Below are positions 1 through 64,000 of a stretch of DNA of 64,000 bases, in pieces. The notes beneath the pieces were generated by a model that was not told the DNA's origin, did not search any database, and saw only the letters and a list, made by a program, of their open reading frames with translations. This stretch comes from Polyangiaceae bacterium UTPRO1 (GTDB lineage: Bacteria; Desulfobacterota; Binatia; UTPRO1). Made by a program: the position numbers and the translations under genes. Every line of letters starts with the position of its first letter. Positions within the stretch are counted from its first letter, which is position 1. The stretch spans positions 67,693 to 131,692 of the forward strand of contig MWST01000035.1 of assembly GCA_002050235.1 (NCBI GenBank), written 5' to 3'.

Positions 1-280
1 CCGCCGCCGTTCAGTAGGAGCGCGTGGAGATGCCCGGGCGCAGGCGGCGGTACGCCCGCCGTCATGGTCCGTACTCCCGGCTCGCCGGCATGCACGACGC
101 AGCCGACCGCCGGGAGCCACAGCGCCAAGAGCAGGAGGACGACACGGCACCCGCGGTCGGTCGGCACGCGCGGACCCTAGCAGAGCGCTGCGAGCGCGAG
201 AATCACGCCTCTCCGACCGCTCGTCGCCACGACTCGGCCTTGCAAACCGGCGACGGGTTGCGGGATGAACGTTCCCCACC

Positions 281-2662
281 ATGGCGACGCCCCGCATCGC
301 GCAACCCGCGCCCGACGAACCGGCCTGGCCTGACGTCGAACGCCGCCCGATCGTATTCCTGCTCGACGCCGCGAGCCGCCTCGAGCGGCGCGCGCTCGAG
401 CACTGGATCGGTGCGCATCGGCCGCAGGGCGGAAGTGCGAGCGACATCGAGATGCTCCCGGTCCCGTCGGCGCGGGGAAGGAAACGCAAGCTCGACCCCA
501 AGCTCGAAGCCCGCTTCGCGACCGGCGACGATCCGCTGCTGGCGCCGCTCCGCGTCGCCTGGCTGCCGCCGCGCATCGACGGCGTCCATCGCACTCGCCT
601 GCGCGACCTCCTCTCGACGGGCGATCCGCGCGATCCCGGCATCCTCCGCCAATGGTGGGTGCGGCGCCGCCATCCCGAGCGCTGCCGCGTGGTGGCCGGC
701 AAGCCGGCGCCGCTCTCGCAGCTACGCGACCGCTGGCAACGGGCCTGCGGGACCGACGCGGCGCAGACGACCGGGCTTGCCGACTTCGTGGCTCTCCAGG
801 CCACCCTCGCCCTCGAACGCGCCGAGCGGCGCCTGCGCGGGACGCGCTACAAAGTGCCGCGCTTCGTCCGCGAGAACATCGAGGCGCGTCCGGCCTTCCG
901 GGGCGGCATCGCCCGCCTCGCCCGCGAGCGCGGCAAGTCCGAAGACAAGATCGCGAGGGAGGCGTCCCGGTATCTCCGCGAGATAGCCGCGACCCACAGC
1001 CCGTACATCATCGACCTCACCGCCCACCTGATCCACCTCATCTACACCCGCGGCTACGGCGAAGCCCTGCACTACGACCAGGGGAAGCTCGAGGAGCTCT
1101 ATGCTCTCGCGCAGCGGCACCCGGTAGTGTTCCTGCCGTCGCACAAGTCGAACCTCGACCACCTCGTGCTCCAGTACGCGCTCCACGAGAACGGCCATCC
1201 TCCGAATCACACCGCCGGCGGCATCAACATGAACTTCTTTCCGGTGGGTCCGCTCGTGCGGCGCAGCGGCGTGTTCTTCATCCGCCGCAGCTTCAAGGAC
1301 AACCCGGTCTACAAGTTCGTCCTCCGCCAGTACATCGACTACCTGATCGAAAAGCGCTTCTCGCTCGAGTGGTACATAGAGGGCGGCCGCTCCCGCTCCG
1401 GAAAGCTCCTGCCGCCGATGTTCGGGATGCTGCACTACGTGGTCGACGCCTACCGGCGCGGCAAGAGCGACGACGTCTACCTCATTCCGGTCGCGATCGC
1501 GTACGACCAGATCCAGGACGTCGGCGCCTACGTCGCCGAGCAGCGCGGCGGCGCCAAGTCGCGCGAGAGCTTCGGGTGGTTCGTCGGCTTCGTGCGCCAA
1601 CTCCGGCGCCGCTACGGCGACATCCACATCAGGTTCGGCGAACCGGTGTCGTTGCAGGCGCAGATCGGTCCGCCCCAGCCCGGCAGCGAGCCGCAGGACG
1701 ACGAGCAGAATCTCCAGCTCCAGAAGCTCGCCTTCGAGGTGGCGAACCGCATCAACAAAGTGACGCCGATCACGCCGACCTCGCTGGTGACCATGGCGCT
1801 CCTCGGCGGCGGCGGACGCGCCTTCACGGTCCCGGAGATCCTGCGCGGCATGACCAACCTTCTGGCTTACGTGCGGCGCCGCGGACTCCCGACCACCGGC
1901 GACCTGAACCTCGACGACGCGACCGGCCTGCAGCGCGCCCTCGACACGCTCGTCGACAGCAAAGTGGTGACCGCCTACACGGCCGGCCTCGACACCGTCT
2001 ACCAGATCGCCCCGGAGCAGGAGCCGACCGCGGCCTACTACCGCAACACCATCATCCACTTCTTCGTCAACGGCGCGATCGCCGAGCTGGCTCTGCTCGC
2101 GACGGCGGAGCGCGAAGGCGAGCCTCGCACCCGTTTCTGGGATGCCGCGATGGCGCTACGCGACCTCATGAAGTTCGAGTTCTTCTTCGCCGAGAAAGAC
2201 GCCTTCCGCGCCGAGATCGACGCCGAGCTCCGCCTCCACGACCCCGACTGGGAGCACGCGCTGGCGCGGGCGCGACCCGGAATCGAGCAGCTGATCCGCC
2301 GCATCCGCCCGTTCAGCGCCCACCGTGTGCTGCGACCGTTCCTCGAGTCGTACCGCGTCGTCGCCGACGGACTCGCACGCCGCGATCCCGCCGCCACCTT
2401 CGACGAGTCCTCGTTCATCGCCCAGAGCCTGGCGCTCGCGCAACAGTACCAGCTGCAGCGCCGCGTCCACTCCGGCGAGTCGGTATCCAAAGTGCTGTTC
2501 GCGACCGCGCTCCGCCTCGCCCGCAACCGCAAGCTCCTCGATCCGGGGCCCGGCGTCGACGAGCGCCGGCAGAAGTTCGCCGTCGAGATCCGCGACGCCC
2601 TCCGCCGCGTCGACGCAATAAGCGCTCTCGCCCAGGCGCGGCGCGTAGGACTGATCGACTGA
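281..2662 (+). CDS. plsB: glycerol-3-phosphate acyltransferase (PlsB type)
   Basis: 793-aa ORF. It has the acyltransferase H(X)4D box HKSNLDHLVL plus FFIRRSF and EGGRSRSGKL blocks. Size matches PlsB of about 800 aa. Confidence 0.85.
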   Translation: MATPRIAQPAPDEPAWPDVERRPIVFLLDAASRLERRALEHWIGAHRPQGGSASDIEMLPVPSARGRKRKLDPKLEARFATGDDPLLAPLRVAWLPPRIDGVHRTRLRDLLSTGDPRDPGILRQWWVRRRHPERCRVVAGKPAPLSQLRDRWQRACGTDAAQTTGLADFVALQATLALERAERRLRGTRYKVPRFVRENIEARPAFRGGIARLARERGKSEDKIAREASRYLREIAATHSPYIIDLTAHLIHLIYTRGYGEALHYDQGKLEELYALAQRHPVVFLPSHKSNLDHLVLQYALHENGHPPNHTAGGINMNFFPVGPLVRRSGVFFIRRSFKDNPVYKFVLRQYIDYLIEKRFSLEWYIEGGRSRSGKLLPPMFGMLHYVVDAYRRGKSDDVYLIPVAIAYDQIQDVGAYVAEQRGGAKSRESFGWFVGFVRQLRRRYGDIHIRFGEPVSLQAQIGPPQPGSEPQDDEQNLQLQKLAFEVANRINKVTPITPTSLVTMALLGGGGRAFTVPEILRGMTNLLAYVRRRGLPTTGDLNLDDATGLQRALDTLVDSKVVTAYTAGLDTVYQIAPEQEPTAAYYRNTIIHFFVNGAIAELALLATAEREGEPRTRFWDAAMALRDLMKFEFFFAEKDAFRAEIDAELRLHDPDWEHALARARPGIEQLIRRIRPFSAHRVLRPFLESYRVVADGLARRDPAATFDESSFIAQSLALAQQYQLQRRVHSGESVSKVLFATALRLARNRKLLDPGPGVDERRQKFAVEIRDALRRVDAISALAQARRVGLID

Positions 2663-2778
2663 CACCGCCGCCGCGACCAGGCCGCCGGCGCTGCCGCGCG
2701 CCGCTCCGGCCGCGCCCGGGAGCGCCGATCGTCGCGCTGCTGCACCCGCCGCGCAGCGCCGACATCCCCGGAATCGCG

Positions 2779-4446
2779 ATGCGGCGGCTGACGCCCTGGG
2801 TGCTCGGCGCCACGCTGCTGCTGCTCGTCCTGACGCCATTGCCGACGCCGGCGGCGGCGGCGACGACGATCGCCGCCGCCATCGGCGATCTGGTGCCGGC
2901 TCTCGGCGCCGATGCGGCGAGGGGCGACGGCGCCCTGGTGGCCCACCTCTACGCGACGCGCGGCTACGCTCCGCTCTGGCTCGACGACGGCCGTCCGAAC
3001 CACCGCGCCCACGACCTGATCGCCGCGCTCGGCGACGCGGCGGCGCACGGACTCGATGCCGCCGACTACGATGCCGCCGGGCTCGCCGACGCGGTCGCCA
3101 GGGCCGAAAGCGCACCGCCCCGCACCGCGGCCGAGGCGGCGCGCCTCGAGGTCGCGCTCGGCACCGCCGCGGTCCGCTTGCTGCACGACCTCCACCGCGG
3201 CCGCGTCGACCCGGCGGCGCTCGGCGTCGACTACGACCAGCAAGGAAAGCAGGCCCGGCTCATCGCCTTGAGCGAAGAGCTAGCGGGCGGCACCCCGGTG
3301 GCGACGGTCGTCGACGACGCCGTCCCGCCGCTGCGCGAGAACCTCCTGCTCGAACGCCAGCTCGCCCGCTACCGCGCCCTCGCCGCGGCCGCGGAGAAAG
3401 CGCCGCCGCAGGACGCCGCCGCATTGGCGCCGGTCGTCGTCGCCGGCACGCTCCGCCCCGGCGACCGCTTCGCCGCTGCCGCTCGACTCGCGCGCTGGCT
3501 CGCCGCGGTCGGCGACCTCGACGTCGAGGCCGTCGCCGCCGTCGCCGACCGCTACGAAGGCGTCCTCGTCGGCGCCGTGCAGCGCTTCCAATCGCGTCAC
3601 GGCCTCGCCGCCGACGGCGTGATCGGCCCGGCGACGGCGGCGGCGCTAGCAGTGCCGCTCGCCGTCCGCCGGCGCCAGATCGAGCTCGCGCTCGAGCGCC
3701 TGCGCTGGCTGCCGCTGCTGGCACGTGATCGTGCCGTGATCGCGAACGTCCCGGGCTTCGAGGCGCTGGCCTTCGACGCGATCGGCACGGCGCGCCTGCC
3801 GGCCCTGCGCATGCCGATCATCGCCGGGCGGGCCTTCCGCACCGAGACCCCCTTCTTCTCGCGGCCGATGACGCAAGTCGTGTTCGCTCCCTACTGGAAC
3901 GTCCCGACCAGCATCGTCCGCAAGGAGCAGCTGCCGAAGATCCGGCGCGATCCCGGCTATCTCGCGCGCGAGCAGATGCAGATCGTACGCGCCGGCCGCG
4001 TGCTCACACCCGGTCCGGCGGCGATCGCCGAGCTCGCGAACGGCGCCGCCGAGCTCCGCCAGCGGCCGGGCGCGAAGAACGCGCTCGGGCGCGTGAAGTT
4101 CCTCTTTCCGAACCCCTATGACGTCTACATGCACGACACGCCGGCCCGCGAGCTCTTCACGCGCGCCCGCCGCGACTTCAGCCATGGCTGCATCCGCCTC
4201 GGCGACGCCGCCGCCATGGCGCACTGGGTGCTCGGCGGCGAAGGCTTGGCACCGGAACGAATCGACGCACTGCTGGCGGCGACCGAACAGACGATCGTGC
4301 CGCTCCGCCGGCCGATCACGGTGGTCATCGCCTACGCCACCGCGGTCGCGCGGGCCGACGAGACGATCGCCTTCTACGACGATGTCTACGGCCACGACCT
4401 CGAGCTCGAGCAAGCGCTCGCGGCGCGCCGACGGCCTCGCTACTGA
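2779..4446 (+). CDS. L,D-transpeptidase with peptidoglycan-binding domain (YcbB-like)
   Basis: In-frame ATG at 2779 inside the artefactual 652..4446 ORF gives signal peptide MRRLTPWVLGATLLLLVLTPLPTPAAA. PG-binding motif QRFQSRHGLAADGVIGPATAAAL. YkuD catalytic motif HDTP...FSHGCIRL. Confidence 0.85.
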   Translation: MRRLTPWVLGATLLLLVLTPLPTPAAAATTIAAAIGDLVPALGADAARGDGALVAHLYATRGYAPLWLDDGRPNHRAHDLIAALGDAAAHGLDAADYDAAGLADAVARAESAPPRTAAEAARLEVALGTAAVRLLHDLHRGRVDPAALGVDYDQQGKQARLIALSEELAGGTPVATVVDDAVPPLRENLLLERQLARYRALAAAAEKAPPQDAAALAPVVVAGTLRPGDRFAAAARLARWLAAVGDLDVEAVAAVADRYEGVLVGAVQRFQSRHGLAADGVIGPATAAALAVPLAVRRRQIELALERLRWLPLLARDRAVIANVPGFEALAFDAIGTARLPALRMPIIAGRAFRTETPFFSRPMTQVVFAPYWNVPTSIVRKEQLPKIRRDPGYLAREQMQIVRAGRVLTPGPAAIAELANGAAELRQRPGAKNALGRVKFLFPNPYDVYMHDTPARELFTRARRDFSHGCIRLGDAAAMAHWVLGGEGLAPERIDALLAATEQTIVPLRRPITVVIAYATAVARADETIAFYDDVYGHDLELEQALAARRRPRY

Positions 4447-5108
4447 CGCTCTGCGCGCGCCAGGCGCGGCGCGGCGCCGCCGACGTACACGACGCTGCCG
4501 TCGCGAATGCTCTCGATGAGCGGCCGGGCCACCGCGGGATCGATCGCCGGGCAGCCGAAGCTCCGCCCGACGCGCCCGCCCCAGGTCGCCCGAAACGCCG
4601 CGCCTACGTAGTCGGCGGGGTGCATGACGATGCGGCGTTCACGCGCCTTGTCGTTGACGCCGGGATCGAGCCCGATCAGCTCGAGCGACTGCCCGTGCTT
4701 GCCGCGGTAGGTGTTGCCGGTGAGGAACGCGCCGAGGCTCGAGCGCAGGCTCGCGGCCTCGTTTCCGAAGCGAACCGCCCGATCGGGATCGTCTGCGGTC
4801 GTCGAGCCGCGCCCGTGGGCCACGAACTCGTGGAAGAGGACGCGCAGGTGCGCCGGGTCGAGCACCCAGAGACGGCGTTCCCGCGACGGCAGCGAGTAGT
4901 CGATGACCGTGAGGAGCCGCCGTCGCAGGAGCCCCGCGCTCTCGACGCGCCGATAGGCCGCGAGCGCACGCTGGAGGAGCTCGGACCGCGGCAACGCGAC
5001 GTCGCTGCCGGCGGCGTGAACCGGGCTCACCCCCATGCCTCCCACCACGAGCGCCGTCGCGAGTCCGAGGCGCCGGACGACCTGCAACCCCCGCACGGTG
5101 CACTCCAT
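4440..5108 (-). CDS. L,D-transpeptidase catalytic-domain family protein (YkuD_2-like), secreted
   Basis: Start taken at MECTVRG (ATG 5106-5108); an alternative ATG lies at 5147. Hydrophobic N-terminus. Motifs VAHGRGS, SSLGAFLTGNTYRGKHGQSLEL, RIVMHPADYV and GRSFGCPAI match my memory of the YkuD_2 family. Confidence 0.7.
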   Translation of the reverse strand: MECTVRGLQVVRRLGLATALVVGGMGVSPVHAAGSDVALPRSELLQRALAAYRRVESAGLLRRRLLTVIDYSLPSRERRLWVLDPAHLRVLFHEFVAHGRGSTTADDPDRAVRFGNEAASLRSSLGAFLTGNTYRGKHGQSLELIGLDPGVNDKARERRIVMHPADYVGAAFRATWGGRVGRSFGCPAIDPAVARPLIESIRDGSVVYVGGAAPRLARAERQ

Positions 5109-5166
5109 AGGCGATTTCCGCCCCCCGTAGCAACGAGGAAACGACATCGGTCGCTGTCGCCGTCCG

Positions 5167-6231
<1,065 letters not shown>

Positions 6232-6262
6232 GCGCCGACACTATGCCGGAAGCGCACCGCCG

Positions 6263-6724
6263 TCACTTGACGGCTTTCGATTGCCCCGCCTTCTTCAGCG
6301 GAATCGGTCCGGGACGCGTCGCAACAGGCACCTCGGCGTGGTCGACGAGGTAGCGGTCGGCGATGGCGACCGCCTGGCGCTTGCGATCGGGCATCTCGAT
6401 CAGCACGTCGACGACGCGCTCCCAGCGCGGCCGATCGGCGCCCGCAAGCTCGAAGAGGTCGATGGCGAGATCGATGTCCTTGGTCCTCAGAGCCTTGTCG
6501 CCGCGGGTCACGAGCTGGTCGCTCGGGATCGGCACGTGGCCTAGCTCGCAGACCCGCACCATGTCCTGGATGCGGCCACGCTCGAGCAGCTTGTCGCGGA
6601 GGAGGCTCCAGTCCGCCGTGGCGACTACGTCGGCGTTGCGAGAGAAGAGCTCGAGCGCCTGGTCCAGGTAGCCGCGCGTCAGATAGCGCCGGCCGACCAG
6701 GACGTCCGCTTGCTTCGAGGGCAT
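6263..6724 (-). CDS. hypothetical protein
   Basis: Internal ATG (6722-6724) of ORF 6263..6895 gives 153 aa starting MPSKQADVLVG. The N-terminal extension in the track is Arg/Cys-rich and looks non-coding. Same strand as hisC and directly upstream of it. No recognisable family. Confidence 0.45.
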   Translation of the reverse strand: MPSKQADVLVGRRYLTRGYLDQALELFSRNADVVATADWSLLRDKLLERGRIQDMVRVCELGHVPIPSDQLVTRGDKALRTKDIDLAIDLFELAGADRPRWERVVDVLIEMPDRKRQAVAIADRYLVDHAEVPVATRPGPIPLKKAGQSKAVK

Positions 6725-6927
6725 GAGGCGAAACCTCCTTCGCGCAGCAGGCGCCGCGCACGCCAGAAGGTAGAGCGGGGCGGTGCGGCATACAAGACGA
6801 AAGATCGCCGCCGGCGGGTCGCCGGCGCGGGCGCCTCGGGCGCGCACGCCATCGCATTCCCGTTGGCACGATCCACTCCAGCACGTTGAATTCACGATCC
6901 TTCTGCGATAACGCCGGCCCGTCGCCC

Positions 6928-7803
6928 ATGGCCTCCCAGAAAAACCGCGCCATCGTCTCCATCGTCGGCCGCGACCAGAAGGGCGTGGTCGCCCGCGTCT
7001 CCGCCTACCTCGCAGGCTGCAACATCAACATCGAGGACATCGAGCAACGCGTGATGGAGGGCCTCTTCATCATGACGATGCGGGTCGATCTGACCGACCT
7101 CGCGCCGTCGCTCGACGAGATGGTCCTCGGCCTCAAGAAGATCGGCGAGGACATGAACATGGAGGTGAGCGTCCGCCTCCACAGCGTCCGCGACCGCAAA
7201 CGGGTAGCCGTGCTGGTCAGCAGGGAGCCGCACTGCCTCGAGCAGTTGATCGCCGACCGCAGCGCCGGGCTACTGAACGGCGACCTGGTCACGGTCCTCT
7301 CGAATCACGAGATCCTCCGACCGATAGCCGAGCGCGCCGGGCTGCCGTTCGAGTCGTTTCCGTCGACCGACAAGCCCGCTCACGAGGCCTTCCTGCTCGC
7401 GAAGCTTCGCGAAGCACGCGCCGACTATGTAGTGCTCGCACGCTACATGCAGGTGCTGACTGCCGATGTGGTGCGGCAGTACCAGAACCGCATCATCAAC
7501 ATTCATCCGTCGCTGCTGCCCTATTATCCGGGAGCGAATGCCTACAAGCAGGCTTTCGAGGAGGGCGTGCGGGTCTCCGGCTGCACGGCGCACTTCGTCA
7601 CCGAGCAGCTCGACCAGGGTCCCGTGATCCTGCAAGACGTCTTCCACATCCGGGTCGGCGAAGACACGCTGGACGACGTGAAGCAACGCGGCCAGGCGCT
7701 CGAGGGCAAGGTGCTCTCGCAAGCGCTGCAGTTGGTCTTGAACGAGCAGCTCGTCGTCACCGACAAGAAGGTGCTCTTCCGACCAGGGCGTCTTCCCGCC
7801 TGA
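6928..7803 (+). CDS. purU: formyltetrahydrofolate deformylase
   Basis: N-terminal ACT-like segment (IVSIVGRDQKGVVARVSAYLAGCNINI). Formyltransferase core IINIHPSLLP...GCTAHFVTEQLDQGPVILQ. ATG at 6928. Confidence 0.8.
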   Translation: MASQKNRAIVSIVGRDQKGVVARVSAYLAGCNINIEDIEQRVMEGLFIMTMRVDLTDLAPSLDEMVLGLKKIGEDMNMEVSVRLHSVRDRKRVAVLVSREPHCLEQLIADRSAGLLNGDLVTVLSNHEILRPIAERAGLPFESFPSTDKPAHEAFLLAKLREARADYVVLARYMQVLTADVVRQYQNRIINIHPSLLPYYPGANAYKQAFEEGVRVSGCTAHFVTEQLDQGPVILQDVFHIRVGEDTLDDVKQRGQALEGKVLSQALQLVLNEQLVVTDKKVLFRPGRLPA

Positions 7804-7810
7804 GGCGGGC

Positions 7811-8134
7811 GTGGCGACGGCGCTGCTCTTCGCAACGGTCGTGCTGGTGACGGCCGTCGTGTGGGCCGGACGCGGCATCGGACGGCGCCGGGCGCGAGCT
7901 GCGATCCGCCGCGGTCCGGGCGCATCGCTAGCGGAAGCCATCGCCGTGTCGTCCTTCGACACCATCGACGAGACGATCGCCGCGCGGCGCTGCCACTGCG
8001 GCGCCGGCGTCCACGCGGTCGGCGAGGGCGCTCGCGACCTCGACGGCCGCCGCTTTCGCTACGCGCGCGTCGAGTGCGACGCCTGCGAGGACGAGCAGGT
8101 GCTCTACTTCGACGTCACTACGATCTTCCACTGA
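7811..8134 (+). CDS. small membrane-anchored protein with CxC...CxxC zinc-ribbon-like motif
   Basis: GTG start, 107 aa. N-terminal TM helix ATALLFATVVLVTAVVWAG. Cys pairs CHCG and ECDAC. High third-position GC in this frame. Confidence 0.4.
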   Translation: MATALLFATVVLVTAVVWAGRGIGRRRARAAIRRGPGASLAEAIAVSSFDTIDETIAARRCHCGAGVHAVGEGARDLDGRRFRYARVECDACEDEQVLYFDVTTIFH

Positions 8135-8187
8135 CGGAGCTCCGCCCCCCGCTCCGCCGCCCCCGCCTCGAAGACGCCGCTGTCGGC

Positions 8188-8493
8188 TCAACCGAGCGCC
8201 GCGCGCAAACGCGCGGCGACATTGGCTGCGATGGCCCCGGCGCCGTTCGCCGCATCGACGAGCGCAGCATACGCAAGTGCCGTCATGCTCACCGCGGCGA
8301 ACGCGAGCGCCGACGGCAGCCCGGGATGAATGCCGAACGGCAGCGACGGCGCGCGCCGCCCGTACACGAGGCGGAGGCGAGGTCGATCGGGCGCCATTGC
8401 GGCACGGCAGCGGCGGAGCCGCGCCTGGCGACCAAGGGCGCGCACGCCGTGCAGCGTCCGTCGCCGTCGATCCGGATCGTCGGAGTGCGACAT
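8188..8493 (-). CDS. hypothetical small protein (weak call)
   Basis: High GC3 in this frame, and the C-terminal half is hydrophobic/Ala-rich. An internal ATG at 8397 is an alternative start. No family recognised. Confidence 0.25.
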   Translation of the reverse strand: MSHSDDPDRRRRTLHGVRALGRQARLRRCRAAMAPDRPRLRLVYGRRAPSLPFGIHPGLPSALAFAAVSMTALAYAALVDAANGAGAIAANVAARLRAALG

Positions 8494-8646
8494 CGCGAAT
8501 CCGAGGTCAGCAAGGCCGATGCCACGCGCCTGAGTCGACGATGGCGCATTCGCGCAGCGCCCATCCGCAGGCGGCGCCGCGCTACTGCGCTACGAATGTG
8601 ACGCTGCGTTTGCGAATCGACGACCGCGAGCGCAAGGATCCCGGCG

Positions 8647-9726
8647 ATGCGCATCGCCGCCGGCCGTCTCTTCGCTCTATTCTCGTACGATGTCGCCTAC
8701 GAGATCGATCTGGGGCGCCTACGCACGACGAGTCCCGCCGCGGCGGCGAACGACGGCCGCCGCAACCATGCACCGCCGCGCGTGCAGTATCCGTCGCCCG
8801 CGGCGACGCTGGCGCTGCGCTCACGACCGGTAGCACTGGCCGGCCGCCGGATCGAAGCCGAGGTGACGCTCCGCGCCCACGAATTCGGCGCCGTCACCAT
8901 CGTGCTGGCCCTGCCCTTCGACGGCGTCGACTGCACGGCGTTGCCGGCGCTCATGGCGCATCTGACGACGGACGACACGCTCGCGGGGGCGGCGCGCGCC
9001 GCCCTCGACGATGCGCTCGCGCAGTTGGCGCCGGCGGTCACCCGCCCCGCCGCCGGCAGCTACATGGTCGAGGACTACTACGTCATCCAGGTCTCGCGCT
9101 TCGATCCCGGCGTCGACGCGCCGGCGCTCCTCGGAACGCACCGTGACCTGCTCGCGCGCATCGTGCACTGCGAGCCGCAGCCGCTCTCGCCGAGCGAGGG
9201 CGACGAGGTGCTGCGCACGGCCGTCACCTATCACCCGCACGACCTCGTCGTCACCGACTGGAACGTCGCGCTGGTCTTCGACGAGGAATGGGAGGACGCG
9301 CTCGACGTCCTCGAGCTCTTGAACGTACAGCTGCTCGAGCTGCGCTTCCTCGACGCGATGCTCGACCACAGGATCGGGGAGCTCTACGAGCACCTGAGCC
9401 GGCCGCACCGGTTCTTCTCGTTCCGCCGCGAGGTCGTACGGGTGCGCGAGCTCGCGGAGCTGCGGCTCGACACCGCCACGCTGCGTGAGCGGCTCGTGAA
9501 CGCGGTGAAGCTCGTCGGCGACCTCTACCTCACCAAGATCTACGCACGTACTGCCGAGCGCCTCCACCTCGGCGAATGGCAGCGCAGCATCGACGGCAAG
9601 CTCGAGCTCGTGCAGAAGATCGCCGACGTGCTCTCGAGCCGGGCCGCGACGGCGCGCGCCGAGATCCTCGAGGTGACTATCATCCTCCTGATCGCGCTCG
9701 AGATCGTGCTGTTCTTCGTGCGTTGA
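8647..9726 (+). CDS. RMD1/YagE (DUF155) family protein
   Basis: 359 aa. The C-terminal pattern W..SIDGKLELVQKIADVL...EILEVTIILLIALEIVLFFV (helix plus a single C-terminal TM) matches my memory of DUF155. Confidence 0.6.
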   Translation: MRIAAGRLFALFSYDVAYEIDLGRLRTTSPAAAANDGRRNHAPPRVQYPSPAATLALRSRPVALAGRRIEAEVTLRAHEFGAVTIVLALPFDGVDCTALPALMAHLTTDDTLAGAARAALDDALAQLAPAVTRPAAGSYMVEDYYVIQVSRFDPGVDAPALLGTHRDLLARIVHCEPQPLSPSEGDEVLRTAVTYHPHDLVVTDWNVALVFDEEWEDALDVLELLNVQLLELRFLDAMLDHRIGELYEHLSRPHRFFSFRREVVRVRELAELRLDTATLRERLVNAVKLVGDLYLTKIYARTAERLHLGEWQRSIDGKLELVQKIADVLSSRAATARAEILEVTIILLIALEIVLFFVR

Positions 9727-9774
9727 CGGCAACTGCGCTCTCCCGAGCTCGGAATGCCGAGCGGGCCCGCGTCC

Positions 9775-11154
9775 TCAGCGCCCGGTACCGACCCGGTCGA
9801 TCCGCTGGATCGCCGCTCGCAGCTCGGCGCGCTCGGGAGCGTTCTCCGACGCCAGCTCGAGCGCCTTCTCGTAGGCGCTGCGCGCGCGCGCGAGATCCGC
9901 ACGGAGCTCGAACGCCCGGCCGAGGTGCGCCCACTGTCCGCGCTCGTCGCCGTTCTTGCTGGCGCATTCGGCGAGACCGTACTCGGCGTCGTCGAGCTCG
10001 GGGTCGATCGCGAGCGCACGCGTGAAGAGCGCGCCCGCGCGCTTCCGCTCCCCGCCCGCGAGCGCGAGCTTGCCGAGCTCCAGCGACAGCGCGGCGTCGT
10101 CGGGCGCGAGCCGGAGCGCCGCTTCGAAGCTTTGCCGCGCGCCGTCGCTGTGGCCGAGCCGCGCCTGAGCGCGTCCGAGATCTCCGAGCGCCCCCGGCAC
10201 CTTTGCGGCAGCAGCCCGCACCAGCAGCGGCTCCGCCTCGTCGGGACGCGACGGCGCGGCGTACAGGAGAACGAGCCCCAGCCGGTGCGCCGCTGCTGCG
10301 TCGTCCGGCGCCGCGGCGGCCGCGGCGCGATATGCCGGCAGCACCGCGCTCGCGGAGTCGGTCAGGGCCCGGATCGTCGCCTGCGCGGCGGCCAGCCGAA
10401 GCTCGCCGCCCGGGCGCGGCGCCGGACGCGGCAGGGAGGACAGGCGCTGTTCGAGCGCGGCGACGCGGTCCTCGGTGAGGGGATGCGACAGGAAATAGGG
10501 CGGCACGCCGGCCGGATTCAACCGCTGCTCGCGCAGCACGCCGCGGAGGAACGCCGGCATCCCGGCGGGGTCGAAGCCCGCCGGCGCCATCAGCTCCAGG
10601 CCAACGGCGTCGGCCTCCTGCTCGAACTCGCGCTGGTACTTGAGCTGCGCAGCGGCGCCGGCCGCGAGTGCGCCGGCGCCGAGCGCCGGGTGCACGATCG
10701 AGAGGAACATACCGAGGAGCGTCCCGTAGCCGATGAGCGCGGTCTTCTCCTGCTGGCGCGCCGCATGATGGGCGGCGACGTGCACCAGCTCATGCGCCAA
10801 CACGCCGGCGAGCTCGGCTTCGTTCGCGACCCCGAGTACGAGGCCGCTGTGCACGTAGACGTAGCCGCCGGGCACCGCGAAGGCGTTCAGGCTGGCGTCG
10901 CGTACTACGTAATAGCGGTACGGGGAGCTCGCGCCGTCGAGCCGGGCGGCGAGCTTGGAGCCGACGTCGCGCAGATAGCCGGTCACGGCCGGCTCCCGCA
11001 CCAGTGCTAGCTGGACGCGGGCTTCGAGCGCGAAGCGGGCGCCGAGCGCCTGCTCCTCGGCGAGTCCGACCGCGCCGGCGCGCAGCGGCGCCAGCACGGC
11101 GGCGATCGCGAGCACGAGCGCGGCGCCGCGCGCCGCGCGCCGCCGCGGCGTCAT
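9775..11154 (-). CDS. M48 family metalloprotease with TPR repeats (BepA/YfgC-like)
   Basis: Signal peptide, [12 protein letters not shown], zinc motif [10 protein letters not shown], and a C-terminal Ala/Leu-rich TPR-like region. Its start overlaps the hemB stop by ATGA (11151-11154). Confidence 0.8.
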
Positions 11155-12125
11155 CGTCCGAGGCGTCGCGCCAGAGCCTTGGCGAAGTACGTGAGCACGA
11201 TGCCGGCGCCGGCGCGCACGATCGCCGTGTGAGACTCGAGCATGGCGCGCTCCTCGTCGAGCATGCCGGCGGCGGCCGCCGCCTTGATCATGGCGTACTC
11301 GCCGCTCACGGCGTACGCCGCGACGGGGACGTCGACTGCTTCCCGCACCCTCCGGATGACGTCGAGGTATGCAAGCGCCGGCTTGACCATGACGACATCG
11401 GCGCCCTCCTCGACGTCGAGCAGCACCTCACGGATCGCTTCCCGGCTATTGGCGGGGTCCATCTGATAGCCACGCCGGTCGCCGAAGCGGGGCGTCGACT
11501 GGGCGGCATCGCGAAAAGGCCCGTAGAAGGCCGATGCGTACTTGGCGGCGTACGCGATGATGCCGAGCTCGGAGAAGCCCGCGGCGTCGAGCGCGAAGCG
11601 GATGGCGCCGACGCGGCCGTCCATCATGTCCGAAGGGGCGACGAGATCGGCGCCGGCGCGGGCATGGGCCACCGCGGCTTTCGCGAGCAGATCGAGAGTC
11701 GGGTCGTTCTGCACCGCGCCGTCGGCGATGATCCCGCAATGGCCGTGATCGGTGTACTCGCAGAGGCACACGTCGGTGATCACCAGGAGATCGGGGACCG
11801 CCTGCTTGATCGCCGCGACGGCGCGCGGAACCGGACCGTCGTCCGCCCATGCTTCCGAGCCGTGGGGATCCTTGCGCTCGGGGATGCCGAAGAGGATCAC
11901 CGCCGGAATGCCGAGGTCGGCCGCCTCGCGACACTCCTCGACGACGCGATCGACCGACAATTGCGACACCCCCGGCATCGAGGCGATCGGCTCCACGACG
12001 CTGCTTCCGGGCACCACGAAGAGCGGCAGCACCAGTCCGTCGACACTCGGACGGGACTCCGCCACCAAGCGCCGCAAGGTCGCGGTGCGCCGCAGCCGCC
12101 GTGGGCGATGCGTGGGGAATCCCAT
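11151..12125 (-). CDS. hemB: porphobilinogen synthase (delta-aminolevulinate dehydratase)
   Basis: 324 aa. N-terminus [22 protein letters not shown], and the active-site lysine block [11 protein letters not shown]. Confidence 0.9.
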
Positions 12126-12279
12126 TGCTCACCGCGACGATAGGAGATCGGCGGTGCATTGACAATTGCGGCGTTCGATTGCTACCCAGCACCCCGGGTC
12201 TCGTGGCAAGCGCGGTATGTCCCTACCACCCGCCCGGCCGTCGCCGCGCCATCAACGGCAATACATCCCGGAGGTTCGA

Positions 12280-13155
12280 ATGTCGTCATCGATGTGGAAG
12301 TCCCTGGTAGCTATCCCCGTACTGGCGCTCGTCTGCGCCGCAGGTGCAGCCGCGGAGGTGTGCGGCGATGCCGACGGCAACGGCACCGTCACCGTCACCG
12401 ACGGCGTGCAGACGTTGCGCGCCGCCGCCAGCCTCAGCAGCACCTGCACCCCGGCGCGCTGCGACGTCGACGGCAGCGGCACGATCACGGTCAGCGACGG
12501 CGTGAACGTGCTGCGCAAAGCTGCCCATCTCCCCATCACCGAGGCGTGTCCGGGCACGAGCCTCGACGCCCAGGTCCAGGGGCTCCTGCAGGGCTCGCTC
12601 CCGCTCTTCGGCGCTCTCGTCAAGGGCTTCGGCGGCGGCGCTGCGGCGCGGGCCGCGGAAACGCTAGAGTGCGAGAACCCCGGCGGCACGTTCACCGTCG
12701 AAGACAGCGGCAGGATCTCGTTCCACCACTGCGTGATGGGCGGCGGACTCGAGTACGGCGGCTTCTCCATGCCGACGGCGAACGGCCTCGACTTCGACCT
12801 CACCTTCACCGAGGTAGCTACGGGCGAGTACACGTCGATGAGCGGCAGCTTCACGGAGACGGCGCACGAGAACGGCTCCGTCCTGAACGGCCACTTCGAC
12901 TTCTCCTCCTCCGCGAGCGGCCGCTTCCGCATCATCTTCGACGCGCTCGTCGTCTCCGATGATCCCAACGCCAGTTTCATCAGCGGCAGCCTCGAGTTCC
13001 AGGTCGAGGATCCGGCGTGGAGCGGCGTCACCAGTATCCGCCTCTCCTTCGACGGCAGCGAATGGGCGATGGTCGACGTACTTCTCGGCGACGACCAGTT
13101 CGTCGCCTTCCGATACAATCTCGTGACCGGCGAGCTGGAGTCCTTCTCGCACTAG
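12280..13155 (+). CDS. secreted protein: N-terminal dockerin-like module plus unknown ~220-aa domain
   Basis: GGAGG lies 5 nt upstream of ATG 12280. Signal peptide MSSSMWKSLVAIPVLALVCAAGAAA. Module at nt 12358-12552: VCGDADGNGTVTVTDGVQTLRAAA...CDVDGSGTITVSDGVNVLRKAA. Paralog of the next gene. Confidence 0.75.
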   Translation: MSSSMWKSLVAIPVLALVCAAGAAAEVCGDADGNGTVTVTDGVQTLRAAASLSSTCTPARCDVDGSGTITVSDGVNVLRKAAHLPITEACPGTSLDAQVQGLLQGSLPLFGALVKGFGGGAAARAAETLECENPGGTFTVEDSGRISFHHCVMGGGLEYGGFSMPTANGLDFDLTFTEVATGEYTSMSGSFTETAHENGSVLNGHFDFSSSASGRFRIIFDALVVSDDPNASFISGSLEFQVEDPAWSGVTSIRLSFDGSEWAMVDVLLGDDQFVAFRYNLVTGELESFSH

Positions 13156-13170
13156 CGTCCGGACACGATC

Positions 13171-14052
13171 ATGGCGTTGCAGGCCATGCGCAACTTGGCC
13201 CTCCAGGCGCTGCTCGCCGCCGCCCTCGCCGGGTCGGCGGCGGGCGGCGCCGCCGTCTGCGGCGACGCGACCGGCGACGGCGCGGTCACGGTGACCGACG
13301 GCGTGCAGGCGCTCCGTGCTGCAGCCGGCCTCTCGACCACGTGCGACGACGGCTGCGACTTCGACGGCAACGGCACCATCACGGTGAGCGACGGTGTCAA
13401 CATCCTGCGCAAAGCAGCCGGAATCTCCGTCGTCGACGCCTGCGACTTCACGGGTGCGGAGGCCAACGGCGTCGTGAGCCCGGCGCTCCCCGTCTTCGGG
13501 GCGCTCACCAAGGTCCCCGGCGTCAGCTCGCAGGCGTCGCTAGCAGCGGGCACGTGCGACAACGACGGCACGATCACGACCGTCGGCGCCGGCAGCTCGA
13601 GCATCATCACGTTCTCCGATTGCCGACTCGGCAACGCCATCGTCGACGGCACCATCGGCCGCGTCGTCCTCGGCTCCGGTCTGGCGCTCGGGCTCGATGC
13701 CCTCAAGCTGCGGCGCGTGCGCGGCGGAGAAACGCTGACCTTGAACGGCACGCTCGGCGTCGGCGACATGCAGGGCGCCGCCAAGCTGATCGACGGCACC
13801 CTGGAGGCCGACTCGCCGCAGCGCGGCGCCTTCACGATCGCCTTCGAGCATATCGTCCTCGCCGGCGACGGCGCGGCCCGCCAGGGCTCGCTGATCTTCG
13901 ACCTGCCGGCGACGGCGGCGGGATCGATCGCGCGCATCCAGATCGACTTCGCGAACGCCGAGCGCCCGCCCGCGATCGTCACCCTGCGCACCCAACGGAT
14001 CGTCCGGTTCCTGCTCGACCGCAACACCGGCCTGCTGCATCGAGCCGCCTGA
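13171..14052 (+). CDS. secreted protein: N-terminal dockerin-like module plus unknown ~220-aa domain (paralog)
   Basis: Signal peptide MALQAMRNLALQALLAAALAGSAAGGAA. Module at nt 13255-13447: VCGDATGDGAVTVTDGVQALRAAA...CDFDGNGTITVSDGVNILRKAA. Shares LP(L/V)FGAL and a similar C-terminal end with the 12280 gene. Confidence 0.75.
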   Translation: MALQAMRNLALQALLAAALAGSAAGGAAVCGDATGDGAVTVTDGVQALRAAAGLSTTCDDGCDFDGNGTITVSDGVNILRKAAGISVVDACDFTGAEANGVVSPALPVFGALTKVPGVSSQASLAAGTCDNDGTITTVGAGSSSIITFSDCRLGNAIVDGTIGRVVLGSGLALGLDALKLRRVRGGETLTLNGTLGVGDMQGAAKLIDGTLEADSPQRGAFTIAFEHIVLAGDGAARQGSLIFDLPATAAGSIARIQIDFANAERPPAIVTLRTQRIVRFLLDRNTGLLHRAA

Positions 14053-16748
14053 AGCGCGGGGTCGCAGCGCTGGCGGCGCTGCTGACGCTGACGGCGGTCG
14101 GCAGCGCCAACGCCGCGCTCTGCGGCGACGCCGACGGCGACGGCGCCGTCACGGTGACCGACGCCGTCCGCATCCTGCGCGCGGCGGTCGGTCTGGGCGC
14201 CTGCGTAGCCGCGTGCGATCTCGACGCCGACGGCAGCCTCACCGTCACCGACGGCGTACTGGCGCTGCGCCGCGCCGCCGCCTTGCCGATCGCCGACGCC
14301 TGCCGCTCGGGAACGATCGCCGGACGGCTGCTCGTGCCCCCGGCGAGCGCTGCCGCGCACGTCGAACACGAGCCCAACGACGGCCCCGGCACGGCCGCGG
14401 TCGCGGGCCGGATCGCACCCGGCGACGCGCAGCGGCTCGTCGGCGCGATAGCGGCGGACGACCCGTACGATGCCTGGAGGTTCGTCGCCGCCGGCGCGCT
14501 CGAAATCGAGTTGACGCTCGCCTTTCCCGCCGCCCCCGGCACCGATCTCGACCTGCTGATCGACGCCGGACCGCGCGGGAGCGCGACCTGCGAAAGCGCC
14601 TTCCCCGGCCGCGAGCGCTGCCGCGTCGCGATCACTAGCGCCGAGCCGGCCGCTTTCGACCTCGTCGTCACCGCCGCGGCCGGCTCCCGGCCGTCGCCCT
14701 ACGTACTCGACGTCAGCGCTTCCTCCTCCGGCATCGCGGCGCCCGGCGTGACCGCGCTCCGCGGCGCCGGGGCACCGATCGACATCGAGCCCGAGGTCTA
14801 CCGCGGCGACACGGCGCCGATCGTGATCGGCGAGATCGTCGCGCGTCTGGAGCCGGAAGCGACCGCAGGAAGATCGCCTGCGACTGCGCGCGCGCTCGCG
14901 GCCGTCGCTGACATCGGTCTGCGCGAGCCGATGGCCACGGTGCTCGCGGCCCCGGACGGCACGGTGGTGATGATGCTGCCGACGCTGCGTGCGAGCACGG
15001 CGGCGCGCGGACGCGGTGCCGCTGCCGGACTCGCGGCCAAGCGCGCGCGCGCGGCGGCGCGGGCGCGCACCCGCGCCGCCGCTGCCGCGCTCGCCGCCGC
15101 TCCCGACGTCCTCTTCGCCGCGCCCAACCGCCTGGCGCGTGCGGCGCGGATCCCGCGCGACCCGCTCTATCCACGCCAGTGGCACTACGCCGCGATCGGA
15201 TTGCCGAGCGCCTGGGACGTTACCATCGGCAGCCCTGCCACCGTGGTAGCGGTCGTCGACACCGGCATCCGCAGCGACCACCCGGACCTCGCCGGCCGCC
15301 TCGTTCCCGGCTTCGACTTCATCAGCAGCGCCCAGCGCGCCAACGACGGCGACGGCATCGATCCCGATCCCTTCGACCCTGGCGACCAGCCCGACCGCGA
15401 CGACGGCGGCACGTTCCACGGCACGCACGTCGCCGGCACCATCGCCGCGGCCAGCAACGATACGCTCGGCGTCGCCGGGGTCACCTGGCGGACCTCGATC
15501 ATGCCGTTGCGCGCGCTCGGTATCGGCGGCGGCACGCTCTTCGACATCGCCCAGGCAATCCGGTTCGCGGCCGGTCTCCCCAACGTATCGGGCGTGCTGC
15601 CGGCGATCCCGGCCCGGATCCTCAACCTGAGCCTCACGACGAGCAACGACGACCCGGTCCTGCGCAGCGCCATCGACGCAGCGACGGCCGCGGGGCTGCT
15701 GGTCGTCGCGGCGGCCGGGAACACCGGCGGGCGGGCTACGCTGGTGCCCGCGTCGTATCCGAACGTCATGAGCGTCGCCGCCACCGACCGCCTCGGAGCA
15801 CCAGCGCGCTACTCGACCGCCGGACCCGGCGTCGATCTCGCCGCGCCCGGCGGCGACACGCACCGCGACCGCGACGCCGACGGCTTCGTCGACGGCGTGC
15901 TCAGCACGCGCCTGCCCGGCGTCGAGGACTACGGGCTCCTGCAAGGCACGTCGATGGCGAGTGCGCACGTAAGCGGCGTCGCCGCGCTCCTGCTCGGCGT
16001 CCCCGGCGGCGCCTCGGCGTCGCGCCTGCGCGAGGTCCTGCTCGCAACGGCCGATGATCGGGGCGCTCCGGGACGCGACGATCGCTATGGGGCCGGCATC
16101 GTCGACGCGGCGCGCGCCGTCCGCCTGCTGGGCGGCATCGCGCCCCCGGCCGAGCCCACCCTCACCATTGCCGCGTCGACGGTCCGTATCGCTGCCGACG
16201 AAAGCGTCCTGCAGGTGCCGTTTGCGAATGCGGGCGGCGGCGACCTGGCCTTCGCTCCACCCGTCGTGGCGACGGACGACGGCGAACGCTGGCTCGCCGC
16301 CGCCATCACCGGCGGAGCGCTGCGCCTCGAGGTCGACCGTGACGGCCTCGTCGGAGGATCCCATACCGGACGCGTCGATCTCGCCTCGACCGGCGGCGCC
16401 GCGGCGCTCACGGTGGTCGCCGAGGTCGCAGCGGCGCCGCCCGCCGACATCGGCCCGGTGACGATCCTCCTGCGCGACGCCGCGACCGGGGTGATCCTCG
16501 CCACGACCACGGCCGTCGCCGCCGGCTACTACCGATATCGCTTCACCGGCGTCGCACCGGGACGATACGAGATCATCGCCACCACCGATCGCGACGGCGA
16601 CGGCGCTATTTGCGACGTCGGCGAGGCCTGCGGCGCCTATCCGGACCGCAACGCCCCCGATCCGGTCACGGTCGCTGCCGGCGACATCGTCGGCGCCCGC
16701 GACTTCGCGCTGCAACTAGTCGTCAGTACGGCAGAAAACGCGCCCTGA
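14049..16748 (+). CDS. secreted S8 subtilisin-family serine protease with N-terminal dockerin-like module and PPC-like domain
   Basis: Catalytic triad blocks VVAVVDTGI, HGTHVAGTIAA and GTSMASAHVSGVAALL. Dockerin-like module at nt 14118-14310. The start is uncertain. The signal peptide (L)KRGVAALAALLTLTAVGSANA begins at a CTG (14049), with no in-frame ATG/GTG/TTG nearby. The track ORF 13017..16748 is a shadow extension. Confidence 0.8.
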   Translation: MKRGVAALAALLTLTAVGSANAALCGDADGDGAVTVTDAVRILRAAVGLGACVAACDLDADGSLTVTDGVLALRRAAALPIADACRSGTIAGRLLVPPASAAAHVEHEPNDGPGTAAVAGRIAPGDAQRLVGAIAADDPYDAWRFVAAGALEIELTLAFPAAPGTDLDLLIDAGPRGSATCESAFPGRERCRVAITSAEPAAFDLVVTAAAGSRPSPYVLDVSASSSGIAAPGVTALRGAGAPIDIEPEVYRGDTAPIVIGEIVARLEPEATAGRSPATARALAAVADIGLREPMATVLAAPDGTVVMMLPTLRASTAARGRGAAAGLAAKRARAAARARTRAAAAALAAAPDVLFAAPNRLARAARIPRDPLYPRQWHYAAIGLPSAWDVTIGSPATVVAVVDTGIRSDHPDLAGRLVPGFDFISSAQRANDGDGIDPDPFDPGDQPDRDDGGTFHGTHVAGTIAAASNDTLGVAGVTWRTSIMPLRALGIGGGTLFDIAQAIRFAAGLPNVSGVLPAIPARILNLSLTTSNDDPVLRSAIDAATAAGLLVVAAAGNTGGRATLVPASYPNVMSVAATDRLGAPARYSTAGPGVDLAAPGGDTHRDRDADGFVDGVLSTRLPGVEDYGLLQGTSMASAHVSGVAALLLGVPGGASASRLREVLLATADDRGAPGRDDRYGAGIVDAARAVRLLGGIAPPAEPTLTIAASTVRIAADESVLQVPFANAGGGDLAFAPPVVATDDGERWLAAAITGGALRLEVDRDGLVGGSHTGRVDLASTGGAAALTVVAEVAAAPPADIGPVTILLRDAATGVILATTTAVAAGYYRYRFTGVAPGRYEIIATTDRDGDGAICDVGEACGAYPDRNAPDPVTVAAGDIVGARDFALQLVVSTAENAP

Positions 16749-16773
16749 CAGGGGGCACCCGCGCCGCGGGCAG

Positions 16774-16801
16774 CTTGACCATGCTTCGAGCCTTCTGTTA
16801 A
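16774..16801 (+). promoter_or_regulatory. candidate sigma70-type promoter for the lipoprotein gene
   Basis: TTGACC (16774-16779), a 16-nt spacer, then GTTAAT (16796-16801), about 90 nt upstream of ATG 16892. A local low-GC patch in a high-GC intergenic region. Confidence 0.3.
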
Positions 16802-16891
16802 TGCGACGGCCTTACGCGCTCGGGATGCGAGCGCACGAGGGTCGCAGGAGCCGCGCTCACGGCCACTGTACACGGAGGAGGAACGATCACG

Positions 16892-17458
16892 ATGAAATAC
16901 ACGCTCAAGTCTGGACTCACGATCGGGATGATGGTGGCGGCGCTCGCCTTGACCGGCGGCTGCGGCGACAACGACAACAACCACAACGACAACGGCCATG
17001 CGCAGCCGACGCGCACGGCGACGCCGAAGCCGGGCGTGACACCGACGGCGGTGGCACCGACGGTAACGCCGGCGACCGAGCCGACGTCGACGCCGAGCGG
17101 CACCACCGAGCACACGGTCACTTTCGACTTCACCGCTGCGCACGGCATCCAGGCCTTCCAGGTGCGCGTCGCGTATCCGAAGGAGAAGGGCAGCTTCGCC
17201 GGCGCGGCCGATCAGGTCGAGTGCACTGTGGACGGCGGCGGCGGCATCTTCACCAAGAATCACAACGACGCGGCCGGAACCCTGACGTTGAGCGTAGCGA
17301 ACACGTCGGACCTCACCTTCCCGATCAATATCCAGTGCACCTTCGAGGCGACGGCCGCGATCTCGGCGGACGACCTCGATGTGACGGTGCAGGAAGTGAC
17401 GCAGAACAACGCTCCCGGCAACGTCGCCGACCTGAGCGTCGGCAAGTCGGTCTCGTAG
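16892..17458 (+). CDS. lipoprotein with Thr/Pro-rich linker and C-terminal beta-rich (possibly cohesin-like) domain
   Basis: GGAGGAGG upstream of the ATG. Lipobox LALTGGC. Linker PTRTATPKPGVTPTAVAPTVTPATEPTSTPSGTT. The ~115-aa domain contains GIQAFQVRVAYP. The cohesin assignment is inference only. Confidence 0.7.
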   Translation: MKYTLKSGLTIGMMVAALALTGGCGDNDNNHNDNGHAQPTRTATPKPGVTPTAVAPTVTPATEPTSTPSGTTEHTVTFDFTAAHGIQAFQVRVAYPKEKGSFAGAADQVECTVDGGGGIFTKNHNDAAGTLTLSVANTSDLTFPINIQCTFEATAAISADDLDVTVQEVTQNNAPGNVADLSVGKSVS

Positions 17459-17486
17459 TAGGCGCCGAGTCCTCGGCGCAGCGGCC

Positions 17487-17518
17487 GGCGGGCGGCGTGG
17501 ACATCCACGCCGCCCGCC
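17487..17518. terminator. bidirectional intrinsic-terminator-like hairpin between convergent genes
   Basis: Perfect 14-bp GC-rich stem ggcgggcggcgtgg / ccacgccgcccgcc with a 4-nt loop (acat), followed by gccgTTTcc. It lies between the stops at 17458 (+) and 17544 (-). Confidence 0.55.
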
Positions 17519-17543
17519 GCCGTTTCCGCTCCCCGCGAGGAGC

Positions 17544-18941
17544 TCAGAAGGTCTTTTCGAATCCCAGCGTCGGGATGAAATCGGCGCGCAGACCATCCTG
17601 GTTGAGCGGCACCAGGAAGTTCAGGAAGAGGATGCCCTGCTCGCCCACCGCGAAGCGGGCGCCGACGGCGAGATCGAGGACGTCGTTGCGCTTGATGTCG
17701 ACGAAGATCGGCCGACCCTTGAAGTTCTGGTCCTCGTTGACGGGATTGCCGTACTCGTCGACGCCGTCGATCTCGCTGAGCGGCTGCACGAGCGTCGGCA
17801 CGCCGCCGATTCGGCGCACGGCCGGCAGCCGACCCGTGTTCGGGATCCGCCCCTGGGAGCCGAACTCGCTGCGGCCGATGAAATCGACCGTCACCGCGAG
17901 CGCATTCGTCGCCTGCGCGGTGAAGCCGGCGGCATAGCGCGCCTGGCTGCGGTCGATCGTGTTGACGTTGAACTGCACGCCGCCTTGGGCGTGGAACTCG
18001 AGGAAGTCGAGCACGTCCTTGGAGGCTACGAGCGAAGTCTGCAGCCGGGTGTCGCCCGTCCCCTGGAAGTTCTCCTTCTTGCCGGTGGGCAGGGAGAGGT
18101 CGAGGAGCGCCGCCATGCTGACGGGCCGCCGCAGCGGCGCATATTTCGCGCGCAGGTGGATGTCGCCGATGCCGAGCTTGTCGTCGCGGTCGGCCGTGGG
18201 ATCGAGAACGGTGAACGAGCCCGCCACGCCGTTCACCACCGCGGCTTGATCGCCCAAGCCCGAGCGGAAGAGCGTATCGCAGTCGGCCGAGACGCCGAGG
18301 CAGCGCGGATCCGGCAGACGCTCCACCAGCGAGCTGCGGGCGTAGGTATAGAGCACCGGGATGTCGATGTTCACATCGAGGTCGTCGAGCACGCCGTAGG
18401 TGAAGCTGAAGTCCCAGAGCTGGGTCTCGAGATCGAGATGCAGGTTCAGCTCGTCGCCGATCAGCGCCTCGTTGACCCCGTTGTTGTCGAGGTCGGCAGT
18501 CCGCGACGGCCCGAAGAACCCGATCTTGCCGGTCTCGGGAACATAGGCGACCTCGGCGCGATTGCGCAGCTTGTCGATGTTCCTGCCGTTGAACTCGTCG
18601 AACCGGATCCAACTGTAGGATGCGTTCAGGTTGAACTTGTTGCGTCCGAGCGTCACGGCGCGCTCGGAGAAGAGCGGTCCGAACGTCTTCGCCGACCGCT
18701 CCAGCACCTCGAGCTCGGGATTCCACTCGTAGGTATAGCCCGCCGAGGTAGAGAGGGTCGGGATCTGGTTCGCGACCTGCGTCGAGATGGCGGTCGAGAG
18801 CGGCATGATCGCAGCCTCGAGGAAGGTCCCTCGGGCCGACGGCGGAACGAGCGTACGCTGCAGAGTCCGGGCCGCCGCCGGGGTCGCCGCTCCCACCATG
18901 CCCGCCACCGCGAGCGCCGCCACCGAAAATGCCAACCGCAT
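17544..18941 (-). CDS. outer-membrane beta-barrel protein
   Basis: Internal ATG (18939-18941) gives signal peptide MRLAFSVAALAVAGMVGAATPAAA. Alternating beta-strand pattern, with the C-terminus ending LGFEKTF (terminal Phe). Confidence 0.7.
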   Translation of the reverse strand: MRLAFSVAALAVAGMVGAATPAAARTLQRTLVPPSARGTFLEAAIMPLSTAISTQVANQIPTLSTSAGYTYEWNPELEVLERSAKTFGPLFSERAVTLGRNKFNLNASYSWIRFDEFNGRNIDKLRNRAEVAYVPETGKIGFFGPSRTADLDNNGVNEALIGDELNLHLDLETQLWDFSFTYGVLDDLDVNIDIPVLYTYARSSLVERLPDPRCLGVSADCDTLFRSGLGDQAAVVNGVAGSFTVLDPTADRDDKLGIGDIHLRAKYAPLRRPVSMAALLDLSLPTGKKENFQGTGDTRLQTSLVASKDVLDFLEFHAQGGVQFNVNTIDRSQARYAAGFTAQATNALAVTVDFIGRSEFGSQGRIPNTGRLPAVRRIGGVPTLVQPLSEIDGVDEYGNPVNEDQNFKGRPIFVDIKRNDVLDLAVGARFAVGEQGILFLNFLVPLNQDGLRADFIPTLGFEKTF

Positions 18942-19120
18942 GATCCACCCCCCTGCGCGGCGCGGCATGGCCGCCGCCGGCGATCGTTCTACGCCGTCGG
19001 CCGATACCAAAGCCGAAAGCGCGAGGTCAAGCGCCACACGAGGTGCTTGTCGGCGATCGACCCGGTGCCGTTCCGCAGTTGTAAACCCGCAGCTTTCCTT
19101 GCTACGGTCGACGACGCTTC

Positions 19121-19867
19121 ATGAAGATCAGGGGGGCAGCGCGCACCGATCGGGGTCGGGTGCGGCGCGAGAATCAGGACCACTTCGGACTCGCCGCGGA
19201 CCGCGGCCTCGGCTTCGTCGCCGACGGCATGGGAGGACACGCCGGCGGCAGGCGGGCCAGCGAAGAAGCAGTGCGGGTGATCACGGAATCACTCGCCGCG
19301 GACACACCCGGCGGCGCGGACGGCAGTGGACGCCTCCGCCAGGCCATCGAGGAAGCCAACCGCCGCATCTGGGCGCTGCCGCAGTCGGAGCCGGCGCTCC
19401 ACGGCCTCGGGACCACGATAGCCGCCATGCTGATCGAAGGCGGCGTCGGCCACGTCGCCCACGTCGGTGATTCGCGCGTCTACCGCATCCGCAACGGCGC
19501 CATCGAAGCGCTGACGCGCGACCACTCCTATCTGAACGACCTCGCCGCCCGCGGCGTCGAGCTCACCGACCCCGCCGCGCGCGCGCGCTACGAGAGCGTG
19601 CTCACGCGGGCGATCGGCGTCGCCCCGACCGTCGACGTCGACGTGTCCTCTCGTCCGGTCACCCCCGGCGATACCTTCCTTCTCTGTTCGGACGGCGTCT
19701 ACCGCGTCCTCGCTCCCGAGCGGCTCGCGGAGATCGTCGCCGAGGGCGGCGACGATCTCGACGCCATCTGTGCCACCGTCATCGCGCGCACGAACGACGG
19801 CGGCGGTCCGGACAACTGCACCGTCGTCGTGTTGCGCGTCGATCCGGACGGCGCAGGCTCCTCGTGA
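19121..19867 (+). CDS. PP2C-family Ser/Thr protein phosphatase
   Basis: Motifs RTDRGRVRRENQD, ADGMGGHAGG, LCSDGV and GGPDNCTVVV. Confidence 0.85.
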   Translation: MKIRGAARTDRGRVRRENQDHFGLAADRGLGFVADGMGGHAGGRRASEEAVRVITESLAADTPGGADGSGRLRQAIEEANRRIWALPQSEPALHGLGTTIAAMLIEGGVGHVAHVGDSRVYRIRNGAIEALTRDHSYLNDLAARGVELTDPAARARYESVLTRAIGVAPTVDVDVSSRPVTPGDTFLLCSDGVYRVLAPERLAEIVAEGGDDLDAICATVIARTNDGGGPDNCTVVVLRVDPDGAGSS

Positions 19868-22800
19868 AGATCTCCGCCCGTTACGAGGTTCTAGGCCTCC
19901 TCGGCCAAGGCGGGATGGGCGTGGTGTACCACGTCCGCGACACGACCCGCGGCCGCGAGAACGCCCTCAAGACTCTCGCTCCCGGCCGCTCCGAGGACAT
20001 CATCGAGCGCTTTCTTACGGAAGCACAGGTGATGTTCCGCCTCGAGCACGACAACATCGTGCGCGTCTACGATTTCGGCAAGGACGGCGAAACCTACTTC
20101 CTCACCATGGAGCTGATCCGCGGCAAGAACCTGCGGCAGCTCCTGAATGCCCGTCAGAACAAGGGCTTTCCGCTCGCGGAAGTGATCCGCATGGGTATCC
20201 AGGCGGCTGACGCCCTCAACTACGCGCACAGCCAGAAACCCGAGGCCGTCGTCCACCGCGACATCAAGCCCGTCAACATCATGGTCGAGGAAGAGACGGG
20301 GCGCGTCGTCGTCGCCGACTTCGGCATCGCCAAGCTCATGGCCGACGCCGGCGGCGGCGAGACCCAGATCGGCAACGCTGCGACGCATACGGTCTTCGCC
20401 GGCACCGTGCCCTACTCGGCGCCCGAGCAGTTCCTCGCCGGCGGCGGCGGGCGTCGCCTCGACGCGCGCGTCGACATCTACGCCCTCGGCATCGTCCTCT
20501 ACGAGATCTACACCGGCCGGCACTTCTTCGCCGGCCTCTCCGCCGAAGAGGTCGAGCAGCATCATCGTTCCATCGAAACGGGCGAGTGCCCGGTCAAGCG
20601 GCCACACGCCTGCGACCACAAGATCACGACCCTGCCCGAAGCGCCGCAGGCTTTCATCGAGGTCATCGAGAGGGCGATCGCCCGCGACCGTCACGAGCGG
20701 TACCGGACCGCGGCGGAGATGCTCGCCGACCTCCGGGCCTGCGCGGCCGTGGAGTCGGTTGAGGCCGTCGCCGCCGCGCGCCGCACCGCCGAGGCCGCAG
20801 GCGCGCTCGAGGCGGCGACCACGGATTTCCGGCGCGGCGACGAGCTCGAGCGCGAGGCCCAGGCGGCACGCGAGCGCGGCGACGACACGCGCGCCGGCGA
20901 GCTCTATCGCGATGCTCTCCAGGCATACGGCGCAGCCGCCGCGCAGGCGAACGAGCGTCGCAGCCAACGCGCCGCGCAGCAGGCGAAGACGGCCATGCAG
21001 ATCGTCGCCCGGGAAGCCACCGAGCGCGATCTCACAGCGCTCGCCCCGGAGGCGATGAAGCACGCCGCCCAGCTCGTCGCCACGGCCGAGGCGAGCGAGG
21101 TCCAAGGACAGTACGAGCAGGCAACGGCGCAGTACCGCCAAGCCGAGGAGGCGTTTCGCGCCGCCCTCGTCACGGCACGTCAAGCCAGCGCGCGCAAGGC
21201 GATCGAGGACGAGATGCCGGCGCTCCGCGCCGCCCGGGAGGCTGCCGAGCAGGCCGATGCCGCGACGCTCGCCGCCGATGTGTTCGCCGCGGCCGTCCGC
21301 GAGCAGATCCGCCTCGAGGAGGCGCTCGCCGCCGGCGAGCTGACCCGCGTCCGCGAGCTCTTGCCGCAGGTCCGCGACCGGTTCGCCGCCGCCGGCGAGG
21401 AGGCCGGCCGGCGCCTCCACCAGAGCGTCGACGAGGCCCGTGCCGCCATGCGCGCCGCTGCCGCCGAGGCGACCGCGGCAGACGCTCCCCGGCACGCGAA
21501 GGCGGAGAGCATCGAAGCCGAGGCCCTAGCGGGCGCCGCGGAGAAACTGATCGAGCGCGGGCAGCTAGAGCTCGCCGCAGCCCAGCTTGGACGCGCCGCC
21601 GACGCCTACCGCGCCGCCGCATCGGCAGCGGCCCGAGCCGGCGAGCGGGAGGTGCTCGAGAAAGAGCTGCCCGCGCTCCGAGCGGCGCGCGCGGCTGCCG
21701 AGAGCGCCGGCGCAGCGACGCTCGCGGCCGACACCTTCGCAGCGGCGGCACGTGAGCAGGCCGATTTCGAAGCCGCCCTCGCCGCCGGCGAGCTGACCCG
21801 CGTCCGCACGCTCCTGCCGCGGGTCGGCGATGGCTTCGCCGCCGCCAGGCAAGCAGCGATCCTCGCCCAGGCAAGCCGCGCCGCGCTCGCGGCCCGCTCC
21901 GCCATGGCGGCCGCACGCGACGCCGCTATCGCCGCCGGCGCCGAGCAGCTCGTCCCCGACGCGCTCGCCCGGGTCCGCGCGCGCGAGCGCGAGGCCGCCG
22001 CTGCGGAAGAGGACCGGCAATGGGACCGTGCCGAGCAGCTCTACCGTGAGGTCGCGACGGCGTTCGACGAGGTCCGCGCTGCGGCGCTGCGGCGTGCCGA
22101 GGAGGAGCGTCTGGCCGCGGCGCTGGTCGAAGCCCGGAGCTCGATGGAAGCGGCACGGACACGCGCCAGGAACGCGGGAGCCGAGCGCTACGCAGCGGCG
22201 CTAGTAGCCGAGGCGGATGCGCTCGCACAACAGGCCGGCGGAGCCGCGAACGACGCCGCCGGCATGGCGTCAGCGGCCGCCGACTACGCGCGCGCACGCG
22301 AGCGCTACGACGCCGCGATCACCGAGGCCGCGCGTGTCGCTCGCCGCCACGAGCTGCGGGAGACCCTGGCCACCGTCGCCGCGGCGAAGCAGCAAGCGGT
22401 CGATGCCGGCGCTGACGAGACCGCCGAGTTCATAGCCGCGGCCGACGAGCTCGCCGCGGCCGAACGAGCGCTCGCTGCCGACGAGCTGAGCCTCGTCGTG
22501 AGCTCCGCGGCGGCGGCCCGTGAGCGCTTCGCCGCCGCCGAGAACGCCGCTGCGCGCGCCAAGATCGAGGCCGCCGCCGACACGGCGCTCGCCGACGCCG
22601 CGGCGGCCGGAGCGGAAGCGCGGGAGGCAGGCGCCGAAACGCTCGCCGCCGCGGCTTGGGCCGTCGCCGTCGAACAGCAGCAGCGGGCGCTCGCACGCCG
22701 CCGGGACGGCGACTGCAACGCCGTCCCGGGGATCGCCGCGGAAGCCGAGCGGGCGTTCGCAGCCGCGCTCGAGGAGGCCGTGCACGCGGCCTACGAGAGC

Positions 22801-24894
22801 GCGGTCGCAGCGCGGGCGGCGGCCGGACTGGACGGACCCGACGACCAGGCCGCCAACGCTGCGGAGCAGGCGTTCACGGCCGGCGAGCGACGGCAACGGG
22901 AAGGAAAACGCGTCGCCGCGGCGATCGCGTTCCGCAAGGCCGCCGAGAGCTACCGGGCGGTGACCGCGGCGCGAGCCGGTGCCCGCGCCGCCCGCGACGC
23001 CGCGCGCGCTGCGCACCTGGAGGCCGAGGCCGCCGGTGCCGCCGAGCTCGCGGCCGCCGAGCTGGCGCAGGCGAACGAGACGCTGGCGGTCGCCGAGCGC
23101 GCTCTCGAGAGCGGAGACTACGACGGCAGCGAGCGCAGCTTCGCGACGGCGCGCGACGCCTTCGGCCGGGCGCGCGACGCCGCGGTGCGGGCGGCTGCCG
23201 AGCGCGATGCGCAGGCGGCGCGGGCTCGCGTCGAGGACCTGCGGGCGACGCGCGCTCCGGCGGCTGCCGGCTTCTTCGCGCGCCGCAAGCTTGCGAAGGC
23301 GGATGCGGCACACGCGCGCGGTACCGCCGCGGCAACGCGCGGAAATTTTGCGGCCGCCGCCGCTGCCTACAACGAAGCGGCCGAGGTCTTGGCGGCGCTG
23401 CCTGCGGGGACGATACCGCCTCCGGCCGCCCCCACGGCCGAACGGGCGGCGCCGACCGCCGCTGCCGCCGAGACGATGTCGGCCGTCGGTGTGGCGCCCG
23501 GCAGCGAAGCGACCACGCTGGCACCTGACCAGGCGCTCGCAGACGCCACCGTCGTTAGCGATGGCGCCGCGGTTGCCGGCTCTGCCGACGCCACCGTCGT
23601 TGCCGCGGCTGCCGGCGCCGCGACCGTGGTCGCGCGCCAGCAGCCGCCGGCGCCGACCGGACGAGGACTGCCGGTGGCGTGGATCGGCATCGGCGCCGCG
23701 GGCGTCGCGCTGCTCGCCGGCGTCTGGCTGTTGCGCGGCGGCTCCACGGGCACGATGCCACAGCCGGCGCCGCCGCAGGTGGCGGTGCCGGCCGACGCGG
23801 CAGCGTCCAAGGAAGCTGGCGCGGTAGCACCGCCGGCACCGCCGCAGCAGGTGGTCGAGGACCGTCGGCCGGAGCCGGCGGCGCCGACTGCTCCGCCCCA
23901 GCAGATCGCCAAGGTCGAAGAGCCGCCCCCACCCGAGGTTCCGGCGGCCGCCCCCGTCATCAGCGGCTTCGAGCCCCGCGGCAAGACGGTACAGGCCGCG
24001 CCCGGTAGGAGCACGCGCTTCAAGGTGACCGCAAAAGACGACGGCAGCGCTCCCCTGCGCTACGCCTGGTTCGTCGACGACAAAGCCGCAGGCGACGGCA
24101 CGCCGACCCTCGAGCTCACCCCCACCGACGACGACGAAGGAACGACCCGCGAAGTGCGCGCCGAAGTGGCGGTCGGAACCGGTCCCGTGGCGCGCACTGC
24201 GTGGACCGTCACCGTGCCGCGCGCGCCCGTCGCCATCACGCACCAGGTTCCGGCGCCGGCGGAGATCATCGCCGCTCTCGGCGACGCCACCGATTTCAGC
24301 GTCGAGGCCCGCGCCGGACGGGCGCCGGCGAGCGCACTCTCCTATGTCTGGACCGTCGACAAGCGTCCGGTCCACGGCGCCGACGGACCGCGCTTCACGT
24401 ACCGTTCCGAGCACGCCGGCAGCACCGATGTCGAAGTGCGCGTCGAGGCACCGGAGCGCGCCGCCGCGGTCCGGCATTGGACCGTCCGGGCGCACCCGCG
24501 GGAGCCCGTCGCCGTGCCGACGCAGGTCGCGGCGCTGCCGCCGCGCCTCGCGCCGACGCCGCTCGCGCCGCACGCCGGCAGCGATCCGCGGCGCGAGCTC
24601 GAGAGCTGGATCGCCTCCTATCGCGACGCGTATCAGCGCAAGAACGTCGACGAGCTCCTGGCGCTCGGTGTCGTCAAGCCCGAGAACCGCAGCAAGCTCG
24701 CGGCCGCGTTGAACGATCTGGTCGATCTCGAGGTGCGCATCGCCAGGAGCGCCATCGACGTGCATAGCCCCGACAGCGCGGTGGTCACGCTGACGCGCGA
24801 GGACAGCTTCAATGCCGGCGGCCGGCGCCAGACGCAGTCGATCGACATCAGGAAGAACCTGCACAAGGTGAACGGCTCGTGGGTCGCGCAATGA
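19864..24894 (+). CDS. giant Ser/Thr protein kinase (Hanks type) with Ala-rich helical repeat array, one TM helix and an extracytoplasmic Ig-like/NTF2-like region
   Basis: GTG start overlapping the phosphatase stop (GTGA). Kinase motifs GQGGMGVVY, HRDIKPVN, DFGIAK and SAPEQ. TM helix LPVAWIGIGAAGVALLAGVWLL at nt 23668-23736. 1676 aa. Confidence 0.85.
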   Translation: MKISARYEVLGLLGQGGMGVVYHVRDTTRGRENALKTLAPGRSEDIIERFLTEAQVMFRLEHDNIVRVYDFGKDGETYFLTMELIRGKNLRQLLNARQNKGFPLAEVIRMGIQAADALNYAHSQKPEAVVHRDIKPVNIMVEEETGRVVVADFGIAKLMADAGGGETQIGNAATHTVFAGTVPYSAPEQFLAGGGGRRLDARVDIYALGIVLYEIYTGRHFFAGLSAEEVEQHHRSIETGECPVKRPHACDHKITTLPEAPQAFIEVIERAIARDRHERYRTAAEMLADLRACAAVESVEAVAAARRTAEAAGALEAATTDFRRGDELEREAQAARERGDDTRAGELYRDALQAYGAAAAQANERRSQRAAQQAKTAMQIVAREATERDLTALAPEAMKHAAQLVATAEASEVQGQYEQATAQYRQAEEAFRAALVTARQASARKAIEDEMPALRAAREAAEQADAATLAADVFAAAVREQIRLEEALAAGELTRVRELLPQVRDRFAAAGEEAGRRLHQSVDEARAAMRAAAAEATAADAPRHAKAESIEAEALAGAAEKLIERGQLELAAAQLGRAADAYRAAASAAARAGEREVLEKELPALRAARAAAESAGAATLAADTFAAAAREQADFEAALAAGELTRVRTLLPRVGDGFAAARQAAILAQASRAALAARSAMAAARDAAIAAGAEQLVPDALARVRAREREAAAAEEDRQWDRAEQLYREVATAFDEVRAAALRRAEEERLAAALVEARSSMEAARTRARNAGAERYAAALVAEADALAQQAGGAANDAAGMASAAADYARARERYDAAITEAARVARRHELRETLATVAAAKQQAVDAGADETAEFIAAADELAAAERALAADELSLVVSSAAAARERFAAAENAAARAKIEAAADTALADAAAAGAEAREAGAETLAAAAWAVAVEQQQRALARRRDGDCNAVPGIAAEAERAFAAALEEAVHAAYESAVAARAAAGLDGPDDQAANAAEQAFTAGERRQREGKRVAAAIAFRKAAESYRAVTAARAGARAARDAARAAHLEAEAAGAAELAAAELAQANETLAVAERALESGDYDGSERSFATARDAFGRARDAAVRAAAERDAQAARARVEDLRATRAPAAAGFFARRKLAKADAAHARGTAAATRGNFAAAAAAYNEAAEVLAALPAGTIPPPAAPTAERAAPTAAAAETMSAVGVAPGSEATTLAPDQALADATVVSDGAAVAGSADATVVAAAAGAATVVARQQPPAPTGRGLPVAWIGIGAAGVALLAGVWLLRGGSTGTMPQPAPPQVAVPADAAASKEAGAVAPPAPPQQVVEDRRPEPAAPTAPPQQIAKVEEPPPPEVPAAAPVISGFEPRGKTVQAAPGRSTRFKVTAKDDGSAPLRYAWFVDDKAAGDGTPTLELTPTDDDEGTTREVRAEVAVGTGPVARTAWTVTVPRAPVAITHQVPAPAEIIAALGDATDFSVEARAGRAPASALSYVWTVDKRPVHGADGPRFTYRSEHAGSTDVEVRVEAPERAAAVRHWTVRAHPREPVAVPTQVAALPPRLAPTPLAPHAGSDPRRELESWIASYRDAYQRKNVDELLALGVVKPENRSKLAAALNDLVDLEVRIARSAIDVHSPDSAVVTLTREDSFNAGGRRQTQSIDIRKNLHKVNGSWVAQ
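21181..22086 (+). repeat. 453-bp internal duplication within the kinase gene
   Basis: The identical 24-mer gccggcgagctgacccgcgtccgc occurs at 21331 and 21784 (offset 453 nt = 151 aa). The flanking protein segments ...MPALRAAREAAEQADAATLAADVFAAA... and ...LPALRAARAAAESAGAATLAADTFAAA... align throughout. Unit boundaries are approximate. Confidence 0.6.
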
Positions 24895-25511
24895 AGCTCC
24901 GTATGTTAACGGCACTGCGCATGACCGGACACGACGGGAGCAGCGCCGGCGCAGCGCGGGCCGCCGCGACGGCGATATTGCTCGGCGTAGCCCTCGGAGG
25001 TGCGGTCGCCGCGCGCTCCGCGGGAGCGACCGTAGTGGCGAACATGACCACAGCGGCGCAGGCCGCGGCCGCCGACCGCATATTCGTCGGCACGGTAGCA
25101 GCGGTCACGAGTCGCCCCGTTGCCGCCCGGCCCCAGTGGTTCGAGACGGCCGTGCGCTTCACGGTCGAGGAGGCGGTTGCCGGCACGTTCCCGGCGAGCG
25201 TCGAGCTCGTGTACTCCGGCGGCGAGGTGGGCGGCGTTCGCCAGCGCGTCGACGGCATGCCGGAGCTCGCGGTCGGCGAACGCTACGTCGTGCTCCTCGA
25301 GCCCGAGCGCACGCCGCCGCTCGCGAGTCCGTTCGTCGGCTTCAACCAAGGCCTCTACCGCGTGATCGGCGATGCCCGCACCGCCGCGGTCGTCCGCGAT
25401 CGTCAGGGGCGGAGCCTCGCAAGCAGCGCCGCCCAGGTGGGAGCGCGCGGCGCCGGCGGCGATCCCACGCTCGACGCCTTCCTCGACTTCTTGCGAGCCG
25501 CCCGCAAGTGA
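24891..25511 (+). CDS. secreted hypothetical protein
   Basis: ATG 24891 overlaps the kinase stop (ATGA); an alternative GTG lies at 24879. Hydrophobic segment AAATAILLGVALGGAVAA. No family recognised. Confidence 0.55.
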   Translation: MKLRMLTALRMTGHDGSSAGAARAAATAILLGVALGGAVAARSAGATVVANMTTAAQAAAADRIFVGTVAAVTSRPVAARPQWFETAVRFTVEEAVAGTFPASVELVYSGGEVGGVRQRVDGMPELAVGERYVVLLEPERTPPLASPFVGFNQGLYRVIGDARTAAVVRDRQGRSLASSAAQVGARGAGGDPTLDAFLDFLRAARK

Positions 25512-26425
25512 CGACGCTCCTGAGCTGCCTCACCGCCGCACTGCTCGCTGGTCTCGCGCTCGCGGCACCGGCCGTCGGTCAGTCGTGCCCCTGGACGCCG
25601 GACGACGCCTACGCGTTCATCAATGCCGGGAGCCGGGAGTGCCCGGCGGATCCGGAGGTCTTCTGGCACAACGCCACCGTCGAGTTCGATTGCAGCTTCT
25701 TCGCTGCGGCCGGGACGGCCATCTACTGCGGCAGCGACGGACACGCCTGTGTCGAGCTCTGCCAGCAGGCGGCCGGCACCTGGAACACCGACCTACCGGG
25801 ACGCTTCACCTTCGTCGACGCCGAGAACACGGTGACTTTCTGCGACCCGAACGACGGCAAAGTCTCGATCGGCGGCACGTCGATGACGCTCTGCGACGGC
25901 AAGTCCCTGTACGCGAGCAACGTGCTCGCCGTAACGCTCAGCATCTTCTATACTGGAGGCTCGCAGTCGGGGCACCTGATCGACGCCAACATCACCGTCA
26001 ATCAAGCCTTCCTATTTTCGCCGGCCAGCTTCCGGGCGACGCTCGCCCACGAGCTCGGACACGTCCTCGGGCTCTCCCATCCCGACGAGTGCGGCGACGA
26101 CTACAACGTGCTCATGCGCTCCGCGTCCCTGTTTGCGCCGCAGGGCCTTTGTTTCGTCAGCGACCCGACGGCCGCCGACATCCGCGGCGCCGAACGCATA
26201 TATCCCCTGGTCGGTCCGACGCCGGGGCTCTGCGGTGACGCCGATCTGAGCGGCGCCGTCACTGTCAGCGATGGCGTCCAGGTGCTGCGTGCCGCAGCCG
26301 GGCTCTCCAGCGCCTGCACGCCGCAACGCTGCGACGTCGACGGCAGCGGCGAGATCACGGTCACCGACGGCGTGCACGTGCTGCGCACCGCCGCCGGCCT
26401 GCCGTCGATCTCGGCCTGTCCCTGA
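25508..26425 (+). CDS. secreted M10 (matrixin-like) zinc metalloprotease with C-terminal dockerin-like module
   Basis: GTG 25508 overlaps the upstream stop (GTGA). Signal peptide TTLLSCLTAALLAGLALAAPAVG. Zinc motif HELGHVLGLSH (nt 26048-26080) followed by NVLM (candidate Met-turn). Dockerin-like module at nt 26228-26422. Confidence 0.8.
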   Translation: MTTLLSCLTAALLAGLALAAPAVGQSCPWTPDDAYAFINAGSRECPADPEVFWHNATVEFDCSFFAAAGTAIYCGSDGHACVELCQQAAGTWNTDLPGRFTFVDAENTVTFCDPNDGKVSIGGTSMTLCDGKSLYASNVLAVTLSIFYTGGSQSGHLIDANITVNQAFLFSPASFRATLAHELGHVLGLSHPDECGDDYNVLMRSASLFAPQGLCFVSDPTAADIRGAERIYPLVGPTPGLCGDADLSGAVTVSDGVQVLRAAAGLSSACTPQRCDVDGSGEITVTDGVHVLRTAAGLPSISACP

Positions 26426-26431
26426 GCGACC

Positions 26432-26460
26432 TGCGTCCGGCGGATACACCGCCGGACGCA
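26432..26460 (+). terminator. intrinsic-terminator-like hairpin closing the PP2C-kinase-protease operon
   Basis: Perfect 12-bp stem tgcgtccggcgg / ccgccggacgca with loop ataca, 7 nt after stop 26425. The downstream tctgtatcttt is moderately T-rich. Confidence 0.5.
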
Positions 26461-26556
26461 AGACCCTCTGTATCTTTAGACCACTCTTAGGCATCATGCC
26501 GATGACGCGGATGGACCGCGTCGGGAGCTCCGCTCGCGCGGATGCTCGGGAGGGAG

Positions 26557-29496
26557 ATGATGGCGAATCCGCTGGTCGAGCTGCAACATCTCGGACAGTC
26601 CCCCTGGCACGACAACATCAGTCGCGACCTCCTGACCTCGGGAAAGCTCGCGAAGATGGTCGCCGCCGGCGACATCACCGGACTAACCTCCAACCCGACG
26701 ATCTTCGAGCATGCGGTCGCTCGGAGCAAGGATTACGACGATGCCATCCGCGTCCTCGCCCGCAAGGGCAAGAACGCAGAAGACATCTTCGACGCCCTCG
26801 CGATCGAGGACATCCGCGCCGCCGCCGACGTGTTCGCGCCCGTGTACGCCCGCAGCGGCGGCGCCGACGGCTACGCCAGCATCGAAGTCGCACCGAAATT
26901 CGCGACCGACACGGAAGCGACGATCAAGGAAGCGCACCGCCTGTGGAAGGCCGTCGCACGCCCGAACCTGATGGTGAAGATCCCGGCGACGCGCGAAGGC
27001 GTCCCCGCCATCGCCCGCTGCATCGCCGACGGCCTGAACATCAACGTGACCCTCATTTTCTCGCTCGAGCGCTACGACGAGGTGATGGATGCCTACCTCG
27101 CCGGCCTCGAGAAGCGGCTCGCCGCCAGGAAGCCGATCGCCAGGATCGCATCGGTAGCGAGCTTCTTCGTGAGCCGTGTCGACACGGCCGTCGACGCGCA
27201 GCTCGAGCGGAAGATCGGCGAGGCGGGTCCCGACCAGCAGGCGCAGCTGCGGCAGCTCGTCGGCAAAGCGGGGATCGCCAACGCCAAGCTCGCTTACGCC
27301 GCTTTCCGCAGGAAGTTCGCCGGCGCGCGCTGGACGGCTCTAGCCGCCCAGGGAGCACGCCTGCAGCGCCCGCTCTGGGCCAGCACGTCGACCAAGAACC
27401 CCGCCTACCCCGACACCTACTACGTCGAGGCGCTGATCGGTCCGGACACCGTCGACACGCTGCCGCCGGCGACCATCGCCGCCTACAAAGACCACGGTAA
27501 GCCGGCGCCGCGGCTCGCAGAGGGCCTCGACGAAGCCGCCGCGATCCTGCAGCGCATCGAAGACGCCGGCATCAGCATGGCCGCCGTCACCCACAAGCTC
27601 GAGGTCGACGGCGTCGCCGCGTTCGCGAAGTCGTTCGAATCGCTGATCGCGGTCGTGTCGGCATCGCGCGAGGCGTTCCTGCTGACGGATCTCACCATGG
27701 CCAAGCTCGGATCATCGAACCGGGCGGTGCAGGCTACGCTCGCCGCGATGGATGCAGCGAGGCTTCCGGAGCGCCTCTGGAAGCAGGACCCGACGCTGTG
27801 GAAGGCGGACGATCCGACACACCAGGCCGAGATCGCGGCCCGCATGGGCTGGCTCGACGTCGCCGACCTCATGCTCGGTAAGGTGGACGAGCTCACCGCC
27901 TTCGCCGACGAAGTGCGCGCCGCCGGCTTCACCCGCGCCGTGCTCTGCGGCATGGGCGGCTCGTCGCTCGCCCCGGAAGTACTGCGGCGGACATTCGGCG
28001 TCGCCAAGGGCCACGTCGACGTGCAGGTGCTCGACTCGACCGATCCCGCGGCCGTCGCCGCCCGCGAACGCTGGAGCGATCCGGCGAAGACGCTCTACAT
28101 CGTGTCGTCGAAATCGGGCAGTACGACCGAGCCGAACGTCTTCTTTCAGTATTTCTACGATCGCGTGCGCAAGGCGCACGGCGACCAGGCCGGCCGGCAC
28201 TTCGTCGCCATCACCGATCCCGGCACGGCGATGGAAGCGCGAGCGCGAGCGCACGGTTTCCGGCGCGTCTTTCTGGCCCGGCCCGAGATCGGCGGGCGCT
28301 ACTCGGCGCTCTCGCATTTCGGTCTCGTGCCGGCGGCCCTCATGGGCATCGACGTCGCCAAGCTCCTGCAGCGTGCCAAGCGCATGATGCTCGCGTGCGG
28401 CCCGACGATCCCGGCAGCGCGCAATCCCGGGCTCTACCTCGGCGCCGTAATCGGGGCGCTTGCCAAGGCCGGCCGCGACAAGCTCACGTTCATAGTCGAC
28501 AGAAAGGTCGACACCTTCGGCTACTGGCTCGAACAGCTGATCGCCGAGTCGACCGGCAAGGAGGGTACCGGCGTCGTTCCCGTCGAGGGCGAGCCGGTCG
28601 GCCGCCCTGATGCCTATGGCAGGGACCGCGTCTTCGCCTACATCCGCCTCGACGGCAGCCAGGAGCGCGCCGTACAGAGCCTCGCCCGCGCCGGCCATCC
28701 GGTCGTGGCCTTCCGCTTGAAGGACGCCTACGACCTCGGCGGCGAGTTCCTGCGCTGGGAGATCGCGACGGCCGCGGCGGGCTGGGTGCTCGGCATCGAT
28801 CCCTTCGACCAGCCGAACGTGCAGGAGTCGAAAGACAACACCGTGCGGCTATTGCAGGTGTATCGGGATAGCGGCGCGCTTCCCGATCCCGGCGGCGTCG
28901 TCTCGGTGAACGCCACCGACTTCGCACGTCGCCTGGAGGCGCATCTCAAGCTGGTGCGCAAGGGCGACTACATCGCCGTGACCGCATACGTGGAGCGCAC
29001 CGGCGAGCGCGAGCAGATCCTGCGGCAGATCCGCGCCGCCCTCCGCGACCGCTCGCGGAACGCCACCACCGTCGGCTACGGCCCGCGCTTCCTGCACTCG
29101 ACCGGCCAGCTCCACAAGGGCGGCGCTGCGAACGGCGTCTTCATCCAGCTCTCGGCGGAGCCCGGCGAGGATCTGGCGATCCCGGGTGAAGCTTTCAGCT
29201 TCGCTACGCTCGAAGCGGCGCAAGCCCTCGGCGACTACCAATCGCTGGCTGCGCGCGGCCGGCGAGTGCTCCGCGTATCGCTCGGCGTCGACGTCGACCT
29301 CGGCCTGCGAACGATCCTCGCGGTCGTCGGGGGCAGCGCGCCCAAGCGGCGCCGAACCACGGTGAAGAAGAAGCCCGCGGCGCCGAAAACGAAGACCAAG
29401 ACCAAGCCCGTACGCCCGCAGCCCGCGAAGACGCGGCGGCCGACCCCGAAGACCAAGAGCGCGCGGCGTCGGACGCGGGCGCGGCGCGGCCGATGA
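26557..29496 (+). CDS. tal: bifunctional transaldolase / glucose-6-phosphate isomerase with basic C-terminal tail
   Basis: Transaldolase blocks GQSPWHDNISR, TSNPTIF and MVKIPAT. PGI blocks GMGGSSLAPEV, SKSGSTTEP and GGRYSALS. GGAGG lies just upstream of ATG 26557/26560, and the track start 26542 is also possible. Confidence 0.85.
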   Translation: MMANPLVELQHLGQSPWHDNISRDLLTSGKLAKMVAAGDITGLTSNPTIFEHAVARSKDYDDAIRVLARKGKNAEDIFDALAIEDIRAAADVFAPVYARSGGADGYASIEVAPKFATDTEATIKEAHRLWKAVARPNLMVKIPATREGVPAIARCIADGLNINVTLIFSLERYDEVMDAYLAGLEKRLAARKPIARIASVASFFVSRVDTAVDAQLERKIGEAGPDQQAQLRQLVGKAGIANAKLAYAAFRRKFAGARWTALAAQGARLQRPLWASTSTKNPAYPDTYYVEALIGPDTVDTLPPATIAAYKDHGKPAPRLAEGLDEAAAILQRIEDAGISMAAVTHKLEVDGVAAFAKSFESLIAVVSASREAFLLTDLTMAKLGSSNRAVQATLAAMDAARLPERLWKQDPTLWKADDPTHQAEIAARMGWLDVADLMLGKVDELTAFADEVRAAGFTRAVLCGMGGSSLAPEVLRRTFGVAKGHVDVQVLDSTDPAAVAARERWSDPAKTLYIVSSKSGSTTEPNVFFQYFYDRVRKAHGDQAGRHFVAITDPGTAMEARARAHGFRRVFLARPEIGGRYSALSHFGLVPAALMGIDVAKLLQRAKRMMLACGPTIPAARNPGLYLGAVIGALAKAGRDKLTFIVDRKVDTFGYWLEQLIAESTGKEGTGVVPVEGEPVGRPDAYGRDRVFAYIRLDGSQERAVQSLARAGHPVVAFRLKDAYDLGGEFLRWEIATAAAGWVLGIDPFDQPNVQESKDNTVRLLQVYRDSGALPDPGGVVSVNATDFARRLEAHLKLVRKGDYIAVTAYVERTGEREQILRQIRAALRDRSRNATTVGYGPRFLHSTGQLHKGGAANGVFIQLSAEPGEDLAIPGEAFSFATLEAAQALGDYQSLAARGRRVLRVSLGVDVDLGLRTILAVVGGSAPKRRRTTVKKKPAAPKTKTKTKPVRPQPAKTRRPTPKTKSARRRTRARRGR

Positions 29497-31094
29497 GCAC
29501 GCCGGTGCCGGTACGCGGCAAGACCGGAGTCTCGATCAAGCGCACCGAGGGCCCGGATCCCGGCGTCGAGGCGATCCGCGCCAAAGATCCGGTGACGATC
29601 GTGATCTTCGGCGCCTCGGGTGATCTCGCGAAGCGGAAGCTCCTGCCGGCGCTCTACCACCTGCACTGCGGCGGCTATCTCCCGGAGCGCTACGCGGTCG
29701 TCGGCTTCTCCCGCACGCGGCTCAGCGACGACGCCTATCGCGACAGCATGCTGACGGCGCTGCACGCTCAGGTGCCGGGCGAGACCATCGCTGCCGACCA
29801 CCCGATCGTCCAGGCGCTGTACTATCAGCCGGGGGACGCCGACGATCCGCAGACCTTCCAGGCGCTCCGCTCCCGACTCGAGAAGATCGAGCAGGAGCGG
29901 GGTCTGCCCGGGAACCGCCTCTTCTACCTGTCGGTCGCTCCGGAGTTCTTTCCGCTCATCCTCGAGAACCTCGCGGCCGCGGGTCTGATCCGCCAGAAGA
30001 GCGACGCCGTCTGGTCGCGAGTCATCATCGAGAAGCCCTTCGGCACCGACCTCGCGAGCGCGCGGGCCCTGAACGCCATCGTCGCCGCGACCCTCGACGA
30101 GAGTCAGATCTACCGCATCGACCACTACCTCGGGAAGGAGACCGTCCAGAACATCTTGAGCTTCCGCTTCGGCAACTCGATCTTCGAGCCGCTCTTCAAC
30201 CAGAAGTACGTCGACAACGTGCAGATCACGGTCGCCGAGGAGCTCGGCATGGAGGGGCGGCGCGGCGCCTACTACGACGGCGCCGGCACCATCCGCGACA
30301 TGGTGCAGAACCACATCCTCCAACTCTTCTGTCTGATCGCCATGGAGCCGCCGTCGGCGCTCGAGGCGCAGGCGATCCGCGACGAGAAGGTGAAAGTCCT
30401 GCGCGCGCTCGTGCCCATGACCCGCAAGGAGGTGGCGGCGAACACCGTCCGCGGCCAGTACGGCATGGGCGAGAAGGGCGGGCAGGTCGTGAAGGGATAC
30501 CGCCAGGAGGACGGCGTCGACCCGCAGTCGATCACCGAGACGTTCCTGGCGCTGCGCATGAAGGTCGACAACTGGCGCTGGGCCGGCGTGCCGTTCTTCC
30601 TGCGCTCCGGCAAGCGGCTCGCCAAGCGCGTCTCCGAGATCGTCGTCGAGTTCAAGCAGCCCCCGCTGCACCTCTTCCGTTACCTCGGCGACAAGGACGA
30701 CGCGATCGTCGCCCGCCCGATGTCGAACGTCATCGTCATGCGCATCCAGCCCGACGAGGGCATCAGCCTCTCGATCGCGTGCAAGCAGCCCGGCATGCGC
30801 ATCCACCTCCAGGAAGTCGAGATGGACTTCTTCTACGGCGAGGCCTTCCACGAGCGCTCGCCCGAGGCCTACGAGCGCCTGCTCCTCGACGCTCTCCGCG
30901 GCGACGCCTCGCTGTTCACGCGCTCCGACGAGGTCGAGTACTCGTGGCGCTTCGTCACCGCGATCCTCGACGCCTGGGCGGACCTGCCGCCGCCGGGCTT
31001 TCCCAACTACTACCCGTTCAGCGACGGGCCCGACGAGGCCAATCGACTGCTCGCGGGCACGCAGGCGCGCTGGCGGCCGCTGCGCGAGTCGTAG
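29493..31094 (+). CDS. zwf: glucose-6-phosphate dehydrogenase
   Basis: Motifs FGASGDLAKRKLLPALY, EKPFG and RIDHYLGKE. The ATG overlaps the tal-pgi stop (ATGA). Confidence 0.9.
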   Translation: MSTPVPVRGKTGVSIKRTEGPDPGVEAIRAKDPVTIVIFGASGDLAKRKLLPALYHLHCGGYLPERYAVVGFSRTRLSDDAYRDSMLTALHAQVPGETIAADHPIVQALYYQPGDADDPQTFQALRSRLEKIEQERGLPGNRLFYLSVAPEFFPLILENLAAAGLIRQKSDAVWSRVIIEKPFGTDLASARALNAIVAATLDESQIYRIDHYLGKETVQNILSFRFGNSIFEPLFNQKYVDNVQITVAEELGMEGRRGAYYDGAGTIRDMVQNHILQLFCLIAMEPPSALEAQAIRDEKVKVLRALVPMTRKEVAANTVRGQYGMGEKGGQVVKGYRQEDGVDPQSITETFLALRMKVDNWRWAGVPFFLRSGKRLAKRVSEIVVEFKQPPLHLFRYLGDKDDAIVARPMSNVIVMRIQPDEGISLSIACKQPGMRIHLQEVEMDFFYGEAFHERSPEAYERLLLDALRGDASLFTRSDEVEYSWRFVTAILDAWADLPPPGFPNYYPFSDGPDEANRLLAGTQARWRPLRES

Positions 31095-31146
31095 GAGCGG
31101 CCGCCAGCGTCGTCAGGCGCACGCCGCCGCGCGCCGGCGCCGCCCG

Positions 31147-32154
31147 TCACTTCTCGTGGTGGCCGCCGAAGGCAAAGCGCATCGCCGAGAGCACGCGGTC
31201 CTGGAACCCGGCCTCGCCGCGCGAGGCGAAGCGCTCCATGAGCGCCGCCGCCAGCACGTGCGCCGGCACCGCCTCGTCGATCGCCGCGTCCAGGGTCCAG
31301 CGTCCCTCGCCCGAGTCCGAGACGCGGCCGGAGAAGCCGTCGAGCCCGGGATCGGACGCGAAGGCCTGCGCCGTCAGGTCGAGGAGCCACGAGGCGATGA
31401 CGCTCCCGCGCCGCCACACCTCGGTGATGTCGGCGAGATCGAAGTCGTAACGGTAGTACTGCGAGTCGCGGAGCGGCGTCGTCTCGGCATCGGCCGCCGC
31501 AGACGCCTTGCCGACGTTGGCGTGCCGCAGGACGTTCAGGCCCTCGGCGTACGCCGCCATCAAGCCGTACTCGATGCCGTTGTGGACCATCTTCACGAAG
31601 TGGCCGGCCCCGGCGGGACCGCAGTGCAGATACCCCTGCTCGGCCGTGCCCGCGCGGCCCTCGCGCCCGGGCGTCGGCGCAAGCGTCCCCTTGCCGGGCG
31701 CCAGCGTCGCGAAAATCGGATCGAGGCGGCGGACTATTTCATGCTCACCGCCGATCATGAGGCAGTACCCGCGCTCGAGCCCCCAGACGCCGCCGCTGGT
31801 TCCGCAGTCGACGTAGTGGATGGCGCTCGCGGCGAGGCGCTTCGCGCGCTCGACGTCGTCACGGTAGAACGAGTTGCCGCCGTCGACCACGACGTCGCCC
31901 GGCGCGAGCTGCGGCTCCAGCTCGGCGAGGGTGCGGTCGACGATCGCGGCCGGCACCATGAGCCAGACGGCGCGCGGCGGCGTCAGCGCCGATACCAGCT
32001 CGGCTAGCGAGTGCACGCCCGTAGCGCCCTCCCTGGTGATCGCCTCGACCGCCGCCGGAACGACGTCGTAGGCCACCACCGCATGGCCGCCGCGCAGTAG
32101 GCGCCGGGTCATGTTGGCCCCCATCCGTCCCATACCGATCATGCCGATCTGCAT
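31147..32154 (-). CDS. gnd: 6-phosphogluconate dehydrogenase (decarboxylating, short form)
   Basis: Start at MQIGMIGMGRMG (Rossmann GxGxxG), ATG 32152-32154. Also DGGNS and CGTSGG blocks. The track's upstream extension is rejected. Confidence 0.85.
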   Translation of the reverse strand: MQIGMIGMGRMGANMTRRLLRGGHAVVAYDVVPAAVEAITREGATGVHSLAELVSALTPPRAVWLMVPAAIVDRTLAELEPQLAPGDVVVDGGNSFYRDDVERAKRLAASAIHYVDCGTSGGVWGLERGYCLMIGGEHEIVRRLDPIFATLAPGKGTLAPTPGREGRAGTAEQGYLHCGPAGAGHFVKMVHNGIEYGLMAAYAEGLNVLRHANVGKASAAADAETTPLRDSQYYRYDFDLADITEVWRRGSVIASWLLDLTAQAFASDPGLDGFSGRVSDSGEGRWTLDAAIDEAVPAHVLAAALMERFASRGEAGFQDRVLSAMRFAFGGHHEK

Positions 32155-32158
32155 TTCG

Positions 32159-32662
32159 TCACTCTCCTTCGCTGGCTCGTTGCGGTCGCTTGAGCTTCGG
32201 CTCGATGCCGGCTTCGAGAAAGGGCTCGATCCAGCCGTGGCCGGCATCGGGCCAGGCGTCGAACCGCGGTAGATAGGGCTTGATGTCGAGTATCGGCGTC
32301 CCGTCGAGGAGGTCGAGGCCGCGGACGCGGATCTCGCCGCGCTCGAGGTCGACCGACTCCAGACCGACGCTGGTGAGCCCGAGCGGCGATGGACGATCGG
32401 GGGCGCGGGTAGCGAAGAGCCCCCGCTTCGGCCCGCCGCGCGGCGGCCGCACCTTGGCGCCCCAGCCGCCGCTACGGTGGAAATGGAAGATCAGCCAGAT
32501 CCGTCCGAAGCCCGCCAGGTCCGCGAGCGCCGCGCGATACGGCGGCGCGATCTCGATGACCCCCGCCGCATCCGGTGCGGCCGCAGGCTGGTGCGGCGCG
32601 TCCTCGCGGCGCCTCCACGGCGTCCGGGCGCGGCCGATGATGTGCAGCCCGAGAGCGATCAC
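32159..32662 (-). CDS. trmO: tRNA (m6t6A37) methyltransferase TrmO/TsaA family
   Basis: 167 aa with ATRAPDRPSPLGLTSV and DGTPILDIKPY, typical of the YaeB/TsaA fold. Confidence 0.75.
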   Translation of the reverse strand: MIALGLHIIGRARTPWRRREDAPHQPAAAPDAAGVIEIAPPYRAALADLAGFGRIWLIFHFHRSGGWGAKVRPPRGGPKRGLFATRAPDRPSPLGLTSVGLESVDLERGEIRVRGLDLLDGTPILDIKPYLPRFDAWPDAGHGWIEPFLEAGIEPKLKRPQRASEGE

Positions 32663-32707
32663 TGCCGACGTCTTAGCGCCGGCGAGCGCAAATCGCGACC
32701 GCTGCCG

Positions 32708-35035
32708 CTACTTCACCACGGGCTTGGCGCACTTCGGCCCGACGATGTCGACCGCCGACTTCTCGACCGTGAGGGTCGCGCTCTCGGGATCGAAGCGACA
32801 GAGATCGAGACAGCCCGCCTTGCTGGAGAGATCGCACATCCAGTGCTTGGCGGCGGGCAGAGGATTCGTCGTCGCCGGATAGAGCACCGCCTCCTGCGGC
32901 GTCGAGTGGTAGCTCAGATCGGAGCAGATGCCGGCCTCGACGAGGGCCGGATGGCAGCGCGGTCCCTGGGTACACTCGCCGGCGCCGTGTCCGGGGTTGG
33001 GCGCGCACATGTCGATGTCGTGCTGACCGACCGTGACGCAGATGTTGCACGGAAAGAGGAGATCGCGGTCGAGCACGCTCCCGTCTCCCGGCGTGAACGA
33101 CGGCGGCGGGTGCGGCTGCTCGGGAACCGGTTCGGTCAGGCACTCCTCGATGAACGCCGGTCCGTCGACGTCGCCATGGAAGGTACGGATCGGGCCGTCG
33201 AACTCCGGCGCCGCCGGAGGAGCGGAGCTCGACCCGGCGCGCGCCTCACGCCATTTTCCGTGCTGGCGCGAGTCGTCGTCACCTTTGTCGACCGGAACCG
33301 AGAAGTCGGGATGGATGTCGATGAGGGTGATGTCGTCGAGCGGCGACGGCAGATCGATCACGGCTACGAGGTCGAGCCCGGCGTCGACGACGAAGGAGCC
33401 GGCGGCGCTGGCGCCGTCGCGGAGCACGAGCTGAGCATAGTGTCTCAGGCCGTCGTCGAGCTGGTAGACGCCGCCTTCGGACGAGAAGATCCCGAGCTGT
33501 CCAGCCACTGCGGCGTCGGCCTTCGGCTTGATCCAGATCTTGAACCACAGGTCGACGCCGCTGCCCTTGAGCCACGACGGCAAGATGTCCGTCGGGGAGT
33601 AGGCGATCTCCGCCTCGGCGCGGACGTGGAAGTTCGCTTGCTTCTCCCCGGTGCTGCGCGCCGCCCCGAGGTCCAGATCCGGCCGCCTCGCGTTCACATT
33701 GCCGCCGGGGCTCCACTCGCTCGTCCACGGGCGCGCATCGCGACTGCCGAATCCCATCTGGCTGTCCCAGCCGACGCCGTCGGTCAGAGCCCGAGGCTGG
33801 GACGAGAAGACGACGCCGGGAATACGTCCGTAGCGATCGTAGAAACGGACAGGCGGATGAGCGACGGAATCGACGAAGCGCGCATCGAGCGGACCGATCG
33901 TCTGGTCCTTCTGTATCGAGCTGCCGAACGGCGAGAGTACGGTGCCGAGATTCGACCAGAACTGGATCTGCGGCTGGACGTTGACCGGTCCGTACGGCGT
34001 CACCACGGTGATCACCGGAGCCGCGAGCCCGAGGTAGCGCGCCGACTCGTCGGCGATGACGTCGAGCGCGTACGCGGACTTCACGGGATAGGACCCGCAG
34101 GACTGCCCCAAAGGATGCGCGGGACAGCTCGCGGCGAGCCGTACGAGGATCTCCTGGCCGACGCCGCTCAAGCACCCGAAGACCGGCACGCAGAAGTCGA
34201 GATTCTGATAGATGCTCACCGCACGCTGGTCGACGTCGAAGGCACGAAAGGCGATTTCCTGGTCGATCGAGACCTTGCCGATCCCGATATCGACGCTGGC
34301 GCTGTTGCTGTGGGCCCCATTGGCGAGATCCTTCAGGATGCAGAGTCCGGCCTGCGCCATGATCTCGCCGCGGCCGCCGAACCGGTTCCAGCTCGCCGGC
34401 TGCTTCACCGAAGGAAAGAGCGTGACGCCGGTGAAGATCTCCTGCGCCCGCCGTCCGCAGGTAGCGCTGGTGGAGAGACAGGGCGATCCCTGCAAGACTT
34501 CGCAGATCTCGCCGAGCACCTGGGCGAGATCCTCGGTGCTCGAGTCGCACGTCATGCTCGTGTAGATCTCCTGACCGTCCTCGAGCGGCTCGAGGCCGGT
34601 GTCGACGCACGTGATCGCCGCCTCGCCCTTGACCTTCCATCCGCCTTTCGGTGGCTTGGCAGTGACGCTCCGCGGCAGGTAGAAGCGGCCGGTCAGCTCG
34701 CTGCAGGAACCGTTCGTGGTGGCGCGCAGCCGCACCTTGCCGTCGATACCGTCGCAGTCGGTCCAGATCGCGCTCACCCGCATGCCCGATCGCCCGGGCT
34801 TGAGGGAGCCGGGCACCGCCGGACAGACGCCCGGGATCGAAACCATGCCGTCGGCAATGACGACGGCCGGCCAGTTCCGTCCGGTCGCCCGGTCGTCGCT
34901 CGTGAGCGGTCCGTCGGCGAAGACGAACTGAGCGCGCCCGCATTCGACGCGGGGCTTGCGCTTGGCGAAGGCCGGCGCGGCAATGCAGAGCACCGCGACC
35001 CCGACCGTCAGGCAGAGCATCCGCGAGGGAGGCAT
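32708..35035 (-). CDS. large Cys-rich secreted protein, no recognisable family
   Basis: Start taken at MPPSRMLCLTVGVAVLCIAAPAFA (ATG at 35033-35035; alternative ATG at 35020). About 25 Cys in the mature protein by my count. They cluster in the N-terminal ~330 aa and the C-terminal ~130 aa, with none in the central ~330 aa. Confidence 0.6.
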   Translation of the reverse strand: MPPSRMLCLTVGVAVLCIAAPAFAKRKPRVECGRAQFVFADGPLTSDDRATGRNWPAVVIADGMVSIPGVCPAVPGSLKPGRSGMRVSAIWTDCDGIDGKVRLRATTNGSCSELTGRFYLPRSVTAKPPKGGWKVKGEAAITCVDTGLEPLEDGQEIYTSMTCDSSTEDLAQVLGEICEVLQGSPCLSTSATCGRRAQEIFTGVTLFPSVKQPASWNRFGGRGEIMAQAGLCILKDLANGAHSNSASVDIGIGKVSIDQEIAFRAFDVDQRAVSIYQNLDFCVPVFGCLSGVGQEILVRLAASCPAHPLGQSCGSYPVKSAYALDVIADESARYLGLAAPVITVVTPYGPVNVQPQIQFWSNLGTVLSPFGSSIQKDQTIGPLDARFVDSVAHPPVRFYDRYGRIPGVVFSSQPRALTDGVGWDSQMGFGSRDARPWTSEWSPGGNVNARRPDLDLGAARSTGEKQANFHVRAEAEIAYSPTDILPSWLKGSGVDLWFKIWIKPKADAAVAGQLGIFSSEGGVYQLDDGLRHYAQLVLRDGASAAGSFVVDAGLDLVAVIDLPSPLDDITLIDIHPDFSVPVDKGDDDSRQHGKWREARAGSSSAPPAAPEFDGPIRTFHGDVDGPAFIEECLTEPVPEQPHPPPSFTPGDGSVLDRDLLFPCNICVTVGQHDIDMCAPNPGHGAGECTQGPRCHPALVEAGICSDLSYHSTPQEAVLYPATTNPLPAAKHWMCDLSSKAGCLDLCRFDPESATLTVEKSAVDIVGPKCAKPVVK

Positions 35036-35384
35036 ACGGCCGCCCGGGTACCAGCGCTGTGCCATGGAACCCATGACACCTGCCATGGCGAAGGCCGACA
35101 TCCATCATCTCGCGGCGGCGTCCCGACCCTTCCAGGATAGCCCGGGCGGCCCCCGGGACGCGGCCCGCTCGCAATTCCGGCGGGCCGGTGCTAAGAAGCG
35201 CCGATTTTCGAACCGGCCGCTCGGCGCGGCCGGCGAGTTTCGTCGGGAGTGCGCAGAAGCGCTCGCGAGAAGAGGCAGGCGTCAGGGTGTCCTTGCCTTC
35301 TCGTCCGGGCGGCCAACCACTCGAAACCTTGGAGGACGGGGCCGCCAATTCTCCCCGCCTCGAGTTTTTGGAGGAGGCACCCGT

Positions 35385-37814
<2,430 letters not shown>

Positions 37815-37837
37815 CTGCAGCGGTCAGGAGGTTGACC

Positions 37838-38287
37838 ATGAGGGTCGTTGCAATGTTCGCTGCCGGATTGGCGCTAGCGGTCGGAGGCGTGCTCACCTCT
37901 GCGGCGCAGCCCTCACCGGCTGCGGCGGGTCGGAACTACGATCCGAGCACGGTCGAAACGATCAAGGGTCGGATCATGAGCATCGACCACGTTTCGTCAC
38001 CAGGGAGAGGGCGGAGTGGCGGGGTGCACATGACGATCGAGACCGGCAAGGAAAAGGTCGCCGTGCACCTCGGGCCCGCGTGGTATGTCGACGCGCACCC
38101 ACCCCGACTCCAGAGCGGCGACGAGGTCGAGGTGGAGGGATCACGTGTGTCGATCGACGGGCAGCGGGCGCTCGTCGCTCGCGAGGTGCGAAAGGACGGG
38201 CAGGTGCTCACGCTTCGCAATGCCGCCGGCGTTCCGGCCTGGGCGGGCTACGGCGGTGGACGCCGCGAAGGCCGACCGCGGCGCTGA
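37838..38287 (+). CDS. small periplasmic protein, unknown function
   Basis: AGGAGG lies 6 nt upstream of ATG 37838. Signal peptide MRVVAMFAAGLALAVGGVLTSAAQP. 149 aa, 23 nt downstream of hppA. Confidence 0.55.
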   Translation: MRVVAMFAAGLALAVGGVLTSAAQPSPAAAGRNYDPSTVETIKGRIMSIDHVSSPGRGRSGGVHMTIETGKEKVAVHLGPAWYVDAHPPRLQSGDEVEVEGSRVSIDGQRALVAREVRKDGQVLTLRNAAGVPAWAGYGGGRREGRPRR

Positions 38288-38324
38288 CGGCAAGGGACGA
38301 GGCCGTACGCCGTTCCTCTGACGC

Positions 38325-38348
38325 CGTGGCCCGGGTAGTCGGGCCACG
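38325..38348. terminator. hairpin between convergent genes
   Basis: 9-bp stem cgtggcccg / cgggccacg with a 6-nt loop. It abuts the stop of the minus-strand permease (38349) and lies 38 nt after the plus-strand stop at 38287. Confidence 0.35.
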
Positions 38349-39437
38349 TCATTGCAACCGCCCGCGCACGAAGCTGGTGGCAAGCGTCAGCGTGGCCACG
38401 GCAATGACGGCCAGCGGCCACAGGCTGGCCAGGATGTCGCCGGGGGGCATGGCCTTGAGAAAGCTGCCTTCGACGATGACCAGGAAGTGAGTGAGCGGAA
38501 TCACCTGCGCCAGCCACCGCAGCGCCAGCGGCATATTCTCCACCGGGGTGGCGAAGCCCGACATCAGCACCGCCGGGACGCCAATGGCGAACGCTCCCAG
38601 GATGGCCTGTTGCTGCGTCATGCTGACCGCGGAAATCATCAAGCCGATACCCACTACCGACAGGATGAATAGCACCAGGCTGGCGAGAAGCAGCACGGAC
38701 GAGCCCGTGAACGGAATTCCGAAGCCGAACACGGCGGCGCCGACCATGAACAGGCCGAGCACGGTGCCAATTGCCAGTGCCGGCAGCGACTTGGAGACGA
38801 TGATTTCGGGCGTCGAAGTGGGCGAGACCAGCAATTGGTCGAAGGTGCCCAGCTCGCGCTCGCGCGCGATCGACAGCGAGGTGATGAGCAGGGAGCTGAA
38901 CAGCGCCAAGATGCCCGTCAGACCCGGAACGACGAACCAGCGGTAGGTCAGGTTCGGGTTGAACCAGTGGCGCACGACCACGGGCGTCGGTGCCTGCGCG
39001 TCGGGCACGACTTCGGCGCCAACGTCGGCCGCGATCGTGGACAGGTAGCTCACCGTGATCTGACCCGAGTTGCTGCGCCGCCCGTCGACCAGCACTTGGG
39101 CACGAGCGCTGCCGCCGGCGGCAATCGTGCGCGAGAAGTCTACGGGAATGGCTAGTGCGGCAATCACCTCGCCGTAGTCGATCAGCTCACGCAGCTGGTG
39201 CTGGCTGCCCACGTGGCGTACGTGCGCAATGAAGCGTGCGCTATGTAACCGCTGCACCATCTCGTACGACCAACGACCTGAATCCAGGTTGTAGACCGCG
39301 ACGTCTACGTTGCGCACCTCCAGCGTCGCAGCGAATGCAAAGACCAGAAGCTGGAGGATGGGCGGTACGAACACCACCATGCGGCTGCGCGGGTCGCGCA
39401 ACACGCTCAGGACTTCCTTCACGAACTGCGCACGCAA
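38349..39437 (-). CDS. ABC-2 type exporter permease (YbhR-like)
   Basis: 362 aa with one N-terminal TM helix, a large periplasmic loop and a C-terminal cluster of TM helices. Last gene of the TetR-HlyD-ABC operon. Confidence 0.8.
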   Translation of the reverse strand: MRAQFVKEVLSVLRDPRSRMVVFVPPILQLLVFAFAATLEVRNVDVAVYNLDSGRWSYEMVQRLHSARFIAHVRHVGSQHQLRELIDYGEVIAALAIPVDFSRTIAAGGSARAQVLVDGRRSNSGQITVSYLSTIAADVGAEVVPDAQAPTPVVVRHWFNPNLTYRWFVVPGLTGILALFSSLLITSLSIARERELGTFDQLLVSPTSTPEIIVSKSLPALAIGTVLGLFMVGAAVFGFGIPFTGSSVLLLASLVLFILSVVGIGLMISAVSMTQQQAILGAFAIGVPAVLMSGFATPVENMPLALRWLAQVIPLTHFLVIVEGSFLKAMPPGDILASLWPLAVIAVATLTLATSFVRGRLQ

Positions 39438-39471
39438 GCGGATCGGGTTGAAAGTTGCTGCGAACAGCGCC

Positions 39472-40640
39472 CTACTCCAGGTTCTTCCGCGTGGCGCGCT
39501 TCGCCGCCAGGAAGAACAGGACTCCGGTTGCCGTCATCGCCGCCAAGTCGGGTACGAAGACCGCCCAGATGTCGCCCACGAGGAATACGGTCTTGAGCGT
39601 TTCGACGAAGTAGCGTGCCGGAATCAGCCACGTCGCGACCTGGATCACCGCCGGCATCGCTTCGATCTCGTACAGGAACCCGGAGAGCATGAACGCCGGC
39701 AGGAAGCCGGTGAAGAGCGCGATCTGCGCAGCCAGGAATTGGTTGCGTGCGAGCGAGGAGATCAGCAGCCCCTGACCCAGCGCGGGCACCATGAAAGCTG
39801 CCGAGAGTAGCAGCAGCGCCGCCAGCGAGCCACGTAGCGGCACGTCGAACACACCCACCGCCAGCGCTGCAGCGCCGAGCGTAGACAGCATGCCGAGCCC
39901 GAAGTAGGGCAGCAGCTTGCCGATCAGGATCTCGACCACCGACGCCGGGGTCGACAGCACTGCCTCCATCGTGCCGCGCTCCCATTCGCGCGCCACCACC
40001 AGGGCGGTGAGCATGGTACCGATGATGGTCATGACGATGGCAATGGCACCGGGAATCAGTGCGCGGCGGCTCTCCAGCTCGGGGTTGAACCAGTAGCGCG
40101 GCTCCAGCAGGATGGCTGGTGGCGACGCTGCCGCATCGAGCCCTGCACCCCAGGTCTGCACTACGCCGCGCGCGTAGTTCTCGACGTAGTTGGCCGTGTT
40201 GGGGTAGGAGCCGTCGGTAATGATCTGCACCAGCGATTCGTTGTCGCGCCGCGCCAGGCGCTGTTCGAAGTCCTGAGGGATGACGACGTAGCCGCGCAAC
40301 TCGCCGGAGATCAGTTTGTCCGCCACCTCCCGGCGGTCGTGCGCAAAGTGTGCATCCAGGAATCGTGTACCGGCGAAAGCGGCCGCCAGTTCCTGCGCCG
40401 CGACGCCGGGTGACTCCAACACCACGCCGATACGCACATCCTTGGCGTCGAGGGACACCGCGTAGGCAAACAGCAGCAGCAGCACCACCGGCAGCACGAA
40501 GGCGATCAGCAGCGTGGAAGGATCGCGCAGTGCCTGGTAGCTCTCCTTGGTGACCAGAGCCAGTAGGCGCCGCCGGTCGAAGCGACGCAGGCCGGCGTCC
40601 TGGCCCGACGCGCCGAGCTGACGATTGGCGGCGATGCTGC

Positions 40641-40644
<4 letters not shown>
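39472..40644 (-). CDS. ABC-2 type exporter permease (YbhS-like)
   Basis: 390 aa with the same topology as the neighbouring permease. Its start overlaps the ATPase stop (ATGA at 40641-40644). Confidence 0.8.
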
Positions 40645-42416
<1,772 letters not shown>

Positions 42417-42417
42417 G

Positions 42418-43452
42418 TCACGATTCCCGGGCCGGCCTGGAGGCCGCGTCCCGTGCATCCACGACGACGGTTACCGGCATGCCCTGACGCAGGCCGGCAT
42501 CGGCGTTTTCTACGACGATGCGCAGGCGATACACGAGATCGGTCCGCAGATCAGCGGTCTCGACTGTCTTGGGGGTAAATTCGGCGCGGGGCGAAATGTA
42601 GCCGACTCGGCCCTGGTAAACCTTGGCGGACGAATCGGAATGCACGCGCACCCGCGTCCCGGGTGCAATGCGTCCCAGATCGACCTCGCCAACGTAAGCG
42701 CGCACGTAGACCGGCGCGTCAAGGCTCAAGATGTAGACCGCACTCTGGCTCACGACCATGCTGCCGGGTTCGCGCACACGCCCGATCACGGTGCCGTTAC
42801 TTGGGGCCATCAGCTCGGTGTCGGCCAACGCCGTTGCCGCCTGCGCACGTTCGGCCAGAGCCGCAGCGAGCCGCGCCTCAGCCGCCGCGATGTCTTCGCG
42901 GCGTGAGCCTTCAAGCGCCTGAGACAGTGCCGCCTTGGTCGCCTGCACGTTGGCGGCGGCCTGCTCATGCGCGGCGCGTGCGGCATCCACCACCTGCTGG
43001 CTGCTAGTGCCCGACGCCAGTAACTCGACCTGGCGCTCGAAATTGCGTCGCGCCTCGGCGGACGCGGCCAGCGCCGCGTTCAGCGCCTCCCGTGCCTGTG
43101 TGATCTCCTGCGGGCGCAGGCCGCTCCGCAGTTTGGCCAGCTCGGCCTGTGCTATCAGCACCGAAGCGTCCGCAGCGGCAAGCGATTCCCGAAACGGCTG
43201 GGGATCCAATGCGGCCATCCGCATGCCGGCTTCGACGACATCGCCCTCGTCGAAGGCCATTTGGGTTACGCGGCCGGGTTGTCGAAACGCAAGGTGGACT
43301 TCGCGGATATCGACGTTTCCGTACAACCGAAGCGATCCACGATCCGGCTCGGCGCGCTGCGACCAAGTCCAGGTCATGAGACCCATTACGAGCAGCACAA
43401 CTGCCAGAACCGAAAGGGTGCGGAACGAACCTAGGTGCATTGCCTTCTTCAC
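42418..43452 (-). CDS. HlyD-family membrane fusion/periplasmic adaptor protein (YbhG-like)
   Basis: N-terminal TM helix SFRTLSVLAVVLLVMGLMTW, coiled-coil middle region and a beta-barrel C-terminus. GTG 43450-43452 is preceded by GGGGAG with a 6-nt spacer. Alternatives are ATG 43491 or 43440. Confidence 0.8.
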   Translation of the reverse strand: MKKAMHLGSFRTLSVLAVVLLVMGLMTWTWSQRAEPDRGSLRLYGNVDIREVHLAFRQPGRVTQMAFDEGDVVEAGMRMAALDPQPFRESLAAADASVLIAQAELAKLRSGLRPQEITQAREALNAALAASAEARRNFERQVELLASGTSSQQVVDAARAAHEQAAANVQATKAALSQALEGSRREDIAAAEARLAAALAERAQAATALADTELMAPSNGTVIGRVREPGSMVVSQSAVYILSLDAPVYVRAYVGEVDLGRIAPGTRVRVHSDSSAKVYQGRVGYISPRAEFTPKTVETADLRTDLVYRLRIVVENADAGLRQGMPVTVVVDARDAASRPARES

Positions 43453-43477
43453 GGCCTGCTCCCCGTGCGTTGCCTCG

Positions 43478-44074
43478 TCACCGTCCGGCACTTATGCCGC
43501 GGCGATAGATCGCGAACGCGGCCGGTGCGTCGCGCCGGATCTCGCTGACCTTGCCGGCCAACAGCGACTGCATCACCAGGCCCTGGACCGTCCCGATGAA
43601 CAGCATTGCGGCGGCGTCGACGTCGAGGTCGGCAGCGATCTCGCTTGCGGCCTGGCCGACTGCGAGCAACCGGCGCAGCCGCTCGGTGTACTGCTTCAGG
43701 AGCATCTGCACCATCCTCTTGGGCAGAGTCTTGCCGGGGCGCTGTAGCTCGCCAAAGAGCATGCGTGGCACGCCCGGATGTCGCGAGATGAAGTTCAGGT
43801 GCGCCATGAACATGGCTTCGAGCGCCGCGAGCGGGGACGCCGCCTCGGTCGCGGCTCGATCGATCAGTGCCAACAGACGTTCGCTGATCCAGGACATCAC
43901 CGCTTCCAGGATCGCGTCCTTGTTCGGGAAGTGCCGGAACAAGGCCCCCTGGGTCAGGCCCATGCGCTCGGCAATGGCCGTCGTCGTAATGTCAGCGGGA
44001 TTCTGCTCGCCGGCCAAGTCGATCACGGCTTGGACGGTGGCTGCACGGCGTTCGTCGGCCGGTAGATATTGCAT
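43478..44074 (-). CDS. TetR/AcrR family transcriptional regulator
   Basis: Start MQYLPADERR (AAGGAA SD upstream). HTH segment TTTAIAERMGLTQGALFRHFPNKDAIL. First gene of the exporter operon. Confidence 0.85.
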   Translation of the reverse strand: MQYLPADERRAATVQAVIDLAGEQNPADITTTAIAERMGLTQGALFRHFPNKDAILEAVMSWISERLLALIDRAATEAASPLAALEAMFMAHLNFISRHPGVPRMLFGELQRPGKTLPKRMVQMLLKQYTERLRRLLAVGQAASEIAADLDVDAAAMLFIGTVQGLVMQSLLAGKVSEIRRDAPAAFAIYRRGISAGR

Positions 44075-44108
44075 ACGTTCCTTTATCGCAGAACCGCCGC
44101 GCAAAGCA

Positions 44109-44122
44109 AGTAATCAATTACT
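44109..44122. promoter_or_regulatory. palindrome, candidate TetR operator
   Basis: AGTAAT-CA-ATTACT is a perfect 6-bp inverted repeat in an AT-rich patch 35-48 nt upstream of the tetR start (44074). Confidence 0.35.
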
Positions 44123-44376
44123 AACTTGACGGAGCGCTGAAGCAGCTTGCAATTCGCTCCGCGTCCCGGGTGAGGTCAGGATGGATTGGCGTGCAGCGAG
44201 CCGCGATCACCGGCGGCGTGCACCGATCTAAAGAACGTCGCTACGCCCCGCACCGAAGCGTTATTTCGCCATCGATCGTCGCCTGCGCCGGGCTGCAGCG
44301 TTCGGCATCGGGTTGCACCAGCATGCCCACTCGGGAGGCGTGAAATTCTCGCGCGTTTTTCCCGCGTGACCTGGCC

Positions 44377-46815
44377 CTACTCCACCGAGCTGCTGGCCTC
44401 CAAGGTCGCTTGGGTCGACGGCGAAGCCGCCAGCGTCAGACAATAAGGGCCGCTGTAGCTCTGTCGCAGAGGCAGGAAATCCTCCAGCACCATGATCTGG
44501 TACTGACCGGTTGCCGGAAGCGCGGTCCGGATCGTATTCGGCAGCCGTCCGGTCGCCGCGCGCAGCAGATAAACTCGGCGGATCATATCGTAGAGCAATA
44601 TCGTCGCCCGTCTTCCGTTTCCGGCCTGCTCCGGATCGGCATTCAATACGATCGTCACCTGTTCGTTCTTGTTGCCGCGGAAAGCGAAGACATCGACGTC
44701 CGGCAGGAATCGGCTCCGGTTGTTTCCGAGGAACGAACAGATCCTCCCGGGCTCCGCCTCTTCACAAGCGTCCCCTACCCCGTTGCCGTCCCGGTCGCTC
44801 TGGTCCGGATTGGCTACCAGCCGGCAGTTATCTACGCAGTCCGGCACCCCATCCCAGTCGCCGTCCGTCTCGGGAACACCGCACCCGCACACCCCCGGAC
44901 CGCTTCCTCCACAAACTCCGCACGCATCCGGCGTCGCCGTACCTCCACAGTTTCCCGTGCAGTCCTTCTGCGCCTCCCCGCAGCAGCCGTGCTCGTTCAG
45001 ACCCGGACCGTTGCAGACTCCGCACGCATCCGGCGTCGCCGTGCCGCCGCAGGTCCCGGCGCAGTCCTTCTGCGCCTCTCCGCAGCAGCCATGCTCGTTC
45101 AGACCCGGACCGTTGCAGACCCCGCACGCATCCGGCGTCGCCGTGCCGCCGCAGGTCCCGGCGCAGTCCTTCTGCGCCTCCCCGCAGCAGCCGTCCTCGT
45201 TCAGACCCGGACCGTTGCAGACCCCGCACTCGTCGAATTTCTTATTGCTACCGTAGACCCCGTCGCATCCGGTCACGGAGATGGTCGTGTACGCGTCCAT
45301 GCGGCGCGGAAATGCCTCGATGTTTCCTGCATGGTCCCGCGCGACGCTGAAAAATCGATATGTCCGACCGTTTATCGCCCCCACGAACAGCGCCGCGGTC
45401 TCCGCGGTCCGGTACAACCAGGGATAGTAGTTCGCGCCATCGTCCGGAGAAAAATAGATGTCGTAGCTCGCGATGCCGGAACCGTCGAAATCCCCGCCGC
45501 TCCAAGTGACCATGAAATCACGGGTCGTCTGGGTTTCCGGTAGCGGGTCCACGTAGCTATACGGCGCCTGATCGTCGATCGTGTTCTCCCAAACGTTGGT
45601 CTCGATCGGATCATTCCGATCGAAGACGATCGACGCCTGGTTCGCCACCTGCGTCGCATCCTCCCTCGGAGCGATCGAAAACGATACCCAGCCCTCACCT
45701 TGCGGAGGCAGCACATTCGGCGGCAAGAATCCGCTGCCGGCATCCGCGGGATCGAACGGCACCATACAGTGGAAATCCGCACCGCAGACGCCTGGATCCA
45801 GCGCCACGAAGCGCCATCTGGCCACTGGCGGCTCGGTTTTCTCGATCCCTCCGGTCACCTTTACCACTACATCCTCGCCCGGTCTCAGATCCACGTACCG
45901 GGTAAAGCTCTGCAGTCCGACGATGCCGAGGAACGTCGCTCTGCCACTCAGACTGAAGGCATCGAATTGCAACGTCCCCGCATCCAGCGAGGGGTCGAGG
46001 ACATCGCGGATTTCAACTATCTGCGCCGGCGCTCCGGCTGAAGGCAGGTTCTCGAAAGTGATCGTGTAATCGAAGGGCTTGCTGCGATCGACGAAATGCT
46101 CCGGACCGTGGCCCAGCGGACCATATTTCGCATTTGGATCCCAGGGTGCGCCCACCCAAACGGGTCTGACCGCCCTACCCTCCGGAAGCGAGCCCGATAC
46201 CGGCTGCGGCTGCGGGTCCGGATCCGGGTCCGGATCTGGGTCCGGATTCGGGTCCGGGTCCGGGTCCGGCGACGAGGATGCAGCGCCAATTGTGATACTG
46301 CGCAAAAATTCATCATGTGCCATCCAGGGCAGAACGGTGAAAAGCACCGACCCGGGCGCAGTCAAAACCCCGGGAAGGACGATATAGGTGTCCTCACTGT
46401 ATTTGAGTGCAGGGACGACATCCGGGTGCCCGAAGTAGTTGTCCACGTAATACACTGCTCGATCGCCGTGCGGCGACTCGGCCACTGCCGCTGTATGGAC
46501 GCCCGTTATGTTGGTGACCTGCCGAATACGCCAGCCATCGAACTGCCCCTGCTGCTCAGGAGCATTCATCGCCGCAGCTATCGCGACGACGAAATCCTCC
46601 GAGGAATCGACGCACGCCTGACCATTCGAGAGGCGAGTCAGCATATTGTCTTCGGCCGTCCGCTCGATTCCTAGTTGGATGATCAGCTCGATAGCGGCGC
46701 GGTCTGATGCCGGCGGCTCGGACGAGGACTGAGCTTCCACGCGAGCGGCCACAAGCCCGAATTCGAGACTGCAAGCCACGAGCAAAACGAGCGATCGGAG
46801 AAGGAGTTTGGTCAT
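44377..46815 (-). CDS. giant modular secreted protein (adhesin-like), described in order from the N-terminus
   Basis: 812 aa with signal peptide [28 protein letters not shown]. Domains in order: an unknown N-terminal domain; a (PD)n tract; DPNAKYGP...[14 protein letters not shown]; an FN3-like block [19 protein letters not shown]...[10 protein letters not shown]. Then come three copies of the 34-aa repeat [34 protein letters not shown]. The protein ends with a TSP3-like segment [32 protein letters not shown] and a PPC-like tail. Confidence 0.75.
44918..45223 (-). repeat. 3 x 102-bp in-frame tandem repeat inside the giant secreted protein gene
   Basis: Units start at 44918, 45020 and 45122 (ccgcacgcatccggcgtcgccgt...). 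Units 2 and 3 differ at 3 of 102 positions by my alignment. Unit 1 is more diverged, and a partial fourth unit precedes 44918. Confidence 0.9.
46202..46270 (-). repeat. hexanucleotide (GGGTCC/GGATCC-like) microsatellite encoding a (Pro-Asp)n linker
   Basis: ggctgcggctgcgggtccggatccgggtccggatctgggtccggattcgggtccgggtccgggtccggc encodes [23 protein letters not shown] on the minus strand. Confidence 0.85.
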
Positions 46816-46827
46816 GGCGTGCCGCCC

Positions 46828-47661
46828 CTAGTTTTCCTCGTAGTGATTCGTTGGCCAGATCGGATAGAAGCCCTCTGGCCTACTCCCGGCAAACCACGCC
46901 TCTATATTGTGCCAGCGCTGCTCCGAACCCCAGTTGATCGTAAAGGTGAGCGGCGCTGAACCGCTTGGAGAGATATCCTTGATATGCAACCTGAATACTT
47001 CGTAGGGCGAGTCGCCGATGATCGCCTCGAATTTGCCGGTCGTGCCCGCAGATGACTGGAAATCCGCCAGATCGAAATCGAATTGATACGTGATCGCGGG
47101 ACCTTTGGGCAGCGCGAGAAACAGAAGACCGGAAGATATGTCGGTATTACCGTCGGCGCCGTATGTCAGGGCATAGGTCGCGATCGAACCCGGACGCACC
47201 CGATCCAATCCGGAAACTCCGACCCAGAGGCTGGATGGACGCAGCTCTTCGACGACCAGATCCATTCTTTCCGTTTGCCGGCCCGGATCATCGCCGTCTT
47301 CGATCTGCAGACGATAGGTGCTCGGTACCGCATCCACCAGCTCGAACCGAACACGCAGCAGAACCGTCGGCTCACCGAATTCATCCTCGAAGACGGTCCG
47401 ACCCAACGTCGACAGGTCACCGACTATCTCGTCGAGCCCTTCGCTCCGCAACGAGATTCTCGTGATATTCGACGGCAGTTTGCCGATGATGGACAACCAG
47501 AGAAAGCCGTTGTTGCCGACCCGACGAGGCGAGATCCCATCGATCACCATCGGCGGCCCCTCGGCAGCCACCGGCGGCGCCCAAGGCAGCGGACAGAGAA
47601 GCGCCAATAGCAACACCGAGAACGACAAAAGGCCGCCGAACAGACGTAATCGATTCTTCAT
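46828..47661 (-). CDS. secreted hypothetical protein (possible IPT/TIG-like N-terminal domain)
   Basis: 277 aa with signal peptide MKNRLRLFGGLLSFSVLLLALLCPLPWA. Located 12 nt upstream of the giant protein on the same strand, with the same lowered GC. Confidence 0.6.
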   Translation of the reverse strand: MKNRLRLFGGLLSFSVLLLALLCPLPWAPPVAAEGPPMVIDGISPRRVGNNGFLWLSIIGKLPSNITRISLRSEGLDEIVGDLSTLGRTVFEDEFGEPTVLLRVRFELVDAVPSTYRLQIEDGDDPGRQTERMDLVVEELRPSSLWVGVSGLDRVRPGSIATYALTYGADGNTDISSGLLFLALPKGPAITYQFDFDLADFQSSAGTTGKFEAIIGDSPYEVFRLHIKDISPSGSAPLTFTINWGSEQRWHNIEAWFAGSRPEGFYPIWPTNHYEEN

Positions 47662-47946
47662 GAAGCCCCCTGCGTCGGAGATGCTGTAACGGGGATCGCT
47701 ACGGAGCGCCCGGACCGCCAGAGCCGGAACGCCGGCCGCTGCCTAGCCGAGAGCCCTTTGCCCTGTCAAGGAAAATCCCCGGCGTCGACCGCTGCGATTC
47801 AGTGTGTGCGACCCGGAGCTCGCGCTGCGAAAGAACGACGGCGACGCGACCCTGGCGGCGGTTGCGGCTACTGCGCCATCACGAGCTCCTGGAGCATCCG
47901 CTGCGGCGACTCCGGTTGCGCCTGTCTCCCCTACGACCGGGTGAAA

Positions 47947-47976
47947 GCCTACGGCCTCGCGCTGGAGGTCGTAGGC
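47947..47976 (-). terminator. hairpin after the aminotransferase-GT2-unknown operon
   Basis: gcctacg(g)cctc-gcgctg-gagg(t)cgtaggc forms 7+4 bp with one mismatch. On the minus strand it is followed by TTTCACC and lies 5 nt downstream of the stop at 47981. Confidence 0.35.
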
Positions 47977-47980
47977 GACA

Positions 47981-48883
47981 TCAGCCGGCGCCGGAGGGTC
48001 GGGCGCGGAGCGACAGGATGCCCGGCGCCAGCTCGCGGACGGCGGCATCGCTGAGCGCGAACTTTTCGAGGAGCGCAGCGGCAGGGGTGCGATTGACGTC
48101 GAAAAGCACTACGCGTTCGTCGCGCACCACGTAGTCGAACTTGCCGTAGTCCATAGCCAGCGCTCGGCGCAGCGCGCGCAGTTCCGGCGGTACGGAGGCT
48201 ATCTCCTCGACGTAGGTCGCGGCCTCGGCCTTCACCAGCGGCGACGCGGAACCGACCAGCAGGTTCACCTCGCGATCGCCGAGGAAATAATGGTAGCGCA
48301 CGCAGTAGCCGCCGCGGTGACTTTCGGGGAGGAACTTCTCGACGACGAGGTGCGGGTTGTCGAAGACGGCGGCGGGAACATCCGGGAGCGAGGAGAAGAC
48401 GGGATAGCGGTCGGGGGGCAGGTAGGCGACGTGGCGCCAGCCGATGCGGCGTCCCAGTCGTCTCGGCAGGCGCGGCACGATGGCGGCAGCGAGCCGCGGC
48501 AGCAGCCCGCGGCGGCCGCGTCGGCGGCCGAGCAGCACCTCGGGAATGCCGCCGAAGTTGCGGTCGGTCTTGACGATGACGGGGCCGGCATAGCGATCGC
48601 CTCGCGTCCGGAGGTTGCGGCTGATCCGGGATTTCGAGACGTCGAAGACCCCGCGGTTCAGAGCCTGGGGATGGCGATCGATGAAGTCACGATACTGGTC
48701 GGGCGTCACGGTCATGTCGAGGTGCGGAACCAACAGGTCGGCTAGGCCGGCCTTTTCGGTGCCGCGGCGCACCTCGACCGCGAACCCCAGATGTCGCCAC
48801 TCCCGCACGAGCAGCCGCGCTAGATAGGGCGTGGTGAAGAAGCGCTCGTCGTTCTCGTGGAGGAGAACCGAGATCGTCGTCAT
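47981..48883 (-). CDS. hypothetical protein, possibly ATP-grasp-like
   Basis: ATG 48881-48883 overlaps the GT2 stop (ATGA) and gives MTTISVLLHENDERFF. The C-terminal segment YGKFDYVVRDERVVLFDVNRTP resembles the end of ATP-grasp folds (weak, from memory). The track's N-terminal extension is rejected. Confidence 0.55.
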   Translation of the reverse strand: MTTISVLLHENDERFFTTPYLARLLVREWRHLGFAVEVRRGTEKAGLADLLVPHLDMTVTPDQYRDFIDRHPQALNRGVFDVSKSRISRNLRTRGDRYAGPVIVKTDRNFGGIPEVLLGRRRGRRGLLPRLAAAIVPRLPRRLGRRIGWRHVAYLPPDRYPVFSSLPDVPAAVFDNPHLVVEKFLPESHRGGYCVRYHYFLGDREVNLLVGSASPLVKAEAATYVEEIASVPPELRALRRALAMDYGKFDYVVRDERVVLFDVNRTPAAALLEKFALSDAAVRELAPGILSLRARPSGAG

Positions 48884-49800
48884 TTGAGCCGGCGGCGGAG
48901 CGCCTGCGGCATGACGCCGAGGAGAGCACAGCCGAAGAGGATCGCCTCGCGGGGCGCCGGACGGCGGGCGAGCGCGCGGAAAAACAGCCGACGGGCCTCG
49001 ACGAAGCGGCGCTGGTGCAGACACTCCGTCCCTGCCACGGCGAGCATCCAGCCCTCCTGGCGCGTCCGCAGGCCGCGCCGAGCGCGCGGATCGATGCGGC
49101 GCCGGATCTCCGGGTTCGAGAATACGGCCTCGACGCTACGGAGACTGTGGTTGACGTCGGTGCCGAGAGTGGCGCTGATGCTGCGCCCATGGAGGCGGCG
49201 CTCGAGGACCGCCGGCCAGCCGACGAATACGAACCGGCCCACCGTCGCCATCCGACACCAGAGCTCCCAGTCATGGGCGCGCGCCAGATCCTCGCGCCAC
49301 GGACCCGCCGCATCGAGGGCGGCGCGCGATACGCAGGCGGCTCCGGTGCTGGCTATGACATTGCCGGCGAGCAGATCCGCGAGCACGTCGCCCGACGGAC
49401 GCCGTGCGAACAACGGCGGCCCATCGCTCCCCAAGCGCGCACCGCCTTCGTCGATCGTCACGACGTCGCCATAGCTCACGGCGACGTCGGAGCCGGCGGC
49501 CGCGAGGAGGCGCGCGAGGCCGCCCGGAACGAAGCGATCGTCGGCGTCCAGGAACACCGCGAACGGCGCTCGCGCGGCGGCGATGCCGGTGTTACGCGCG
49601 GCGGCTGCTCCCGGACGCGGCGAGCGCAGCACCAGCGGCCGGGTCGCGTGCCGCGTGGCGACCGCACCCGTATCGTCGCTGCATCGATCGAGGACGACGA
49701 TGGCCTCGACGCCGGAACCGGCGACGCTGTCGAGCGCTTCGGCGATGGTGGCCGCGGCGTCGCGCACCGGAATGATGACGCTCACGCGGGGAGCGGGCAT
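48880..49800 (-). CDS. family 2 glycosyltransferase
   Basis: Start MPAPRVSVIIPVRDAAATI with GGGGGAG upstream. DxD motif FLDADD. Confidence 0.8.
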   Translation of the reverse strand: MPAPRVSVIIPVRDAAATIAEALDSVAGSGVEAIVVLDRCSDDTGAVATRHATRPLVLRSPRPGAAAARNTGIAAARAPFAVFLDADDRFVPGGLARLLAAAGSDVAVSYGDVVTIDEGGARLGSDGPPLFARRPSGDVLADLLAGNVIASTGAACVSRAALDAAGPWREDLARAHDWELWCRMATVGRFVFVGWPAVLERRLHGRSISATLGTDVNHSLRSVEAVFSNPEIRRRIDPRARRGLRTRQEGWMLAVAGTECLHQRRFVEARRLFFRALARRPAPREAILFGCALLGVMPQALRRRLK

Positions 49801-49830
49801 GGCACTCCCCCGCGGCGCGGGTGGCAACGC

Positions 49831-51084
49831 TCACGACCCCAAGGACTTGAGCGCCGTCTCCATCTTTTCCGTGAATTCCGCGACGTGCTCCTTCTCCAAT
49901 ATCAGCGGCGGGTAGATCTTCACGATCTCGAGGCGCTGACTCGACGCCACCACGAGCACCCCGAGACTGAACATGAGCCCGAGAAATGCCATCCCCGTAG
50001 CCGCGTCGGCGAAATCGAGCGCGAACATCATGCCGGCGCGCCGCACCCCGCGCAGCGCTCCTCGGTAGCGAGCCTGGAGGGTCCGGAGGTCGGCTTCGAT
50101 CCCGTCCCCTAGCGCCGCCAGCCGCGGCAGCAGCCGTTCCGTCTCTTCGAGAGCCGCCCGGGTGACGCGCGCTCCGACGTTCGACCAGGCATACGAGGAG
50201 ATCGTCCGGTAGGGCGACTCGGCGAAGAAGTCGAGGCACTCGGGCCGCGTCACTACCGCCGACATCGGAAACACCCCGCCGCTGAACCCCTTCCCGGTGA
50301 CCAGCATGTCGGGTTCGACGTCCCAGTACTGACAGCCCCAGAGCGTGCCGAGCCGCCCCATGCCGCACACCACCTCGTCGATGATCAGCTTGGCGCCGGT
50401 CGCATCGCAGAGCCGCCGCACCTCGGCGAAATACTGCGGCGGCGGTACGGCCATGTCGGCGTCCGTGCGCACCGCCTCGAGCACGACCGCAGCGGTGCGG
50501 TCGGAGATCTTGGCTGCAAGATCGCCGGCGTCGCCGTAACGGATCTCGTGGAAGTCCGGTATCAAAGGCTCCGCGAAGTCGCGCATCTCGCCGCGCGCCA
50601 TCATCGACAACGCAAAGCCGGTGCACCCGTGGTAGGCCTGGTCGGCGTGCAGGATCGCGGTCCGCCGGGTCGAGCCGCGAGCCAGCTTGACGGCGAGATC
50701 GATCGCCTCACCGCCGGTCACCACCGGGTGCGTCGTCTCCAGCCGCCCCGGCGTGCACTGCGCCAGCTTCTCCGCCAGGAGCCCCTTGGCCTCGCTGAAG
50801 AAGAACAAGCTCCCGAAGTCCTCCTCCGCGAGCCCCGCCTGTGCCGCCTGGACCACTGCCGGATTGCGATGCCCGAGGTTGAACGTACCGCCCATGCACC
50901 ACATGTCGAGAAAACGCCGGCCCTGGGAGTCTTCGAAATAGACCCCCTCGGCTCGGCCTTCGACGAAGAGGAAACCGAGGTTGGCGATGGCGTCGATGCG
51001 TCCGCGGTTGAAGTAGCGGCCGAAGCGTTCGAGGAATTGCTCGGGGGCCAGGCGCGAGGCGGTAGGCGTCATGGCGACCGTCAT
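49831..51084 (-). CDS. class III (omega) aminotransferase
   Basis: 417 aa with FLDMWCMGGTFNLGHRNP, YHGCT, the aspartate block IIDEVVCGMGR and TGKGFSGG (candidate PLP-lysine). Confidence 0.8.
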   Translation of the reverse strand: MTVAMTPTASRLAPEQFLERFGRYFNRGRIDAIANLGFLFVEGRAEGVYFEDSQGRRFLDMWCMGGTFNLGHRNPAVVQAAQAGLAEEDFGSLFFFSEAKGLLAEKLAQCTPGRLETTHPVVTGGEAIDLAVKLARGSTRRTAILHADQAYHGCTGFALSMMARGEMRDFAEPLIPDFHEIRYGDAGDLAAKISDRTAAVVLEAVRTDADMAVPPPQYFAEVRRLCDATGAKLIIDEVVCGMGRLGTLWGCQYWDVEPDMLVTGKGFSGGVFPMSAVVTRPECLDFFAESPYRTISSYAWSNVGARVTRAALEETERLLPRLAALGDGIEADLRTLQARYRGALRGVRRAGMMFALDFADAATGMAFLGLMFSLGVLVVASSQRLEIVKIYPPLILEKEHVAEFTEKMETALKSLGS

Positions 51085-51171
51085 CGCGCAGCGGACCCTA
51101 CCCGGTCAAGCTCGATACTCGGCAACCGGGGTCCCGCCCTCCTAGGCCCGCTGCGCCATCGGCCGACGGAG

Positions 51172-52041
51172 TCAGGACTGCCGCAGCGTCTGCAACATTG
51201 CCTCGATCTCATCCAGCTTCTGGCGAATCATGGTGACATCGGACTGCGCCTTGACGTTGATCTGGTAGTCGAGGTCGATCCGCAGCCGGTCCTTCTCGGA
51301 TTGCCGATTCTGGCTCACCATCACGAAGATCGAGAGAAAGATCGCCTCCAGGCTCACGATCATCGTCAGCAGGCCGAAGGGAAACGGGTCGTAGGCGAAT
51401 GACGCCGGCAGCAGGCCGACGCTGGCGCCGACGTTGACGGCGATCCAGGTCCCGAACCACGTCAAGTGGAACAGCGTGAACCACTGGCTCGCGGCCACGA
51501 AGGCGATGACGTCGCTGACCCGCTGCCAGATCGTCACCCGGCTGGCCGCGAACGCGACGTTGGGGTTCTTCATGGCGCGCAGCGCCTCGGTGCTGCTGCG
51601 CTGGCGCTGCCCCATGACGGTGAGGATCTCGATGGCGACGTCGGGGCGCTGGCGCAGGAAGGCGTGGAAGTCGTCGCGCTCGAGGACGTAGACCTCGCTC
51701 GGCTCCGCGGCCCGCACCGATGCCGTCCGCGGACCGCCGTCGAGGAGGCTGATCTCGCCGAAGAACCCTCCCGGCCCGAGCGTGTCGAGCGTGACGTGCT
51801 CGCCGCGCTCGTTAGCGACGGTGACGATCACCCGACCGCTGTCGACCAGGTACAGGCTGTCGCCTTCATCGCCGCGCCAGAGGATGGTCTGATTGGATTC
51901 GACGTGCTGGCGGTGCATTACCGAAAGGAGCGCCATCTGCTCGTCCTCGGCGAGTCCGGCGAAGAGCGGGATGTGCGACAGCGGACCACGCGCCGCCGTG
52001 GCGGCGGTCGGCGGCTGTACGGGCTGGTCGAAAGTGCTCAC
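51172..52041 (-). CDS. cyclic nucleotide-binding domain protein fused to DUF1003 membrane domain
   Basis: GTG 52039-52041 is the only start upstream of the cNMP domain (IPLFAGL...GGFFGEISLLDGGPRTASVRA). The C-terminal segment FGLLTMIVSLEAIFLSIFVMVSQNRQSEKDR matches my memory of DUF1003. The track's 483-aa version is Arg-rich upstream and is rejected. Confidence 0.75.
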   Translation of the reverse strand: MSTFDQPVQPPTAATAARGPLSHIPLFAGLAEDEQMALLSVMHRQHVESNQTILWRGDEGDSLYLVDSGRVIVTVANERGEHVTLDTLGPGGFFGEISLLDGGPRTASVRAAEPSEVYVLERDDFHAFLRQRPDVAIEILTVMGQRQRSSTEALRAMKNPNVAFAASRVTIWQRVSDVIAFVAASQWFTLFHLTWFGTWIAVNVGASVGLLPASFAYDPFPFGLLTMIVSLEAIFLSIFVMVSQNRQSEKDRLRIDLDYQINVKAQSDVTMIRQKLDEIEAMLQTLRQS

Positions 52042-52136
52042 GGCGCGAGAGATGACGCGACCTTCCAGAACGGCGGACGCGGGCGTCCTTCTAGCTGCCG
52101 ATGGGGGGCGCGCACAACCGGACCTGCCGTGACCGA

Positions 52137-55130
52137 TCAGGATCGCGGCCGGGGCTTCGCATGCATGGGTCGTCCCGCCTCTCGCGGCGCTCCGGAGCCC
52201 GGCCCTCGATTCGATCTTCGACCGGGAGGACGCCCGCGCCCTCGCCGCTCCTCTCCGAAAGCCTCCCTGGGCCCGCCGTGCCGCTGCACCTGCTCCATGA
52301 CGCCGGCACAGGCCGCTTCGAACCTGGTTTCGAGCGCCCGTGTCTCGCTGCTCGACACCAGGGCGATCCGCCGCCACGCCTCCCGAGCATCTTCCACCGT
52401 CTTCCTGGCAGCGCGCCACTTCGACTCGTCGGGGCGAATACCCATGGCGTTGCTGGCGAGCGCCGCCCGCAACCGATCCGCGAGCGACGCCGCATCGGAT
52501 CCGTCCGCGACCGTCGCAGGCTCGGCGCCGGCGAGAAGCCGCTCGATCTTGGCGACGAGCTTCTCGAGCCGCGCCTGGACGGCCGCCGAGTCGAGGTCCG
52601 TGCCCGTGAACGCCGCCGGCCACCGCGCGCCGATCGCCGCCAGCGCTGTCCGCCAGCGTTCGCGCAGCGCCTCCATCTCGGCGCTCTCGACGCGGGGCAG
52701 GCTCGCGAGCGCCGCCCGCAGCGCTTGCACCTGCGCGGCGAGATCCTCGGGCGCCTCCGCGAGCGCGCCGAGCGCTTCGAGCGTCGCCACCAGCTCGGCA
52801 TGCTCGGCGACCCGCGCCACCGCGGCGAGCTTGTGGCGGTCGTGGTAGCGGACGAAGAAGGTGTCCGCCGCCGAGCGGAAGCGATTCCAGATCGCTTCGC
52901 GTTTCTTGTGGCTGACGGGTCCGATGGTCTTCCAGTCGGCCTGCAGCTTCTTGAGCTCGGAGGCGGTCGCGTCCCAGTCAGTCGATGTCGACAGATGCTC
53001 GGCGCGCTCACAGAGAGCTTCCTTGCGCGCGAGGTTCTCCTCCCACTCCTTCTTCAAGGAGCTCAGCGCACCGCGGCGGCCGGCATAGAACGCGCGGCAG
53101 GCAGCACGAAAACGTCGTGCCAGCTCGCGGCCGGCCTCGCGTCCCACGGGCCCGGCATCGTCCCAGGCCTTCTGCAGTTCCTGGAACCGCACCCCGGTCT
53201 TGGTCCAGTCGGTCGAGCCGGCGAGCATTTCCGCCTGCTCGACGAGCGCCGTCCTGGCGGCGAGGTTCGAGCGACGCTCTTCGCGCAGCTGTGCGAAGTA
53301 GACCTCGCAGCGGCTGCGAATGAAGTCGGTAGCGGCCCTGAAGCGATCCCAGAGCCGACGGCCGACGTGCTGCGGCACGGCGGCCGCCTCGTGCCACCGC
53401 TGGTGGAGCTCGCGAAGGGCATTGGCCGTCGCCGCCAGATCGCTCTCCACCCCCGCTTCCTTTTCCGCCTCGAGCGACGCAACGATGGCTTCCGCCATCG
53501 CGATGAGCTCCTCTTGCTGCTGGACGTTGGCGAATCGACGCCAATCGTCCATCTCGCGCAGCTCTTTCACGCGCTGCGCCAGTTGCCCCTGAACCGAGCG
53601 CAGGGTCGCCACGACCTCGCGTGCTTCCTTCATCGTCTCCGCATCGACGCCTTTGAGCGCCTCCGCCAGGTCACGCAGCAGGCGCTCCCCCTCCCGCAAG
53701 GTGATGGTCTCCGCAGCGGCGGTGCGCTCAGCGCGCGCTGCCAACCGCGCCAGCGCCTGCATCCGCTCCTGTCTGGCCTTGGCTGCCGCTTCGCGCGCCG
53801 CCGTCTCGTGCGCCGCGAATACCCGCGCCACGGCTTCGAGGCGATCGACGAGGTCGGCCACCGGCCGCGACGCATCGTCGAGGGCACTCACGAGGGTCCG
53901 CGCGTCCCGCGACAGGACCCGCCATCGCGCCGCCGCGGCGCTCCCCATCTCGGCGGCGAGCGCTTCCGCCTCGACGACCATGCCGTCGAGAGTGTCGCGA
54001 GCCGCACCGAGTGCGGCGGCGCGCTCACAGCGCTCGCGGCAGGCGGCCGCAGCCGCCGCGAAGCGCGCCGTCAGCGCCGCAACTTCGTCCTCGTACTCGA
54101 CGAGCGGTGGCAGCGCAGCCCACTCGGCTTCGAGGGATGCCAGCTGCCCGCGGAAGTCGCTGCCAGCGATCGTCTCGACGCGCCGGCACAGGGCGTCGCG
54201 ACTCGCCAGCGCTTCGTCGCGGCGGCGTGTCGCCGCACGGGCGATCTCGAGCTCTTGGCTACGTTGCGAGATCCGCGCCCGCGCCGCGTCGGCGGCGGCG
54301 GCGAAGCGGCGCGCGACGGCCGCATCCATATCCCCCAACGTCTCCCAAGCCGCAGCGAGGCGCGCGAGCTCGGCTCCGGCGCGGTCGGGATCTGTCGCCT
54401 GCGCCAGACCCTCGACGGCGGCGCACAGCAGGGCCTCCTGCCTCTCCCGCACCGCCGCAGCGGCGCGCCGCGCGTCCTCCGCGTCCGCGATCGCCTGCAG
54501 CATCGCCTTGGCGCGCCGGGCCACGACTCTCTGCTGTGCGCGCGCCGCGATGGTTTCGAGCAACGCCACGTCCGGGTCCGCTGCAGATCCCGCATGCACG
54601 ACCCGATCGAAAGCGGCGAGCGCGACCTCGCGATGATCGCTGTTCAGCACGGTCGAGAGCAGCTCGTCGGACGAGTTCAGCCGGGCTGCGGCAGCCTGCG
54701 CCGTACTCTCCATCTTCGCATGTCGAGCGACGCCGCCGAGGGCACGCTCGTCGCTCAACTTGGCGAGCGCCGCTTCGCGAACGGCGTCGGCCGCGGCGCT
54801 CTTCGCAACCGTCGAGAGGCGCCGCACGTCCGCGAGGAAGCTCGCCGCCGCTACCGCCGCCGCCGGCGGCGCGTCGAGGGCGAGCGCGAGCAACCGATCC
54901 GCGGCGGCGTCGCGAACGCCGAGATCAGCGTCGACGGCGATCACGCGACCGAGAACCGCCGGATCGCCGACCTTGGCGATCGCCGCCTGCCGCACCCCCG
55001 CGTCGAGGTCGCGCTCCGCCAGGGTCGCGAGCTCTTCCGGATCGTCGAGCTCGGCGACCGCTTGCAGGCGGACGGCGGAATCGGAGTGTTTCCAGCGCGG
55101 TTGCGGCTTGAGTTTGTCGAGAATGCTCAT
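52137..55130 (-). CDS. DUF349 domain-containing protein (large, helical repeats)
   Basis: 997 aa with recurring W-x(n)-F helical repeats: EAIWNRFRSAADTFF, RELARRFRAACRAFY, RLWDRFRAATDFI and KKLQADWK. Confidence 0.75.
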   Translation of the reverse strand: MSILDKLKPQPRWKHSDSAVRLQAVAELDDPEELATLAERDLDAGVRQAAIAKVGDPAVLGRVIAVDADLGVRDAAADRLLALALDAPPAAAVAAASFLADVRRLSTVAKSAAADAVREAALAKLSDERALGGVARHAKMESTAQAAAARLNSSDELLSTVLNSDHREVALAAFDRVVHAGSAADPDVALLETIAARAQQRVVARRAKAMLQAIADAEDARRAAAAVRERQEALLCAAVEGLAQATDPDRAGAELARLAAAWETLGDMDAAVARRFAAAADAARARISQRSQELEIARAATRRRDEALASRDALCRRVETIAGSDFRGQLASLEAEWAALPPLVEYEDEVAALTARFAAAAAACRERCERAAALGAARDTLDGMVVEAEALAAEMGSAAAARWRVLSRDARTLVSALDDASRPVADLVDRLEAVARVFAAHETAAREAAAKARQERMQALARLAARAERTAAAETITLREGERLLRDLAEALKGVDAETMKEAREVVATLRSVQGQLAQRVKELREMDDWRRFANVQQQEELIAMAEAIVASLEAEKEAGVESDLAATANALRELHQRWHEAAAVPQHVGRRLWDRFRAATDFIRSRCEVYFAQLREERRSNLAARTALVEQAEMLAGSTDWTKTGVRFQELQKAWDDAGPVGREAGRELARRFRAACRAFYAGRRGALSSLKKEWEENLARKEALCERAEHLSTSTDWDATASELKKLQADWKTIGPVSHKKREAIWNRFRSAADTFFVRYHDRHKLAAVARVAEHAELVATLEALGALAEAPEDLAAQVQALRAALASLPRVESAEMEALRERWRTALAAIGARWPAAFTGTDLDSAAVQARLEKLVAKIERLLAGAEPATVADGSDAASLADRLRAALASNAMGIRPDESKWRAARKTVEDAREAWRRIALVSSSETRALETRFEAACAGVMEQVQRHGGPREAFGEERRGRGRPPGRRSNRGPGSGAPREAGRPMHAKPRPRS

Positions 55131-55188
55131 GGGCGACGTGAATCCCTCGAGGCGAACACGGATCTCCTTACGTGGCGTGACCGACGTC

Positions 55189-55818
55189 CTATTTCAAGAG
55201 CGCGCGCAGCCAGCGCAACGCGGGGCGATGATCTTCTCCGACCAGGATGCCGCGCATGCCGAGACGCTCGGCGGCGACGACGTTTCCCGGGAAGTCGTCG
55301 AGAAAAACGGCGTCCTTTGGCGCCAGGCCGCCGAGGCGCTCGAGGGCGATGCGGAAGATGCGCGGATCCGGTTTGCGGACGCCGACGTGCGCGGAGTCGA
55401 CGACGGCGTCGAAGAGCTCGCCGACGGGAAGCATGGCGCGCCATCCGTCGCCGAACTCGCGCACGTTGTTGGTGACGATCGCGGTCCGGACGCCGCCGGC
55501 GCGCACTTCGCGCGCGAGCGCGATCACATCCTCGCGAACGGTCGTGTCGCGCAGCGAGCCGAGCGCCTCGAAGAGGTCGACGCGATGCTCGGGCGCACCG
55601 AGCTCCATGATTGCCCGGCGCGCCTCGAGTAGCGACACCTCGCCGCGCTCCAGACGGTGCCACGGATGATCGGTATCCCGGTCGTAGGGCCCGAAGATCA
55701 GCTCCAGGGCGCGGCCGGGGTCGAGACCGAGGCGGGCGCCGAACGCGCGCACGGCCGCGAACGGCGACTCCATGAAGACGCCGCCGAAGTCGAAAAGGAC
55801 CGCTCGGACCGAAGGCAT
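55189..55818 (-). CDS. HAD-superfamily hydrolase (subfamily IA-like)
   Basis: Start MPSVRAVLFDFGGV (motif I). Also VTNN (motif II region) and FLDDFPGNV (motif IV). Confidence 0.75.
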   Translation of the reverse strand: MPSVRAVLFDFGGVFMESPFAAVRAFGARLGLDPGRALELIFGPYDRDTDHPWHRLERGEVSLLEARRAIMELGAPEHRVDLFEALGSLRDTTVREDVIALAREVRAGGVRTAIVTNNVREFGDGWRAMLPVGELFDAVVDSAHVGVRKPDPRIFRIALERLGGLAPKDAVFLDDFPGNVVAAERLGMRGILVGEDHRPALRWLRALLK

Positions 55819-56017
55819 GGCGCGCCATCCTCGCGGTTTCATCGCTCCGGCTCAAGCACCCGCCGTTCGGCGAGCCCGGCGCGCCTCCGATCGCGCCCGC
55901 CGGCGCGGCGGAGCGCATCGACTCCCGCGGCGCTTGCCCTTATCGGAGGATCGCGCCACATATGCGGCCCCCGAACCGGCCCGCGCCCGTGGCGCGGACG
56001 AAAGATAGGGAGCCCCC

Positions 56018-57460
56018 GTGCGCAGTGGACGCCGCACCCGACCTAGAGCCGCTTGCCGCATCCGCCTAGCGCTTCTCGCCGCAGCTCTGCTGTCCGCGGC
56101 GTCGGCAACAGCCCGTGACCTCGGCGACATCCTCGTCGAGAAAGGGCTGATCACCCCCGAGGAGCTTCGCGAGGCGCGCGAGGAGGAGCACCGCGGACAC
56201 GCAGCCGACGAATCGCAGCTCGCGGCGCTGAAGGCCAAGCTGCCGGCATGGATCGACATGTTCACGCCGTTCGGCGACATCCGTTTGCGCAACGAGGGCT
56301 TCTACCAAGACGACAAGACCGCGCGGTCCCGATTCCGCGCCCGCGCTCGCATCGGCGTGACGGTGGCGGCGAGCAACGAGCTCGCGGGTACGGTGCGGCT
56401 GGCGACGGGAAACGCCGACGACCCGATCTCCACCAATCAGACGCTCGGCGACGTCTTCTCGCGCCGCGGCGTCAATCTCGATTGGGCCTACCTCACCCTC
56501 ACCCCCGGCGAGACGGTCGGCCTCACGCCCGGCTGGCTGACCGTCACGGCCGGCAAGTTCGGCGTCGGCGCCTATAGGCCCTCCGAGCTCGTATGGGACG
56601 ACGATATCGCTCCCGAAGGCGCTACCGAGACGGTGCGGCTGGTCGAGAAGCGGACGGGATTCGTACGCAGAGTCACTCTGAGCGCCTTCCAATGGATCGT
56701 CGACGAGGTCGCCGACGGCGCCGATCCATGGATCCCGGGAGGACAGCTGGTGGTCGAAACCGCGCTCCCTCCTTGGGCGACCTGGACGTTCGCGCTCGCC
56801 GATTTCTACTTCGACGGCATCGATACCGTGGCCCGCCGGTCCCTCGATCCCTACTACGACCCGCCCGCCGACACGAAAGCGAACCCGCACTACAACAGCC
56901 AGCTTGCCAACAGCAACGCCGTCGAAAGAGACGCGAGCGGCAGGATCGTAGGCTATCGATCCGGATTCAACGTGCTCGACGTCGGAACCGCGCTCGATGC
57001 CGCGGATCCCTTCGGCCTCGGGATACCGGCCGGCATCTTCGCCGAGCTCGCGTACAATACCGAGGCCAGCGATCGCAACCTGGGCTTCTACCTCGGCGCC
57101 GGTATCGGCAGGGCCCGCAAGGACTGGTATCGCAACGTACTCCTGGACCCTGGCGACTGGGCCGTGTCGTACACCTGTGCGCGCGTCGAGCAGGATGCCG
57201 TGCTCTCCATCTTCTCGTTCAGCGACATCAACGAGTTCTCGTCCCGCCCCGCGCAGCCCGACGGAGCGCGACCGACGCAGAAAGGCGCCACCAACCTCCT
57301 CGTCCACATCGTGCGGCTCGACTACGCGCCGCTGCCGCACCTGCAGCTGACCGCGAAGGCATATGTCGAAAACGTACTCGATCGCAGCGTCGCCAACGTG
57401 CCCCTGACGCAGAACCGCACCCTGCTGCGCACGCAGCTCGACGCCATGTTCCGTTTCTGA
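56018..57460 (+). CDS. putative outer-membrane porin
   Basis: GTG start with AGGGAG upstream and a signal peptide. N-terminal helix LGDILVEKGLITPEELREARE, typical of the 'putative porin' family as I recall it. Beta-rich body ending DAMFRF. Confidence 0.65.
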   Translation: MRSGRRTRPRAACRIRLALLAAALLSAASATARDLGDILVEKGLITPEELREAREEEHRGHAADESQLAALKAKLPAWIDMFTPFGDIRLRNEGFYQDDKTARSRFRARARIGVTVAASNELAGTVRLATGNADDPISTNQTLGDVFSRRGVNLDWAYLTLTPGETVGLTPGWLTVTAGKFGVGAYRPSELVWDDDIAPEGATETVRLVEKRTGFVRRVTLSAFQWIVDEVADGADPWIPGGQLVVETALPPWATWTFALADFYFDGIDTVARRSLDPYYDPPADTKANPHYNSQLANSNAVERDASGRIVGYRSGFNVLDVGTALDAADPFGLGIPAGIFAELAYNTEASDRNLGFYLGAGIGRARKDWYRNVLLDPGDWAVSYTCARVEQDAVLSIFSFSDINEFSSRPAQPDGARPTQKGATNLLVHIVRLDYAPLPHLQLTAKAYVENVLDRSVANVPLTQNRTLLRTQLDAMFRF

Positions 57461-57462
57461 CC

Positions 57463-58251
57463 ATGGCGCTGCTCGCGCGCACGATCGCCGTCGTCGCCGC
57501 CTTCGGCCTCGCCACGGTTACGGTCCGCGCCCGGGCTGACGATCCGGCCTCCCGGCGCACGCTCACGGTCTCGGCTGCGGCCTCGCTCACCGCTGCCTTC
57601 CGCGACCTCGCCGCCGATTTCGAGCGCATGCATCCCGCAGTGCGCGTCCAGCTCGACTTCGGCGCCTCCTCCACGCTCGCGCAGCGGATCCTCGCGGGCG
57701 CGTCGGCCGACGTCTTCGCCGCCGCCGACGAGGCCACCATGGCGACGCTCGTCGCCCGCGGCGCCGCCGCCGGGACGCCTCGCATCTTCGCGCGCAACCG
57801 CCTACAGATCGTCGTCGCCGCCGGCAACCCGAAGCACGTCACCGCTCTCGCGGACCTCGCCCGCACCGACCTCGTGGTCGCGCTCTGCGGGGCGTCCGCA
57901 CCGTGCGGGCGGTACGCTGCCGAGGCGTTCCGGAACGCGGGCATCGACCCTCCGCCCGCGAGCCGCGAGCTCGACGTCAAGGGCGTCGTCACCAAGGTCG
58001 CCATGGGCGAAGCGGACGCCGGCCTCGTGTACGTCACCGACGTCCGCGCCGCGGGGGCAAAGGTGGCGGGCATCGACGTTCCGGAAGCGACGAACGTGGT
58101 GGTCCGCTATCCGATCGTCGTCCTCAGGGACGCCGCCGATCCGGCCGATGCGACCGCATTCGTGACGCACGTATCCTCCTCGGATGGAGCCCGCGTGCTC
58201 GCACGCTTCGGCTTCCTGGCGCCCGCCGACCCGTCGCCGGCCGGCCGATAG
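57463..58251 (+). CDS. modA: molybdate/tungstate ABC transporter substrate-binding protein
   Basis: ATG 57463, 2 nt after the porin stop. Signal peptide, then LTVSAAASLTAAF..L...F, VFAAADE and GEADAGLVYVTD, typical of ModA. Confidence 0.8.
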   Translation: MALLARTIAVVAAFGLATVTVRARADDPASRRTLTVSAAASLTAAFRDLAADFERMHPAVRVQLDFGASSTLAQRILAGASADVFAAADEATMATLVARGAAAGTPRIFARNRLQIVVAAGNPKHVTALADLARTDLVVALCGASAPCGRYAAEAFRNAGIDPPPASRELDVKGVVTKVAMGEADAGLVYVTDVRAAGAKVAGIDVPEATNVVVRYPIVVLRDAADPADATAFVTHVSSSDGARVLARFGFLAPADPSPAGR

Positions 58252-58337
58252 GCACCGATCGCGGCCGCATGCCGCGTCCCCGCGACCCACGATCCGTTTG
58301 CTCCCCGATTCCGGAGGCGCTAGGCAGCGTCCCCATC

Positions 58338-60038
58338 ATGGGAAACGAACGCTGGGACTGCATCGTCGTCGGATCCGGGCTCGGCGGTCTCGCCTGCGCG
58401 GCCTATCTTGCCGCCGCGGGCCGCCGTACGCTCGTGCTCGAGTCGCACTACGTCGCCGGCGGCAACTCGCAGGTGTTCCGCCGCCGCGTGGCGCAGCACG
58501 ACTTCGAGTTCGACGTCGGCATCCACTACATCGGCGAGTGCGGACCCGAGGGCAAGATCACGCGCATACTCCGCGGAGTCGGGATCGCCGACCGCGTCCG
58601 CTTCCGCGAGCTCGACCCCGACGGCTACACGACGCTAGTCTTTCCCGACTTCACCTTCCGCATCCCCACCGGGTGGGAGCGCTACCGCGAGCGGCTGCTG
58701 GCGACGTTCCCGGCCGAGGCGAGTGCGCTCGCGGCGGTGCTCGACATCATGCAGGAGGTGGCGGCCGGCGCCGGCCGCCTGCGCGCGGGCGAGATCGACG
58801 AGCTCACCCTGTTCGCCGAGTGTCCGGCCTTCCTCGCGTGGGGCCTCCGCCCCGTAACCGAGCTCTTCGCGCATCACGGCCTCTCGCTGCGCGCGTCCGC
58901 CGTACTCCTCGGCGAGAGCGGCGACTACGGCGTGCGCCCCTCCAAGACGCCGGTCGTGCTGCAATCGGGCCTCACCGACCACTACATGCGCGGCGCCTTC
59001 TACCCCGAGGGCGGCGGCCAGGTGCTCGCCGCCCGGCTCGTCGAGGCGATAGAAGCGTACGGCGGCGAGGTGCGCACGCAGGCTCCGGTCCAGCGCATCC
59101 GCTGCGATGCCGCGGGCCGCGTCGCCGGGGTCACGGTCGGCGGCAAGCCCGGCCGGCCGACTGCGGAGATCGACGCCCCGGTCGTGGTGTCGAACGCCGA
59201 CCTCAAGCGCACGTGCCTGGAGCTCGTCGGTCGCGAGCGCTGGAGCAAGGAGACGCTGGAGCGCGTCGAGCGCTTCCGCATGTCGCTGCCGCTATTCTGT
59301 TGCTACCTCGTGCTCGATGCGGACCGGGTCACCGGGCAGCCGAACACCAACTACTTCCTCTGGGGCAGCCACGACATCGAGAGCATCTACGCCGAGCTCG
59401 AGGATGGCCGCCTTCCCGACGCGGACTTCGCGTACGTCACGGTCGCTTCGCGCAAGGATCCGACGAACACCCGGATGGCGCCCGCCGGCTGGACCAATCT
59501 CCAGATCATGACCCTGGCGCCCCGTGAGTACGCACTCTGGCACGCCACCGAGGGCCCCGCGACCGCCGGCAACGCCTACCATCGCGACCGCGGGTATCGC
59601 GATGCGAAGGCCGTGCTCATGGAGCGCTTGATCCACGCCGCCGAGCGAGTGCTCCCCGGGATCGGCTCCGAGATCTACTGGAAGGAGGCGGCGTCGCCGC
59701 TCACGCAGGAGCGCTTCACGCGCTCGACCGGCGGTACCAGCTACGGCATCGAGTTCGCGATCGACCAGATGGGCCCGATGCGGCTCGGACCGCAGACCGA
59801 GATCGAGGGACTCTTCCTGACCGGCGCGAGCACCCCTTCGGGACACGGCATCGGCTCGGTCCTGCGAGGCGGCGTCGCTACGGCGGGAGCGGTGCTCGGA
59901 AGGAATCTCCTCGCCGCCGCTTGGAAGGGCGAGGTCATGGGCGACCCGAGCCGGCTGCCCGCCGCCGACCGGCTCGAGGACGCGTGGCAGGCCTGCCGCG
60001 GCCGGGCACGCCGCGGCCTCGCGGCGGAGCGCCTCTAG
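58338..60038 (+). CDS. NAD(P)/FAD-dependent oxidoreductase (phytoene-desaturase/CrtI-like family)
   Basis: ATG 58338 gives MGNERWDCIVVGSGLGGLACAAYLAAAGRRTLVLE (dinucleotide-binding fold). 566 aa. The track start 57903 is a shadow extension. Confidence 0.75.
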   Translation: MGNERWDCIVVGSGLGGLACAAYLAAAGRRTLVLESHYVAGGNSQVFRRRVAQHDFEFDVGIHYIGECGPEGKITRILRGVGIADRVRFRELDPDGYTTLVFPDFTFRIPTGWERYRERLLATFPAEASALAAVLDIMQEVAAGAGRLRAGEIDELTLFAECPAFLAWGLRPVTELFAHHGLSLRASAVLLGESGDYGVRPSKTPVVLQSGLTDHYMRGAFYPEGGGQVLAARLVEAIEAYGGEVRTQAPVQRIRCDAAGRVAGVTVGGKPGRPTAEIDAPVVVSNADLKRTCLELVGRERWSKETLERVERFRMSLPLFCCYLVLDADRVTGQPNTNYFLWGSHDIESIYAELEDGRLPDADFAYVTVASRKDPTNTRMAPAGWTNLQIMTLAPREYALWHATEGPATAGNAYHRDRGYRDAKAVLMERLIHAAERVLPGIGSEIYWKEAASPLTQERFTRSTGGTSYGIEFAIDQMGPMRLGPQTEIEGLFLTGASTPSGHGIGSVLRGGVATAGAVLGRNLLAAAWKGEVMGDPSRLPAADRLEDAWQACRGRARRGLAAERL

Positions 60039-60164
60039 GGCTAACGATCAGCGAGTGTCCGCCGTCACATGCATGCAGATGGCCACAACAACCGCATCCG
60101 GAGGCGCGCCATCTGCCTCACAGGTCGCTAGCGTCTCGAACGGCCGTCTGACGCGAGAGGCACC

Positions 60165-61283
60165 ATGAAAACCGAGATCTGCAACCGCCTGGAAATCGAA
60201 TTTCCGATCTTCGCCTTCAGCCACTGTCGCGACGTAGTCGCGGCGGTCAGCAACGCCGGCGGCTTCGGCGTGCTCGGCGCGGTCGGCTTCTCCGCCGAGC
60301 AGCTGCGGGTCGAACTCGACTGGCTCGACGAGCACGTCGGCGGCGGCTACGGCGTCGACATCGTCATCCCCGGGAAGTACGTCGGCATGGGCGAGACCGA
60401 TGTCGAGAAGCTGCAGGCGATGCTCGCCGCGCAGATCCCTGCCGAGCACCGCGCCTTCGCCAAGAAACTCTTGGCCGACCACGGCGTGCCCGAGCTCCCC
60501 GCCGACGAGAAACCCCGCGAGCTCCTCGGCTGGACCGAGGCGACCGCCGGCCTCCAGGTGGCGGTCGCCCTCGAGCATCCCAAGGTGAAAGCCATCGCCA
60601 ACGCCCTCGGCACGCCTCCGGCCGAGGTGATCACGGAGATCCAGGAGACCGGCCGTCTGGTCGGCGCCCTCTGCGGCAGCGCCAAGCAAGCTCTCGCCCA
60701 CAAGGCGGCGGGAGTCGACTTCATCATCGCCCAGGGTACCGAGGGCGGCGGCCACACCGGCGAGATCGGCAGCATCGTGCTCTGGCCCGAGGTCATCGAA
60801 GCCGCGGCGCCGATCCCCGTGCTCGCCGCGGGCGGTATCGGCACTGGCCGGCAGATGGCGGCGGCGATGGCGCTCGGCGCCCAGGGCGTGTGGACCGGCT
60901 CGATCTGGCTCACCGTCACCGAGGCCGACACGCCGCCGGCGCAGAAGGAGAGCTTCTTGCGAGCGACGAGCAAGGACACCGTCCGCTCGCGGTCGTGGAC
61001 GGGGAAACCCTGTCGCATGCTGCGCAACGACTGGACCGAAGCCTGGGAGAAGCCGGAGAACCCGAAACCGCTCGGCATGCCGCTCCAGTTCATGGTGACG
61101 GCGGAGGCCGTGACCCGCGGCCACCACTACGCCGCCAAGGCGCAGGCGGTCGGGTTCAATCCCGTCGGCCAGATCGTCGGCCGCATGAACGAGATCCGCT
61201 CCGTGCGCCACGTGATCCAGGACATGGTGCAAGATTACATCGCGGCCACCGAACGCTTGCAGGGGCTGCTGCCGGGCGCCTGA
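60165..61283 (+). CDS. nitronate monooxygenase (NMO/2-nitropropane dioxygenase family)
   Basis: 372 aa with FPIFAFSHC..VSNAGGFGVLGA and IIAQGTEGGGHTG (FMN site). Confidence 0.8.
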   Translation: MKTEICNRLEIEFPIFAFSHCRDVVAAVSNAGGFGVLGAVGFSAEQLRVELDWLDEHVGGGYGVDIVIPGKYVGMGETDVEKLQAMLAAQIPAEHRAFAKKLLADHGVPELPADEKPRELLGWTEATAGLQVAVALEHPKVKAIANALGTPPAEVITEIQETGRLVGALCGSAKQALAHKAAGVDFIIAQGTEGGGHTGEIGSIVLWPEVIEAAAPIPVLAAGGIGTGRQMAAAMALGAQGVWTGSIWLTVTEADTPPAQKESFLRATSKDTVRSRSWTGKPCRMLRNDWTEAWEKPENPKPLGMPLQFMVTAEAVTRGHHYAAKAQAVGFNPVGQIVGRMNEIRSVRHVIQDMVQDYIAATERLQGLLPGA

Positions 61284-61367
61284 GGCACCGGCGCTCCGGC
61301 GCGCGATCGTCGCCGCAGCTCGGAGGCCATCCGCTCGCGGGGAGCCCGCAAGACGGCGCCGCTCCGC

Positions 61368-62549
61368 TCAGAGCTGCATCTGGCGCGCGGCGAGGTCGCG
61401 CATGATCTCTTCGCTACCGCCGCCGATCGCGTTGACGCGCACCTCGCGGTAGATGCGCTCGACCTTGTTACCGCGGAGATACCCGGCGCCGCCGAGCACC
61501 TGCATGGCCTCGCGGGCGCAGAACTCCATGGTCAGCGTCGCCTGGACTTTGAGGAGCGCCAGGTCCGCAACCGGAGTCTCGCCCTGCTGCACGCGCCAGG
61601 CGCAGTTCTCCAGATAGGCCTGGGTCGCGTTCACCTGGCGCAGCATCTCCGCAAGCTTGTGGCGGATGACTTGATGGTCGGCGAGCCGCTTGCCGAAGGT
61701 GCGCCGCTCCCGAGCGTAGCGTGCCGCCTCGACGAGACAGGTGCGCGCGTAGGCGGTCGCGCTCGCCGCCATCCCGAGGCGCTCGCCGTTGAAGTTCAGC
61801 ATGATGCCGAAGAAGCCCTGGTTCTCGGCGCCGATCAGGTTCGCTGCCGGCACCCGCACGTCGTCGAAGTAGAGCGCCGCCGTGTCAGAGGCCCACCAGC
61901 CCATCTTCTCGAGACGGGTGCGAGACACGCCGGGGCGGTCGAGCTCGATGAGCAGCAGCGAGATGCCGCCGTAGCCGGGGTCGCCGGTGCGGACCGCAGC
62001 CGTCACGTAGTCGGCGCGCAGGCCGCCGGTGATGAACATCTTGCTGCCGCGGACGACGTAGACGTCGCCCTCGCGTACCGCCCGCGTCTGGATGTTGGCC
62101 ACGTCGCTGCCGGCGTCGGGCTCGGTTATGCCGAGGCAGATGTGCCGCTCGCCGGCGAGGACGGGCGGCGCGATGCGGTTCTTCATCTCCTCGGAGCCGA
62201 GTGCCAGCACCGGCGGGAGGCCGATCGCGTGCACCAGCAAGGACGCGAAGATGCCGCCCGCTCCGACCTGCGCCGTCTCCTCGGCCGTGACGATGTGGTG
62301 GAAGCGATCGATCCCCGCCGACGTGCCGCCGTATTGCTCGGGATAGCCGAGGCCCAGGAGACCGACCTCCGCCGCCTTCCGGTACAGCTCGAGCGGGATC
62401 TCGCCCGCTGCTTCCCAGACATCGACGAAGGGAGCCACCTCCTTGGCGACCCAGCGCCGCAGCGTGTCGCGCCATTCGCGATGGTTGTCGTTGTAGAAAG
62501 GCGACGTCGGCTTCGTCGAATCGAAATCCAGGGCGGCAGCGGACGGCAT
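61368..62549 (-). CDS. acyl-CoA dehydrogenase
   Basis: GGAGG lies 6 nt upstream of ATG 62547-62549; ATG 62555 is an alternative. ACAD blocks GITEPDAGSD and QVLGGAGY...ERIYREVRVNAIGGGSEEIM. Confidence 0.85.
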   Translation of the reverse strand: MPSAAALDFDSTKPTSPFYNDNHREWRDTLRRWVAKEVAPFVDVWEAAGEIPLELYRKAAEVGLLGLGYPEQYGGTSAGIDRFHHIVTAEETAQVGAGGIFASLLVHAIGLPPVLALGSEEMKNRIAPPVLAGERHICLGITEPDAGSDVANIQTRAVREGDVYVVRGSKMFITGGLRADYVTAAVRTGDPGYGGISLLLIELDRPGVSRTRLEKMGWWASDTAALYFDDVRVPAANLIGAENQGFFGIMLNFNGERLGMAASATAYARTCLVEAARYARERRTFGKRLADHQVIRHKLAEMLRQVNATQAYLENCAWRVQQGETPVADLALLKVQATLTMEFCAREAMQVLGGAGYLRGNKVERIYREVRVNAIGGGSEEIMRDLAARQMQL

Positions 62550-62690
62550 GGTCATCCTCCCGTAACGATGTGGCCGAGTGCGGCCCGGCCGCACCCCTTA
62601 CAGGAGCCGCAGCAGCGACGCGAACCGCAAAGACCCTGGAGCCGGCATGGCCGACCGCCGCCCGACAGGCACGCGTCCCGGCGGCACCAG

Positions 62691-64000
62691 TCAAGCCGCC
62701 GGCGCGGTGATTCGGATCAGGTAGTCGAAAGCGGCGAGCGCCGCCTTGGCGCCGTCGCCGGCGGCGATGACGATCTGCTTGTAGGGCGAAGTGGTAGCGT
62801 CGCCGGCGGCGAAAACGCCCGGGGTGCTCGTGCGACCGTGATCGTCGACGATGATCTCGCCCGTCGGTGCGAGCTCGATTGCCCCGCGCAGCCAGTCGGT
62901 GTTCGGCAGGAGCCCGATCTGGACGAATACCCCGGCGACGGCGAGATCGTGGAGAGCTCCCGTCGTGCGCTCTTCCCAGCGCAGGCCGGTCACCCGCGCG
63001 CCGTCGCCGACGACCTCGGTAGTGCGCGCGCCGAGTACGACCTCGACGTTCGCGAAGCTCCGGAGCTTGCGCTGCAGGACGTCATCCGCCTTGAGCGCGT
63101 CCATGAACTCGAGGAGCGTTACGTGTTCGACCACCCCGGCGAGATCGATCGCCGCCTCGACGCCGGAGTTGCCGCCGCCGATGACGGCGACCCGCTTCCC
63201 CTTGAAGAGCGGGCCGTCGCAGTGCGGACAGTAGGTGACGCCGCGCGTCCGGTACTCGGCCTCGCCCGGAACGTTCATGTCGCGCCAGCGGGCGCCGGTC
63301 GCGAGCACGATGCTGCGCGCCGCGAGGCGCGCGCCGCTCGCCAGCTCGACGACGATCGGGTCGCCGGGCACGAGCTTCACGGCGCGCTCGAGCTTCATGA
63401 CGTCGACGGCGTAGGCGGCGACGTGGGCCTCGAGCGCAGCGGCGAGCTTCGGGCCCTCGGTCTCCTGTACGGAGATGAAGTTCTCGATGGCGTTCGTGTC
63501 GAGCACCTGGCCCCCGAAGCGCTCGGTTACTATACCGGTGCGAAACCCCTTGCGTGCCGCGTAGATGGCGGCCGCCGCACCCGCCGGCCCGCCGCCGACG
63601 ATCAGGACGTCGAAGACCGGTTTGCGGTCGAGCGCCCGAGCGCGCCGGTCGGCGGCGCCGGCGTCGAGCTTCGCGAGCAGCTCCTCGATCTCCATGCGGC
63701 CCTGACCGAGGAGCGCTCCGTTCAGGTACACGGTCGGCACGGCCAGCACCTGCCGCTCGGCCACCTCCTCCGGGAACGCCGCTCCGTCGATCGCGACGTG
63801 AGTGACGTCGGGATTGCGCGCCGCCATCAGGTTCAGCGCCTGCACGACGTCGGGACAGTTCTGACACGACTGCGAGAAGTAGGTCTCGAAGTGGAGCGGT
63901 CCGGAGAGGGCCTCCACCTGCCTCAGCACCTCCTCGTCGACCTTCGGCGGGTGGCCGCCGACGTGCAGCATGGCCAGTACCAGCGAGGTGAACTCGTGTC
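62691..64000 (-). CDS. ahpF: alkyl hydroperoxide reductase subunit F (N-terminus beyond the right window edge)
   Basis: The frame stays open past ATG 63969-63971 to the window edge. [47 protein letters not shown] and [10 protein letters not shown] align with E. coli AhpF as I remember it. Confidence 0.85.

Follow-up and report, generated by a model that had tools for sequence, protein, structure and literature searches.

The locus described here encodes three consecutive exported proteins that share a short, cysteine-bracketed module with a metalloprotease farther along the DNA, followed by a small lipoprotein. The question it raises is whether the module is a dockerin and whether the lipoprotein is its cohesin-bearing receptor, as the original prediction held. 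The locus lies in a window of 64 kb (the whole stretch of DNA that was analysed) whose source is an uncultured bacterium of soil and groundwater in the class Binatia; the host is presumably diderm. The relevant features are listed in Table 1.

Table 1. Genes and modules of the candidate docking locus, in window coordinates
Feature	Position (nt)	Strand	Description
Protein A, 291 aa	12280..13155	+	ORF; signal peptide, 4-Cys module, long helix, 160-aa beta-meander domain
Module in protein A	12358-12552	+	N-terminal, directly after signal peptide
Protein B, 293 aa	13171..14052	+	Paralogue of A, identical architecture
Module in protein B	13255-13446	+	N-terminal, directly after signal peptide
S8 subtilase, ~899 aa	14049..16748	+	Signal peptide, module, EPND-motif segment, S8 domain, C-terminal beta-sandwich-like region
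Module in S8 subtilase	14118-14306	+	N-terminal, directly after signal peptide
Lipoprotein, 188 aa	16892..17458	+	Lipobox LTGG|C, D/N-rich stretch, Thr/Pro linker, 117-aa domain (nt 17105-17455)
Exported neighbour, 431-497 aa	17544..19037	-	ORF, ending …GFEKTF
Exported protein, 210 aa	24879..25511	+	Stop overlaps metzincin start; conserved metzincin partner
Metzincin-type metalloprotease, 305 aa	25508..26425	+	HELGHVLGLSH motif; C-terminal 4-Cys module
Module in metzincin	26228-26422	+	C-terminal end

Each module comprises ~65 residues, in which four cysteines bracket two copies of a D-x-D-x-(S/N/D)-G…D loop with its helix. When all six frames of the 64 kb were scanned for the motif, loop-helix segments were confined to the four modules; seven segments were detected, and the eighth, which forms the first half of the protein B module, has T and not D/N at loop position 3 (alignment A1). 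Scored with the module profile against 7326 six-frame ORFs, protein A gave E = 4.8e-37, protein B 2.6e-30, the S8 protein 1.1e-24 and the metzincin 2.3e-32. The motif scan and the profile scores confirmed the four duplicated-segment modules, three of them N-terminal and one C-terminal. Each N-terminal copy is preceded by a Sec-type signal peptide, and the residue before the first module Cys is V, I, T, L or E, so these proteins have no lipobox. The four cysteines, which had been called invariant, are invariant or nearly so in alignment A1, but within the diverse set of the best 140 carrier proteins they were found in 129 of 157 modules. In both halves of 128 distinct four-Cys modules on unrelated cargo, the Ca2+ loop columns are highly conserved (D1 100%, D/N3 97-99%, S/N/D5 91-96%, D12 100%), and so are L17 and R18 (96-99%) and T/S11 (88-90%); Q or N at position 15 is nearly invariant too. 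Conservation of L17, R18 and T/S11 on unrelated cargo is what would be expected from a common binding partner.

Sequence comparison places the modules in the dockerin superfamily. The module profile matched 5104 proteins at E <= 1e-3 among 1.84 billion representative proteins, and it retrieved canonical multi-dockerin proteins that lack the cysteines (P0197 at 9.1e-34, P0204 at 1.4e-27 and P0332 at 4.5e-21). The best PDB sequence matches of the module are also dockerins (4uyp_B at 0.0019, then 1ohz_B, 2mte_A, 1daq_A and 2ccl_B), with calmodulin and the Ca-binding protein 3aka among the further matches. On both counts the dockerin-family assignment was upheld. Pfam Dockerin_1 (PF00404) was matched by 27 of the 140 best module carriers (top E 9.5e-86) and weakly by 58 of 74 members of the A/B family (E <= 1; best 2.4e-4). 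When the same model was applied to the four window modules, as had been suggested, it gave consistent weak matches in protein A (15.3 bits), the S8 protein (17.5 bits) and the metzincin (13.9 bits), but none reached the gathering threshold of 22.9 bits, and protein B had no Dockerin_1 match, only EF-hand_6 in Pfam. In the AF2 model of the full protein A, the module is predicted to form helices at residues 39-49, 58-61 and 71-81 (pLDDT 72-82), in the dockerin order of helix, short helix and helix.

The likeness to the type I dockerin (PF00404; C. thermocellum, Xyn10B, 1OHZ/2CCL) extends to the duplicated ~22-residue segment with its 12-residue loop and helix, Asp/Asn at loop positions 1, 3 and 5, Asp at 12, the ~32 residues between loops, Thr/Ser at 11, a basic residue at 18, the internal twofold symmetry, the location at a protein terminus and, in the predicted structure, the three-helix pattern. 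Unlike type I dockerins, the Binatia modules have segments bracketed by four conserved Cys, mostly follow a signal peptide at the N-terminus, and in their window copies fall under the Pfam threshold. Their cargo consists of proteases, beta-propellers and unknown barrels, not glycoside hydrolases, and their host is a high-G+C uncultured lineage, presumably diderm.

Among the best 140 carriers, the module is N-terminal in 83 and C-terminal in 34, always at the extreme terminus, and the Pfam-annotated cargo is diverse (beta-propellers, M23, M64, HtaA and LamG). Counted per genome, module-bearing loci number at least 11-16 and are dispersed, and most module genes have no cohesin-like gene alongside. 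To judge from the carrier sequences, the module behaves as a mobile tag.

The cargo in the window is largely as first described. Proteins A and B are paralogues with 37% identity whose C-terminal domain has no family in Pfam or NCBIfam, in keeping with the initial reading of two paralogous, unassignable domains. In the AF2 model of protein A (mean pLDDT 84), the module is followed by a helix at residues 95-118 and 13 strands, for which a fold search returned weak matches only, to barrels of the lipid-binding type. At least 354 homologues of protein A were found at E <= 1e-3 among 8000 candidates scored, and those with a named source are hypothetical proteins of Binatia-type MAGs. The assignment of the third protein as an S8 subtilase was borne out by a full-length Peptidase_S8 domain (PF00082; 3.9e-53, 181 bits) at residues 397-683. 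Its gene has no ATG, GTG or TTG near the signal peptide, and the start codon is probably the CTG at 14049, which overlaps the stop codon of protein B. For the second protease, originally labelled M10, the metzincin zinc motif stands but the family label does not, as all Pfam peptidase matches (M10/M12/M43) are sub-threshold (M10 at 0.0019, with 18.5 bits where the cut-off is 24, and Reprolysin_5 at 0.0014). In agreement with the original prediction, neither glycoside hydrolases nor CBMs were found in the scanned window ORFs (6 proteins close to the locus and 26 other ORFs).

The lipoprotein assignment and the Thr/Pro linker first described were both confirmed in the family alignment (A2). The signal peptide was found to conform to the lipobox pattern [LVI][ASTVI][GAS]C (region LALTGG|CGDNDN), the lipobox Cys is nearly invariant across 72 homologues, the D/N-rich stretch starting with CGDNDN is conserved, and the C-terminal domain contains two invariant Cys. 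AF2 modelled residues 72-188 at pLDDT > 93 as a 9-strand beta-sandwich, and this predicted fold resembles cohesins most closely. In a Foldseek search against the PDB, cohesins of types I and II occupied ranks 1-7 and 9-11 with probability 1.00 (top matches 3fnk, 3kcp_B, 5g5d, 4fl4_B and 2ccl_A), and about half of the top 50 were cohesins of these types together with C. perfringens cohesin-like modules. The proposed fold comparison thus put cohesins at the top of the list, but with weak matches (E 7.5e-3 or worse; TM 0.34-0.49 for a model that is ~40% disordered linker); none reached E <= 1e-3, and small, unrelated viral beta-sandwiches matched comparably (3.6e-3). None of the 72 members of the family gave the anticipated Pfam Cohesin match (PF00963), although E was allowed up to 10. 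The lipoprotein has no Pfam or NCBIfam match, its family HMM gave 0 matches to PDB sequences at E <= 10, and hhalign against three CipA cohesins returned a probability of 0.1 with profiles too shallow to inform. For the claim of a cohesin-bearing lipoprotein there is thus a predicted fold, with cohesins as its best PDB matches, but no sequence signal.

Nine Binatia-type contigs, in three different gene arrangements, have the lipoprotein next to module-bearing genes; the adjacency seen in the window survives genome rearrangement. The order A, an optional extra module protein, B, S8 and lipoprotein is found in three genomes. At locus L005, whose lipoprotein shares 41% identity, neither S8 nor hemB is present, yet the lipoprotein has module genes on both sides, with the metzincin orthologue directly adjoining it; a third arrangement occurs at loci L006 and L023. 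In the contigs examined there is one orthologous lipoprotein per genome, plus one divergent paralogue. Across 772 kb of Binatia DNA, a single distant paralogue of the lipoprotein domain was found (L015:1187-2056), and it adjoins a protein with a C-terminal module. At locus L007, which encodes a 328-aa lipoprotein variant, no module gene lies within 10 kb. Synteny with the closest genomes extends to the hemB, M48, PP2C and kinase neighbourhood, so the adjacency partly reflects shared ancestry.

We consider the chances about even that the locus encodes a non-cellulosomal system of the cohesin-dockerin type, in which a lipid-anchored receptor with a single cohesin-like domain tethers dockerin-tagged proteins in the envelope. 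After Sec export and cleavage of the signal peptide, the module would fold around two Ca2+ ions and would probably be locked by two disulfides, likely one between Cys1 and Cys4 that clasps the termini and one between Cys2 and Cys3 that closes the loop between the segments. Its two near-identical helices would bind the cohesin-like domain of the receptor, and the twofold symmetry would permit binding by either helix (dual binding mode). The Thr/Ser11 and Leu-Arg 17-18 of the module fall at the positions through which type I dockerins of Clostridium thermocellum touch cohesin. In this manner, proteases and other cargo would be tethered to a membrane via the flexible Thr/Pro stalk. Sec signal peptides and the lipobox place the components outside the cytoplasm, and both the periplasm and the diderm outer surface are compatible with them; display on the cell surface is an assumption.

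In C. thermocellum, anchors of the OlpA/OlpC type have a single cohesin and are SLH-anchored at the cell surface, and the cohesin structure 3ul4 ('cellulosome-anchoring protein') was among the matches retrieved. As in these anchors, one cohesin-type domain, here predicted, would tether individual dockerin proteins with no multi-cohesin scaffoldin. The Binatia anchor differs in its N-terminal lipid (lipobox) and Thr/Pro stalk, which take the place of SLH repeats or sortase, in its shorter domain (~117 aa vs ~140-170) and in the two invariant Cys and the lack of detectable PF00963 similarity of that domain. As proposed, the system would be a new form of a non-cellulosomal cohesin-dockerin theme that is already known. 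Cohesin and dockerin modules in non-cellulolytic bacteria and archaea, with Archaeoglobus fulgidus as an example, are described by Peer et al. 2009, as cited in PMC9012536, and ANME archaea also have non-cellulosomal cohesin/dockerin modules (PMC9012536). The Binatia modules share with them the lack of a cellulolytic role and of large scaffoldins, a cargo that includes binding proteins and proteases, and a function inferred mainly from genomes. Unlike those modules, which were found via Pfam cohesin and dockerin models, the putative Binatia cohesin is invisible to sequence models, and the dockerin is a 4-Cys subtype. No report on dockerins in Binatia was found in the literature searched. In the Ruminococcus flavefaciens ScaA dockerin, contacts between the N- and C-terminal ends form an 'intramolecular clasp' that stabilises the module, according to PMC3821032; judged from the Cys positions, the Cys1…Cys4 pair of the Binatia module could be a covalent version of it.

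The main competing explanation accepts the modules as genuine Ca2+-binding members of the dockerin family and denies the receptor role, taking the lipoprotein for a small, unrelated beta-sandwich protein in a conserved operon with S8 and A/B. We regard this as unlikely, though still a serious contender. It would account for the absence of a cohesin signal from the lipoprotein sequence, for fold matches that are weak and shared with viral sandwiches, for the dispersal of at least 11-16 module loci per genome away from a cohesin-like gene, and for the L007 variant without module neighbours, and the broad synteny of the region among close relatives also speaks for it. However, adjacency is kept after rearrangement in more distant genomes and recurs independently for the L015 paralogue, and cohesins dominate the top fold matches although they are a tiny fraction of PDB beta-sandwiches. 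Under such a reading, the lipoprotein could be, for example, a protease substrate, an inhibitor or a structural protein of the envelope, and the modules could bind some other partner whose gene lies elsewhere, or a ligand that is not a protein, such as a polysaccharide of the cell envelope.

It is less probable still that the module has no dedicated protein partner at all and is a disulfide-locked, EF-hand-pair-like Ca domain serving stability, folding or sensing, or a secretion or sorting tag. On single modules EF-hand families equal Dockerin_1 in score, calmodulin and 3aka appear among the PDB sequence matches, and the extreme-terminus placement is like that of sorting tags. EF-hand loops, however, typically end in Glu, whereas the loop of the module ends in Asp and has no preceding helix, as in dockerins; EF-hand proteins lie far behind canonical dockerins in the strength of their profile matches; and the near-invariance of the non-ligand positions L17, R18, T/S11 and Q/N15 goes beyond the needs of calcium binding or stability. 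Virtually no weight is left for the notion that a genome of 70% G+C, with its Gly/Asp/Ala/Val-rich translation, produced the repeats as a compositional artefact in ORFs that are not real genes. High G+C does give many long spurious ORFs in the window, but the motif is restricted to four ORFs across six frames, the called frames of A, B and the lipoprotein have a third-position G+C of 0.87-0.93, hundreds of homologues conserve length and architecture, and the AF2 models are confident. The homologues and structure predictions led us to reject it.

Dockerin-like modules are common in the genomes of bacteria that do not degrade cellulose. To our knowledge, often no cohesin can be found in such genomes, and the role of these dockerins is thus unclear. 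The docking reading of the Binatia locus would supply a candidate partner for orphan dockerins that is visible only through predicted fold and conserved gene neighbourhood, and the pair is small and cheaply testable (a 117-aa domain and four 65-aa modules). If it is correct, a lipid-anchored single-cohesin receptor would be defined in a presumably diderm, uncultured lineage, together with a disulfide-stabilised dockerin subtype that could provide a robust affinity pair for oxidising compartments. The module would become a localisation label for several thousand 'hypothetical' proteins (5104 representative clusters match its profile). Should the two partners fail to bind, there would still be a well-defined dockerin subfamily that is new, and with it two protein families not described before, that of the A/B barrel and that of the small lipoprotein. 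More tentatively, and with some doubt, we suggest class-wide envelope docking in Binatia, with one lipoprotein, a sequence-invisible 'cryptic cohesin', as the shared receptor of dozens of dockerin-tagged, disulfide-clasped proteins in each genome. The cargo envisaged includes proteases, beta-propellers and the new barrel-protein family. If this holds, many 'orphan' dockerins of non-cellulolytic genomes may as a rule have partners with a cohesin-like structure that escape sequence searches.

Two further exported proteins are encoded near these genes. The 210-aa partner of the metzincin has no match in Pfam or NCBIfam, and the gene order kinase, small ORF and C-terminal-module protein recurs at L005 (218 aa ORF) and L006 (164 aa ORF); its membership in the docking system is uncertain. 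The minus-strand protein of 431-497 aa, which has no sequence match in Pfam, NCBIfam or the PDB, adjoins the lipoprotein in L001-L004 and is possibly an outer-membrane beta-barrel.

The loop–helix segment of the ~65-aa module is confined, in a six-frame motif scan of the window, to the four copies reported in the original prediction, and these copies score 1e-24 to 5e-37 with a module-derived profile, which confirms the earlier count. The three N-terminal copies begin 1–2 residues past a signal-peptidase-I type site; since the residue preceding the first Cys is never G, A or S, this site is not a lipobox. The S8 protease gene, placed at ~14049, differs in detail from its first description: ATG, GTG and TTG are absent upstream of the signal peptide, and the sole plausible start is a CTG at 14049 that overlaps the TGA stop of protein B (cCTGA; window 14040–14120), an overlap that hints at coupled translation or at initiation from a non-canonical codon. 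The fourth carrier, described as an M10 metalloprotease, can be classified only as far as metzincin. As had also been reported, neither a glycoside hydrolase nor a CBM was present among the window ORFs scanned. The window has a G+C content of ~70%. The lipoprotein shares 100% identity with a protein from the MAG 'Polyangiaceae bacterium UTPRO1', and homologues of the lipoprotein and of protein A are named, for example, Candidatus Binatia or 'Deltaproteobacteria bacterium', which places the locus in Binatia, an uncultured class. Genes that are not included in the table are housekeeping genes (GPAT, PurU-like, G6PD, 6PGD, H+-PPase, ABC-2 transporter, acyl-CoA dehydrogenase and others).

Gene order and module positions around the candidate docking cluster
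Feature	Coordinates	Strand	Remark
M48/TPR protease, HemB (ALAD)		−	before protein A
Protein A	12280–13155	+	first gene after HemB
Module of protein A	12358–12552	+	N-terminal
Protein B	13171–14052	+	after A
Module of protein B	13255–13446	+	N-terminal
S8 protease	14049–16748	+	after B
Module of S8 protease	14118–14306	+	N-terminal
Lipoprotein, 188 aa	16892–17458	+	after S8 protease
CGDNDNSGNGNDNGG stretch of lipoprotein	16961–17010	+	residues 24–40
Exported protein, 497 aa	17544–19037	−	adjoins lipoprotein
PP2C phosphatase and 1676-aa Ser/Thr kinase	19121–24894	+	
Exported protein, 210 aa	24879–25511	+	precedes metzincin
Metzincin	25508–26425	+	
Module of metzincin	26228–26422	+	C-terminal
Transaldolase/phosphoglucose isomerase (PGI) fusion, 984 aa	26542–29496	+	

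The proposed relationship to Pfam Dockerin_1 shows up as recurrent weak matches; single copies reach 13.9–17.5 bits, just below the threshold of 22.9. The match always spans profile positions 2–48 and recurs in 58 of 74 members of the A/B family. PDB sequence searches with one module, the S8 N-terminus and a 20-sequence profile gave an agreeing result, with dockerins at or near the top (4uyp_B at 0.0019, then 1ohz_B, 2mte_A, 1daq_A and 2ccl_B) and EF-hand pairs ranking after them. The search that we regard as decisive was an exhaustive one with the module profile, which retrieved 5104 representative proteins at E ≤ 1e-3, 436 of them with E ≤ 1e-10. Its strong matches include low-G+C proteins with 7–10 canonical Cys-less dockerin repeats (P0197, P0204, P0332), and 27 of the 140 best carriers match Dockerin_1 in Pfam (best value 9.5e-86). 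In the AF2 model of protein A, the module has the dockerin helix pattern (helices 39–49, 58–61 and 71–81). Based on the exhaustive search and this predicted pattern, the module is treated here as a member of the dockerin superfamily and as a distinct 4-Cys subtype, which accounts for 129 of 157 modules.

The Ca ligands are conserved in the 128 distinct modules compared, which are attached to unrelated cargo. In both halves of these modules, loop position 11 is Thr or Ser in 88–90%, and Leu17 and Arg18 are retained in 96–99%. In type I dockerins of C. thermocellum, positions 10, 11, 17 and 18 contact cohesin. The conservation of positions 11, 17 and 18 on diverse cargo argues for one shared partner and would allow a dual binding mode. 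The module behaves as a mobile terminal tag, located at the N-terminus in 83 and at the C-terminus in 34 of the 140 carriers, with cargo that includes beta-propellers, Lcl_C, M23, M64, HtaA and LamG. A 682-aa protein from a different, lower-G+C lineage (P0203) contains three module copies that are embedded in larger Cys-rich repeats and have a partial Cys pattern (…PSxC-x3-4-CD…), so the Cys-linked linker is not confined to Binatia.

The lipoprotein is composed of a lipobox (LTGG|C), the conserved CGDNDNSGNGNDNGG stretch, a ~45-residue Thr/Pro linker and a 117-aa domain in which Y, G-x-F, two Cys, P and G are invariant. Its family, initially 74 clusters, grew to 105 in a profile search with the domain and a paralogue from contig L015; the members are lipoproteins of ~180–200 aa, except for a few ~320-aa variants. 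The predicted match to Pfam Cohesin was absent in both the window protein and its family, and neither Pfam nor NCBIfam provided any other consistent family. The family HMM had no matches among PDB sequences, and the profile search of the widened family found nothing bridging to known cohesins. Alignment of the domain with three CipA cohesins in hhalign (sequences checked against 1aoh, 2ccl and 3kcp) gave a probability of 0.1 and was uninformative at such low profile depth (Neff 2.5 and 1.4); a metagenome scan toward a deeper cohesin profile yielded only three loci. DHBP_synthase, with 12 weak matches in the family (best E 0.0074), was rejected as apparently spurious. The D/N-rich CGDNDNSGNGNDNGG, which directly follows the lipidated Cys, hardly varies within the family; this conservation exceeds the needs of a spacer. 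The stretch may bind metal or act as a sorting signal. The variants of 320–328 aa (P0192 at L007:10001–10987, and P0188–P0190) are without a lipobox, and in them a tandemly duplicated Cys-containing N-terminal domain precedes the cohesin-like domain.

AF2 modelled the 117-aa domain as nine beta-strands with pLDDT above 93. In a Foldseek search of the PDB, cohesins occupied ranks 1–7 and 9–11 with probability 1.00 (type II, from A. cellulolyticus ScaA and C. thermocellum) and made up about half of the top 50, with type I 2ccl_A, C. acetobutylicum CohA2, R. bromii and R. flavefaciens cohesins and C. perfringens cohesin-like modules at lower ranks. The other recurrent match, AP2 mu2, aligns at 10–15 Å rmsd. 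No PDB match reached E ≤ 1e-3. Unrelated small sandwiches among viral models appeared at an equal E-value level, together with linker-driven 'collagen-like' matches, and these sandwiches call for caution on the E-value scale. The TM-scores (0.34–0.42 on the query) are lowered by the disordered linker, which makes up 70 of the 188 query residues. Cohesins are a very small share of the beta-sandwiches in the PDB, which makes their dominance among the matches meaningful, and we consider it reasonably probable that the domain has a cohesin-like fold.

The genome scan confirmed 142 module-encoding stretches, and the 77 loci among the best 80 stretches all come from nine Binatia-type MAGs. Dispersed module loci number at least 12 in the 6.99-Mb contig of MFD09212, and three other MAGs have at least 11, 12 and 16. 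These counts are minimum values, since the genomes were scanned with two narrow peptide patterns and only the 80 best stretches were retained. The majority of module genes are thus far from the lipoprotein. Such dispersal fits a single common receptor for many clients, and it fits equally well a module partner that is encoded elsewhere.

The lipoprotein as receptor draws on the loci where the two kinds of gene meet. All nine contigs with a ~190-aa lipoprotein have a module gene nearby, within ~1.5 kb. In three genomes, A, an optional module paralogue of 527–546 aa, B, the S8 protease and the lipoprotein are co-directional; the wider neighbourhood is syntenic there, so adjacency alone is weak evidence in these cases. 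The L005 contig tests the linkage more stringently: although its lipoprotein has just 41% identity and both hemB and the S8 gene are absent, an A-type module protein still lies before the lipoprotein, with a convergent metzincin orthologue carrying a C-terminal module after it. In a third arrangement (contigs L006 and L023), two N-terminal-module genes lie upstream (~135 nt) and a C-terminal-module gene downstream (~1.4 kb). Besides orthologues, an HMM of the lipoprotein domain found one distant paralogue in 772 kb of Binatia DNA (L015:1187–2056), a lipoprotein whose lipobox is FVSC and whose N-terminal part is rich in Cys; it also has a Thr/Pro/Ser linker and the shared Y…G-F…C…C signature. 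Shortly downstream of it, L015:~2966–4285 encodes a protein that contains three internal repeats and ends in a 4-Cys module; a possible minus-strand ORF (2138–2713) lies between the two genes. The L007 locus, which encodes a 328-aa variant, has no module gene within 10 kb. The docking interpretation is partly supported, by the dockerin superfamily, the fold matches and the adjacency, but not by a cohesin sequence match.

In the proposed mechanism, the module would fold in a Ca2+-dependent manner and form two disulfides in the oxidising envelope, probably a Cys1–Cys4 terminal clasp and a Cys2–Cys3 loop. Either helix face could then bind the cohesin-like domain of the lipoprotein, and the S8 protease, the metzincin, A/B and other tagged proteins would be tethered to a membrane through a periplasmic or surface-exposed anchor. 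Cohesin and dockerin modules outside cellulosomes are already well established, as PMC9012536 summarises (Peer et al. 2009; A. fulgidus; ANME archaea), and the proposed Binatia system resembles a single-cohesin anchoring protein with dockerin-tagged clients. Its new elements are the 4-Cys dockerin subtype in a mainly N-terminal position, the lipid-anchored, miniature and sequence-cryptic cohesin candidate, the Binatia host, and a cargo of proteases and predicted barrels of no known family. No paper on Binatia and dockerins together was found in the literature searched.

For the cargo domain of A/B, the prediction (pLDDT above 90) is a long helix that leads into a 13-strand meander. Foldseek gave no significant matches for protein A; weak ones were DUF1089 PA1994 (6e-3), ORP lipid-binding domains (ORD), VtrC and PyrI4, and three relatives weakly match Pfam LppM. 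A hydrophobic-ligand-binding barrel, suggested by these weak matches, is a lead only. The 527–546-aa paralogue between A and B (L001:4620–6260, L002:4590–6173) contains an A/B-type barrel (weak Pfam LppM match, E 0.0028) and, beyond it, a Pro/Thr linker and an additional C-terminal domain rich in Cys.

Exported proteins of the 497-aa type (431–497 aa) are conserved beside the lipoprotein in several genomes. The window protein ends in …GFEKTF, as in outer-membrane beta-barrels, had no matches in Pfam, NCBIfam or PDB sequences, and could be relevant to export of the lipoprotein or of cargo. The stop codon of the 210-aa protein, whose family is not known, overlaps the metzincin start, and the order of giant kinase, small ORF and C-terminal-module protein recurs in L005 (218 aa) and L006 (164 aa); the 210-aa protein may be a cognate inhibitor or chaperone. 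The 1676-aa kinase includes a very long region rich in Ala, Glu and Arg, its C-terminal part is extracytoplasmic, and its linkage, with PP2C, to the lipoprotein/module cluster is kept even in the rearranged L005 and L006. The transaldolase–PGI fusion has a Lys/Arg/Pro-rich C-terminal tail and forms a pentose-phosphate cluster with the adjacent G6PD and 6PGD genes.

Follow-up and report, generated by a model that had tools for sequence, protein, structure and literature searches.

The pairing of cohesins with dockerins is a classic bacterial route to extracellular enzyme complexes and has found wide use in engineering; surveys of cohesins rely on sequence models derived mainly from Firmicutes. 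Among the known systems closest to the locus described here are the type I and type II cellulosomal cohesins (C. thermocellum CipA Coh2, 1ANU/1OHZ; ScaC/SdbA-type, 5G5D and 2BM3; A. cellulolyticus ScaA, 3GHP). With these, the domain studied here shares a nine-strand sandwich, which in our case is predicted and superposes with TMq values of 0.51–0.59, a Thr/Pro linker, tandem copies combined with a dockerin (in its relatives), and dockerin-bearing enzymes encoded nearby. On the other hand, it has no detectable sequence similarity to them, is not recognised by PF00963, carries two invariant Cys that probably form a disulfide, and, with 117 aa, is 20–50 residues shorter than the solved cohesins (140–170 aa). 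Moreover, its host belongs to the uncultured, diderm Binatia rather than to the Firmicutes, and the cargo that we propose to be docked here would consist of proteases and uncharacterised proteins, not of glycoside hydrolases.

As here, the fold is also used outside cellulose degradation, in small systems with one or a few cohesins, such as the Archaeoglobus fulgidus cohesin (2XDH), Sca5 of the Ruminococcus bromii amylosome (7URP) and the cohesin-like modules of Clostridium perfringens (2JH2/2O4E); non-cellulosomal cohesin–dockerin pairs have reportedly been covered by a survey (Peer et al. 2009, a reference given in PMC2930009). Two of these, 2XDH and 7URP, superpose on our domain nearly as well as any structure, with a TMq of 0.58. 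However, these modules are recognisable by sequence, whereas the domain family of the lipoprotein is not, and neither Pfam nor NCBIfam has a model for it.

Anchoring scaffoldins (C. thermocellum SdbA/OlpB/OlpA; R. flavefaciens ScaE) join one or a few cohesins and a flexible linker into an envelope-fixed landing site for dockerins, as we propose by analogy for the lipoprotein; they carry SLH domains (SdbA/OlpB/OlpA) or a sortase signal (ScaE), whereas here an N-terminal lipobox Cys is found, as a diderm envelope would suggest. In the X-module–dockerin dyads of type II/III (4IU2, 5G5D) a beta-sandwich and a dockerin are likewise adjacent in one chain, as in 26 relatives of our protein; in these relatives, however, the order is dockerin-then-domain and not X-then-dockerin, the protein in the window has no dockerin, and the fold match of the domain to these entries is to their cohesin chains. 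A literature search found nothing on Binatota with dockerin and, judging from titles and abstracts, none of the papers on cohesin–dockerin in Myxococcota, Gram-negative lipoproteins or proteases appears to describe this lipoprotein family.

The stretch of DNA that we analysed (64,000 nt, hereafter the window) contains a gene for which a first-pass annotation had proposed a lipoprotein with a cohesin-like domain. We lean, by a small measure, towards considering its product a lipid-anchored, single-cohesin anchoring protein of a non-cellulosomal system, docking dockerin-tagged and mostly proteolytic proteins. The features of the locus are as follows:

12280–13155, + strand: gene A; signal peptide, Cys-bracketed dockerin-like module and a 200-aa domain without assigned function
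13171–14052, + strand: gene B; paralogue of A with identical architecture
14049–16748, + strand: gene C; S8 subtilase with an N-terminal dockerin-like module from ~14115; start codon uncertain
16775–16802, + strand: promoter-like element, conserved; TTGACC (16775–16780), 16-nt spacer, GTTAAT (16797–16802)
16816–16834, + strand: candidate 7-bp stem-loop GCGCUCG / CGAGCGC in the ~90-nt 5' leader, from conservation
16874–16881, + strand: Shine-Dalgarno GGAGGAGG; strong, 10 nt upstream of the ATG, invariant in orthologues
16892–17458, + strand: lipoprotein gene; 188 aa, ATG start, followed by the double stop TAGTAG
16892–16963, + strand: signal peptide with lipobox ...ALTGG-C (Cys24), read from the sequence
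16964–16996, + strand: Asn/Asp-rich tether GDNDNNHNDNG, residues 25–35; conserved, disordered in the model
16997–17104, + strand: Thr/Pro-rich linker, residues 36–71; 53% T+P, conserved RTATP motif
17105–17455, + strand: predicted cohesin-like nine-strand beta-sandwich domain, residues 72–188 (AF2, Foldseek); invariant Cys111 and Cys149
17480–17524, no strand assigned: GC-rich, terminator-like hairpin lacking a T-run, where the lipoprotein gene and the gene for the putative outer-membrane protein converge
17544–18941, − strand: gene E; putative outer-membrane beta-barrel protein with C-terminus ...GFEKTF; conserved neighbour of the lipoprotein gene
25508–26425, + strand: gene F; metzincin-type metalloprotease (HELGHVLGLSH) with a C-terminal dockerin-like module

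The lipoprotein gene and its flanking elements

The open reading frame assigned to the lipoprotein in the first-pass annotation matches the sequence exactly. About 74 close homologues were found, with E-values down to 1e-81 and every one of them in Binatia or "delta" MAGs; Cys24, Y95, G100, F102, C111, N123, G129, P144, C149, D161 and G176 are invariant among them. Because of these homologues and invariant residues the gene is, on comparative grounds, not a chance ORF. Searched with the close-family alignment, the GTDB species representatives yielded only 6 loci.

The lipobox, the Asn/Asp-rich stretch and the Thr/Pro linker that had been described for the N-terminal half of the protein are all present. 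The signal peptide reads MKYTLKSGLTIGMMVAALALTGG-C, with the box closing at Cys24; compared by eye with the PS51257-type lipoprotein rule of PROSITE (positive N-terminus, hydrophobic core, and a lipobox Cys within approximately the first 35 residues) it conforms to it, showing K2 and K6, Gly at both −1 and −2, and six positions free of charged residues ahead of the lipobox. All close orthologues keep G23, C24 and G25; in the wider set, C24 and G25 vary little or not at all. In the tether, N27, D28, N29, N32 and D33 are nearly invariant in the alignment, and the linker, of ~36 aa, has a pLDDT below 50 in the model.

As for the flanking elements, a promoter had been placed at 16774–16801, and this held in part. 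The element is conserved: 5 orthologous loci share TTGACC, TCTGnTAA and the spacing without change and, because of this invariance, we judge from the sequence comparison that a conserved upstream element is really present at this site. The promoter assignment fared less well, the −35 hexamer TTGACC being good and the −10 hexamer GTTAAT poor, and a scan for the sigma-70 consensus called no promoter at 16774–16801. The leader stem-loop is near-invariant in the 5 loci, with no covariation, and an Rfam scan of leader and hairpin gave noise with no match. Downstream, the terminator hairpin was borne out as a very stable stem-loop, though without a T-run: on folding, the 87-nt intergenic stretch that holds it gave −66.8 kcal/mol, with z = −6.75. 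It is unlisted in the consensus terminator scan because the T-run is absent.

Predicted fold of the C-terminal domain

The domain, expected to be of about 115 aa, was found to measure 117 aa and contains HGIQAFQVRVAYPKEKGSF and TLTLSVAN...FPINIQCTFEA. Its AF2 model, computed on the domain only, has nine strands, a pLDDT of 96.6 and a pTM of 0.88. When this model was compared with the PDB by Foldseek, the best matches were type I, type II and non-cellulosomal cohesins, including 5g5d_A, 7urp, 3ghp, 2ccl_A, 4fl4_B, 6kgf_A and 2xdh, with probabilities of 0.95–1.0 and identities of 10–15% at the TMq values given above; the best superpositions cover nearly the whole domain at 3.3–4.4 Å. The non-cohesin matches reached a TMq of at most 0.41, with one exception at 0.49, and cohesins again ranked first with the full-length model. 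Structure prediction, which had been recommended as a check, gave therefore a confident nine-strand beta sandwich having cohesins, and no other fold, as its nearest PDB structures. By predicted strand count and Foldseek neighbours, this corresponds to the nine-stranded jelly-roll sandwich of Cohesin (PF00963; CATH 2.60.40.680), and a cohesin-like fold is thus predicted for the domain at the level of strand number and overall superposition.

The other part of the cohesin call, the sequence link to the family, did not stand. Pfam Cohesin gave no match at E ≤ 10, whether the query was the lipoprotein or any of 40 diverse members of its family; against Pfam and NCBIfam the lipoprotein returned nothing beyond weak lipoprotein-signal noise, a phmmer search of it against PDB sequences nothing meaningful, and a profile of 40 diverse domains 0 matches among PDB sequences. 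hhalign against a CipA cohesin alignment, built from the 1ANU sequence (verified against the PDB) and only 10 close CipA relatives, gave a probability of 0.2, the alignment being shallow (Neff ~1.9) and remote homology still compatible with this value. Because the sequence-level link is negative by Pfam, PDB profile search and hhalign, the resemblance to the cohesin signature strand noted in the first-pass annotation stays a visual impression.

Such negative sequence comparisons, together with the low identities and with Foldseek E-values for the cohesin matches of 3e-3 to 5e-2, none of which falls below 1e-3, are what would be expected if the cohesin likeness were a generic coincidence among small beta-sandwiches, or a prediction artefact, in an ordinary lineage-specific lipoprotein. 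We consider this very improbable: two models obtained from different alignments agree, with a domain pLDDT above 94 throughout; ~30 of the best 50 Foldseek matches are cohesins of several types, with near full-length coverage; and the dockerin linkage described below, seen between genes as well as inside single polypeptides, is too regular for chance.

Beta sandwiches of such size are common binding modules, and the fold alone is insufficient for calling a dockerin receptor.

In the orthologues, strands 3, 5, 6 and 8 show a conservation of 0.78–0.91, compared with 0.65–0.72 for strands 1, 2, 4, 7 and 9; in cohesins, strands 8-3-6-5 form the dockerin-binding sheet (Shimon 1997; Carvalho 2003). 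The invariant Cys residues belong to the opposite sheet, where they sit on the adjacent strands 4 and 7, and the Cys111–Cys149 pair is probably a disulfide. The conserved 3/5/6/8 face and the gene linkage would lend indirect support to dockerin binding.

Dockerin-like modules and conserved gene linkage

The window contains 4 dockerin-like modules of 65–67 aa, whose alignment shows two 12-residue DxDxDG...D loops, a helix after each of them, and four invariant Cys. Both loops also keep D at positions 1 and 12 and G at position 6 without exception, the second loop in addition D at position 3, and the LR..A helix motifs are likewise invariant. As read from their letters, the modules appear to have the duplicated Ca2+-loop/helix organisation of PF00404, in which a segment of ~22 residues occurs twice in a total of ~60–70 aa. 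The module profile matches solved dockerins (1ohz_B at 1e-3; 2ccl_B, 4uyp_B, CelS), mixed with EF-hands, at E-values of 1e-3 to 3e-1. The window proteins score 13–17 bits with Dockerin_1, below the Pfam gathering cut-off of 22.9 bits; two relatives with the same module type (P0128 and P0133) are above it, with 23.7 and 26 bits. Gene C gives Peptidase_S8 at E = 4e-53 and Dockerin_1 at 17 bits. Gene A has orthologues upstream of the lipoprotein gene in the other loci, and gene F, 8 kb from the lipoprotein gene in the window, has homologues adjoining it in L002–L004. Whether genes A and B encode unrecognised copies of the cohesin-like domain in their passenger regions was also examined, and they do not (hhalign probability 0.2).

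Co-occurrence of the lipoprotein with Cys-bracketed dockerin modules across related genomes had been suggested as a check, and such a module was found at every orthologous locus with usable flank: 1–5 of them lie within 7 kb in 8 of 8 independent loci, the loci covered being the window, L001/L010, L002/3, L004/5, L008, L009, L011, L013 and L016, down to 41% protein identity. At these loci the lipoprotein co-occurs with dockerin-bearing proteins, as would be expected of a cohesin.

In the window, L001, L009, L011, L013 and L016, the lipoprotein gene is directly downstream of the S8 gene, an arrangement that would also suit a dedicated inhibitor, immunity or maturation factor of that subtilase. 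The inhibitor idea was rejected because the S8 gene is absent from L002/L003 and L004/L005, where the lipoprotein is still paired with dockerin proteins, here of 290–305 aa; given also that tandem arrays of the domain occur in large secreted proteins unrelated to subtilases, and that subtilisin inhibitor or propeptide folds are not found among the top Foldseek matches, a dedicated role towards the subtilase is, in our opinion, hardly credible.

The co-occurrence of domain and dockerin extends to single polypeptides in distant relatives. Proteins of the domain family have 1–4 copies of the domain, with at least 2 copies in 36 proteins, and the same dockerin type is present in 26 of 187 family members; the distant relatives combine 2–4 copies with a dockerin. 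By analogy, this layout mirrors that of primary and adaptor scaffoldins, and the lipoprotein itself has the parts of a scaffoldin-type architecture, namely lipobox anchor, T/P linker and one module. Many relatives carry the dockerin immediately in front of the domain in the same chain, only 2–9 residues away, and there the domain could be a structural companion like the X module, not a receptor.

These near-linkerless dyads, which resemble X-module–dockerin pairs, bring in a further explanation, in which the beta sandwich would serve as a binding or structural module for another ligand, such as a polysaccharide, a protein substrate or the neighbouring putative barrel protein. An unannotated barrel-like gene adjoins the lipoprotein gene in most orthologous loci, in either orientation: homologues of gene E, which has no match in Pfam, NCBIfam or the PDB, were found there by tblastn in L001/L010, L004, L008, L009, L011 and L012, and in L016 a 435-aa gene, placed by position only, stands in the same site. 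Lipoprotein and barrel might then form a surface receptor or export pair, by analogy with Slam or TbpB-type partners, and the dockerin-like modules would bind something else or merely stabilise their own proteins, their linkage reflecting a shared secreted-protease regulon. The negative sequence link to cohesins and the marginal Foldseek E-values go in the same direction, as do paralogues of the domain located away from any dockerin, one of 254 aa with a long linker, on the same 7-Mb contig as orthologue L001, and one of 328 aa in the same MAG as orthologue L009. Nevertheless, the nearest structures in two independent models are cohesins and not carbohydrate-binding or Ig-type modules, the L002/L003 flanks have no barrel gene and yet carry dockerin genes on both sides of the lipoprotein gene, and tandem, linker-separated domains with one dockerin are the hallmark layout of scaffoldins. 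We regard another ligand, therefore, as unlikely, although clearly less so than a role tied to the subtilase.

Proposed anchoring of dockerin-tagged proteins

If the lipoprotein anchors dockerin-tagged proteins, as we favour, it would be exported by the Sec route and then lipidated at Cys24, and so held on a membrane, which may be the outer one, since position +2 is occupied by Gly rather than Asp. The Asn/Asp tether and the flexible linker of ~36 residues would join the lipid anchor to the C-terminal 117-aa domain, a compact cohesin-like sandwich presumably stabilised by the Cys111–Cys149 disulfide. One sheet of the domain would bind the ~66-aa Cys-bracketed dockerin-like modules with their two Ca2+ loops, so that the two paralogous 290-aa proteins, the S8 serine protease and the metzincin 8 kb away could be docked; the outcome would be mostly proteolytic proteins tethered singly at the cell envelope. 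The analysis itself establishes the structure of the gene, the conservation of its family, the predicted cohesin-like fold, the dockerin-like traits of the putative partner modules and the conserved linkage of the genes; lipidation, localisation, the disulfide and, above all, dockerin binding are steps that we infer.

More tentatively, and with slightly less than even confidence, the lipoprotein may be the anchor of an unrecognised, sequence-divergent cohesin family (~115 aa, disulfide-bonded, with Cys-bracketed dockerin partners) that builds envelope-attached protease-display complexes in uncultured diderms. With the same reserve, its hosts would be the Binatia and the lineages with DUF4215-containing forms, its complexes might be as simple as a lipoprotein anchor with one module or as large as a secreted scaffoldin bearing four modules and a dockerin, and the whole could represent a parallel, non-cellulolytic docking system wholly missed by current cohesin models.

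Should the domain family bind the neighbouring dockerins, a whole branch of such systems would be invisible to current sequence models, and a cohesin–dockerin-type system with a lipid anchor would exist in diderm, uncultured soil lineages, arranging proteases rather than glycoside hydrolases. Moreover, more than 180 database proteins now without an annotated domain would acquire a function, and small, disulfide-stabilised, orthogonal docking pairs would become available for synthetic biology.

Finally, within paralogous cargo the dockerin modules are 60–77% identical, compared with 31–50% for the passenger domains, a gap that, at the level of sequence, fits a common partner.

The lipoprotein gene and its flanking signals

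The open reading frame at 16892-17458 is clearly a genuine gene, since it has 74 relatives among the 5.8 billion proteins searched (best E = 1e-81), nearly all of 185-200 aa and identical layout, and the family keeps a set of invariant residues (Cys24, Y95, G100, F102, C111, N123, G129, P144, C149, D161 and G176). The named relatives come from Binatia or "Deltaproteobacteria" MAGs. The arrangement described in the first-pass annotation, a lipobox followed by an Asn/Asp stretch, a Thr/Pro linker and a domain of about 115 aa, was found exactly as reported, the domain measuring 117 residues. The features of the gene and its flanks are:

16775-16780, + strand: -35-like TTGACC, invariant in a five-locus alignment
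16797-16802, + strand: -10-like GTTAAT, at the TCTGnTAA that is invariant in the same alignment
16816-16834: 7-bp stem in the leader, invariant across the five loci
16892-17458, + strand: lipoprotein, 188 residues
signal peptide, from the sequence: ends in the lipobox ...ALTGG-C (Cys24)
residues 25-35: Asn/Asp stretch GDNDNNHNDNG
residues 36-71: Thr/Pro-rich linker (T+P = 53%)
residues 72-188: C-terminal domain, 117 residues, net charge -9
17480-17524: downstream hairpin, stem of ~20 bp, from RNA folding
17544-18941, - strand: putative outer-membrane barrel protein, ~465 aa, signal peptide, C-terminal ...GFEKTF

Upstream of the ATG, at a distance of 10 nt, is a strong ribosome-binding site, GGAGGAGG. 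From the Gly at +2 we infer that the lipoprotein would be targeted to the outer membrane, where it may be surface-exposed or oriented to the periplasm.

The gene had also been proposed to have its own promoter and a terminator hairpin. A consensus scan called no sigma-70 promoter for it; however, when the upstream spacers of five orthologous loci were aligned, the distance from TTGACC to TCTGnTAA was fixed, and a conserved leader of ~90 nt, with a Shine-Dalgarno sequence, followed the -10-like box. Thus, dedicated expression signals are supported by conserved upstream elements rather than by a consensus match. Conservation of the whole spacer (16749-16891) is unusually high among these loci, and it may be a regulated leader; an Rfam scan of it gave no match, and the leader stem showed no covariation among the five loci. 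As for the terminator, the 87-nt spacer up to the convergent gene folds into a stable stem (-66.8 kcal/mol, z = -6.75), which confirms the proposed hairpin; it has no T-run, and for this reason is missing from the output of the consensus terminator scan.

The C-terminus of the putative barrel protein is of a type typical of outer-membrane barrels. The protein had no relative in Pfam, NCBIfam or PDB; tblastn placed a homologue next to the lipoprotein gene at six further orthologous loci, in either orientation. A role for this neighbour is possible, and it might be a partner or exporter of the lipoprotein. At a further locus (L016) a 435-aa gene occupies the corresponding position. A gene pair at 19121-24894 (+ strand), coding for a PP2C phosphatase and, after it, a 1676-aa Ser/Thr kinase that includes a long Ala-rich coiled region, is conserved beside the dockerin/lipoprotein cluster in L001, L002/3 and L004.

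Predicted fold of the C-terminal domain

Sequence searches did not connect the domain with cohesins. Scans of the lipoprotein found no Pfam family, nothing but lipoprotein-signal noise in NCBIfam, and no sequence relative in the PDB. A profile built from 40 diverse domains of the family retrieved no PDB chain at E ≤ 10, none of these 40 members matched Pfam Cohesin, and hhalign against a CipA cohesin alignment, verified but shallow, was negative. Judged by sequence, the domain explicitly falls outside the Pfam Cohesin family.

For the fold, structure prediction was decisive. The full-length model (31 homologues) had pLDDT >94 over residues 71-188, its N-terminal half being disordered, and the domain-only model (45 homologues) had nine strands, with pLDDT 96.6 and pTM 0.88. 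Cohesins ranked first in Foldseek searches of the PDB with both models. With the domain-only model they included 5g5d_A, 7urp, 3ghp, 3fnk, 2ccl_A, 4fl4_B, 4u3s_A, 1anu, 6kgf_A, 8ajy_A and the archaeal non-cellulosomal 2xdh, at TMq 0.51-0.59 and probability 0.95-1.0 over 109-144 aligned columns, with identities of 10-15%, RMSD down to 3.2-3.8 Å and modest E-values (3e-3 to 5e-2). 2JH2 was present among the Foldseek matches as well, as were 2XDH and 7URP. Non-cohesin folds, among them AP2 mu2, sialidase domains, pilins and a Cytophaga protease domain, reached TMq ≤ 0.41, with a single exception at 0.49. What we can defend from these models is a cohesin-like fold whose sequence relationship to cohesins is undetectable.

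Dockerin-like modules in the window and across genomes

Three successive genes immediately 5' of the lipoprotein gene, and a fourth downstream, carry dockerin-like modules:

12280-13155, + strand: gene A, signal peptide and dockerin-like module
13171-14052, + strand: gene B, signal peptide and dockerin-like module
~14049-16748, + strand: gene C, S8 subtilase (Peptidase_S8 E = 4e-53)
25508-26425, + strand: metzincin-type metalloprotease (HELGHVLGLSH), Cys-bracketed dockerin-like module at the C-terminus

Genes A, B and C each start with a signal peptide followed by a Cys-bracketed module of ~66 aa, C-GDxDGxGxVTVTDGVxxLRxAA...C...C-DxDGSGxITVxDGVxxLRxAA...C. It consists of a duplicated segment in which each repeat has a 12-residue Ca2+-loop motif and then a helix, the defining dockerin layout, to which four invariant cysteines are added with respect to classical dockerins. 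The module profile matched solved dockerins (1ohz_B at E = 1e-3, then 2ccl_B, 4uyp_B and CelS) and also EF-hand proteins; with Pfam Dockerin_1 the window proteins scored 13-17 bits, under the cut-off, and relatives scored over it. In the window the module HMM had exactly these four matches, and the domain HMM matched only the lipoprotein.

The 22 codons 5' of the gene C signal peptide (14049-14115) contain no in-frame ATG, GTG or TTG start; the only candidate among them is a CTG at 14049, overlapping the gene B stop. Genes A and B belong to a paralogous family of 290 aa (signal peptide, dockerin and a Cys-containing 200-aa passenger domain), with 1-3 copies per locus, always 5' of the lipoprotein gene (window, L001, L004, L009, L011 and L013). 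Kinship of this passenger with the cohesin-like domain was ruled out (hhalign probability 0.2).

Orthologue loci from several MAGs were scanned with the domain and dockerin HMMs and by tblastn of the window proteins.

Dockerin-like modules at ≤ ~7 kb from the lipoprotein gene (identities are to the window lipoprotein)
L001/L010: 65% identity; 4 modules
L002/L003: 41% identity; 2 modules, one per side
L004/L005: distant homologue P0071, 53% identity over 45% of the query; 3 and 2 modules
L008: 74% identity; 1 module, contig ends
L009: 67% identity; 5 modules
L011: 63% identity; 3 modules
L013: close orthologue, contig holds just its first 32 residues; 4 modules
L016: cluster at ~44% identity; 3 modules

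Only L012, a 2.9-kb contig, had none, so that every other scanned orthologue locus holds 1-5 modules. The cohesin interpretation offered earlier is supported in both fold and dockerin co-occurrence. The invariant partner is the A/B-family protein (290-305 aa) directly upstream. Metzincin homologues directly adjoin the lipoprotein gene in L002-L004, and the S8 gene is missing from L002-L005, which argues against the lipoprotein being an inhibitor specific to the S8 protease. Moreover, in paralogous cargo proteins the modules are 60-77% identical and the passengers 31-50% (tblastn), as would be expected from selection by a shared partner.

Proposed role and the wider family

We suggest that the lipoprotein probably functions as a monovalent scaffoldin of the anchoring type, fixed to the membrane by its lipid. 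Spaced from the membrane by the Asn/Asp tether and the Thr/Pro linker, the cohesin-like domain would capture a single dockerin-bearing secreted neighbour at any one time, which would retain proteases at the envelope. In cohesins the dockerin-binding sheet consists of strands 8-3-6-5 and the other sheet of strands 9-1-2-7-4. Among the orthologues, conservation is 0.78-0.91 in strands 3, 5, 6 and 8 and 0.65-0.72 in strands 1, 2, 4, 7 and 9. The main rival, a beta-sandwich module having some partner other than dockerin, appears rather unlikely to us. If the cohesin strand order is assumed, strands 3, 5, 6 and 8 would form the dockerin-binding sheet, and the two invariant cysteines of the domain map to strands 4 and 7, neighbours in the second sheet, and a stabilising disulfide between them is thus plausible.

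The docking principle behind the proposed scaffoldin is not new, since cohesin-dockerin pairs are known outside cellulosomes, as with 2XDH, 7URP and 2JH2. What sets the family apart from known cohesins is that neither Pfam nor NCBIfam has a model for it and that its sequences show no detectable similarity to theirs; the domain is also compact, Cys-paired and 20-50 residues shorter than solved cohesins. The system would also differ in pairing with a Cys-bracketed dockerin, in its predicted lipoprotein-signal anchor in a diderm candidate phylum, and in having proteases as cargo. A full-text literature search for Binatota and dockerin returned no paper, and, by title and abstract, no cohesin-dockerin paper retrieved for Myxococcota or Gram-negative lipoproteins resembled the family.

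With the domain alone as query, exhaustive HMMER searching yielded 117 representative proteins; on re-scan there was one domain copy in 151 proteins, two in 21, three in 11 and four in 4. Two further Binatia paralogue types that carry the domain occur in the group of P0068-P0072 (L006/L007) and P0120/P0102 (L018), one of 320 aa with a duplicated ~90-aa N-terminal repeat (RGVQxTPDGKRVLVNKDVGxERWAIT) and one of 254-282 aa whose ~140-aa linker includes the motif PRAFRTPERxAPPAFVA; neither is adjacent to dockerin genes.

The same Cys-bracketed dockerin is found in 26 domain-family proteins. P0128 and P0133 each have a signal peptide, three linker-separated domains, DUF4215 Cys-rich repeats, a dockerin over the Pfam Dockerin_1 cut-off and a fourth domain. 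Like cohesins, the family thus has single modules on an anchor, as in anchoring scaffoldins, and tandem modules plus a dockerin, or an N-terminal dockerin plus one module, as in primary and adaptor scaffoldins. In multi-domain relatives the dockerin, after DUF4215 repeats, is often fused directly before the domain (fusions in P0119, P0125, P0128, P0133, P0138, P0164, P0177, P0178 (L014/L015)); here the two could instead form a structural dyad, as the gap of merely 2-9 residues would favour. In L014, two such scaffoldin-like fusion genes are adjacent.

Follow-up and report, generated by a model that had tools for sequence, protein, structure and literature searches.

A secreted MMP-like metzincin and its putative TIMP-like partner encoded behind a PP2C phosphatase–Hanks kinase pair

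Architecture of the locus

The window, a 64,000-nucleotide stretch of DNA from Polyangiaceae bacterium UTPRO1, contains four consecutive plus-strand genes, which encode a PP2C phosphatase, a Hanks kinase, a secreted protein of 206 residues (hereafter P3) and a metzincin with a dockerin-like tail (Table 1). An earlier reading of the sequence alone (the sequence-only reading) had assigned the same four genes and noted the 4-nt overlaps that join them; the ORF list and the sequence bear out both, with GTGA at 19864–19867, ATGA at 24891–24894 and GTGA at 25508–25511. Gene lengths are counted from ATG 24891 for P3 and from GTG 25508 for the metzincin; ATG 24903 and 24921 are also candidate starts for P3, and close relatives conserve its N-terminal extension in their protein sequences. 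Third-position GC is 0.86–0.87 in all four ORFs, the level of other real genes in this window of ~70% GC, and the ORFs competing with them have values unlike those of real genes. A candidate upstream gene at 17985–19124, which ends in an ATGA at 19121–19124, was rejected as non-coding (third-position GC of 0.65). The true upstream gene lies on the minus strand (17544–19037, third-position GC of 0.89), so the four-gene unit begins at 19121 behind a divergent intergenic region, in which a promoter scan found no sigma-70-like match.

The hairpin described in the sequence-only reading as closing the unit is present, with a perfect stem, a 5-nt loop and a folding energy of −29.2 kcal/mol (z = −5.8 relative to shuffled sequences). 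A simple consensus terminator scan missed it because it has no U-run. Inside the unit, the scan found just one terminator-like element on the plus strand, a weak match in the protease gene at 26127. The overlaps, the lack of any other internal plus-strand terminator and the strong final hairpin support a single operon, and the PP2C–kinase pair is probably co-transcribed with the P3–metzincin cassette in this genome.

Table 1 Features of the four-gene locus (positions in the window)
Feature	Position	Strand	Basis
Divergent intergenic region, 83 bp; presumed promoter region of the unit	19038–19120		ORF and third-position GC (GC3) analysis
PP2C-type Ser/Thr phosphatase, 248 aa, cytoplasmic, Stp1/IreP-like	19121–19867	+	PF13672, NF033484, GC3 0.86
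Receptor-like Hanks Ser/Thr kinase, 1676 aa	19864–24894	+	Pkinase match, catalytic motifs, one hydrophobic segment
Kinase catalytic domain, aa 7–286	19882–20721	+	Pkinase, 5.3e-46, 157.6 bits
Cytoplasmic Ala/Glu/Arg-rich region, aa ~300–1230, 36% Ala, internally repeated segments	20761–23553	+	Composition, translation
Single transmembrane helix of the kinase, aa 1269–1290	23668–23733	+	Kyte–Doolittle scan
Kinase ectodomain: Pro-rich linker, two PKD/Hoc-like Ig domains, conserved ~110-aa C-terminal domain	23734–24891	+	Weak PKD match, profile search, alignment
P3, secreted, 206 aa, large unnamed family, predicted NTR/TIMP-like OB-fold; proposed detached pro-domain/inhibitor	24891–25511	+	Profile searches, fold model
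Codon of Thr47, with which mature P3 is predicted to begin (…A-G-A↓T-V-V…)	25029–25031	+	AxA rule only, alignment
Secreted MMP-like metzincin, 305 aa: signal peptide, Cys-rich catalytic domain, C-terminal dockerin-like module	25508–26425	+	Motifs, orthologue fold, profile
Zinc-binding motif HELGHVLGLSH (HExxHxxGxxH), aa 181–191	26048–26080	+	Invariant in alignment, 19 homologues
Met-turn V-L-M-R-S, aa 201–205, M203 invariant	26108–26122	+	Alignment, 19 homologues
Dockerin-like module with two cysteine-bracketed D-x-D-x-[DS]-G…D loops	26228–26422	+	Pfam (sub-threshold), profile, orthologue model
Perfect 12-bp hairpin starting 7 nt past the stop; probable terminator or 3′-end stabiliser, no U-tract	26432–26460	+	Folding, shuffled sequences

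The pairing of a PP2C phosphatase with a Hanks kinase, also claimed from the sequence, proved genuine: both domains are matched, the catalytic motifs are intact and the genes are adjacent, with a 4-nt overlap that is also found in loci L001 and L002. The phosphatase matches PP2C_2 (PF13672; 1.5e-16, 61 bits) and the Stp1-type profile NF033484 (1.6e-59; 201 bits, under the equivalog cut-off of 230). The kinase retains the GxGxxG (GQGGMG), HRDIKP, DFG and APE motifs and matches the Stk1/PknB-type profile NF033483 at 7e-71, under the equivalog cut-off. Its Ala/Glu/Arg-rich region has no Pfam match, and its ectodomain gives weak PKD matches (8e-4) and profile matches to phage Hoc Ig domains (3e-6), with two Ig domains here as against three in most relatives.

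The protease had been called a member of M10. By sequence score this assignment falls below threshold (18.5 bits against Peptidase_M10, PF00413, with a cut-off of 24 and only the zinc motif covered), but the zinc motif, the Met-turn and the predicted MMP fold of an orthologue favour it. The family profile matches MMP-1 at E = 1.4e-3, and the model of the orthologue P0158 (61% identical) matches the catalytic domains of MMP-1, MMP-9, MMP-12 and MMP-13 with TM scores of 0.59–0.70 and a probability of 1.0, as well as serralysin PrtC. The mature protease has 14 cysteines. The cysteine-switch pro-peptide PRCGxPD is absent from both the protease and P3, so any latency mechanism must differ from that of MMPs.

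The C-terminal tail contains two D-x-D-x-[DS]-G-x-[VI]-T-V-x-D segments, which form a duplicated EF-hand-like pattern. Against Dockerin_1 (PF00404), it scores 16.7 bits with a cut-off of 22.9, and its homologues have only ‘weak’ precomputed matches; its PDB profile reaches dockerin-bearing proteins at 5e-4 to 4e-3. The tail of the orthologue model matches the clostridial dockerin CaDoc0917 with a TM score of 0.78, an r.m.s.d. of 1.7 Å and a probability of 0.99, at a Foldseek E of 0.34. The protease carries the same docking module as the cluster that the sequence-only reading had placed at 12.3–16.7 kb, in agreement with that reading: the tail shares 74%, 62% and 57% identity with the modules at the N termini of three proteins encoded at 12.2–14.3 kb. 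A DNA pattern derived from the tail has six matches in the window versus 0.06 expected, all confined to these proteins and the protease.

P3 and its pairing with the metzincin

P3 belongs to a large family: a P3 profile search gave 8,326 representatives at E ≤ 1e-3, of which 1,584 reach E ≤ 1e-10, and neither P3 nor four distant relatives has a match in Pfam or NCBIfam. Few positions in the family are as conserved as those flanking the predicted signal-peptide cleavage site: among 146 representatives, position −1 is A in 127, position +1 is T or S in 131 and position +3 is V, I or L in 131. Positions +1 and +3 are thus conserved at least as strongly as −1 and clearly more strongly than −3. The resulting motif is A↓T-T-V, and the mature protein starts with Thr-Val-Val here and with T-T-V-V-P in the family. 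Mature P3, of ~160 residues, has no cysteine, nor does the family consensus; the cleavage region (A-G-A↓T) therefore has no lipobox and P3 is not a lipoprotein.

P3 and the metzincin form a real unit, and their pairing is found in several bacterial lineages. All 17 species-representative loci, like each further locus with enough sequence, have the metzincin gene directly after the P3 gene. The two genes overlap by 4 nt or 1 nt in the loci with called genes (L001, L002, L006 and L008), and likewise in L044, L047, L048 and L049. Four independent clusters within Binatia, defined at 90% identity (P0152, P0158, P0160 and P0174), encode the two as one fused protein of ~505 residues, arranged as signal peptide, P3, linker, metzincin and dockerin, with the linker in place of the signal peptide of the protease. 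One such fusion (L017) shares a metagenome-assembled genome with a four-gene locus (L011). Among the best 150 P3-family matches are 15 proteins of 600–1600 residues with the P3-like domain at the N terminus; Peptidase_M10 lies right behind that domain in seven of the ten scanned, and an HExxHxxGLxH aligned to the motif of the window is present in 14 of the 15. Stand-alone P3-like genes in other lineages have a Peptidase_M10 gene immediately downstream in six of six loci, representing four independent contexts, with the two genes overlapping by as much as 4 nt or lying up to 39 nt apart; the partners examined directly score 30.8–54.9 bits against the cut-off of 24.

The AlphaFold2 model of P3 has a core with pLDDT above 90 and helices at residues 54–60 (N-terminal) and 194–205 (C-terminal). 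Its nine best PDB matches by Foldseek are all OB-folds of the NTR/TIMP type, including the PCOLCE NTR domain, agrin NtA, TIMP-1 and TIMP-2, with probabilities of 0.85–1.0, TM scores of 0.27–0.55 and E values of 1.6e-3 to 4.5e-2, none of which reaches 1e-3; generic OB-folds rank close behind. In a model of the fusion protein (pLDDT of 82.6, pTM of 0.75; pLDDT of ~61 at residues 41–50), the N-terminal domain again matches NTR/TIMP folds, with an r.m.s.d. of 3.2 Å to agrin NtA over 106 columns, and the protease domain matches the MMP catalytic domains named above. Neither Pfam (PF00965 and PF01759) nor PDB sequences provided a sequence link between P3 and TIMP or NTR domains, and profile matches of P3 to designed helical repeats among PDB sequences were spurious. 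The predicted structure of P3 thus resembles an NTR/TIMP OB-fold, with a similarity that is marginal by score.

Proposed role of P3 and alternative readings

We consider it likely, taking the proposal as a whole, that the 7.3-kb block comprises two translationally coupled gene pairs arranged head to tail, that is, two modules, and that P3 is the pro-domain or latency partner of the protease. The first pair would be an ordinary signaling pair, in which a Stp-type PP2C in the cytoplasm accompanies a receptor-like Hanks kinase that spans the membrane once and has an Ig-domain ectodomain. The second would be a self-contained protease cassette, pairing P3 with a metzincin that is MMP-like, rich in disulfides and fitted with a dockerin-like anchor; here P3 most likely serves as a detachable, TIMP-like guard or pro-domain for the zinc protease whose gene follows. 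P3 would be exported through its Sec signal peptide, fold as a TIMP/NTR-like OB-barrel and act as the pro-domain of the protease made as a separate chain. It may bind the metzincin stoichiometrically, a ratio that the 4-nt start/stop overlap would favour, and keep it latent, possibly also aiding its folding. This latency, in the periplasm or in the course of export, would end once the protease has docked outside the cell and P3 has been removed. The conserved A↓T-T-V suggests an N-terminal wedge like that of TIMPs or serralysin inhibitors, in which the mature N terminus, the likeliest inhibitory element, would sit in the active-site cleft with its free α-amino group near the zinc.

The sequence-only reading had instead proposed that the kinase ectodomain, P3 and the protease may work together in sensing and processing, in connection with a putative surface docking system. 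In such a four-component unit, the kinase ectodomain would bind P3, the docked protease or both, or be cleaved by the protease, and the kinase and PP2C would signal protease activity or its products to the cytoplasm; in a variant, the kinase would control release of the protease from P3. The gene-order survey proposed with that reading gave a divided answer: the order extends beyond this genome and is absent from sister and other sampled lineages. PP2C, kinase, P3 and metzincin occur in this order in 10 of 16 informative species-representative genome loci, on both deep branches of a neighbor-joining tree of the metzincin, and in all seven metagenome loci encoding a true orthologue of the kinase ectodomain. 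The order survives down to 44–54% metzincin identity and 37–46% ectodomain identity despite rearranged flanks (L018–L020), and none of the kinase orthologues in the genome and metagenome loci recovered lacked P3 downstream, although the search for kinase relatives covered ectodomain identities of 56% or more. The kinase–P3 ATGA overlap recurs in L010 and L027 (71% P3 identity), which apparently carry the same sequence.

Against this reading, the kinase–P3 junction is variable, with gaps of about 20 nt (L012) and about 120 nt (L028) in the next relatives of the same clade and of 79–190 nt to 1.05 kb elsewhere, the longest being an insert in L015. Two functionally unrelated pentose-phosphate genes, tal (transaldolase) and zwf (glucose-6-phosphate dehydrogenase), are neighbors as constant as the kinase; synteny is generally high here, so adjacency of the kinase is weak evidence of function. 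P3 and the metzincin also occur with neither kinase nor PP2C in sister lineages within Binatia (L006, L008 and L021–L025), as one fused paralogous protein in an unrelated context (L004/L017) and in the other bacterial lineages. The order and overlaps of the four genes stand, whereas the P3–metzincin module is separable from the kinase and PP2C, and P3 is better described as the partner of the protease than as a third member of a kinase-centered sensor. Given the absence of the kinase and PP2C in sister and other lineages and the equally conserved pentose-phosphate genes, any functional link between kinase and protease is hypothetical, and we regard the two signaling genes as lineage-specific neighbors of the protease cassette. 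A four-component unit in either form seems unlikely to us.

The P3–metzincin pairing itself could be read in other ways. If P3 were a folding or secretion chaperone, that is, a pro-domain acting in trans and then degraded, and not an inhibitor, its N terminus would be conserved for signal peptidase only. In the natural fusions, P3 does occupy the N-terminal place of a pro-domain, the mature protease has its many cysteines to fold and signal peptidase I also prefers AxA↓T; yet the conservation of +1 and +3 relative to −1 and −3 exceeds what signal peptidase needs, and the predicted fold resembles an inhibitor family. We give this reading some weight while doubting it, and since most known chaperone pro-domains also inhibit, the two roles are not exclusive. 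P3 might alternatively be a substrate or cargo that the metzincin cleaves, setting free an active piece of it to act on the envelope or other cells, as in the Mtz–Tim pair of Listeria, in which the metzincin cleaves and releases the adjacent TIMP-like lipoprotein (PMC8235301). That TIMP-like protein is a released substrate and not a demonstrated inhibitor, so P3 may have other partner roles. For P3, we find a role as cargo quite improbable: the protein, not being a lipoprotein, does not have to be freed from a membrane, the gene order is reversed relative to the Listeria pair, and the frequent N-terminal fusion of P3 to the catalytic domain fits a pro-domain better.

Comparison with known systems

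The signaling pair resembles the pairs of Stk1/PknB-type kinases and Stp1-type PP2C phosphatases in its adjacent overlapping genes, with the phosphatase first, and in its single-pass kinase with an extracellular sensor. Unlike in those pairs, the kinase has no PASTA domains, its ectodomain consists of Ig/PKD-like repeats and a C-terminal domain, a 930-residue Ala-rich spacer lies in the cytoplasm and a protease cassette adjoins the pair.

TIMPs inhibit MMP-type metzincins via a free N-terminal α-amino group placed at the zinc, and their N-terminal Cys1 is tethered by the Cys1–Cys70 and Cys3–Cys99 disulfides. P3 resembles metazoan TIMPs and NTR modules (MEROPS I35) in its predicted, marginally scoring OB-barrel topology, in its MMP-like catalytic partner and in a strongly conserved mature N terminus, with T-T-V-V-P in the P3 family as against C-T-C-V-P in TIMP-1; the likeness may stem from common descent or from convergence. 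It differs in lacking Cys1, Cys3 and any disulfide, with Thr as its predicted first residue, in having no Pfam TIMP or NTR match, in being bacterial and encoded in cis with its target, and in the marginal similarity scores.

The serralysin inhibitors (AprI/APRin of Pseudomonas and Inh of Erwinia and Serratia) are encoded beside aprA/prtA, downstream of the protease in a type I secretion operon. They are periplasmic, eight-stranded β-barrels of ~10 kDa that inhibit an M10 metzincin through an N-terminal trunk, the N-terminal residue of which lies at the zinc. The cassette described here would likewise combine a periplasmic β-barrel inhibitor with an M10 metzincin in one operon, if P3 has the location and activity that we infer. 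The P3 gene, however, lies upstream of the protease gene, and P3 is also found fused to the protease, whereas we know of no serralysin inhibitor fused to its protease.

The Mtz–Tim pair of Listeria monocytogenes, like P3 and its protease, consists of a metzincin and a TIMP-like partner encoded by adjacent genes. It is conserved in many Firmicutes, is associated with phages and mobile elements and is under the control of a CI/Cro switch; its metzincin gene comes first, followed by that of the lipoprotein Tim (PMC8235301). In our locus, the P3 gene precedes that of the metzincin, and P3 is not a lipoprotein.

The sequence-only reading had not recognized the present arrangement, but there is precedent for an inhibitor-like ORF that overlaps the gene of a secreted protease, for example in the potempins of Tannerella forsythia, each ORF of which runs into the start codon of the target protease gene or ends within 5 bp of it and is co-transcribed with that gene (PMC9890683). 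Potempins are outer-membrane lipoproteins of 98–132 residues with a lipobox Cys, which inhibit via inserted loops by a ‘bilobal’ or standard mechanism, and one of them, PotA, is an OB-fold barrel that inhibits the MMP-like metzincin karilysin (PMC9890683). As in the bicistrons of potempins and KLIKK peptidases, the gene for a small secreted protein here lies just upstream of that for a secreted protease, and the P3 stop codon overlaps the protease start. P3 differs from potempins in its greater mature length, its lack of cysteines, its predicted NTR/TIMP-like barrel with terminal helices and its conserved, presumably free N terminus, and it also occurs fused as an N-terminal pro-domain; the likeness seen is one of gene arrangement and predicted fold rather than of sequence.

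The four-gene block and its products

The four plus-strand genes that the sequence-only reading had described as joined by GTGA, ATGA and GTGA start/stop overlaps were recovered at exactly those positions from sequence and third-position GC. The window has a GC content of ~70%, and its true genes are marked by a third-position GC (GC3) of about 0.85–0.9. A candidate fifth coupled gene, suggested by an ATGA at 19121–19124, was rejected on the non-coding GC3 (0.65) of its ORF (17985–19124). Because this ORF is non-coding and the true upstream gene lies on the minus strand, the block starts after a divergent spacer of 83 bp. The 12-bp hairpin that had been read as closing the unit has a perfect stem, lies seven bases past the last stop codon and lacks a U-tract (−29.2 kcal/mol; 0 of 200 shuffles fold as well). 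A sigma-70 scan of 18.9–26.7 kb, which is uninformative for this lineage, returned no site. Pentose-phosphate genes follow the hairpin; such genes flank the pair formed by the third and fourth genes (P3 and metzincin), in varying orientation, in nearly every Binatia locus examined, and the gene for delta-aminolevulinate dehydratase is another recurrent neighbor.

Coordinates of the block and neighboring features (window positions)
Feature	Position	Strand	Details
delta-aminolevulinate dehydratase gene	11151–12125		
Dockerin-tagged secreted protein 1	12166–13155	+	
Dockerin-tagged secreted protein 2	13171–14052	+	
Dockerin-tagged secreted protein 3	~14100–16748	+	S8 subtilase; Peptidase_S8 3.8e-53
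188-aa ORF	16892–17458	+	lipoprotein-like start (…LTGGCGD), Thr/Pro-rich linker
497-aa protein	17544–19037	-	signal-peptide-like N-terminus; C-terminal …FEKTF
PP2C gene	19121–19867	+	248 aa; GC3 0.86–0.87
Kinase gene	19864–24894	+	1676 aa; GC3 0.86–0.87
Kinase aa ~300–1230	20761–23553	+	
P3 gene	24891–25511	+	206 aa; GC3 0.86–0.87
Metzincin gene	25508–26425	+	305 aa; GC3 0.86–0.87
Hairpin	26432–26460		
Transaldolase–phosphoglucose isomerase fusion (984 aa) and zwf	26542–31094	+	4-nt overlap at 29493–29496
gnd	31147–32247	-	after zwf, opposite strand

The first two genes encode a Stp1-like PP2C phosphatase and a Hanks kinase whose GxGxxG, HRD, DFG and APE motifs are intact, a pair of the common Stp/Stk kind. 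The kinase catalytic domain is followed by 930 cytoplasmic residues (aa ~300–1230) that are 36% alanine, rich in Glu and Arg and without a match in Pfam. A ~65-aa segment within this region (KELPALRAAR…LLP.V.D.FAAA) recurs about 150 aa apart; Tandem Repeats Finder detects nothing in the kinase gene beyond short GC-rich repeats, as divergence of the repeated protein segments hides them at the DNA level. The region is 64–76% identical within the window's subclade, and deeper relatives match it over short stretches only (38–44%). A single transmembrane helix (aa 1269–1290) leads to an ectodomain of ~385 aa, in which a conserved C-terminal domain is preceded by two PKD/Hoc-like Ig domains, where most relatives have three. 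An NTF2/SnoaL-like identity considered for the last ~110 aa was unsupported by Pfam or PDB profiles.

The fourth gene encodes a secreted metzincin with a signal peptide, an HELGHVLGLSH motif and a Met-turn; the mature chain contains 14 cysteines. The Pfam M10 score of this protease is sub-threshold (18.5 bits against a threshold of 24), and an AlphaFold model for an orthologue with 61% identity (P0158) resembles the catalytic domains of MMP-1, -9, -12 and -13 (TM 0.6–0.7) as well as serralysin.

A secreted protein family probably partnered with metzincins

P3, the secreted 206-aa product of the third gene, matched no family in Pfam and NCBIfam scans, nor did four distant relatives, and its matches to PDB sequence profiles were discarded as spurious hits of designed helical repeats to its Ala-rich C-terminal helix. 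Its 95 homologue clusters all derive from MAGs labeled Binatia or 'Deltaproteobacteria'. The metzincin gene follows P3 at all 17 species-representative genome loci and at all further loci long enough to show it, with a 4-nt or 1-nt overlap wherever genes are called. Four separate clusters encode the two proteins as one chain of ~505 aa (signal peptide, P3, linker, metzincin and dockerin), in which the linker stands in place of the protease's own signal peptide. One MAG (MFD00822.bin.1.245) carries both the four-gene locus (L011) and a fused P3–metzincin paralogue (L004/L017; contig_87900, 10001–11524), the latter in an unrelated neighborhood, between an upstream M16 peptidase and a downstream M23/LysM peptidase.

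The association extends to a far larger family. An exhaustive P3 profile search recovered 8,326 representatives (clustered at 50% identity) at E ≤ 1e-3, mostly stand-alone proteins of ~190–210 aa. Fifteen of the best 150 members are chains of 600–1600 aa with the P3-like domain at the N terminus; Peptidase_M10 directly follows this domain in seven of the ten long fusions scanned, and an HExxHxxGLxH motif aligns with that of the window metzincin in 14 of the 15. An alignment with unfused rows (A2), where P3 C termini were smeared across protease columns, was set aside; inclusion of 15 natural long fusions (A4) cured most of this fault. A stand-alone P3-like gene is likewise followed by a Peptidase_M10 gene above the Pfam threshold in all six loci sampled from other lineages (MAGs labeled Dormibacteraeota, Glassbacteria and Bacillota, and unlabeled metagenome contigs), which represent four independent contexts and in which the two genes overlap by up to 4 nt or lie up to 39 nt apart. 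Adjacency, fusion and this wider-family context tie P3 to the metzincin, and we consider it probable that P3 is a dedicated partner of the protease. In a separate 621-aa protein (P0270), a P3-like N-terminal domain is joined to a metzincin-like domain with a degenerate zinc motif, which reads REFGHMAGL where HExxHxxGL is expected; this protein may be a pseudo-protease that still holds its pro-domain.

Docking modules and the linkage to the kinase

The C-terminal 65 residues of the metzincin form a dockerin-like module of duplicated EF loops, which scores below the Pfam threshold (16.7 against 22.9 bits), matches dockerins in a PDB profile search (5e-4 to 4e-3) and, in the orthologue model, superposes on a clostridial dockerin with a TM of 0.78 and an r.m.s.d. 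of 1.7 Å. The earlier claim that the protease shares its docking module with a cluster at 12.3–16.7 kb holds: the module shares 74%, 62% and 57% identity with those at the N termini of three secreted proteins encoded at 12.2–16.7 kb. These are encoded in succession (12166–16748), and each has a Cys-bracketed module right after the signal peptide. With the metzincin, four dockerin-tagged secreted proteins, two of them proteases, lie inside 15 kb; no cohesin was noticed in the window. The 497-aa protein encoded upstream of the block has no match in Pfam and is a conserved neighbor (49–81% identity) that lies upstream of PP2C in loci L001/L014, L010, L011 and L015 and adjoins the metzincin and dockerin cluster after a rearrangement in L020; we consider it a candidate partner in docking or export. 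Its C-terminal end resembles that of an outer-membrane barrel. The 188-aa ORF between it and the subtilase also lacks a Pfam match. Binatia are an uncultured class known from MAGs; for this class, the present locus and the nearby dockerin-tagged subtilase cluster outline a putative surface-docked extracellular protease system.

The sequence-only reading had suggested that the kinase ectodomain, P3 and the protease may form one sensing and processing unit tied to putative surface docking. Its observation of a four-gene order stands, and the order recurs in relatives: PP2C and the kinase precede P3–metzincin in ten of 16 informative species-level loci, seven complete and three truncated by contig ends. 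P3 also lies downstream in all seven metagenome loci whose encoded kinase ectodomain is truly orthologous, as does the metzincin where the contig allows; ten weaker matches (L034–L043; 26–42% identity, confined to the Ig repeats) have none of the locus genes and were set aside as unrelated Ig-repeat proteins. Because kinase-linked loci occur in both deep branches of a neighbor-joining tree of the metzincins, the linkage appears to be old and to have been lost in one subclade. However, five species-level loci (L021–L025), together with L006 and L008, place P3–metzincin directly beside tal and zwf without a kinase, and the kinase is also absent from the fused paralogue and from every locus in other lineages. 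The kinase–P3 overlap is restricted to the window and L010/L027; elsewhere the gap is about 20 nt (L012), 79–190 nt or up to 1.05 kb. Moreover, tal and zwf adjoin the cassette as constantly as the kinase does, so a conserved neighborhood in Binatia is weak evidence of function. On this balance, we regard a functional link between kinase and protease as improbable, and the interpretation is borne out only in part, with the focus moving from a four-gene sensor to the P3 family. If real, the link would be an unusual coupling of Hanks-type signaling to extracellular proteolysis.

Two loci add local detail. The 1.05-kb insert in L015 (8909–9958), which separates the stop codon of the kinase gene from the start of P3, breaks any translational coupling there; one ORF within it, of 93 aa, begins like a signal peptide, and another, of 191 aa, lies on the minus strand. 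In a deep-branching kinase-linked lineage (L002/L003, 13749–15465, minus strand), a second PP2C and a guanylate/adenylate cyclase with an FHA domain are encoded about 3 kb past the cassette, with a dockerin-like protein between, which hints at a larger Ser/Thr-phospho-signaling neighborhood.

Fold, proposed mode of action and known systems

The AlphaFold model of P3 has a confident core (pLDDT above 90, residues ~55–180) and consists of a β-barrel with a helix at either end, the N-terminal one being short. The nine top-ranking PDB structures all have an OB-fold of the NTR/TIMP type, among them the PCOLCE NTR domain, agrin NtA, TIMP-2 and TIMP-1 in complex with MT1-MMP, with probabilities of 0.85–1.0 but modest scores (best E of 1.6e-3, TM 0.27–0.55). 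The N-terminal domain in the model of the fused orthologue P0158 again matches NTR/TIMP structures, and P3 is probably an OB-fold of this type. Strictly speaking, P3 is no TIMP, as its mature form lacks cysteine.

Few positions of the family are as well conserved as those flanking the predicted signal-peptidase site. Across 146 representatives no more than 50% identical in pairwise comparison, position −1 is A in 127, +1 is T or S in 131, +3 is V, I or L in 131, and +5 is P in 48. TIMPs inhibit metzincins with their mature N terminus at the zinc (PMC9890683), and serralysin inhibitors do likewise (discussed in PMC8235301). By this analogy, the conserved N terminus suggests that P3 could act as a pro-domain or inhibitor whose free N-terminal segment blocks the active site; it would be produced in 1:1 coupling with the protease and taken off after export and docking. 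We hold this wedge mechanism tentatively, at somewhat less than even chances. In TIMPs, inhibition is abolished by an extra Ala at the N terminus. If correct, the wedge mechanism would give bacterial matrixins a route to latency distinct from cysteine and aspartate switches. It would also provide a counterpart to TIMPs in bacteria, with implications for how the NTR/TIMP fold arose. A role of P3 as a folding chaperone is compatible with that of pro-domain or inhibitor.

A broader reading, which we consider rather unlikely as a whole, makes P3 the founder of a TIMP/NTR-like metzincin-blocking family and places the Binatia cassette under receptor kinase/PP2C control. Family members would then be cysteine-free pro-domains or inhibitors that block the zinc of bacterial MMP-like metzincins with an N-terminal amine, and would occur within the protease chain itself or as the product of a separate, translationally coupled gene; the pair would be a prokaryotic counterpart, possibly a relative, of the metazoan TIMP–MMP system, and in Binatia the ectodomain of the kinase would gate the docked protease or report on it. 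For the family itself, we propose a widespread, unnamed group of TIMP-like pro-domains or inhibitors of bacterial MMP-like proteases. Because genomic and domain context points to a partner of such metzincins, a function can now be proposed for thousands of 'hypothetical proteins' that have no Pfam model.

The only earlier report we found of a bacterial TIMP-like protein beside a metzincin is Mtz–Tim of Listeria, in which Mtz cleaves and releases Tim (PMC8235301); gene order and anchoring differ from those of P3–metzincin. Literature on dockerins in Binatia, or on a bacterial NTR/TIMP family, yielded nothing further. As an arrangement, a protease co-transcribed with its cognate inhibitor or pro-domain is already known, and the closest described case is that of the potempins of Tannerella forsythia. 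These specific inhibitors are encoded by small secreted ORFs that are co-transcribed with KLIKK peptidases and whose stop codons overlap the peptidase start codons; one of them, PotA, adopts an OB-fold and inhibits the MMP-like karilysin (PMC9890683). Unlike the potempins, P3 is larger, is not a lipoprotein, is TIMP/NTR-like rather than a loop-wedge inhibitor and also occurs as a fused pro-domain. In the present locus, the cassette exists as two coupled genes, carries a dockerin tag and, in one class, lies behind a receptor kinase.

What the first reader, a model, noticed from the sequence alone, without database searches (positions are those of the whole stretch)
44105..47980. Lower-GC two-gene island encoding a giant modular secreted protein and a secreted partner
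Seen: hand counts on sample 60-nt lines give about 53-60% GC (lines at 46861 and 46981), against about 70% elsewhere (line at 21001). The island holds two co-directional genes 12 nt apart (46828-47661 and 44377-46815), flanked by non-coding stretches of about 300 nt on each side. The 812-aa protein stacks a series of modules. First come an unknown N-terminal domain and a (PD)n linker. Next is a DPNxKxGP...[12 protein letters not shown] domain, which I recall from large surface proteins of Bacteroidota and others, followed by an FN3-like domain. Then come three Cys-rich 34-aa repeats with the CGVCNGPG motif and a thrombospondin type-3-like calcium repeat. A PPC-like tail ends the protein. I see no integrase, transposase, tRNA or direct repeats at the borders. 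Inference: a horizontally acquired adhesin- or toxin-like surface factor.
Basis: partly seen in the sequence, partly recalled or inferred. Interest (0 to 1): 0.6.

Follow-up and report, generated by a model that had tools for sequence, protein, structure and literature searches.

The report
Foreign-looking two-gene secreted surface-protein cassette
Two odd-composition genes form a rare cassette, conserved in a few other bacteria, for a two-part secreted surface protein whose head is an unnamed domain that looks like a cysteine enzyme; it is a useful lead, not a breakthrough.

Summary
Two co-directional genes (277 aa and 812 aa, 12 nt apart) lie in a stretch of 62% GC in a 69.8% GC genome. That is the lowest 2% of windows, and tetranucleotide usage is in the top 0.7-1.4% for deviation.

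Confirmed modules are the (PD)n linker, DUF7619, an FN3-like fold, three 34-aa Cys repeats and one thrombospondin type-3 repeat. The PPC tail is not confirmed, and "giant" overstates 812 aa.

New results:
- The pair is a conserved cassette. All five homologous metagenome loci I fetched have a homologous 243-291 aa partner gene directly upstream.
- The N-terminal domain is an unnamed, very rare family: about 10 true relatives among 1.84 billion cluster representatives. Cys68, His107 and Asp125 are invariant and sit where a papain/transglutaminase-like fold places them.
- The partner consists of two Ig-like sandwiches. In large single-chain DUF7619 proteins the same piece is fused upstream of DUF7619.
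- Homologous cassettes end in a dockerin and are followed by a cohesin-PEP-CTERM gene. This genome has neither.
- None of 40 relatives has an ortholog.
- The Cys repeat varies between 3, 2 and 1 copies among strains.

Horizontal acquisition is likely (about 0.7). The enzymatic function is inferred, not shown.

The parts
47662..47980 (-). 319-nt upstream spacer holding the presumed promoter region. A GGGGG Shine-Dalgarno-like run lies 5-6 nt before the partner's ATG. GC is 68.7%, which is native-like.
   Evidence: the consensus scan found no sigma-70 site on this strand
46828..47661 (-). Partner gene, 277 aa. It has a Sec signal peptide (about aa 1-34) followed by two Ig-like beta-sandwich domains (about aa 38-138 and 145-265). 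It belongs to an unnamed family found directly upstream of every N-domain/DUF7619 gene examined.
   Evidence: (7 sequences, 25-32% identity, 24 invariant columns); no Pfam or NCBIfam family
46816..46827 (-). 12-nt in-frame spacer, TAG-GGGCGGCACGCC-ATG, between the two genes. It suggests the two genes are co-transcribed and their translation is coupled.
46732..46815 (-). Signal peptide of the 812-aa protein (aa 1-28, with likely cleavage after VEA).
   Evidence: read from the sequence
46282..46731 (-). N-terminal domain (aa 29-178) of an unnamed, rare family. D38, D56, R61, C68, G94, W95, H107, Y122, D125 and Y127 are invariant. The predicted alpha+beta fold puts C68 at the start of a helix, and H107 and D125 on consecutive strands. 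It is a candidate papain/transglutaminase-like cysteine enzyme.
46165..46281 (-). (Pro-Asp)n / (Pro-Gln) linker (aa 179-217). It is predicted to be disordered, and its length differs between strains.
   Evidence: (D2)
45571..46164 (-). DUF7619 (PF24595) beta-sandwich (aa 218-415), starting at the invariant DPN motif. It is related to the CnaA-like/CLIPPER domains. The candidate isopeptide triad is K230/D271/N392.
45271..45570 (-). FN3-like beta-sandwich (aa 416-515).
   Evidence: Pfam fn3 appears only as a sub-threshold hit in homolog P0068
44872..45270 (-). Cys-rich region (aa 516-648). It holds three 34-aa CGVCNGPG repeats (102-nt units at 44912-45234) and a degenerate fourth unit. Copy number is 3, 2 or 1 among strains.
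   Evidence: (weak ADAMTS5 match, E = 0.025)
44752..44871 (-). Single thrombospondin type-3 calcium-binding repeat (aa 649-688).
44377..44751 (-). C-terminal tail (aa 689-812, plus the stop codon). Its fold is unresolved. PPC is only a sub-threshold hit, and no T9SS, PEP-CTERM or dockerin signal was found.
44105..44376 (.). 272-nt downstream spacer (61.8% GC). Homologous cassettes carry a third gene (cohesin-PEP-CTERM) at this position; no ORF or remnant of one was recognised here.

Best explanation
The two genes are one conserved cassette, probably acquired horizontally. Together they make a two-part secreted surface or matrix protein.

Shown:
- The 812-aa protein is exported by a Sec signal peptide. 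It consists of a rare N-terminal head domain, a flexible Pro-Asp linker, a rigid stalk (a DUF7619 CnaA-like sandwich plus an FN3-like sandwich) and a calcium- and cystine-rich C-terminal part.
- The 277-aa protein is also exported. It is two Ig-like sandwiches.
- The 277-aa protein is homologous to the piece that sits directly upstream of DUF7619 in many large single-chain surface proteins. One protein, P0075, has partner-like, N-domain, DUF7619 and FN3 in a single chain.
- Homologous cassettes end in a dockerin and are followed by a cohesin-PEP-CTERM gene. They are therefore probably docked on the cell surface.

Inferred:
- The partner binds the 812-aa protein outside the cytoplasm and rebuilds the single-chain architecture.
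- The head is a Cys68-His107-Asp125 hydrolase or transamidase of the papain/transglutaminase-like type, held away from the cell on the stalk. It would act on a surface or matrix substrate, on the partner, or on its own chain.
- In this genome the dockerin-cohesin anchor has been replaced by Cys repeats, a TSP3 repeat and an unknown tail, which would attach to something else.
- Repeat-number variation and raised divergence between strains suggest the locus is under diversifying pressure or frequent allelic exchange.
For: Conserved pairing:
- All five homologous loci fetched have a 243-291 aa gene 12-95 nt upstream.
- Those genes align with the window's partner at 25-32% identity, with 24 invariant columns.

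Fusion evidence:
- The partner profile hits the stretch before DUF7619 in 15 large proteins, with E between 1e-24 and 1e-6.
- hhalign gives 98.6% probability against P0075 residues 561-700. In P0075 the N-domain follows at 813-922 and DUF7619 after that.

Head domain:
- HMMER found 12 hits among 1.84 billion representatives, about 10 of them true. All true hits lie directly upstream of DUF7619.
- Cys, His and Asp are invariant in 9 of 9 sequences.
- The AF2 model has pLDDT 70-90 there. C68 is the first residue of helix 68-83, H107 lies just before strand 108-113 and D125 ends strand 121-125.
- Weak hints point the same way. One member hits the TseH model at E = 0.014 (TseH is papain-like by my recollection). 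Protein 4.2, which I recall as a transglutaminase homologue, matches over more than 520 columns.

Stalk:
- DUF7619 scores above its cut-off.
- The literature places DUF7619 among predicted isopeptide-bond domains of fibrillar adhesins (bioRxiv 10.1101/2025.04.25.650565).
- The model has pLDDT of about 90 over aa 225-515, and Foldseek returns FN3 and Ig tandems.

Anchoring in homologs: Dockerin_1 hits on the large proteins, and Cohesin plus PEP-CTERM hits on the third gene.

Foreign origin:
- Composition is deviant.
- 40 relatives have no ortholog.
- The core groups with the split N-domain family, nearest P0069 from a 61% GC contig.

Variation between strains:
- Variants of 812, 778 and 739 aa exist.
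- Island dS is 0.045-0.074, against 0.008-0.009 in the flanks.
Against: - No sequence or fold match ties the head to a named enzyme family. Pfam, NCBIfam and a PDB profile search all came back empty.
- Only the whole model could be searched by fold, and its TM-scores to protein 4.2 are about 0.1.
- No physical interaction between the two proteins has been shown.
- The route across the outer membrane is unknown.
- The C-terminal third is modelled at pLDDT below 50, so the anchoring idea rests on motif identity only.
- The case for horizontal transfer lacks integrase, tRNA or repeat borders and lacks an empty site.
- GC3 is only in the 5th-8th percentile. Weakly expressed native genes can reach that.
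- Tree support for an outside origin is modest (73/85 and 86/83).
Confidence: 0.55

Rival explanations
1. The cassette is a non-catalytic adhesin. The N-terminal domain is a ligand-binding head, and the conserved Cys, His and Asp bind a metal or ligand, or are structural. Partner and stalk serve only to present the head.
For: - All other modules are of the adhesin or stalk type: DUF7619, FN3, TSP3 and Ig-like.
- The literature files DUF7619 under fibrillar-adhesin stalk domains.
- No enzyme family matches the head.
Against: - A Cys at a helix start, followed by His and Asp on successive strands and invariant in 9 of 9 divergent sequences, is the typical layout of papain/transglutaminase-like active sites.
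- Binding heads rarely keep such a set invariant at 32-51% identity.
Confidence: 0.2
2. The pair is native and was not transferred. It is a fast-evolving, weakly expressed surface-protein locus. Its low GC3 and odd oligonucleotide usage come from relaxed codon selection, repeats and unusual amino-acid content. Relatives have lost it or diverged beyond recognition.
For: - There are no mobility genes, tRNA genes or border repeats.
- The pair is fixed at the same site in all 24 contigs of the species that were read.
- GC3 is only in the 5th-8th percentile.
- Relatives carry many DUF7619 paralogs with a partner-like segment, so the parts exist in the lineage.
Against: - The N-domain and the split architecture are absent from 40 relatives. 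They occur only on unrelated contigs of 44-62% GC.
- The core groups with those contigs' proteins.
- The deviation remains after normalising for base composition, at z = 3.8.
- The adjacent efflux operon is itself clearly a transferred module, which marks this stretch as an acquisition site.
Confidence: 0.25
3. The cassette is a secreted toxin or effector with a helper. The papain-like head would be a toxic peptidase or amidase aimed at competitors (compare TseH-like effectors), and the partner a chaperone, immunity protein or delivery factor.
For: - One family member has a weak TseH hit at E = 0.014.
- The locus is variable between strains.
Against: - The head is N-terminal, behind a Sec signal peptide, on an adhesin-type stalk. 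That is not the layout of polymorphic toxins or T6SS effectors.
- The partner is itself secreted, is Ig-like, and is fused in cis in other proteins. That does not fit an immunity protein.
- There are no secretion-system genes nearby.
- PADLOC and PHROGs found nothing.
Confidence: 0.05

Closest known systems
DUF7619 (PF24595) / CLIPPER (DUF11) CnaA-like stalk domains of fibrillar adhesins (Costa et al., bioRxiv 10.1101/2025.04.25.650565)
   Same: aa 218-415 score above the Pfam cut-off. The domain sits mid-chain between a head and an anchor in a secreted protein. Candidate Lys/Asp/Asn positions (K230, D271, N392) are conserved in 17-19 of 20 homologs.
   Different: There is a single copy, not a tandem stalk. 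The isopeptide bond is not verified; by the paper's supplementary table roughly half of DUF7619 domains are predicted to have one. The constant pairing with an FN3-like domain and an upstream partner-like module does not appear in the parts of that paper I read.
Large CSLREA / beta-helix DUF7619 proteins of the same bacterial family (1,050-1,730 aa)
   Same: They share the DUF7619-FN3 core at 40-45% identity. They also have a segment homologous to the 277-aa partner in the same order.
   Different: They are single chains with a beta-helix head. They lack the N-domain; a different 170-350 aa segment takes its place. The window's version is split into two genes and has a different tail.
Non-cellulosomal cohesin-dockerin pairs
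   Same: The closest homologous cassettes carry a C-terminal Dockerin_1 and are followed by a gene for Cohesin plus PEP-CTERM. This implies surface docking.
   Different: The window protein has no dockerin and its genome has no cohesin. The literature search found no paper that combines cohesin, dockerin and PEP-CTERM.
Transglutaminase-like / papain-like Cys-His-Asp enzymes, such as the bacterial transglutaminase-like cysteine proteinase LapG that trims the adhesin LapA (comparison from memory)
   Same: The order is Cys, then His, then Asp, with Cys at a helix start and His and Asp on following strands. The spacing of 39 and 18 residues is, as I recall, close to that of LapG-type enzymes. The domain is associated with an adhesin-type protein.
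   Different: There is no detectable sequence similarity to any named family. The domain is part of the adhesin-like chain and not a separate periplasmic enzyme. No activity has been shown.
Thrombospondin type-3 repeats and ADAMTS-like CGVCGG Cys motifs
   Same: One TSP3 repeat matches thrombospondin-2 at E = 1.5e-11. The Cys unit weakly matches ADAMTS5 at E = 0.025.
   Different: This is a bacterial context. The 34-aa Cys unit has no Pfam model in the library used, and its copy number varies between strains.

Membership tests
DUF7619 (PF24595) | Profile match above Pfam's gathering score | tested here: met
   52.2 bits against a cut-off of 27, E = 8.4e-14. The D226, P227, N228, G232, F254 and N256 columns are invariant in 20 of 20 sequences.
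DUF7619 (PF24595) | Intramolecular Lys-Asn/Asp isopeptide bond with a catalytic acid | not testable with these tools
   The candidates are conserved: K230 in 17/20, D271 in 19/20, N392 in 18/20.
Thrombospondin type-3 repeat (PF02412) | Profile match above the cut-off, with the Asp-rich Ca-binding motif | tested here: met
   29 bits against a cut-off of 25. aa 650-686 align to thrombospondin-2 repeats at E = 1.5e-11.
Fibronectin type III fold | Seven-strand beta-sandwich that matches FN3 structures | tested here: met
   AF2 gives pLDDT of about 90 for aa 416-515. The top Foldseek hits are FN3 tandems. The Pfam fn3 profile does not hit the window protein; homolog P0068 scores 19.8 bits against a cut-off of 25.
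PPC, bacterial pre-peptidase C-terminal domain (PF04151) | Profile match above the cut-off, or a confident PPC-like fold | tested here: not met
   13.2 bits against a cut-off of 25.9, E = 0.18, although it spans profile positions 1-68 of 70. The AF2 model has pLDDT below 50 here. There is no PDB sequence match.
Papain / transglutaminase-like cysteine enzymes | Catalytic Cys at the N-terminus of a helix, with His and Asp on following beta-strands, all conserved | tested here: met
   C68 is the first residue of helix 68-83, H107 lies just before strand 108-113 and D125 ends strand 121-125. All three are invariant in 9 of 9 sequences. The spatial proximity of the three residues was not measured.
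Papain / transglutaminase-like cysteine enzymes | Significant sequence or structure match to a known member | tested here: not met
   The PDB profile search found 0 hits at E <= 10. Pfam gave only a TseH hit at E = 0.014 in 1 of 9 members. NCBIfam gave none. Foldseek on the whole model matched protein 4.2 at probability 0.84-0.94 but with TM of about 0.1.
Papain / transglutaminase-like cysteine enzymes | Cys-dependent catalytic activity | not testable with these tools
   This needs a biochemical assay.
Horizontally acquired genomic island | Composition deviates from the genome | tested here: met
   GC has z = -2.7 (lowest 2%). GC3 is in the 5th-8th percentile. Tetranucleotide usage has z = 3.6-3.8.
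Horizontally acquired genomic island | Absent from relatives, with the nearest homologs in other lineages | tested here: met
   40 relatives have no ortholog. The same architecture occurs only on unrelated metagenome contigs. The tree groups the core with those, with modest support.
Horizontally acquired genomic island | Mobility signatures (integrase, tRNA, direct repeats) or an empty site in a relative | tested here: not met
   The window has no tRNA genes, no border repeats and no integrase among its ORFs. The relatives' homologs of the flanking gene are not syntenic, so no empty site can be shown.
Cohesin-dockerin surface display | A dockerin on the displayed protein and a cohesin-bearing anchor in the genome | tested here: not met
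   The window protein has no Dockerin_1 hit. The genome has no Cohesin and no homolog of the third gene. Both features are met in the homologous cassettes.

The most novel reading that the evidence does not exclude
The N-terminal domain founds a new family of Cys-His-Asp transpeptidases or proteases. It would covalently join, or cut, the Ig-like partner and the stalk protein outside the cytoplasm. The cassette would then be a self-contained system for building covalently linked surface fibres or matrix in diderm bacteria, assuming the PEP-CTERM third gene of the homologs marks their hosts as diderm. In function it would resemble sortase-built pili, but it would be unrelated to them. In its relatives the product would be docked to the cell by a cohesin-PEP-CTERM anchor.
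Probability: 0.1. Interest if true: 0.8.

Novelty: new variant of a known kind. Interest (0 to 1): 0.45.

Why it matters
DUF7619-type surface proteins are common in environmental diderm bacteria, but their function is unknown.

This locus shows that a recurring base module exists in two forms: a partner-like pair of Ig domains followed by DUF7619 and FN3. In one form it is a single chain. In the other it is a two-gene split, and the split points to a protein-protein interaction that can be tested.

The locus also defines two unnamed protein families, the partner and a rare head domain with an invariant Cys-His-Asp set. It links their relatives to a cohesin-dockerin-PEP-CTERM anchoring arrangement that no paper in the searched library combines.

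If the head is an enzyme, it would be a new family of surface-displayed cysteine hydrolases or transamidases.

For genome interpretation, the stretch is a clear example of a patchwork acquisition site without mobility genes. The cassette lies beside an efflux operon that is shared at 70-90% identity across Proteobacteria and Planctomycetota.

Tried and rejected
- Searches for the N-domain in genome contigs and metagenome contigs by peptide patterns found nothing confirmable.
- The word-index search with the partner profile found only one further protein.
- Foldseek of the whole 812-aa model against PDB and BFVD was dominated by FN3 and Ig hits.
- hhalign of the N-domain and partner profiles against the 170-350 aa segment that replaces the N-domain in fused relatives found no relationship.
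- The PPC identity of the tail could not be supported.
- A synteny or empty-site test failed. The flanking 300-aa gene has homologs in only 4 of 18 family relatives, and in the three loci examined none lies next to the TetR operon.
- My attempt to name the organism through the neighbouring ABC operon showed instead that the operon is itself promiscuous.
- A literature search for the assembly accessions found nothing.
- Toxin-immunity, phage and defence readings are rejected: PADLOC and PHROGs were empty, and the partner is secreted and Ig-like.
- A thioester-domain reading is considered unlikely. The only candidate Gln (Q99) is not invariant (7 of 9), whereas His and Asp are.

Full report
**1. 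Observation**

They are separated by 12 nt and bounded by non-coding stretches of 272 and 319 nt. The spacer reads TAG-GGGCGGCACGCC-ATG, is in frame and holds a G-run that could act as a ribosome-binding site.

The stretch 44105-47980 has 62.0% GC, which is z = -2.7 and the lowest 2.0% of 7,314 windows of equal size. GC3 is 0.73 and 0.69 against a mean of 0.85, the 8th and 5th percentiles of about 2,560 likely genes. Tetranucleotide usage deviates at z = 3.6. After normalising for base composition it deviates at z = 3.8, the top 0.7%. The deviation is therefore real and is not just a GC effect. The right-hand spacer has native composition (68.7% GC), so the compositional island is about 44105-47700.

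The window has no tRNA genes. There are no border repeats and no Rfam family at its gathering score.

**2. Anatomy of the 812-aa protein**

- The signal peptide covers aa 1-28.
- The head domain covers aa 29-178.
- The Pro-Asp linker covers aa 179-217.
- DUF7619 covers aa 218-415 (52.2 bits against a cut-off of 27).
- An FN3-like sandwich covers aa 416-515. AF2 gives pLDDT of about 90, and the top Foldseek hits are FN3 tandems.
- Three 34-aa Cys-rich units are encoded by 102-nt tandem repeats at 44912-45234.
- One thrombospondin type-3 repeat covers aa 649-688 (29 bits against a cut-off of 25; E = 1.5e-11 to thrombospondin-2).
- The 124-aa tail has an unresolved fold. PPC scores 13.2 bits against a cut-off of 25.9, the model has pLDDT below 50, and there is no PDB match.

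An 812-aa protein is not giant.

**3. The pair is a conserved cassette**

An exhaustive HMMER search with the head domain over 1.84 billion cluster representatives gave only 12 hits. Two are spurious matches to Listeria-Bacteroides repeat proteins. The rest are proteins of 546-611 aa with the same order: signal peptide, head, DUF7619, FN3, sometimes TSP3, then dockerin. One 1,323-aa protein, P0075, has the head inside the chain just before DUF7619.

I fetched five of these loci. Every one has a 243-291 aa gene 12-95 nt upstream on the same strand. Those genes are homologous to the window's 277-aa protein at 25-32% identity, with 24 invariant columns.

Neither the head nor the partner matches any Pfam or NCBIfam family.

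**4. The partner is a detached piece of single-chain relatives**

AF2 models the partner as two Ig-like sandwiches (pLDDT 77.5; Foldseek returns integrin legs and Fab fragments).

In 18 genomes of the same family there is no ortholog of either gene. Many of these genomes, however, carry large DUF7619 proteins of 1,050-1,730 aa, several with a CSLREA / beta-helix head. Their DUF7619-FN3 core is 40-45% identical to aa 218-518 of the window protein. The partner matches a segment about 250-350 residues upstream of DUF7619 in the same chains. With the family profile, the match reaches E between 1e-24 and 1e-6 in 15 proteins from several phyla, including Bacteroidota T9SS proteins.

hhalign gives 98.6% probability for P0075 residues 561-700. 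In P0075 the order partner-like, head, DUF7619, FN3 is the order of the two window genes. This fusion is the main argument that the two products work together. The interaction itself is inferred.

**5. The head domain**

Across nine sequences at 32-51% identity, D38, D56, R61, C68, G94, W95, H107, Y122, D125 and Y127 are invariant.

In the AF2 model (pLDDT 70-90 here), C68 is the first residue of helix 68-83. H107 lies just before strand 108-113, and D125 ends strand 121-125. That is the layout of papain and transglutaminase-like Cys-His-Asp enzymes, according to established knowledge of that fold.

Support from databases is weak:
- One TseH-like hit at E = 0.014 in one member.
- A whole-model Foldseek match to protein 4.2, which I recall as a transglutaminase homologue, over more than 520 columns but at TM of about 0.1.
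- Nothing in a PDB profile search.

I could not search the domain alone by fold or measure the triad geometry. The catalytic reading is therefore an inference, at about 0.5.

**6. Stalk and anchor**

[quoted passage not shown] By the counts in its supplementary table, about half of DUF7619 domains are predicted to have the bond. By analogy I propose K230, D271 and N392, which are conserved in 17, 19 and 18 of 20 sequences. This is untested.

In four of the five homologous loci, a third gene follows the cassette. It encodes a cohesin domain with a PEP-CTERM sorting signal, which matches the dockerin on the large protein. No paper in the searched library combines these three terms.

The window's genome has no cohesin and no homolog of the third gene. 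Its protein carries Cys repeats, a TSP3 repeat and an unknown tail in place of the dockerin, so its attachment must differ.

**7. Origin**

The DUF7619-FN3 core of the window protein groups with the split head-bearing family. Its nearest member is P0069 (86/83), and the whole group has 73/85 support. It does not group with the relatives' own paralogs. The P0069 contig has 61% GC, like the island; the other homolog contigs have 44-62%.

Within the species the cassette sits at the same site in all 24 contigs read.

A related strain has flanking genes at 98.5-98.7% amino-acid identity (dS 0.008-0.009). Its island genes are at 95% identity (dS 0.045-0.074), and most replacements are in the head domain. 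The Cys repeat has 3, 2 or 1 copies (812, 778 and 739 aa), and the linker length also differs.

The adjacent five-gene TetR-HlyD-ABC operon is 70-90% identical, gene for gene, to loci in many unrelated Proteobacteria and two Planctomycetota MAGs. The low-GC tract of the window is therefore a patchwork of foreign-looking modules.

Against acquisition: there are no mobility genes, and no syntenic relative shows an empty site. I put horizontal acquisition at about 0.7.

**8. Verdict**

This is a real compositional island. It holds a conserved, rare two-gene cassette for a two-part secreted surface protein. The stalk is of a known kind. The head is an undescribed family that may be catalytic. The partner is the detached base module of single-chain relatives.

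It is a new variant of a known kind (DUF7619-type surface proteins), and its interest is moderate.

Noticed in passing
window 38349-44104: The five-gene TetR-HlyD(YbhG-like)-ABC ATPase-ABC2-ABC2 operon is 70-90% identical at the amino-acid level, in the same gene order, to loci in many unrelated Alpha-, Beta- and Gammaproteobacteria and two Planctomycetota MAGs. None of those loci share the window's other neighbours. It appears to be a widely transferred efflux module (GC 66.1%).
   Followed up: partly
window 44912-45234, and loci L015, L017, L018, L046: The 102-nt Cys-repeat unit is present in 3, 2 or 1 copies in different strains or samples of the same or a close species (proteins of 812, 778 and 739 aa). 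The Pro-Asp linker also differs by 4 residues.
   Followed up: yes
L037:3122-3745, L038:2955-3527, L041:2918-3505, L042:6722-7366: Downstream of four of the five homologous cassettes fetched lies a small gene for a cohesin domain with a PEP-CTERM sorting signal. It matches the dockerin on the preceding protein. This is a cohesin-dockerin display arrangement with an exosortase-type anchor, and I found no paper on it.
   Followed up: partly
G000 C31:23748-24350 (locus L045): The genome has an exosortase-family (PF09721) match above the cut-off, at 35.9 bits.
   Followed up: partly
L033 (G006:C53), L032 (G004:C255), and G004:C339: Same-genus relatives carry several large CSLREA/beta-helix DUF7619 genes, clustered side by side. 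G004:C339 has three within 10 kb. The window's genome, the smallest assembly listed for the genus, has none of them.
   Followed up: no
window 44332-44354: A hairpin lies just after the stop codon of the 812-aa gene. Its T-run is on the plus strand only, so it resembles an intrinsic terminator for the opposite direction to the cassette.
   Followed up: no
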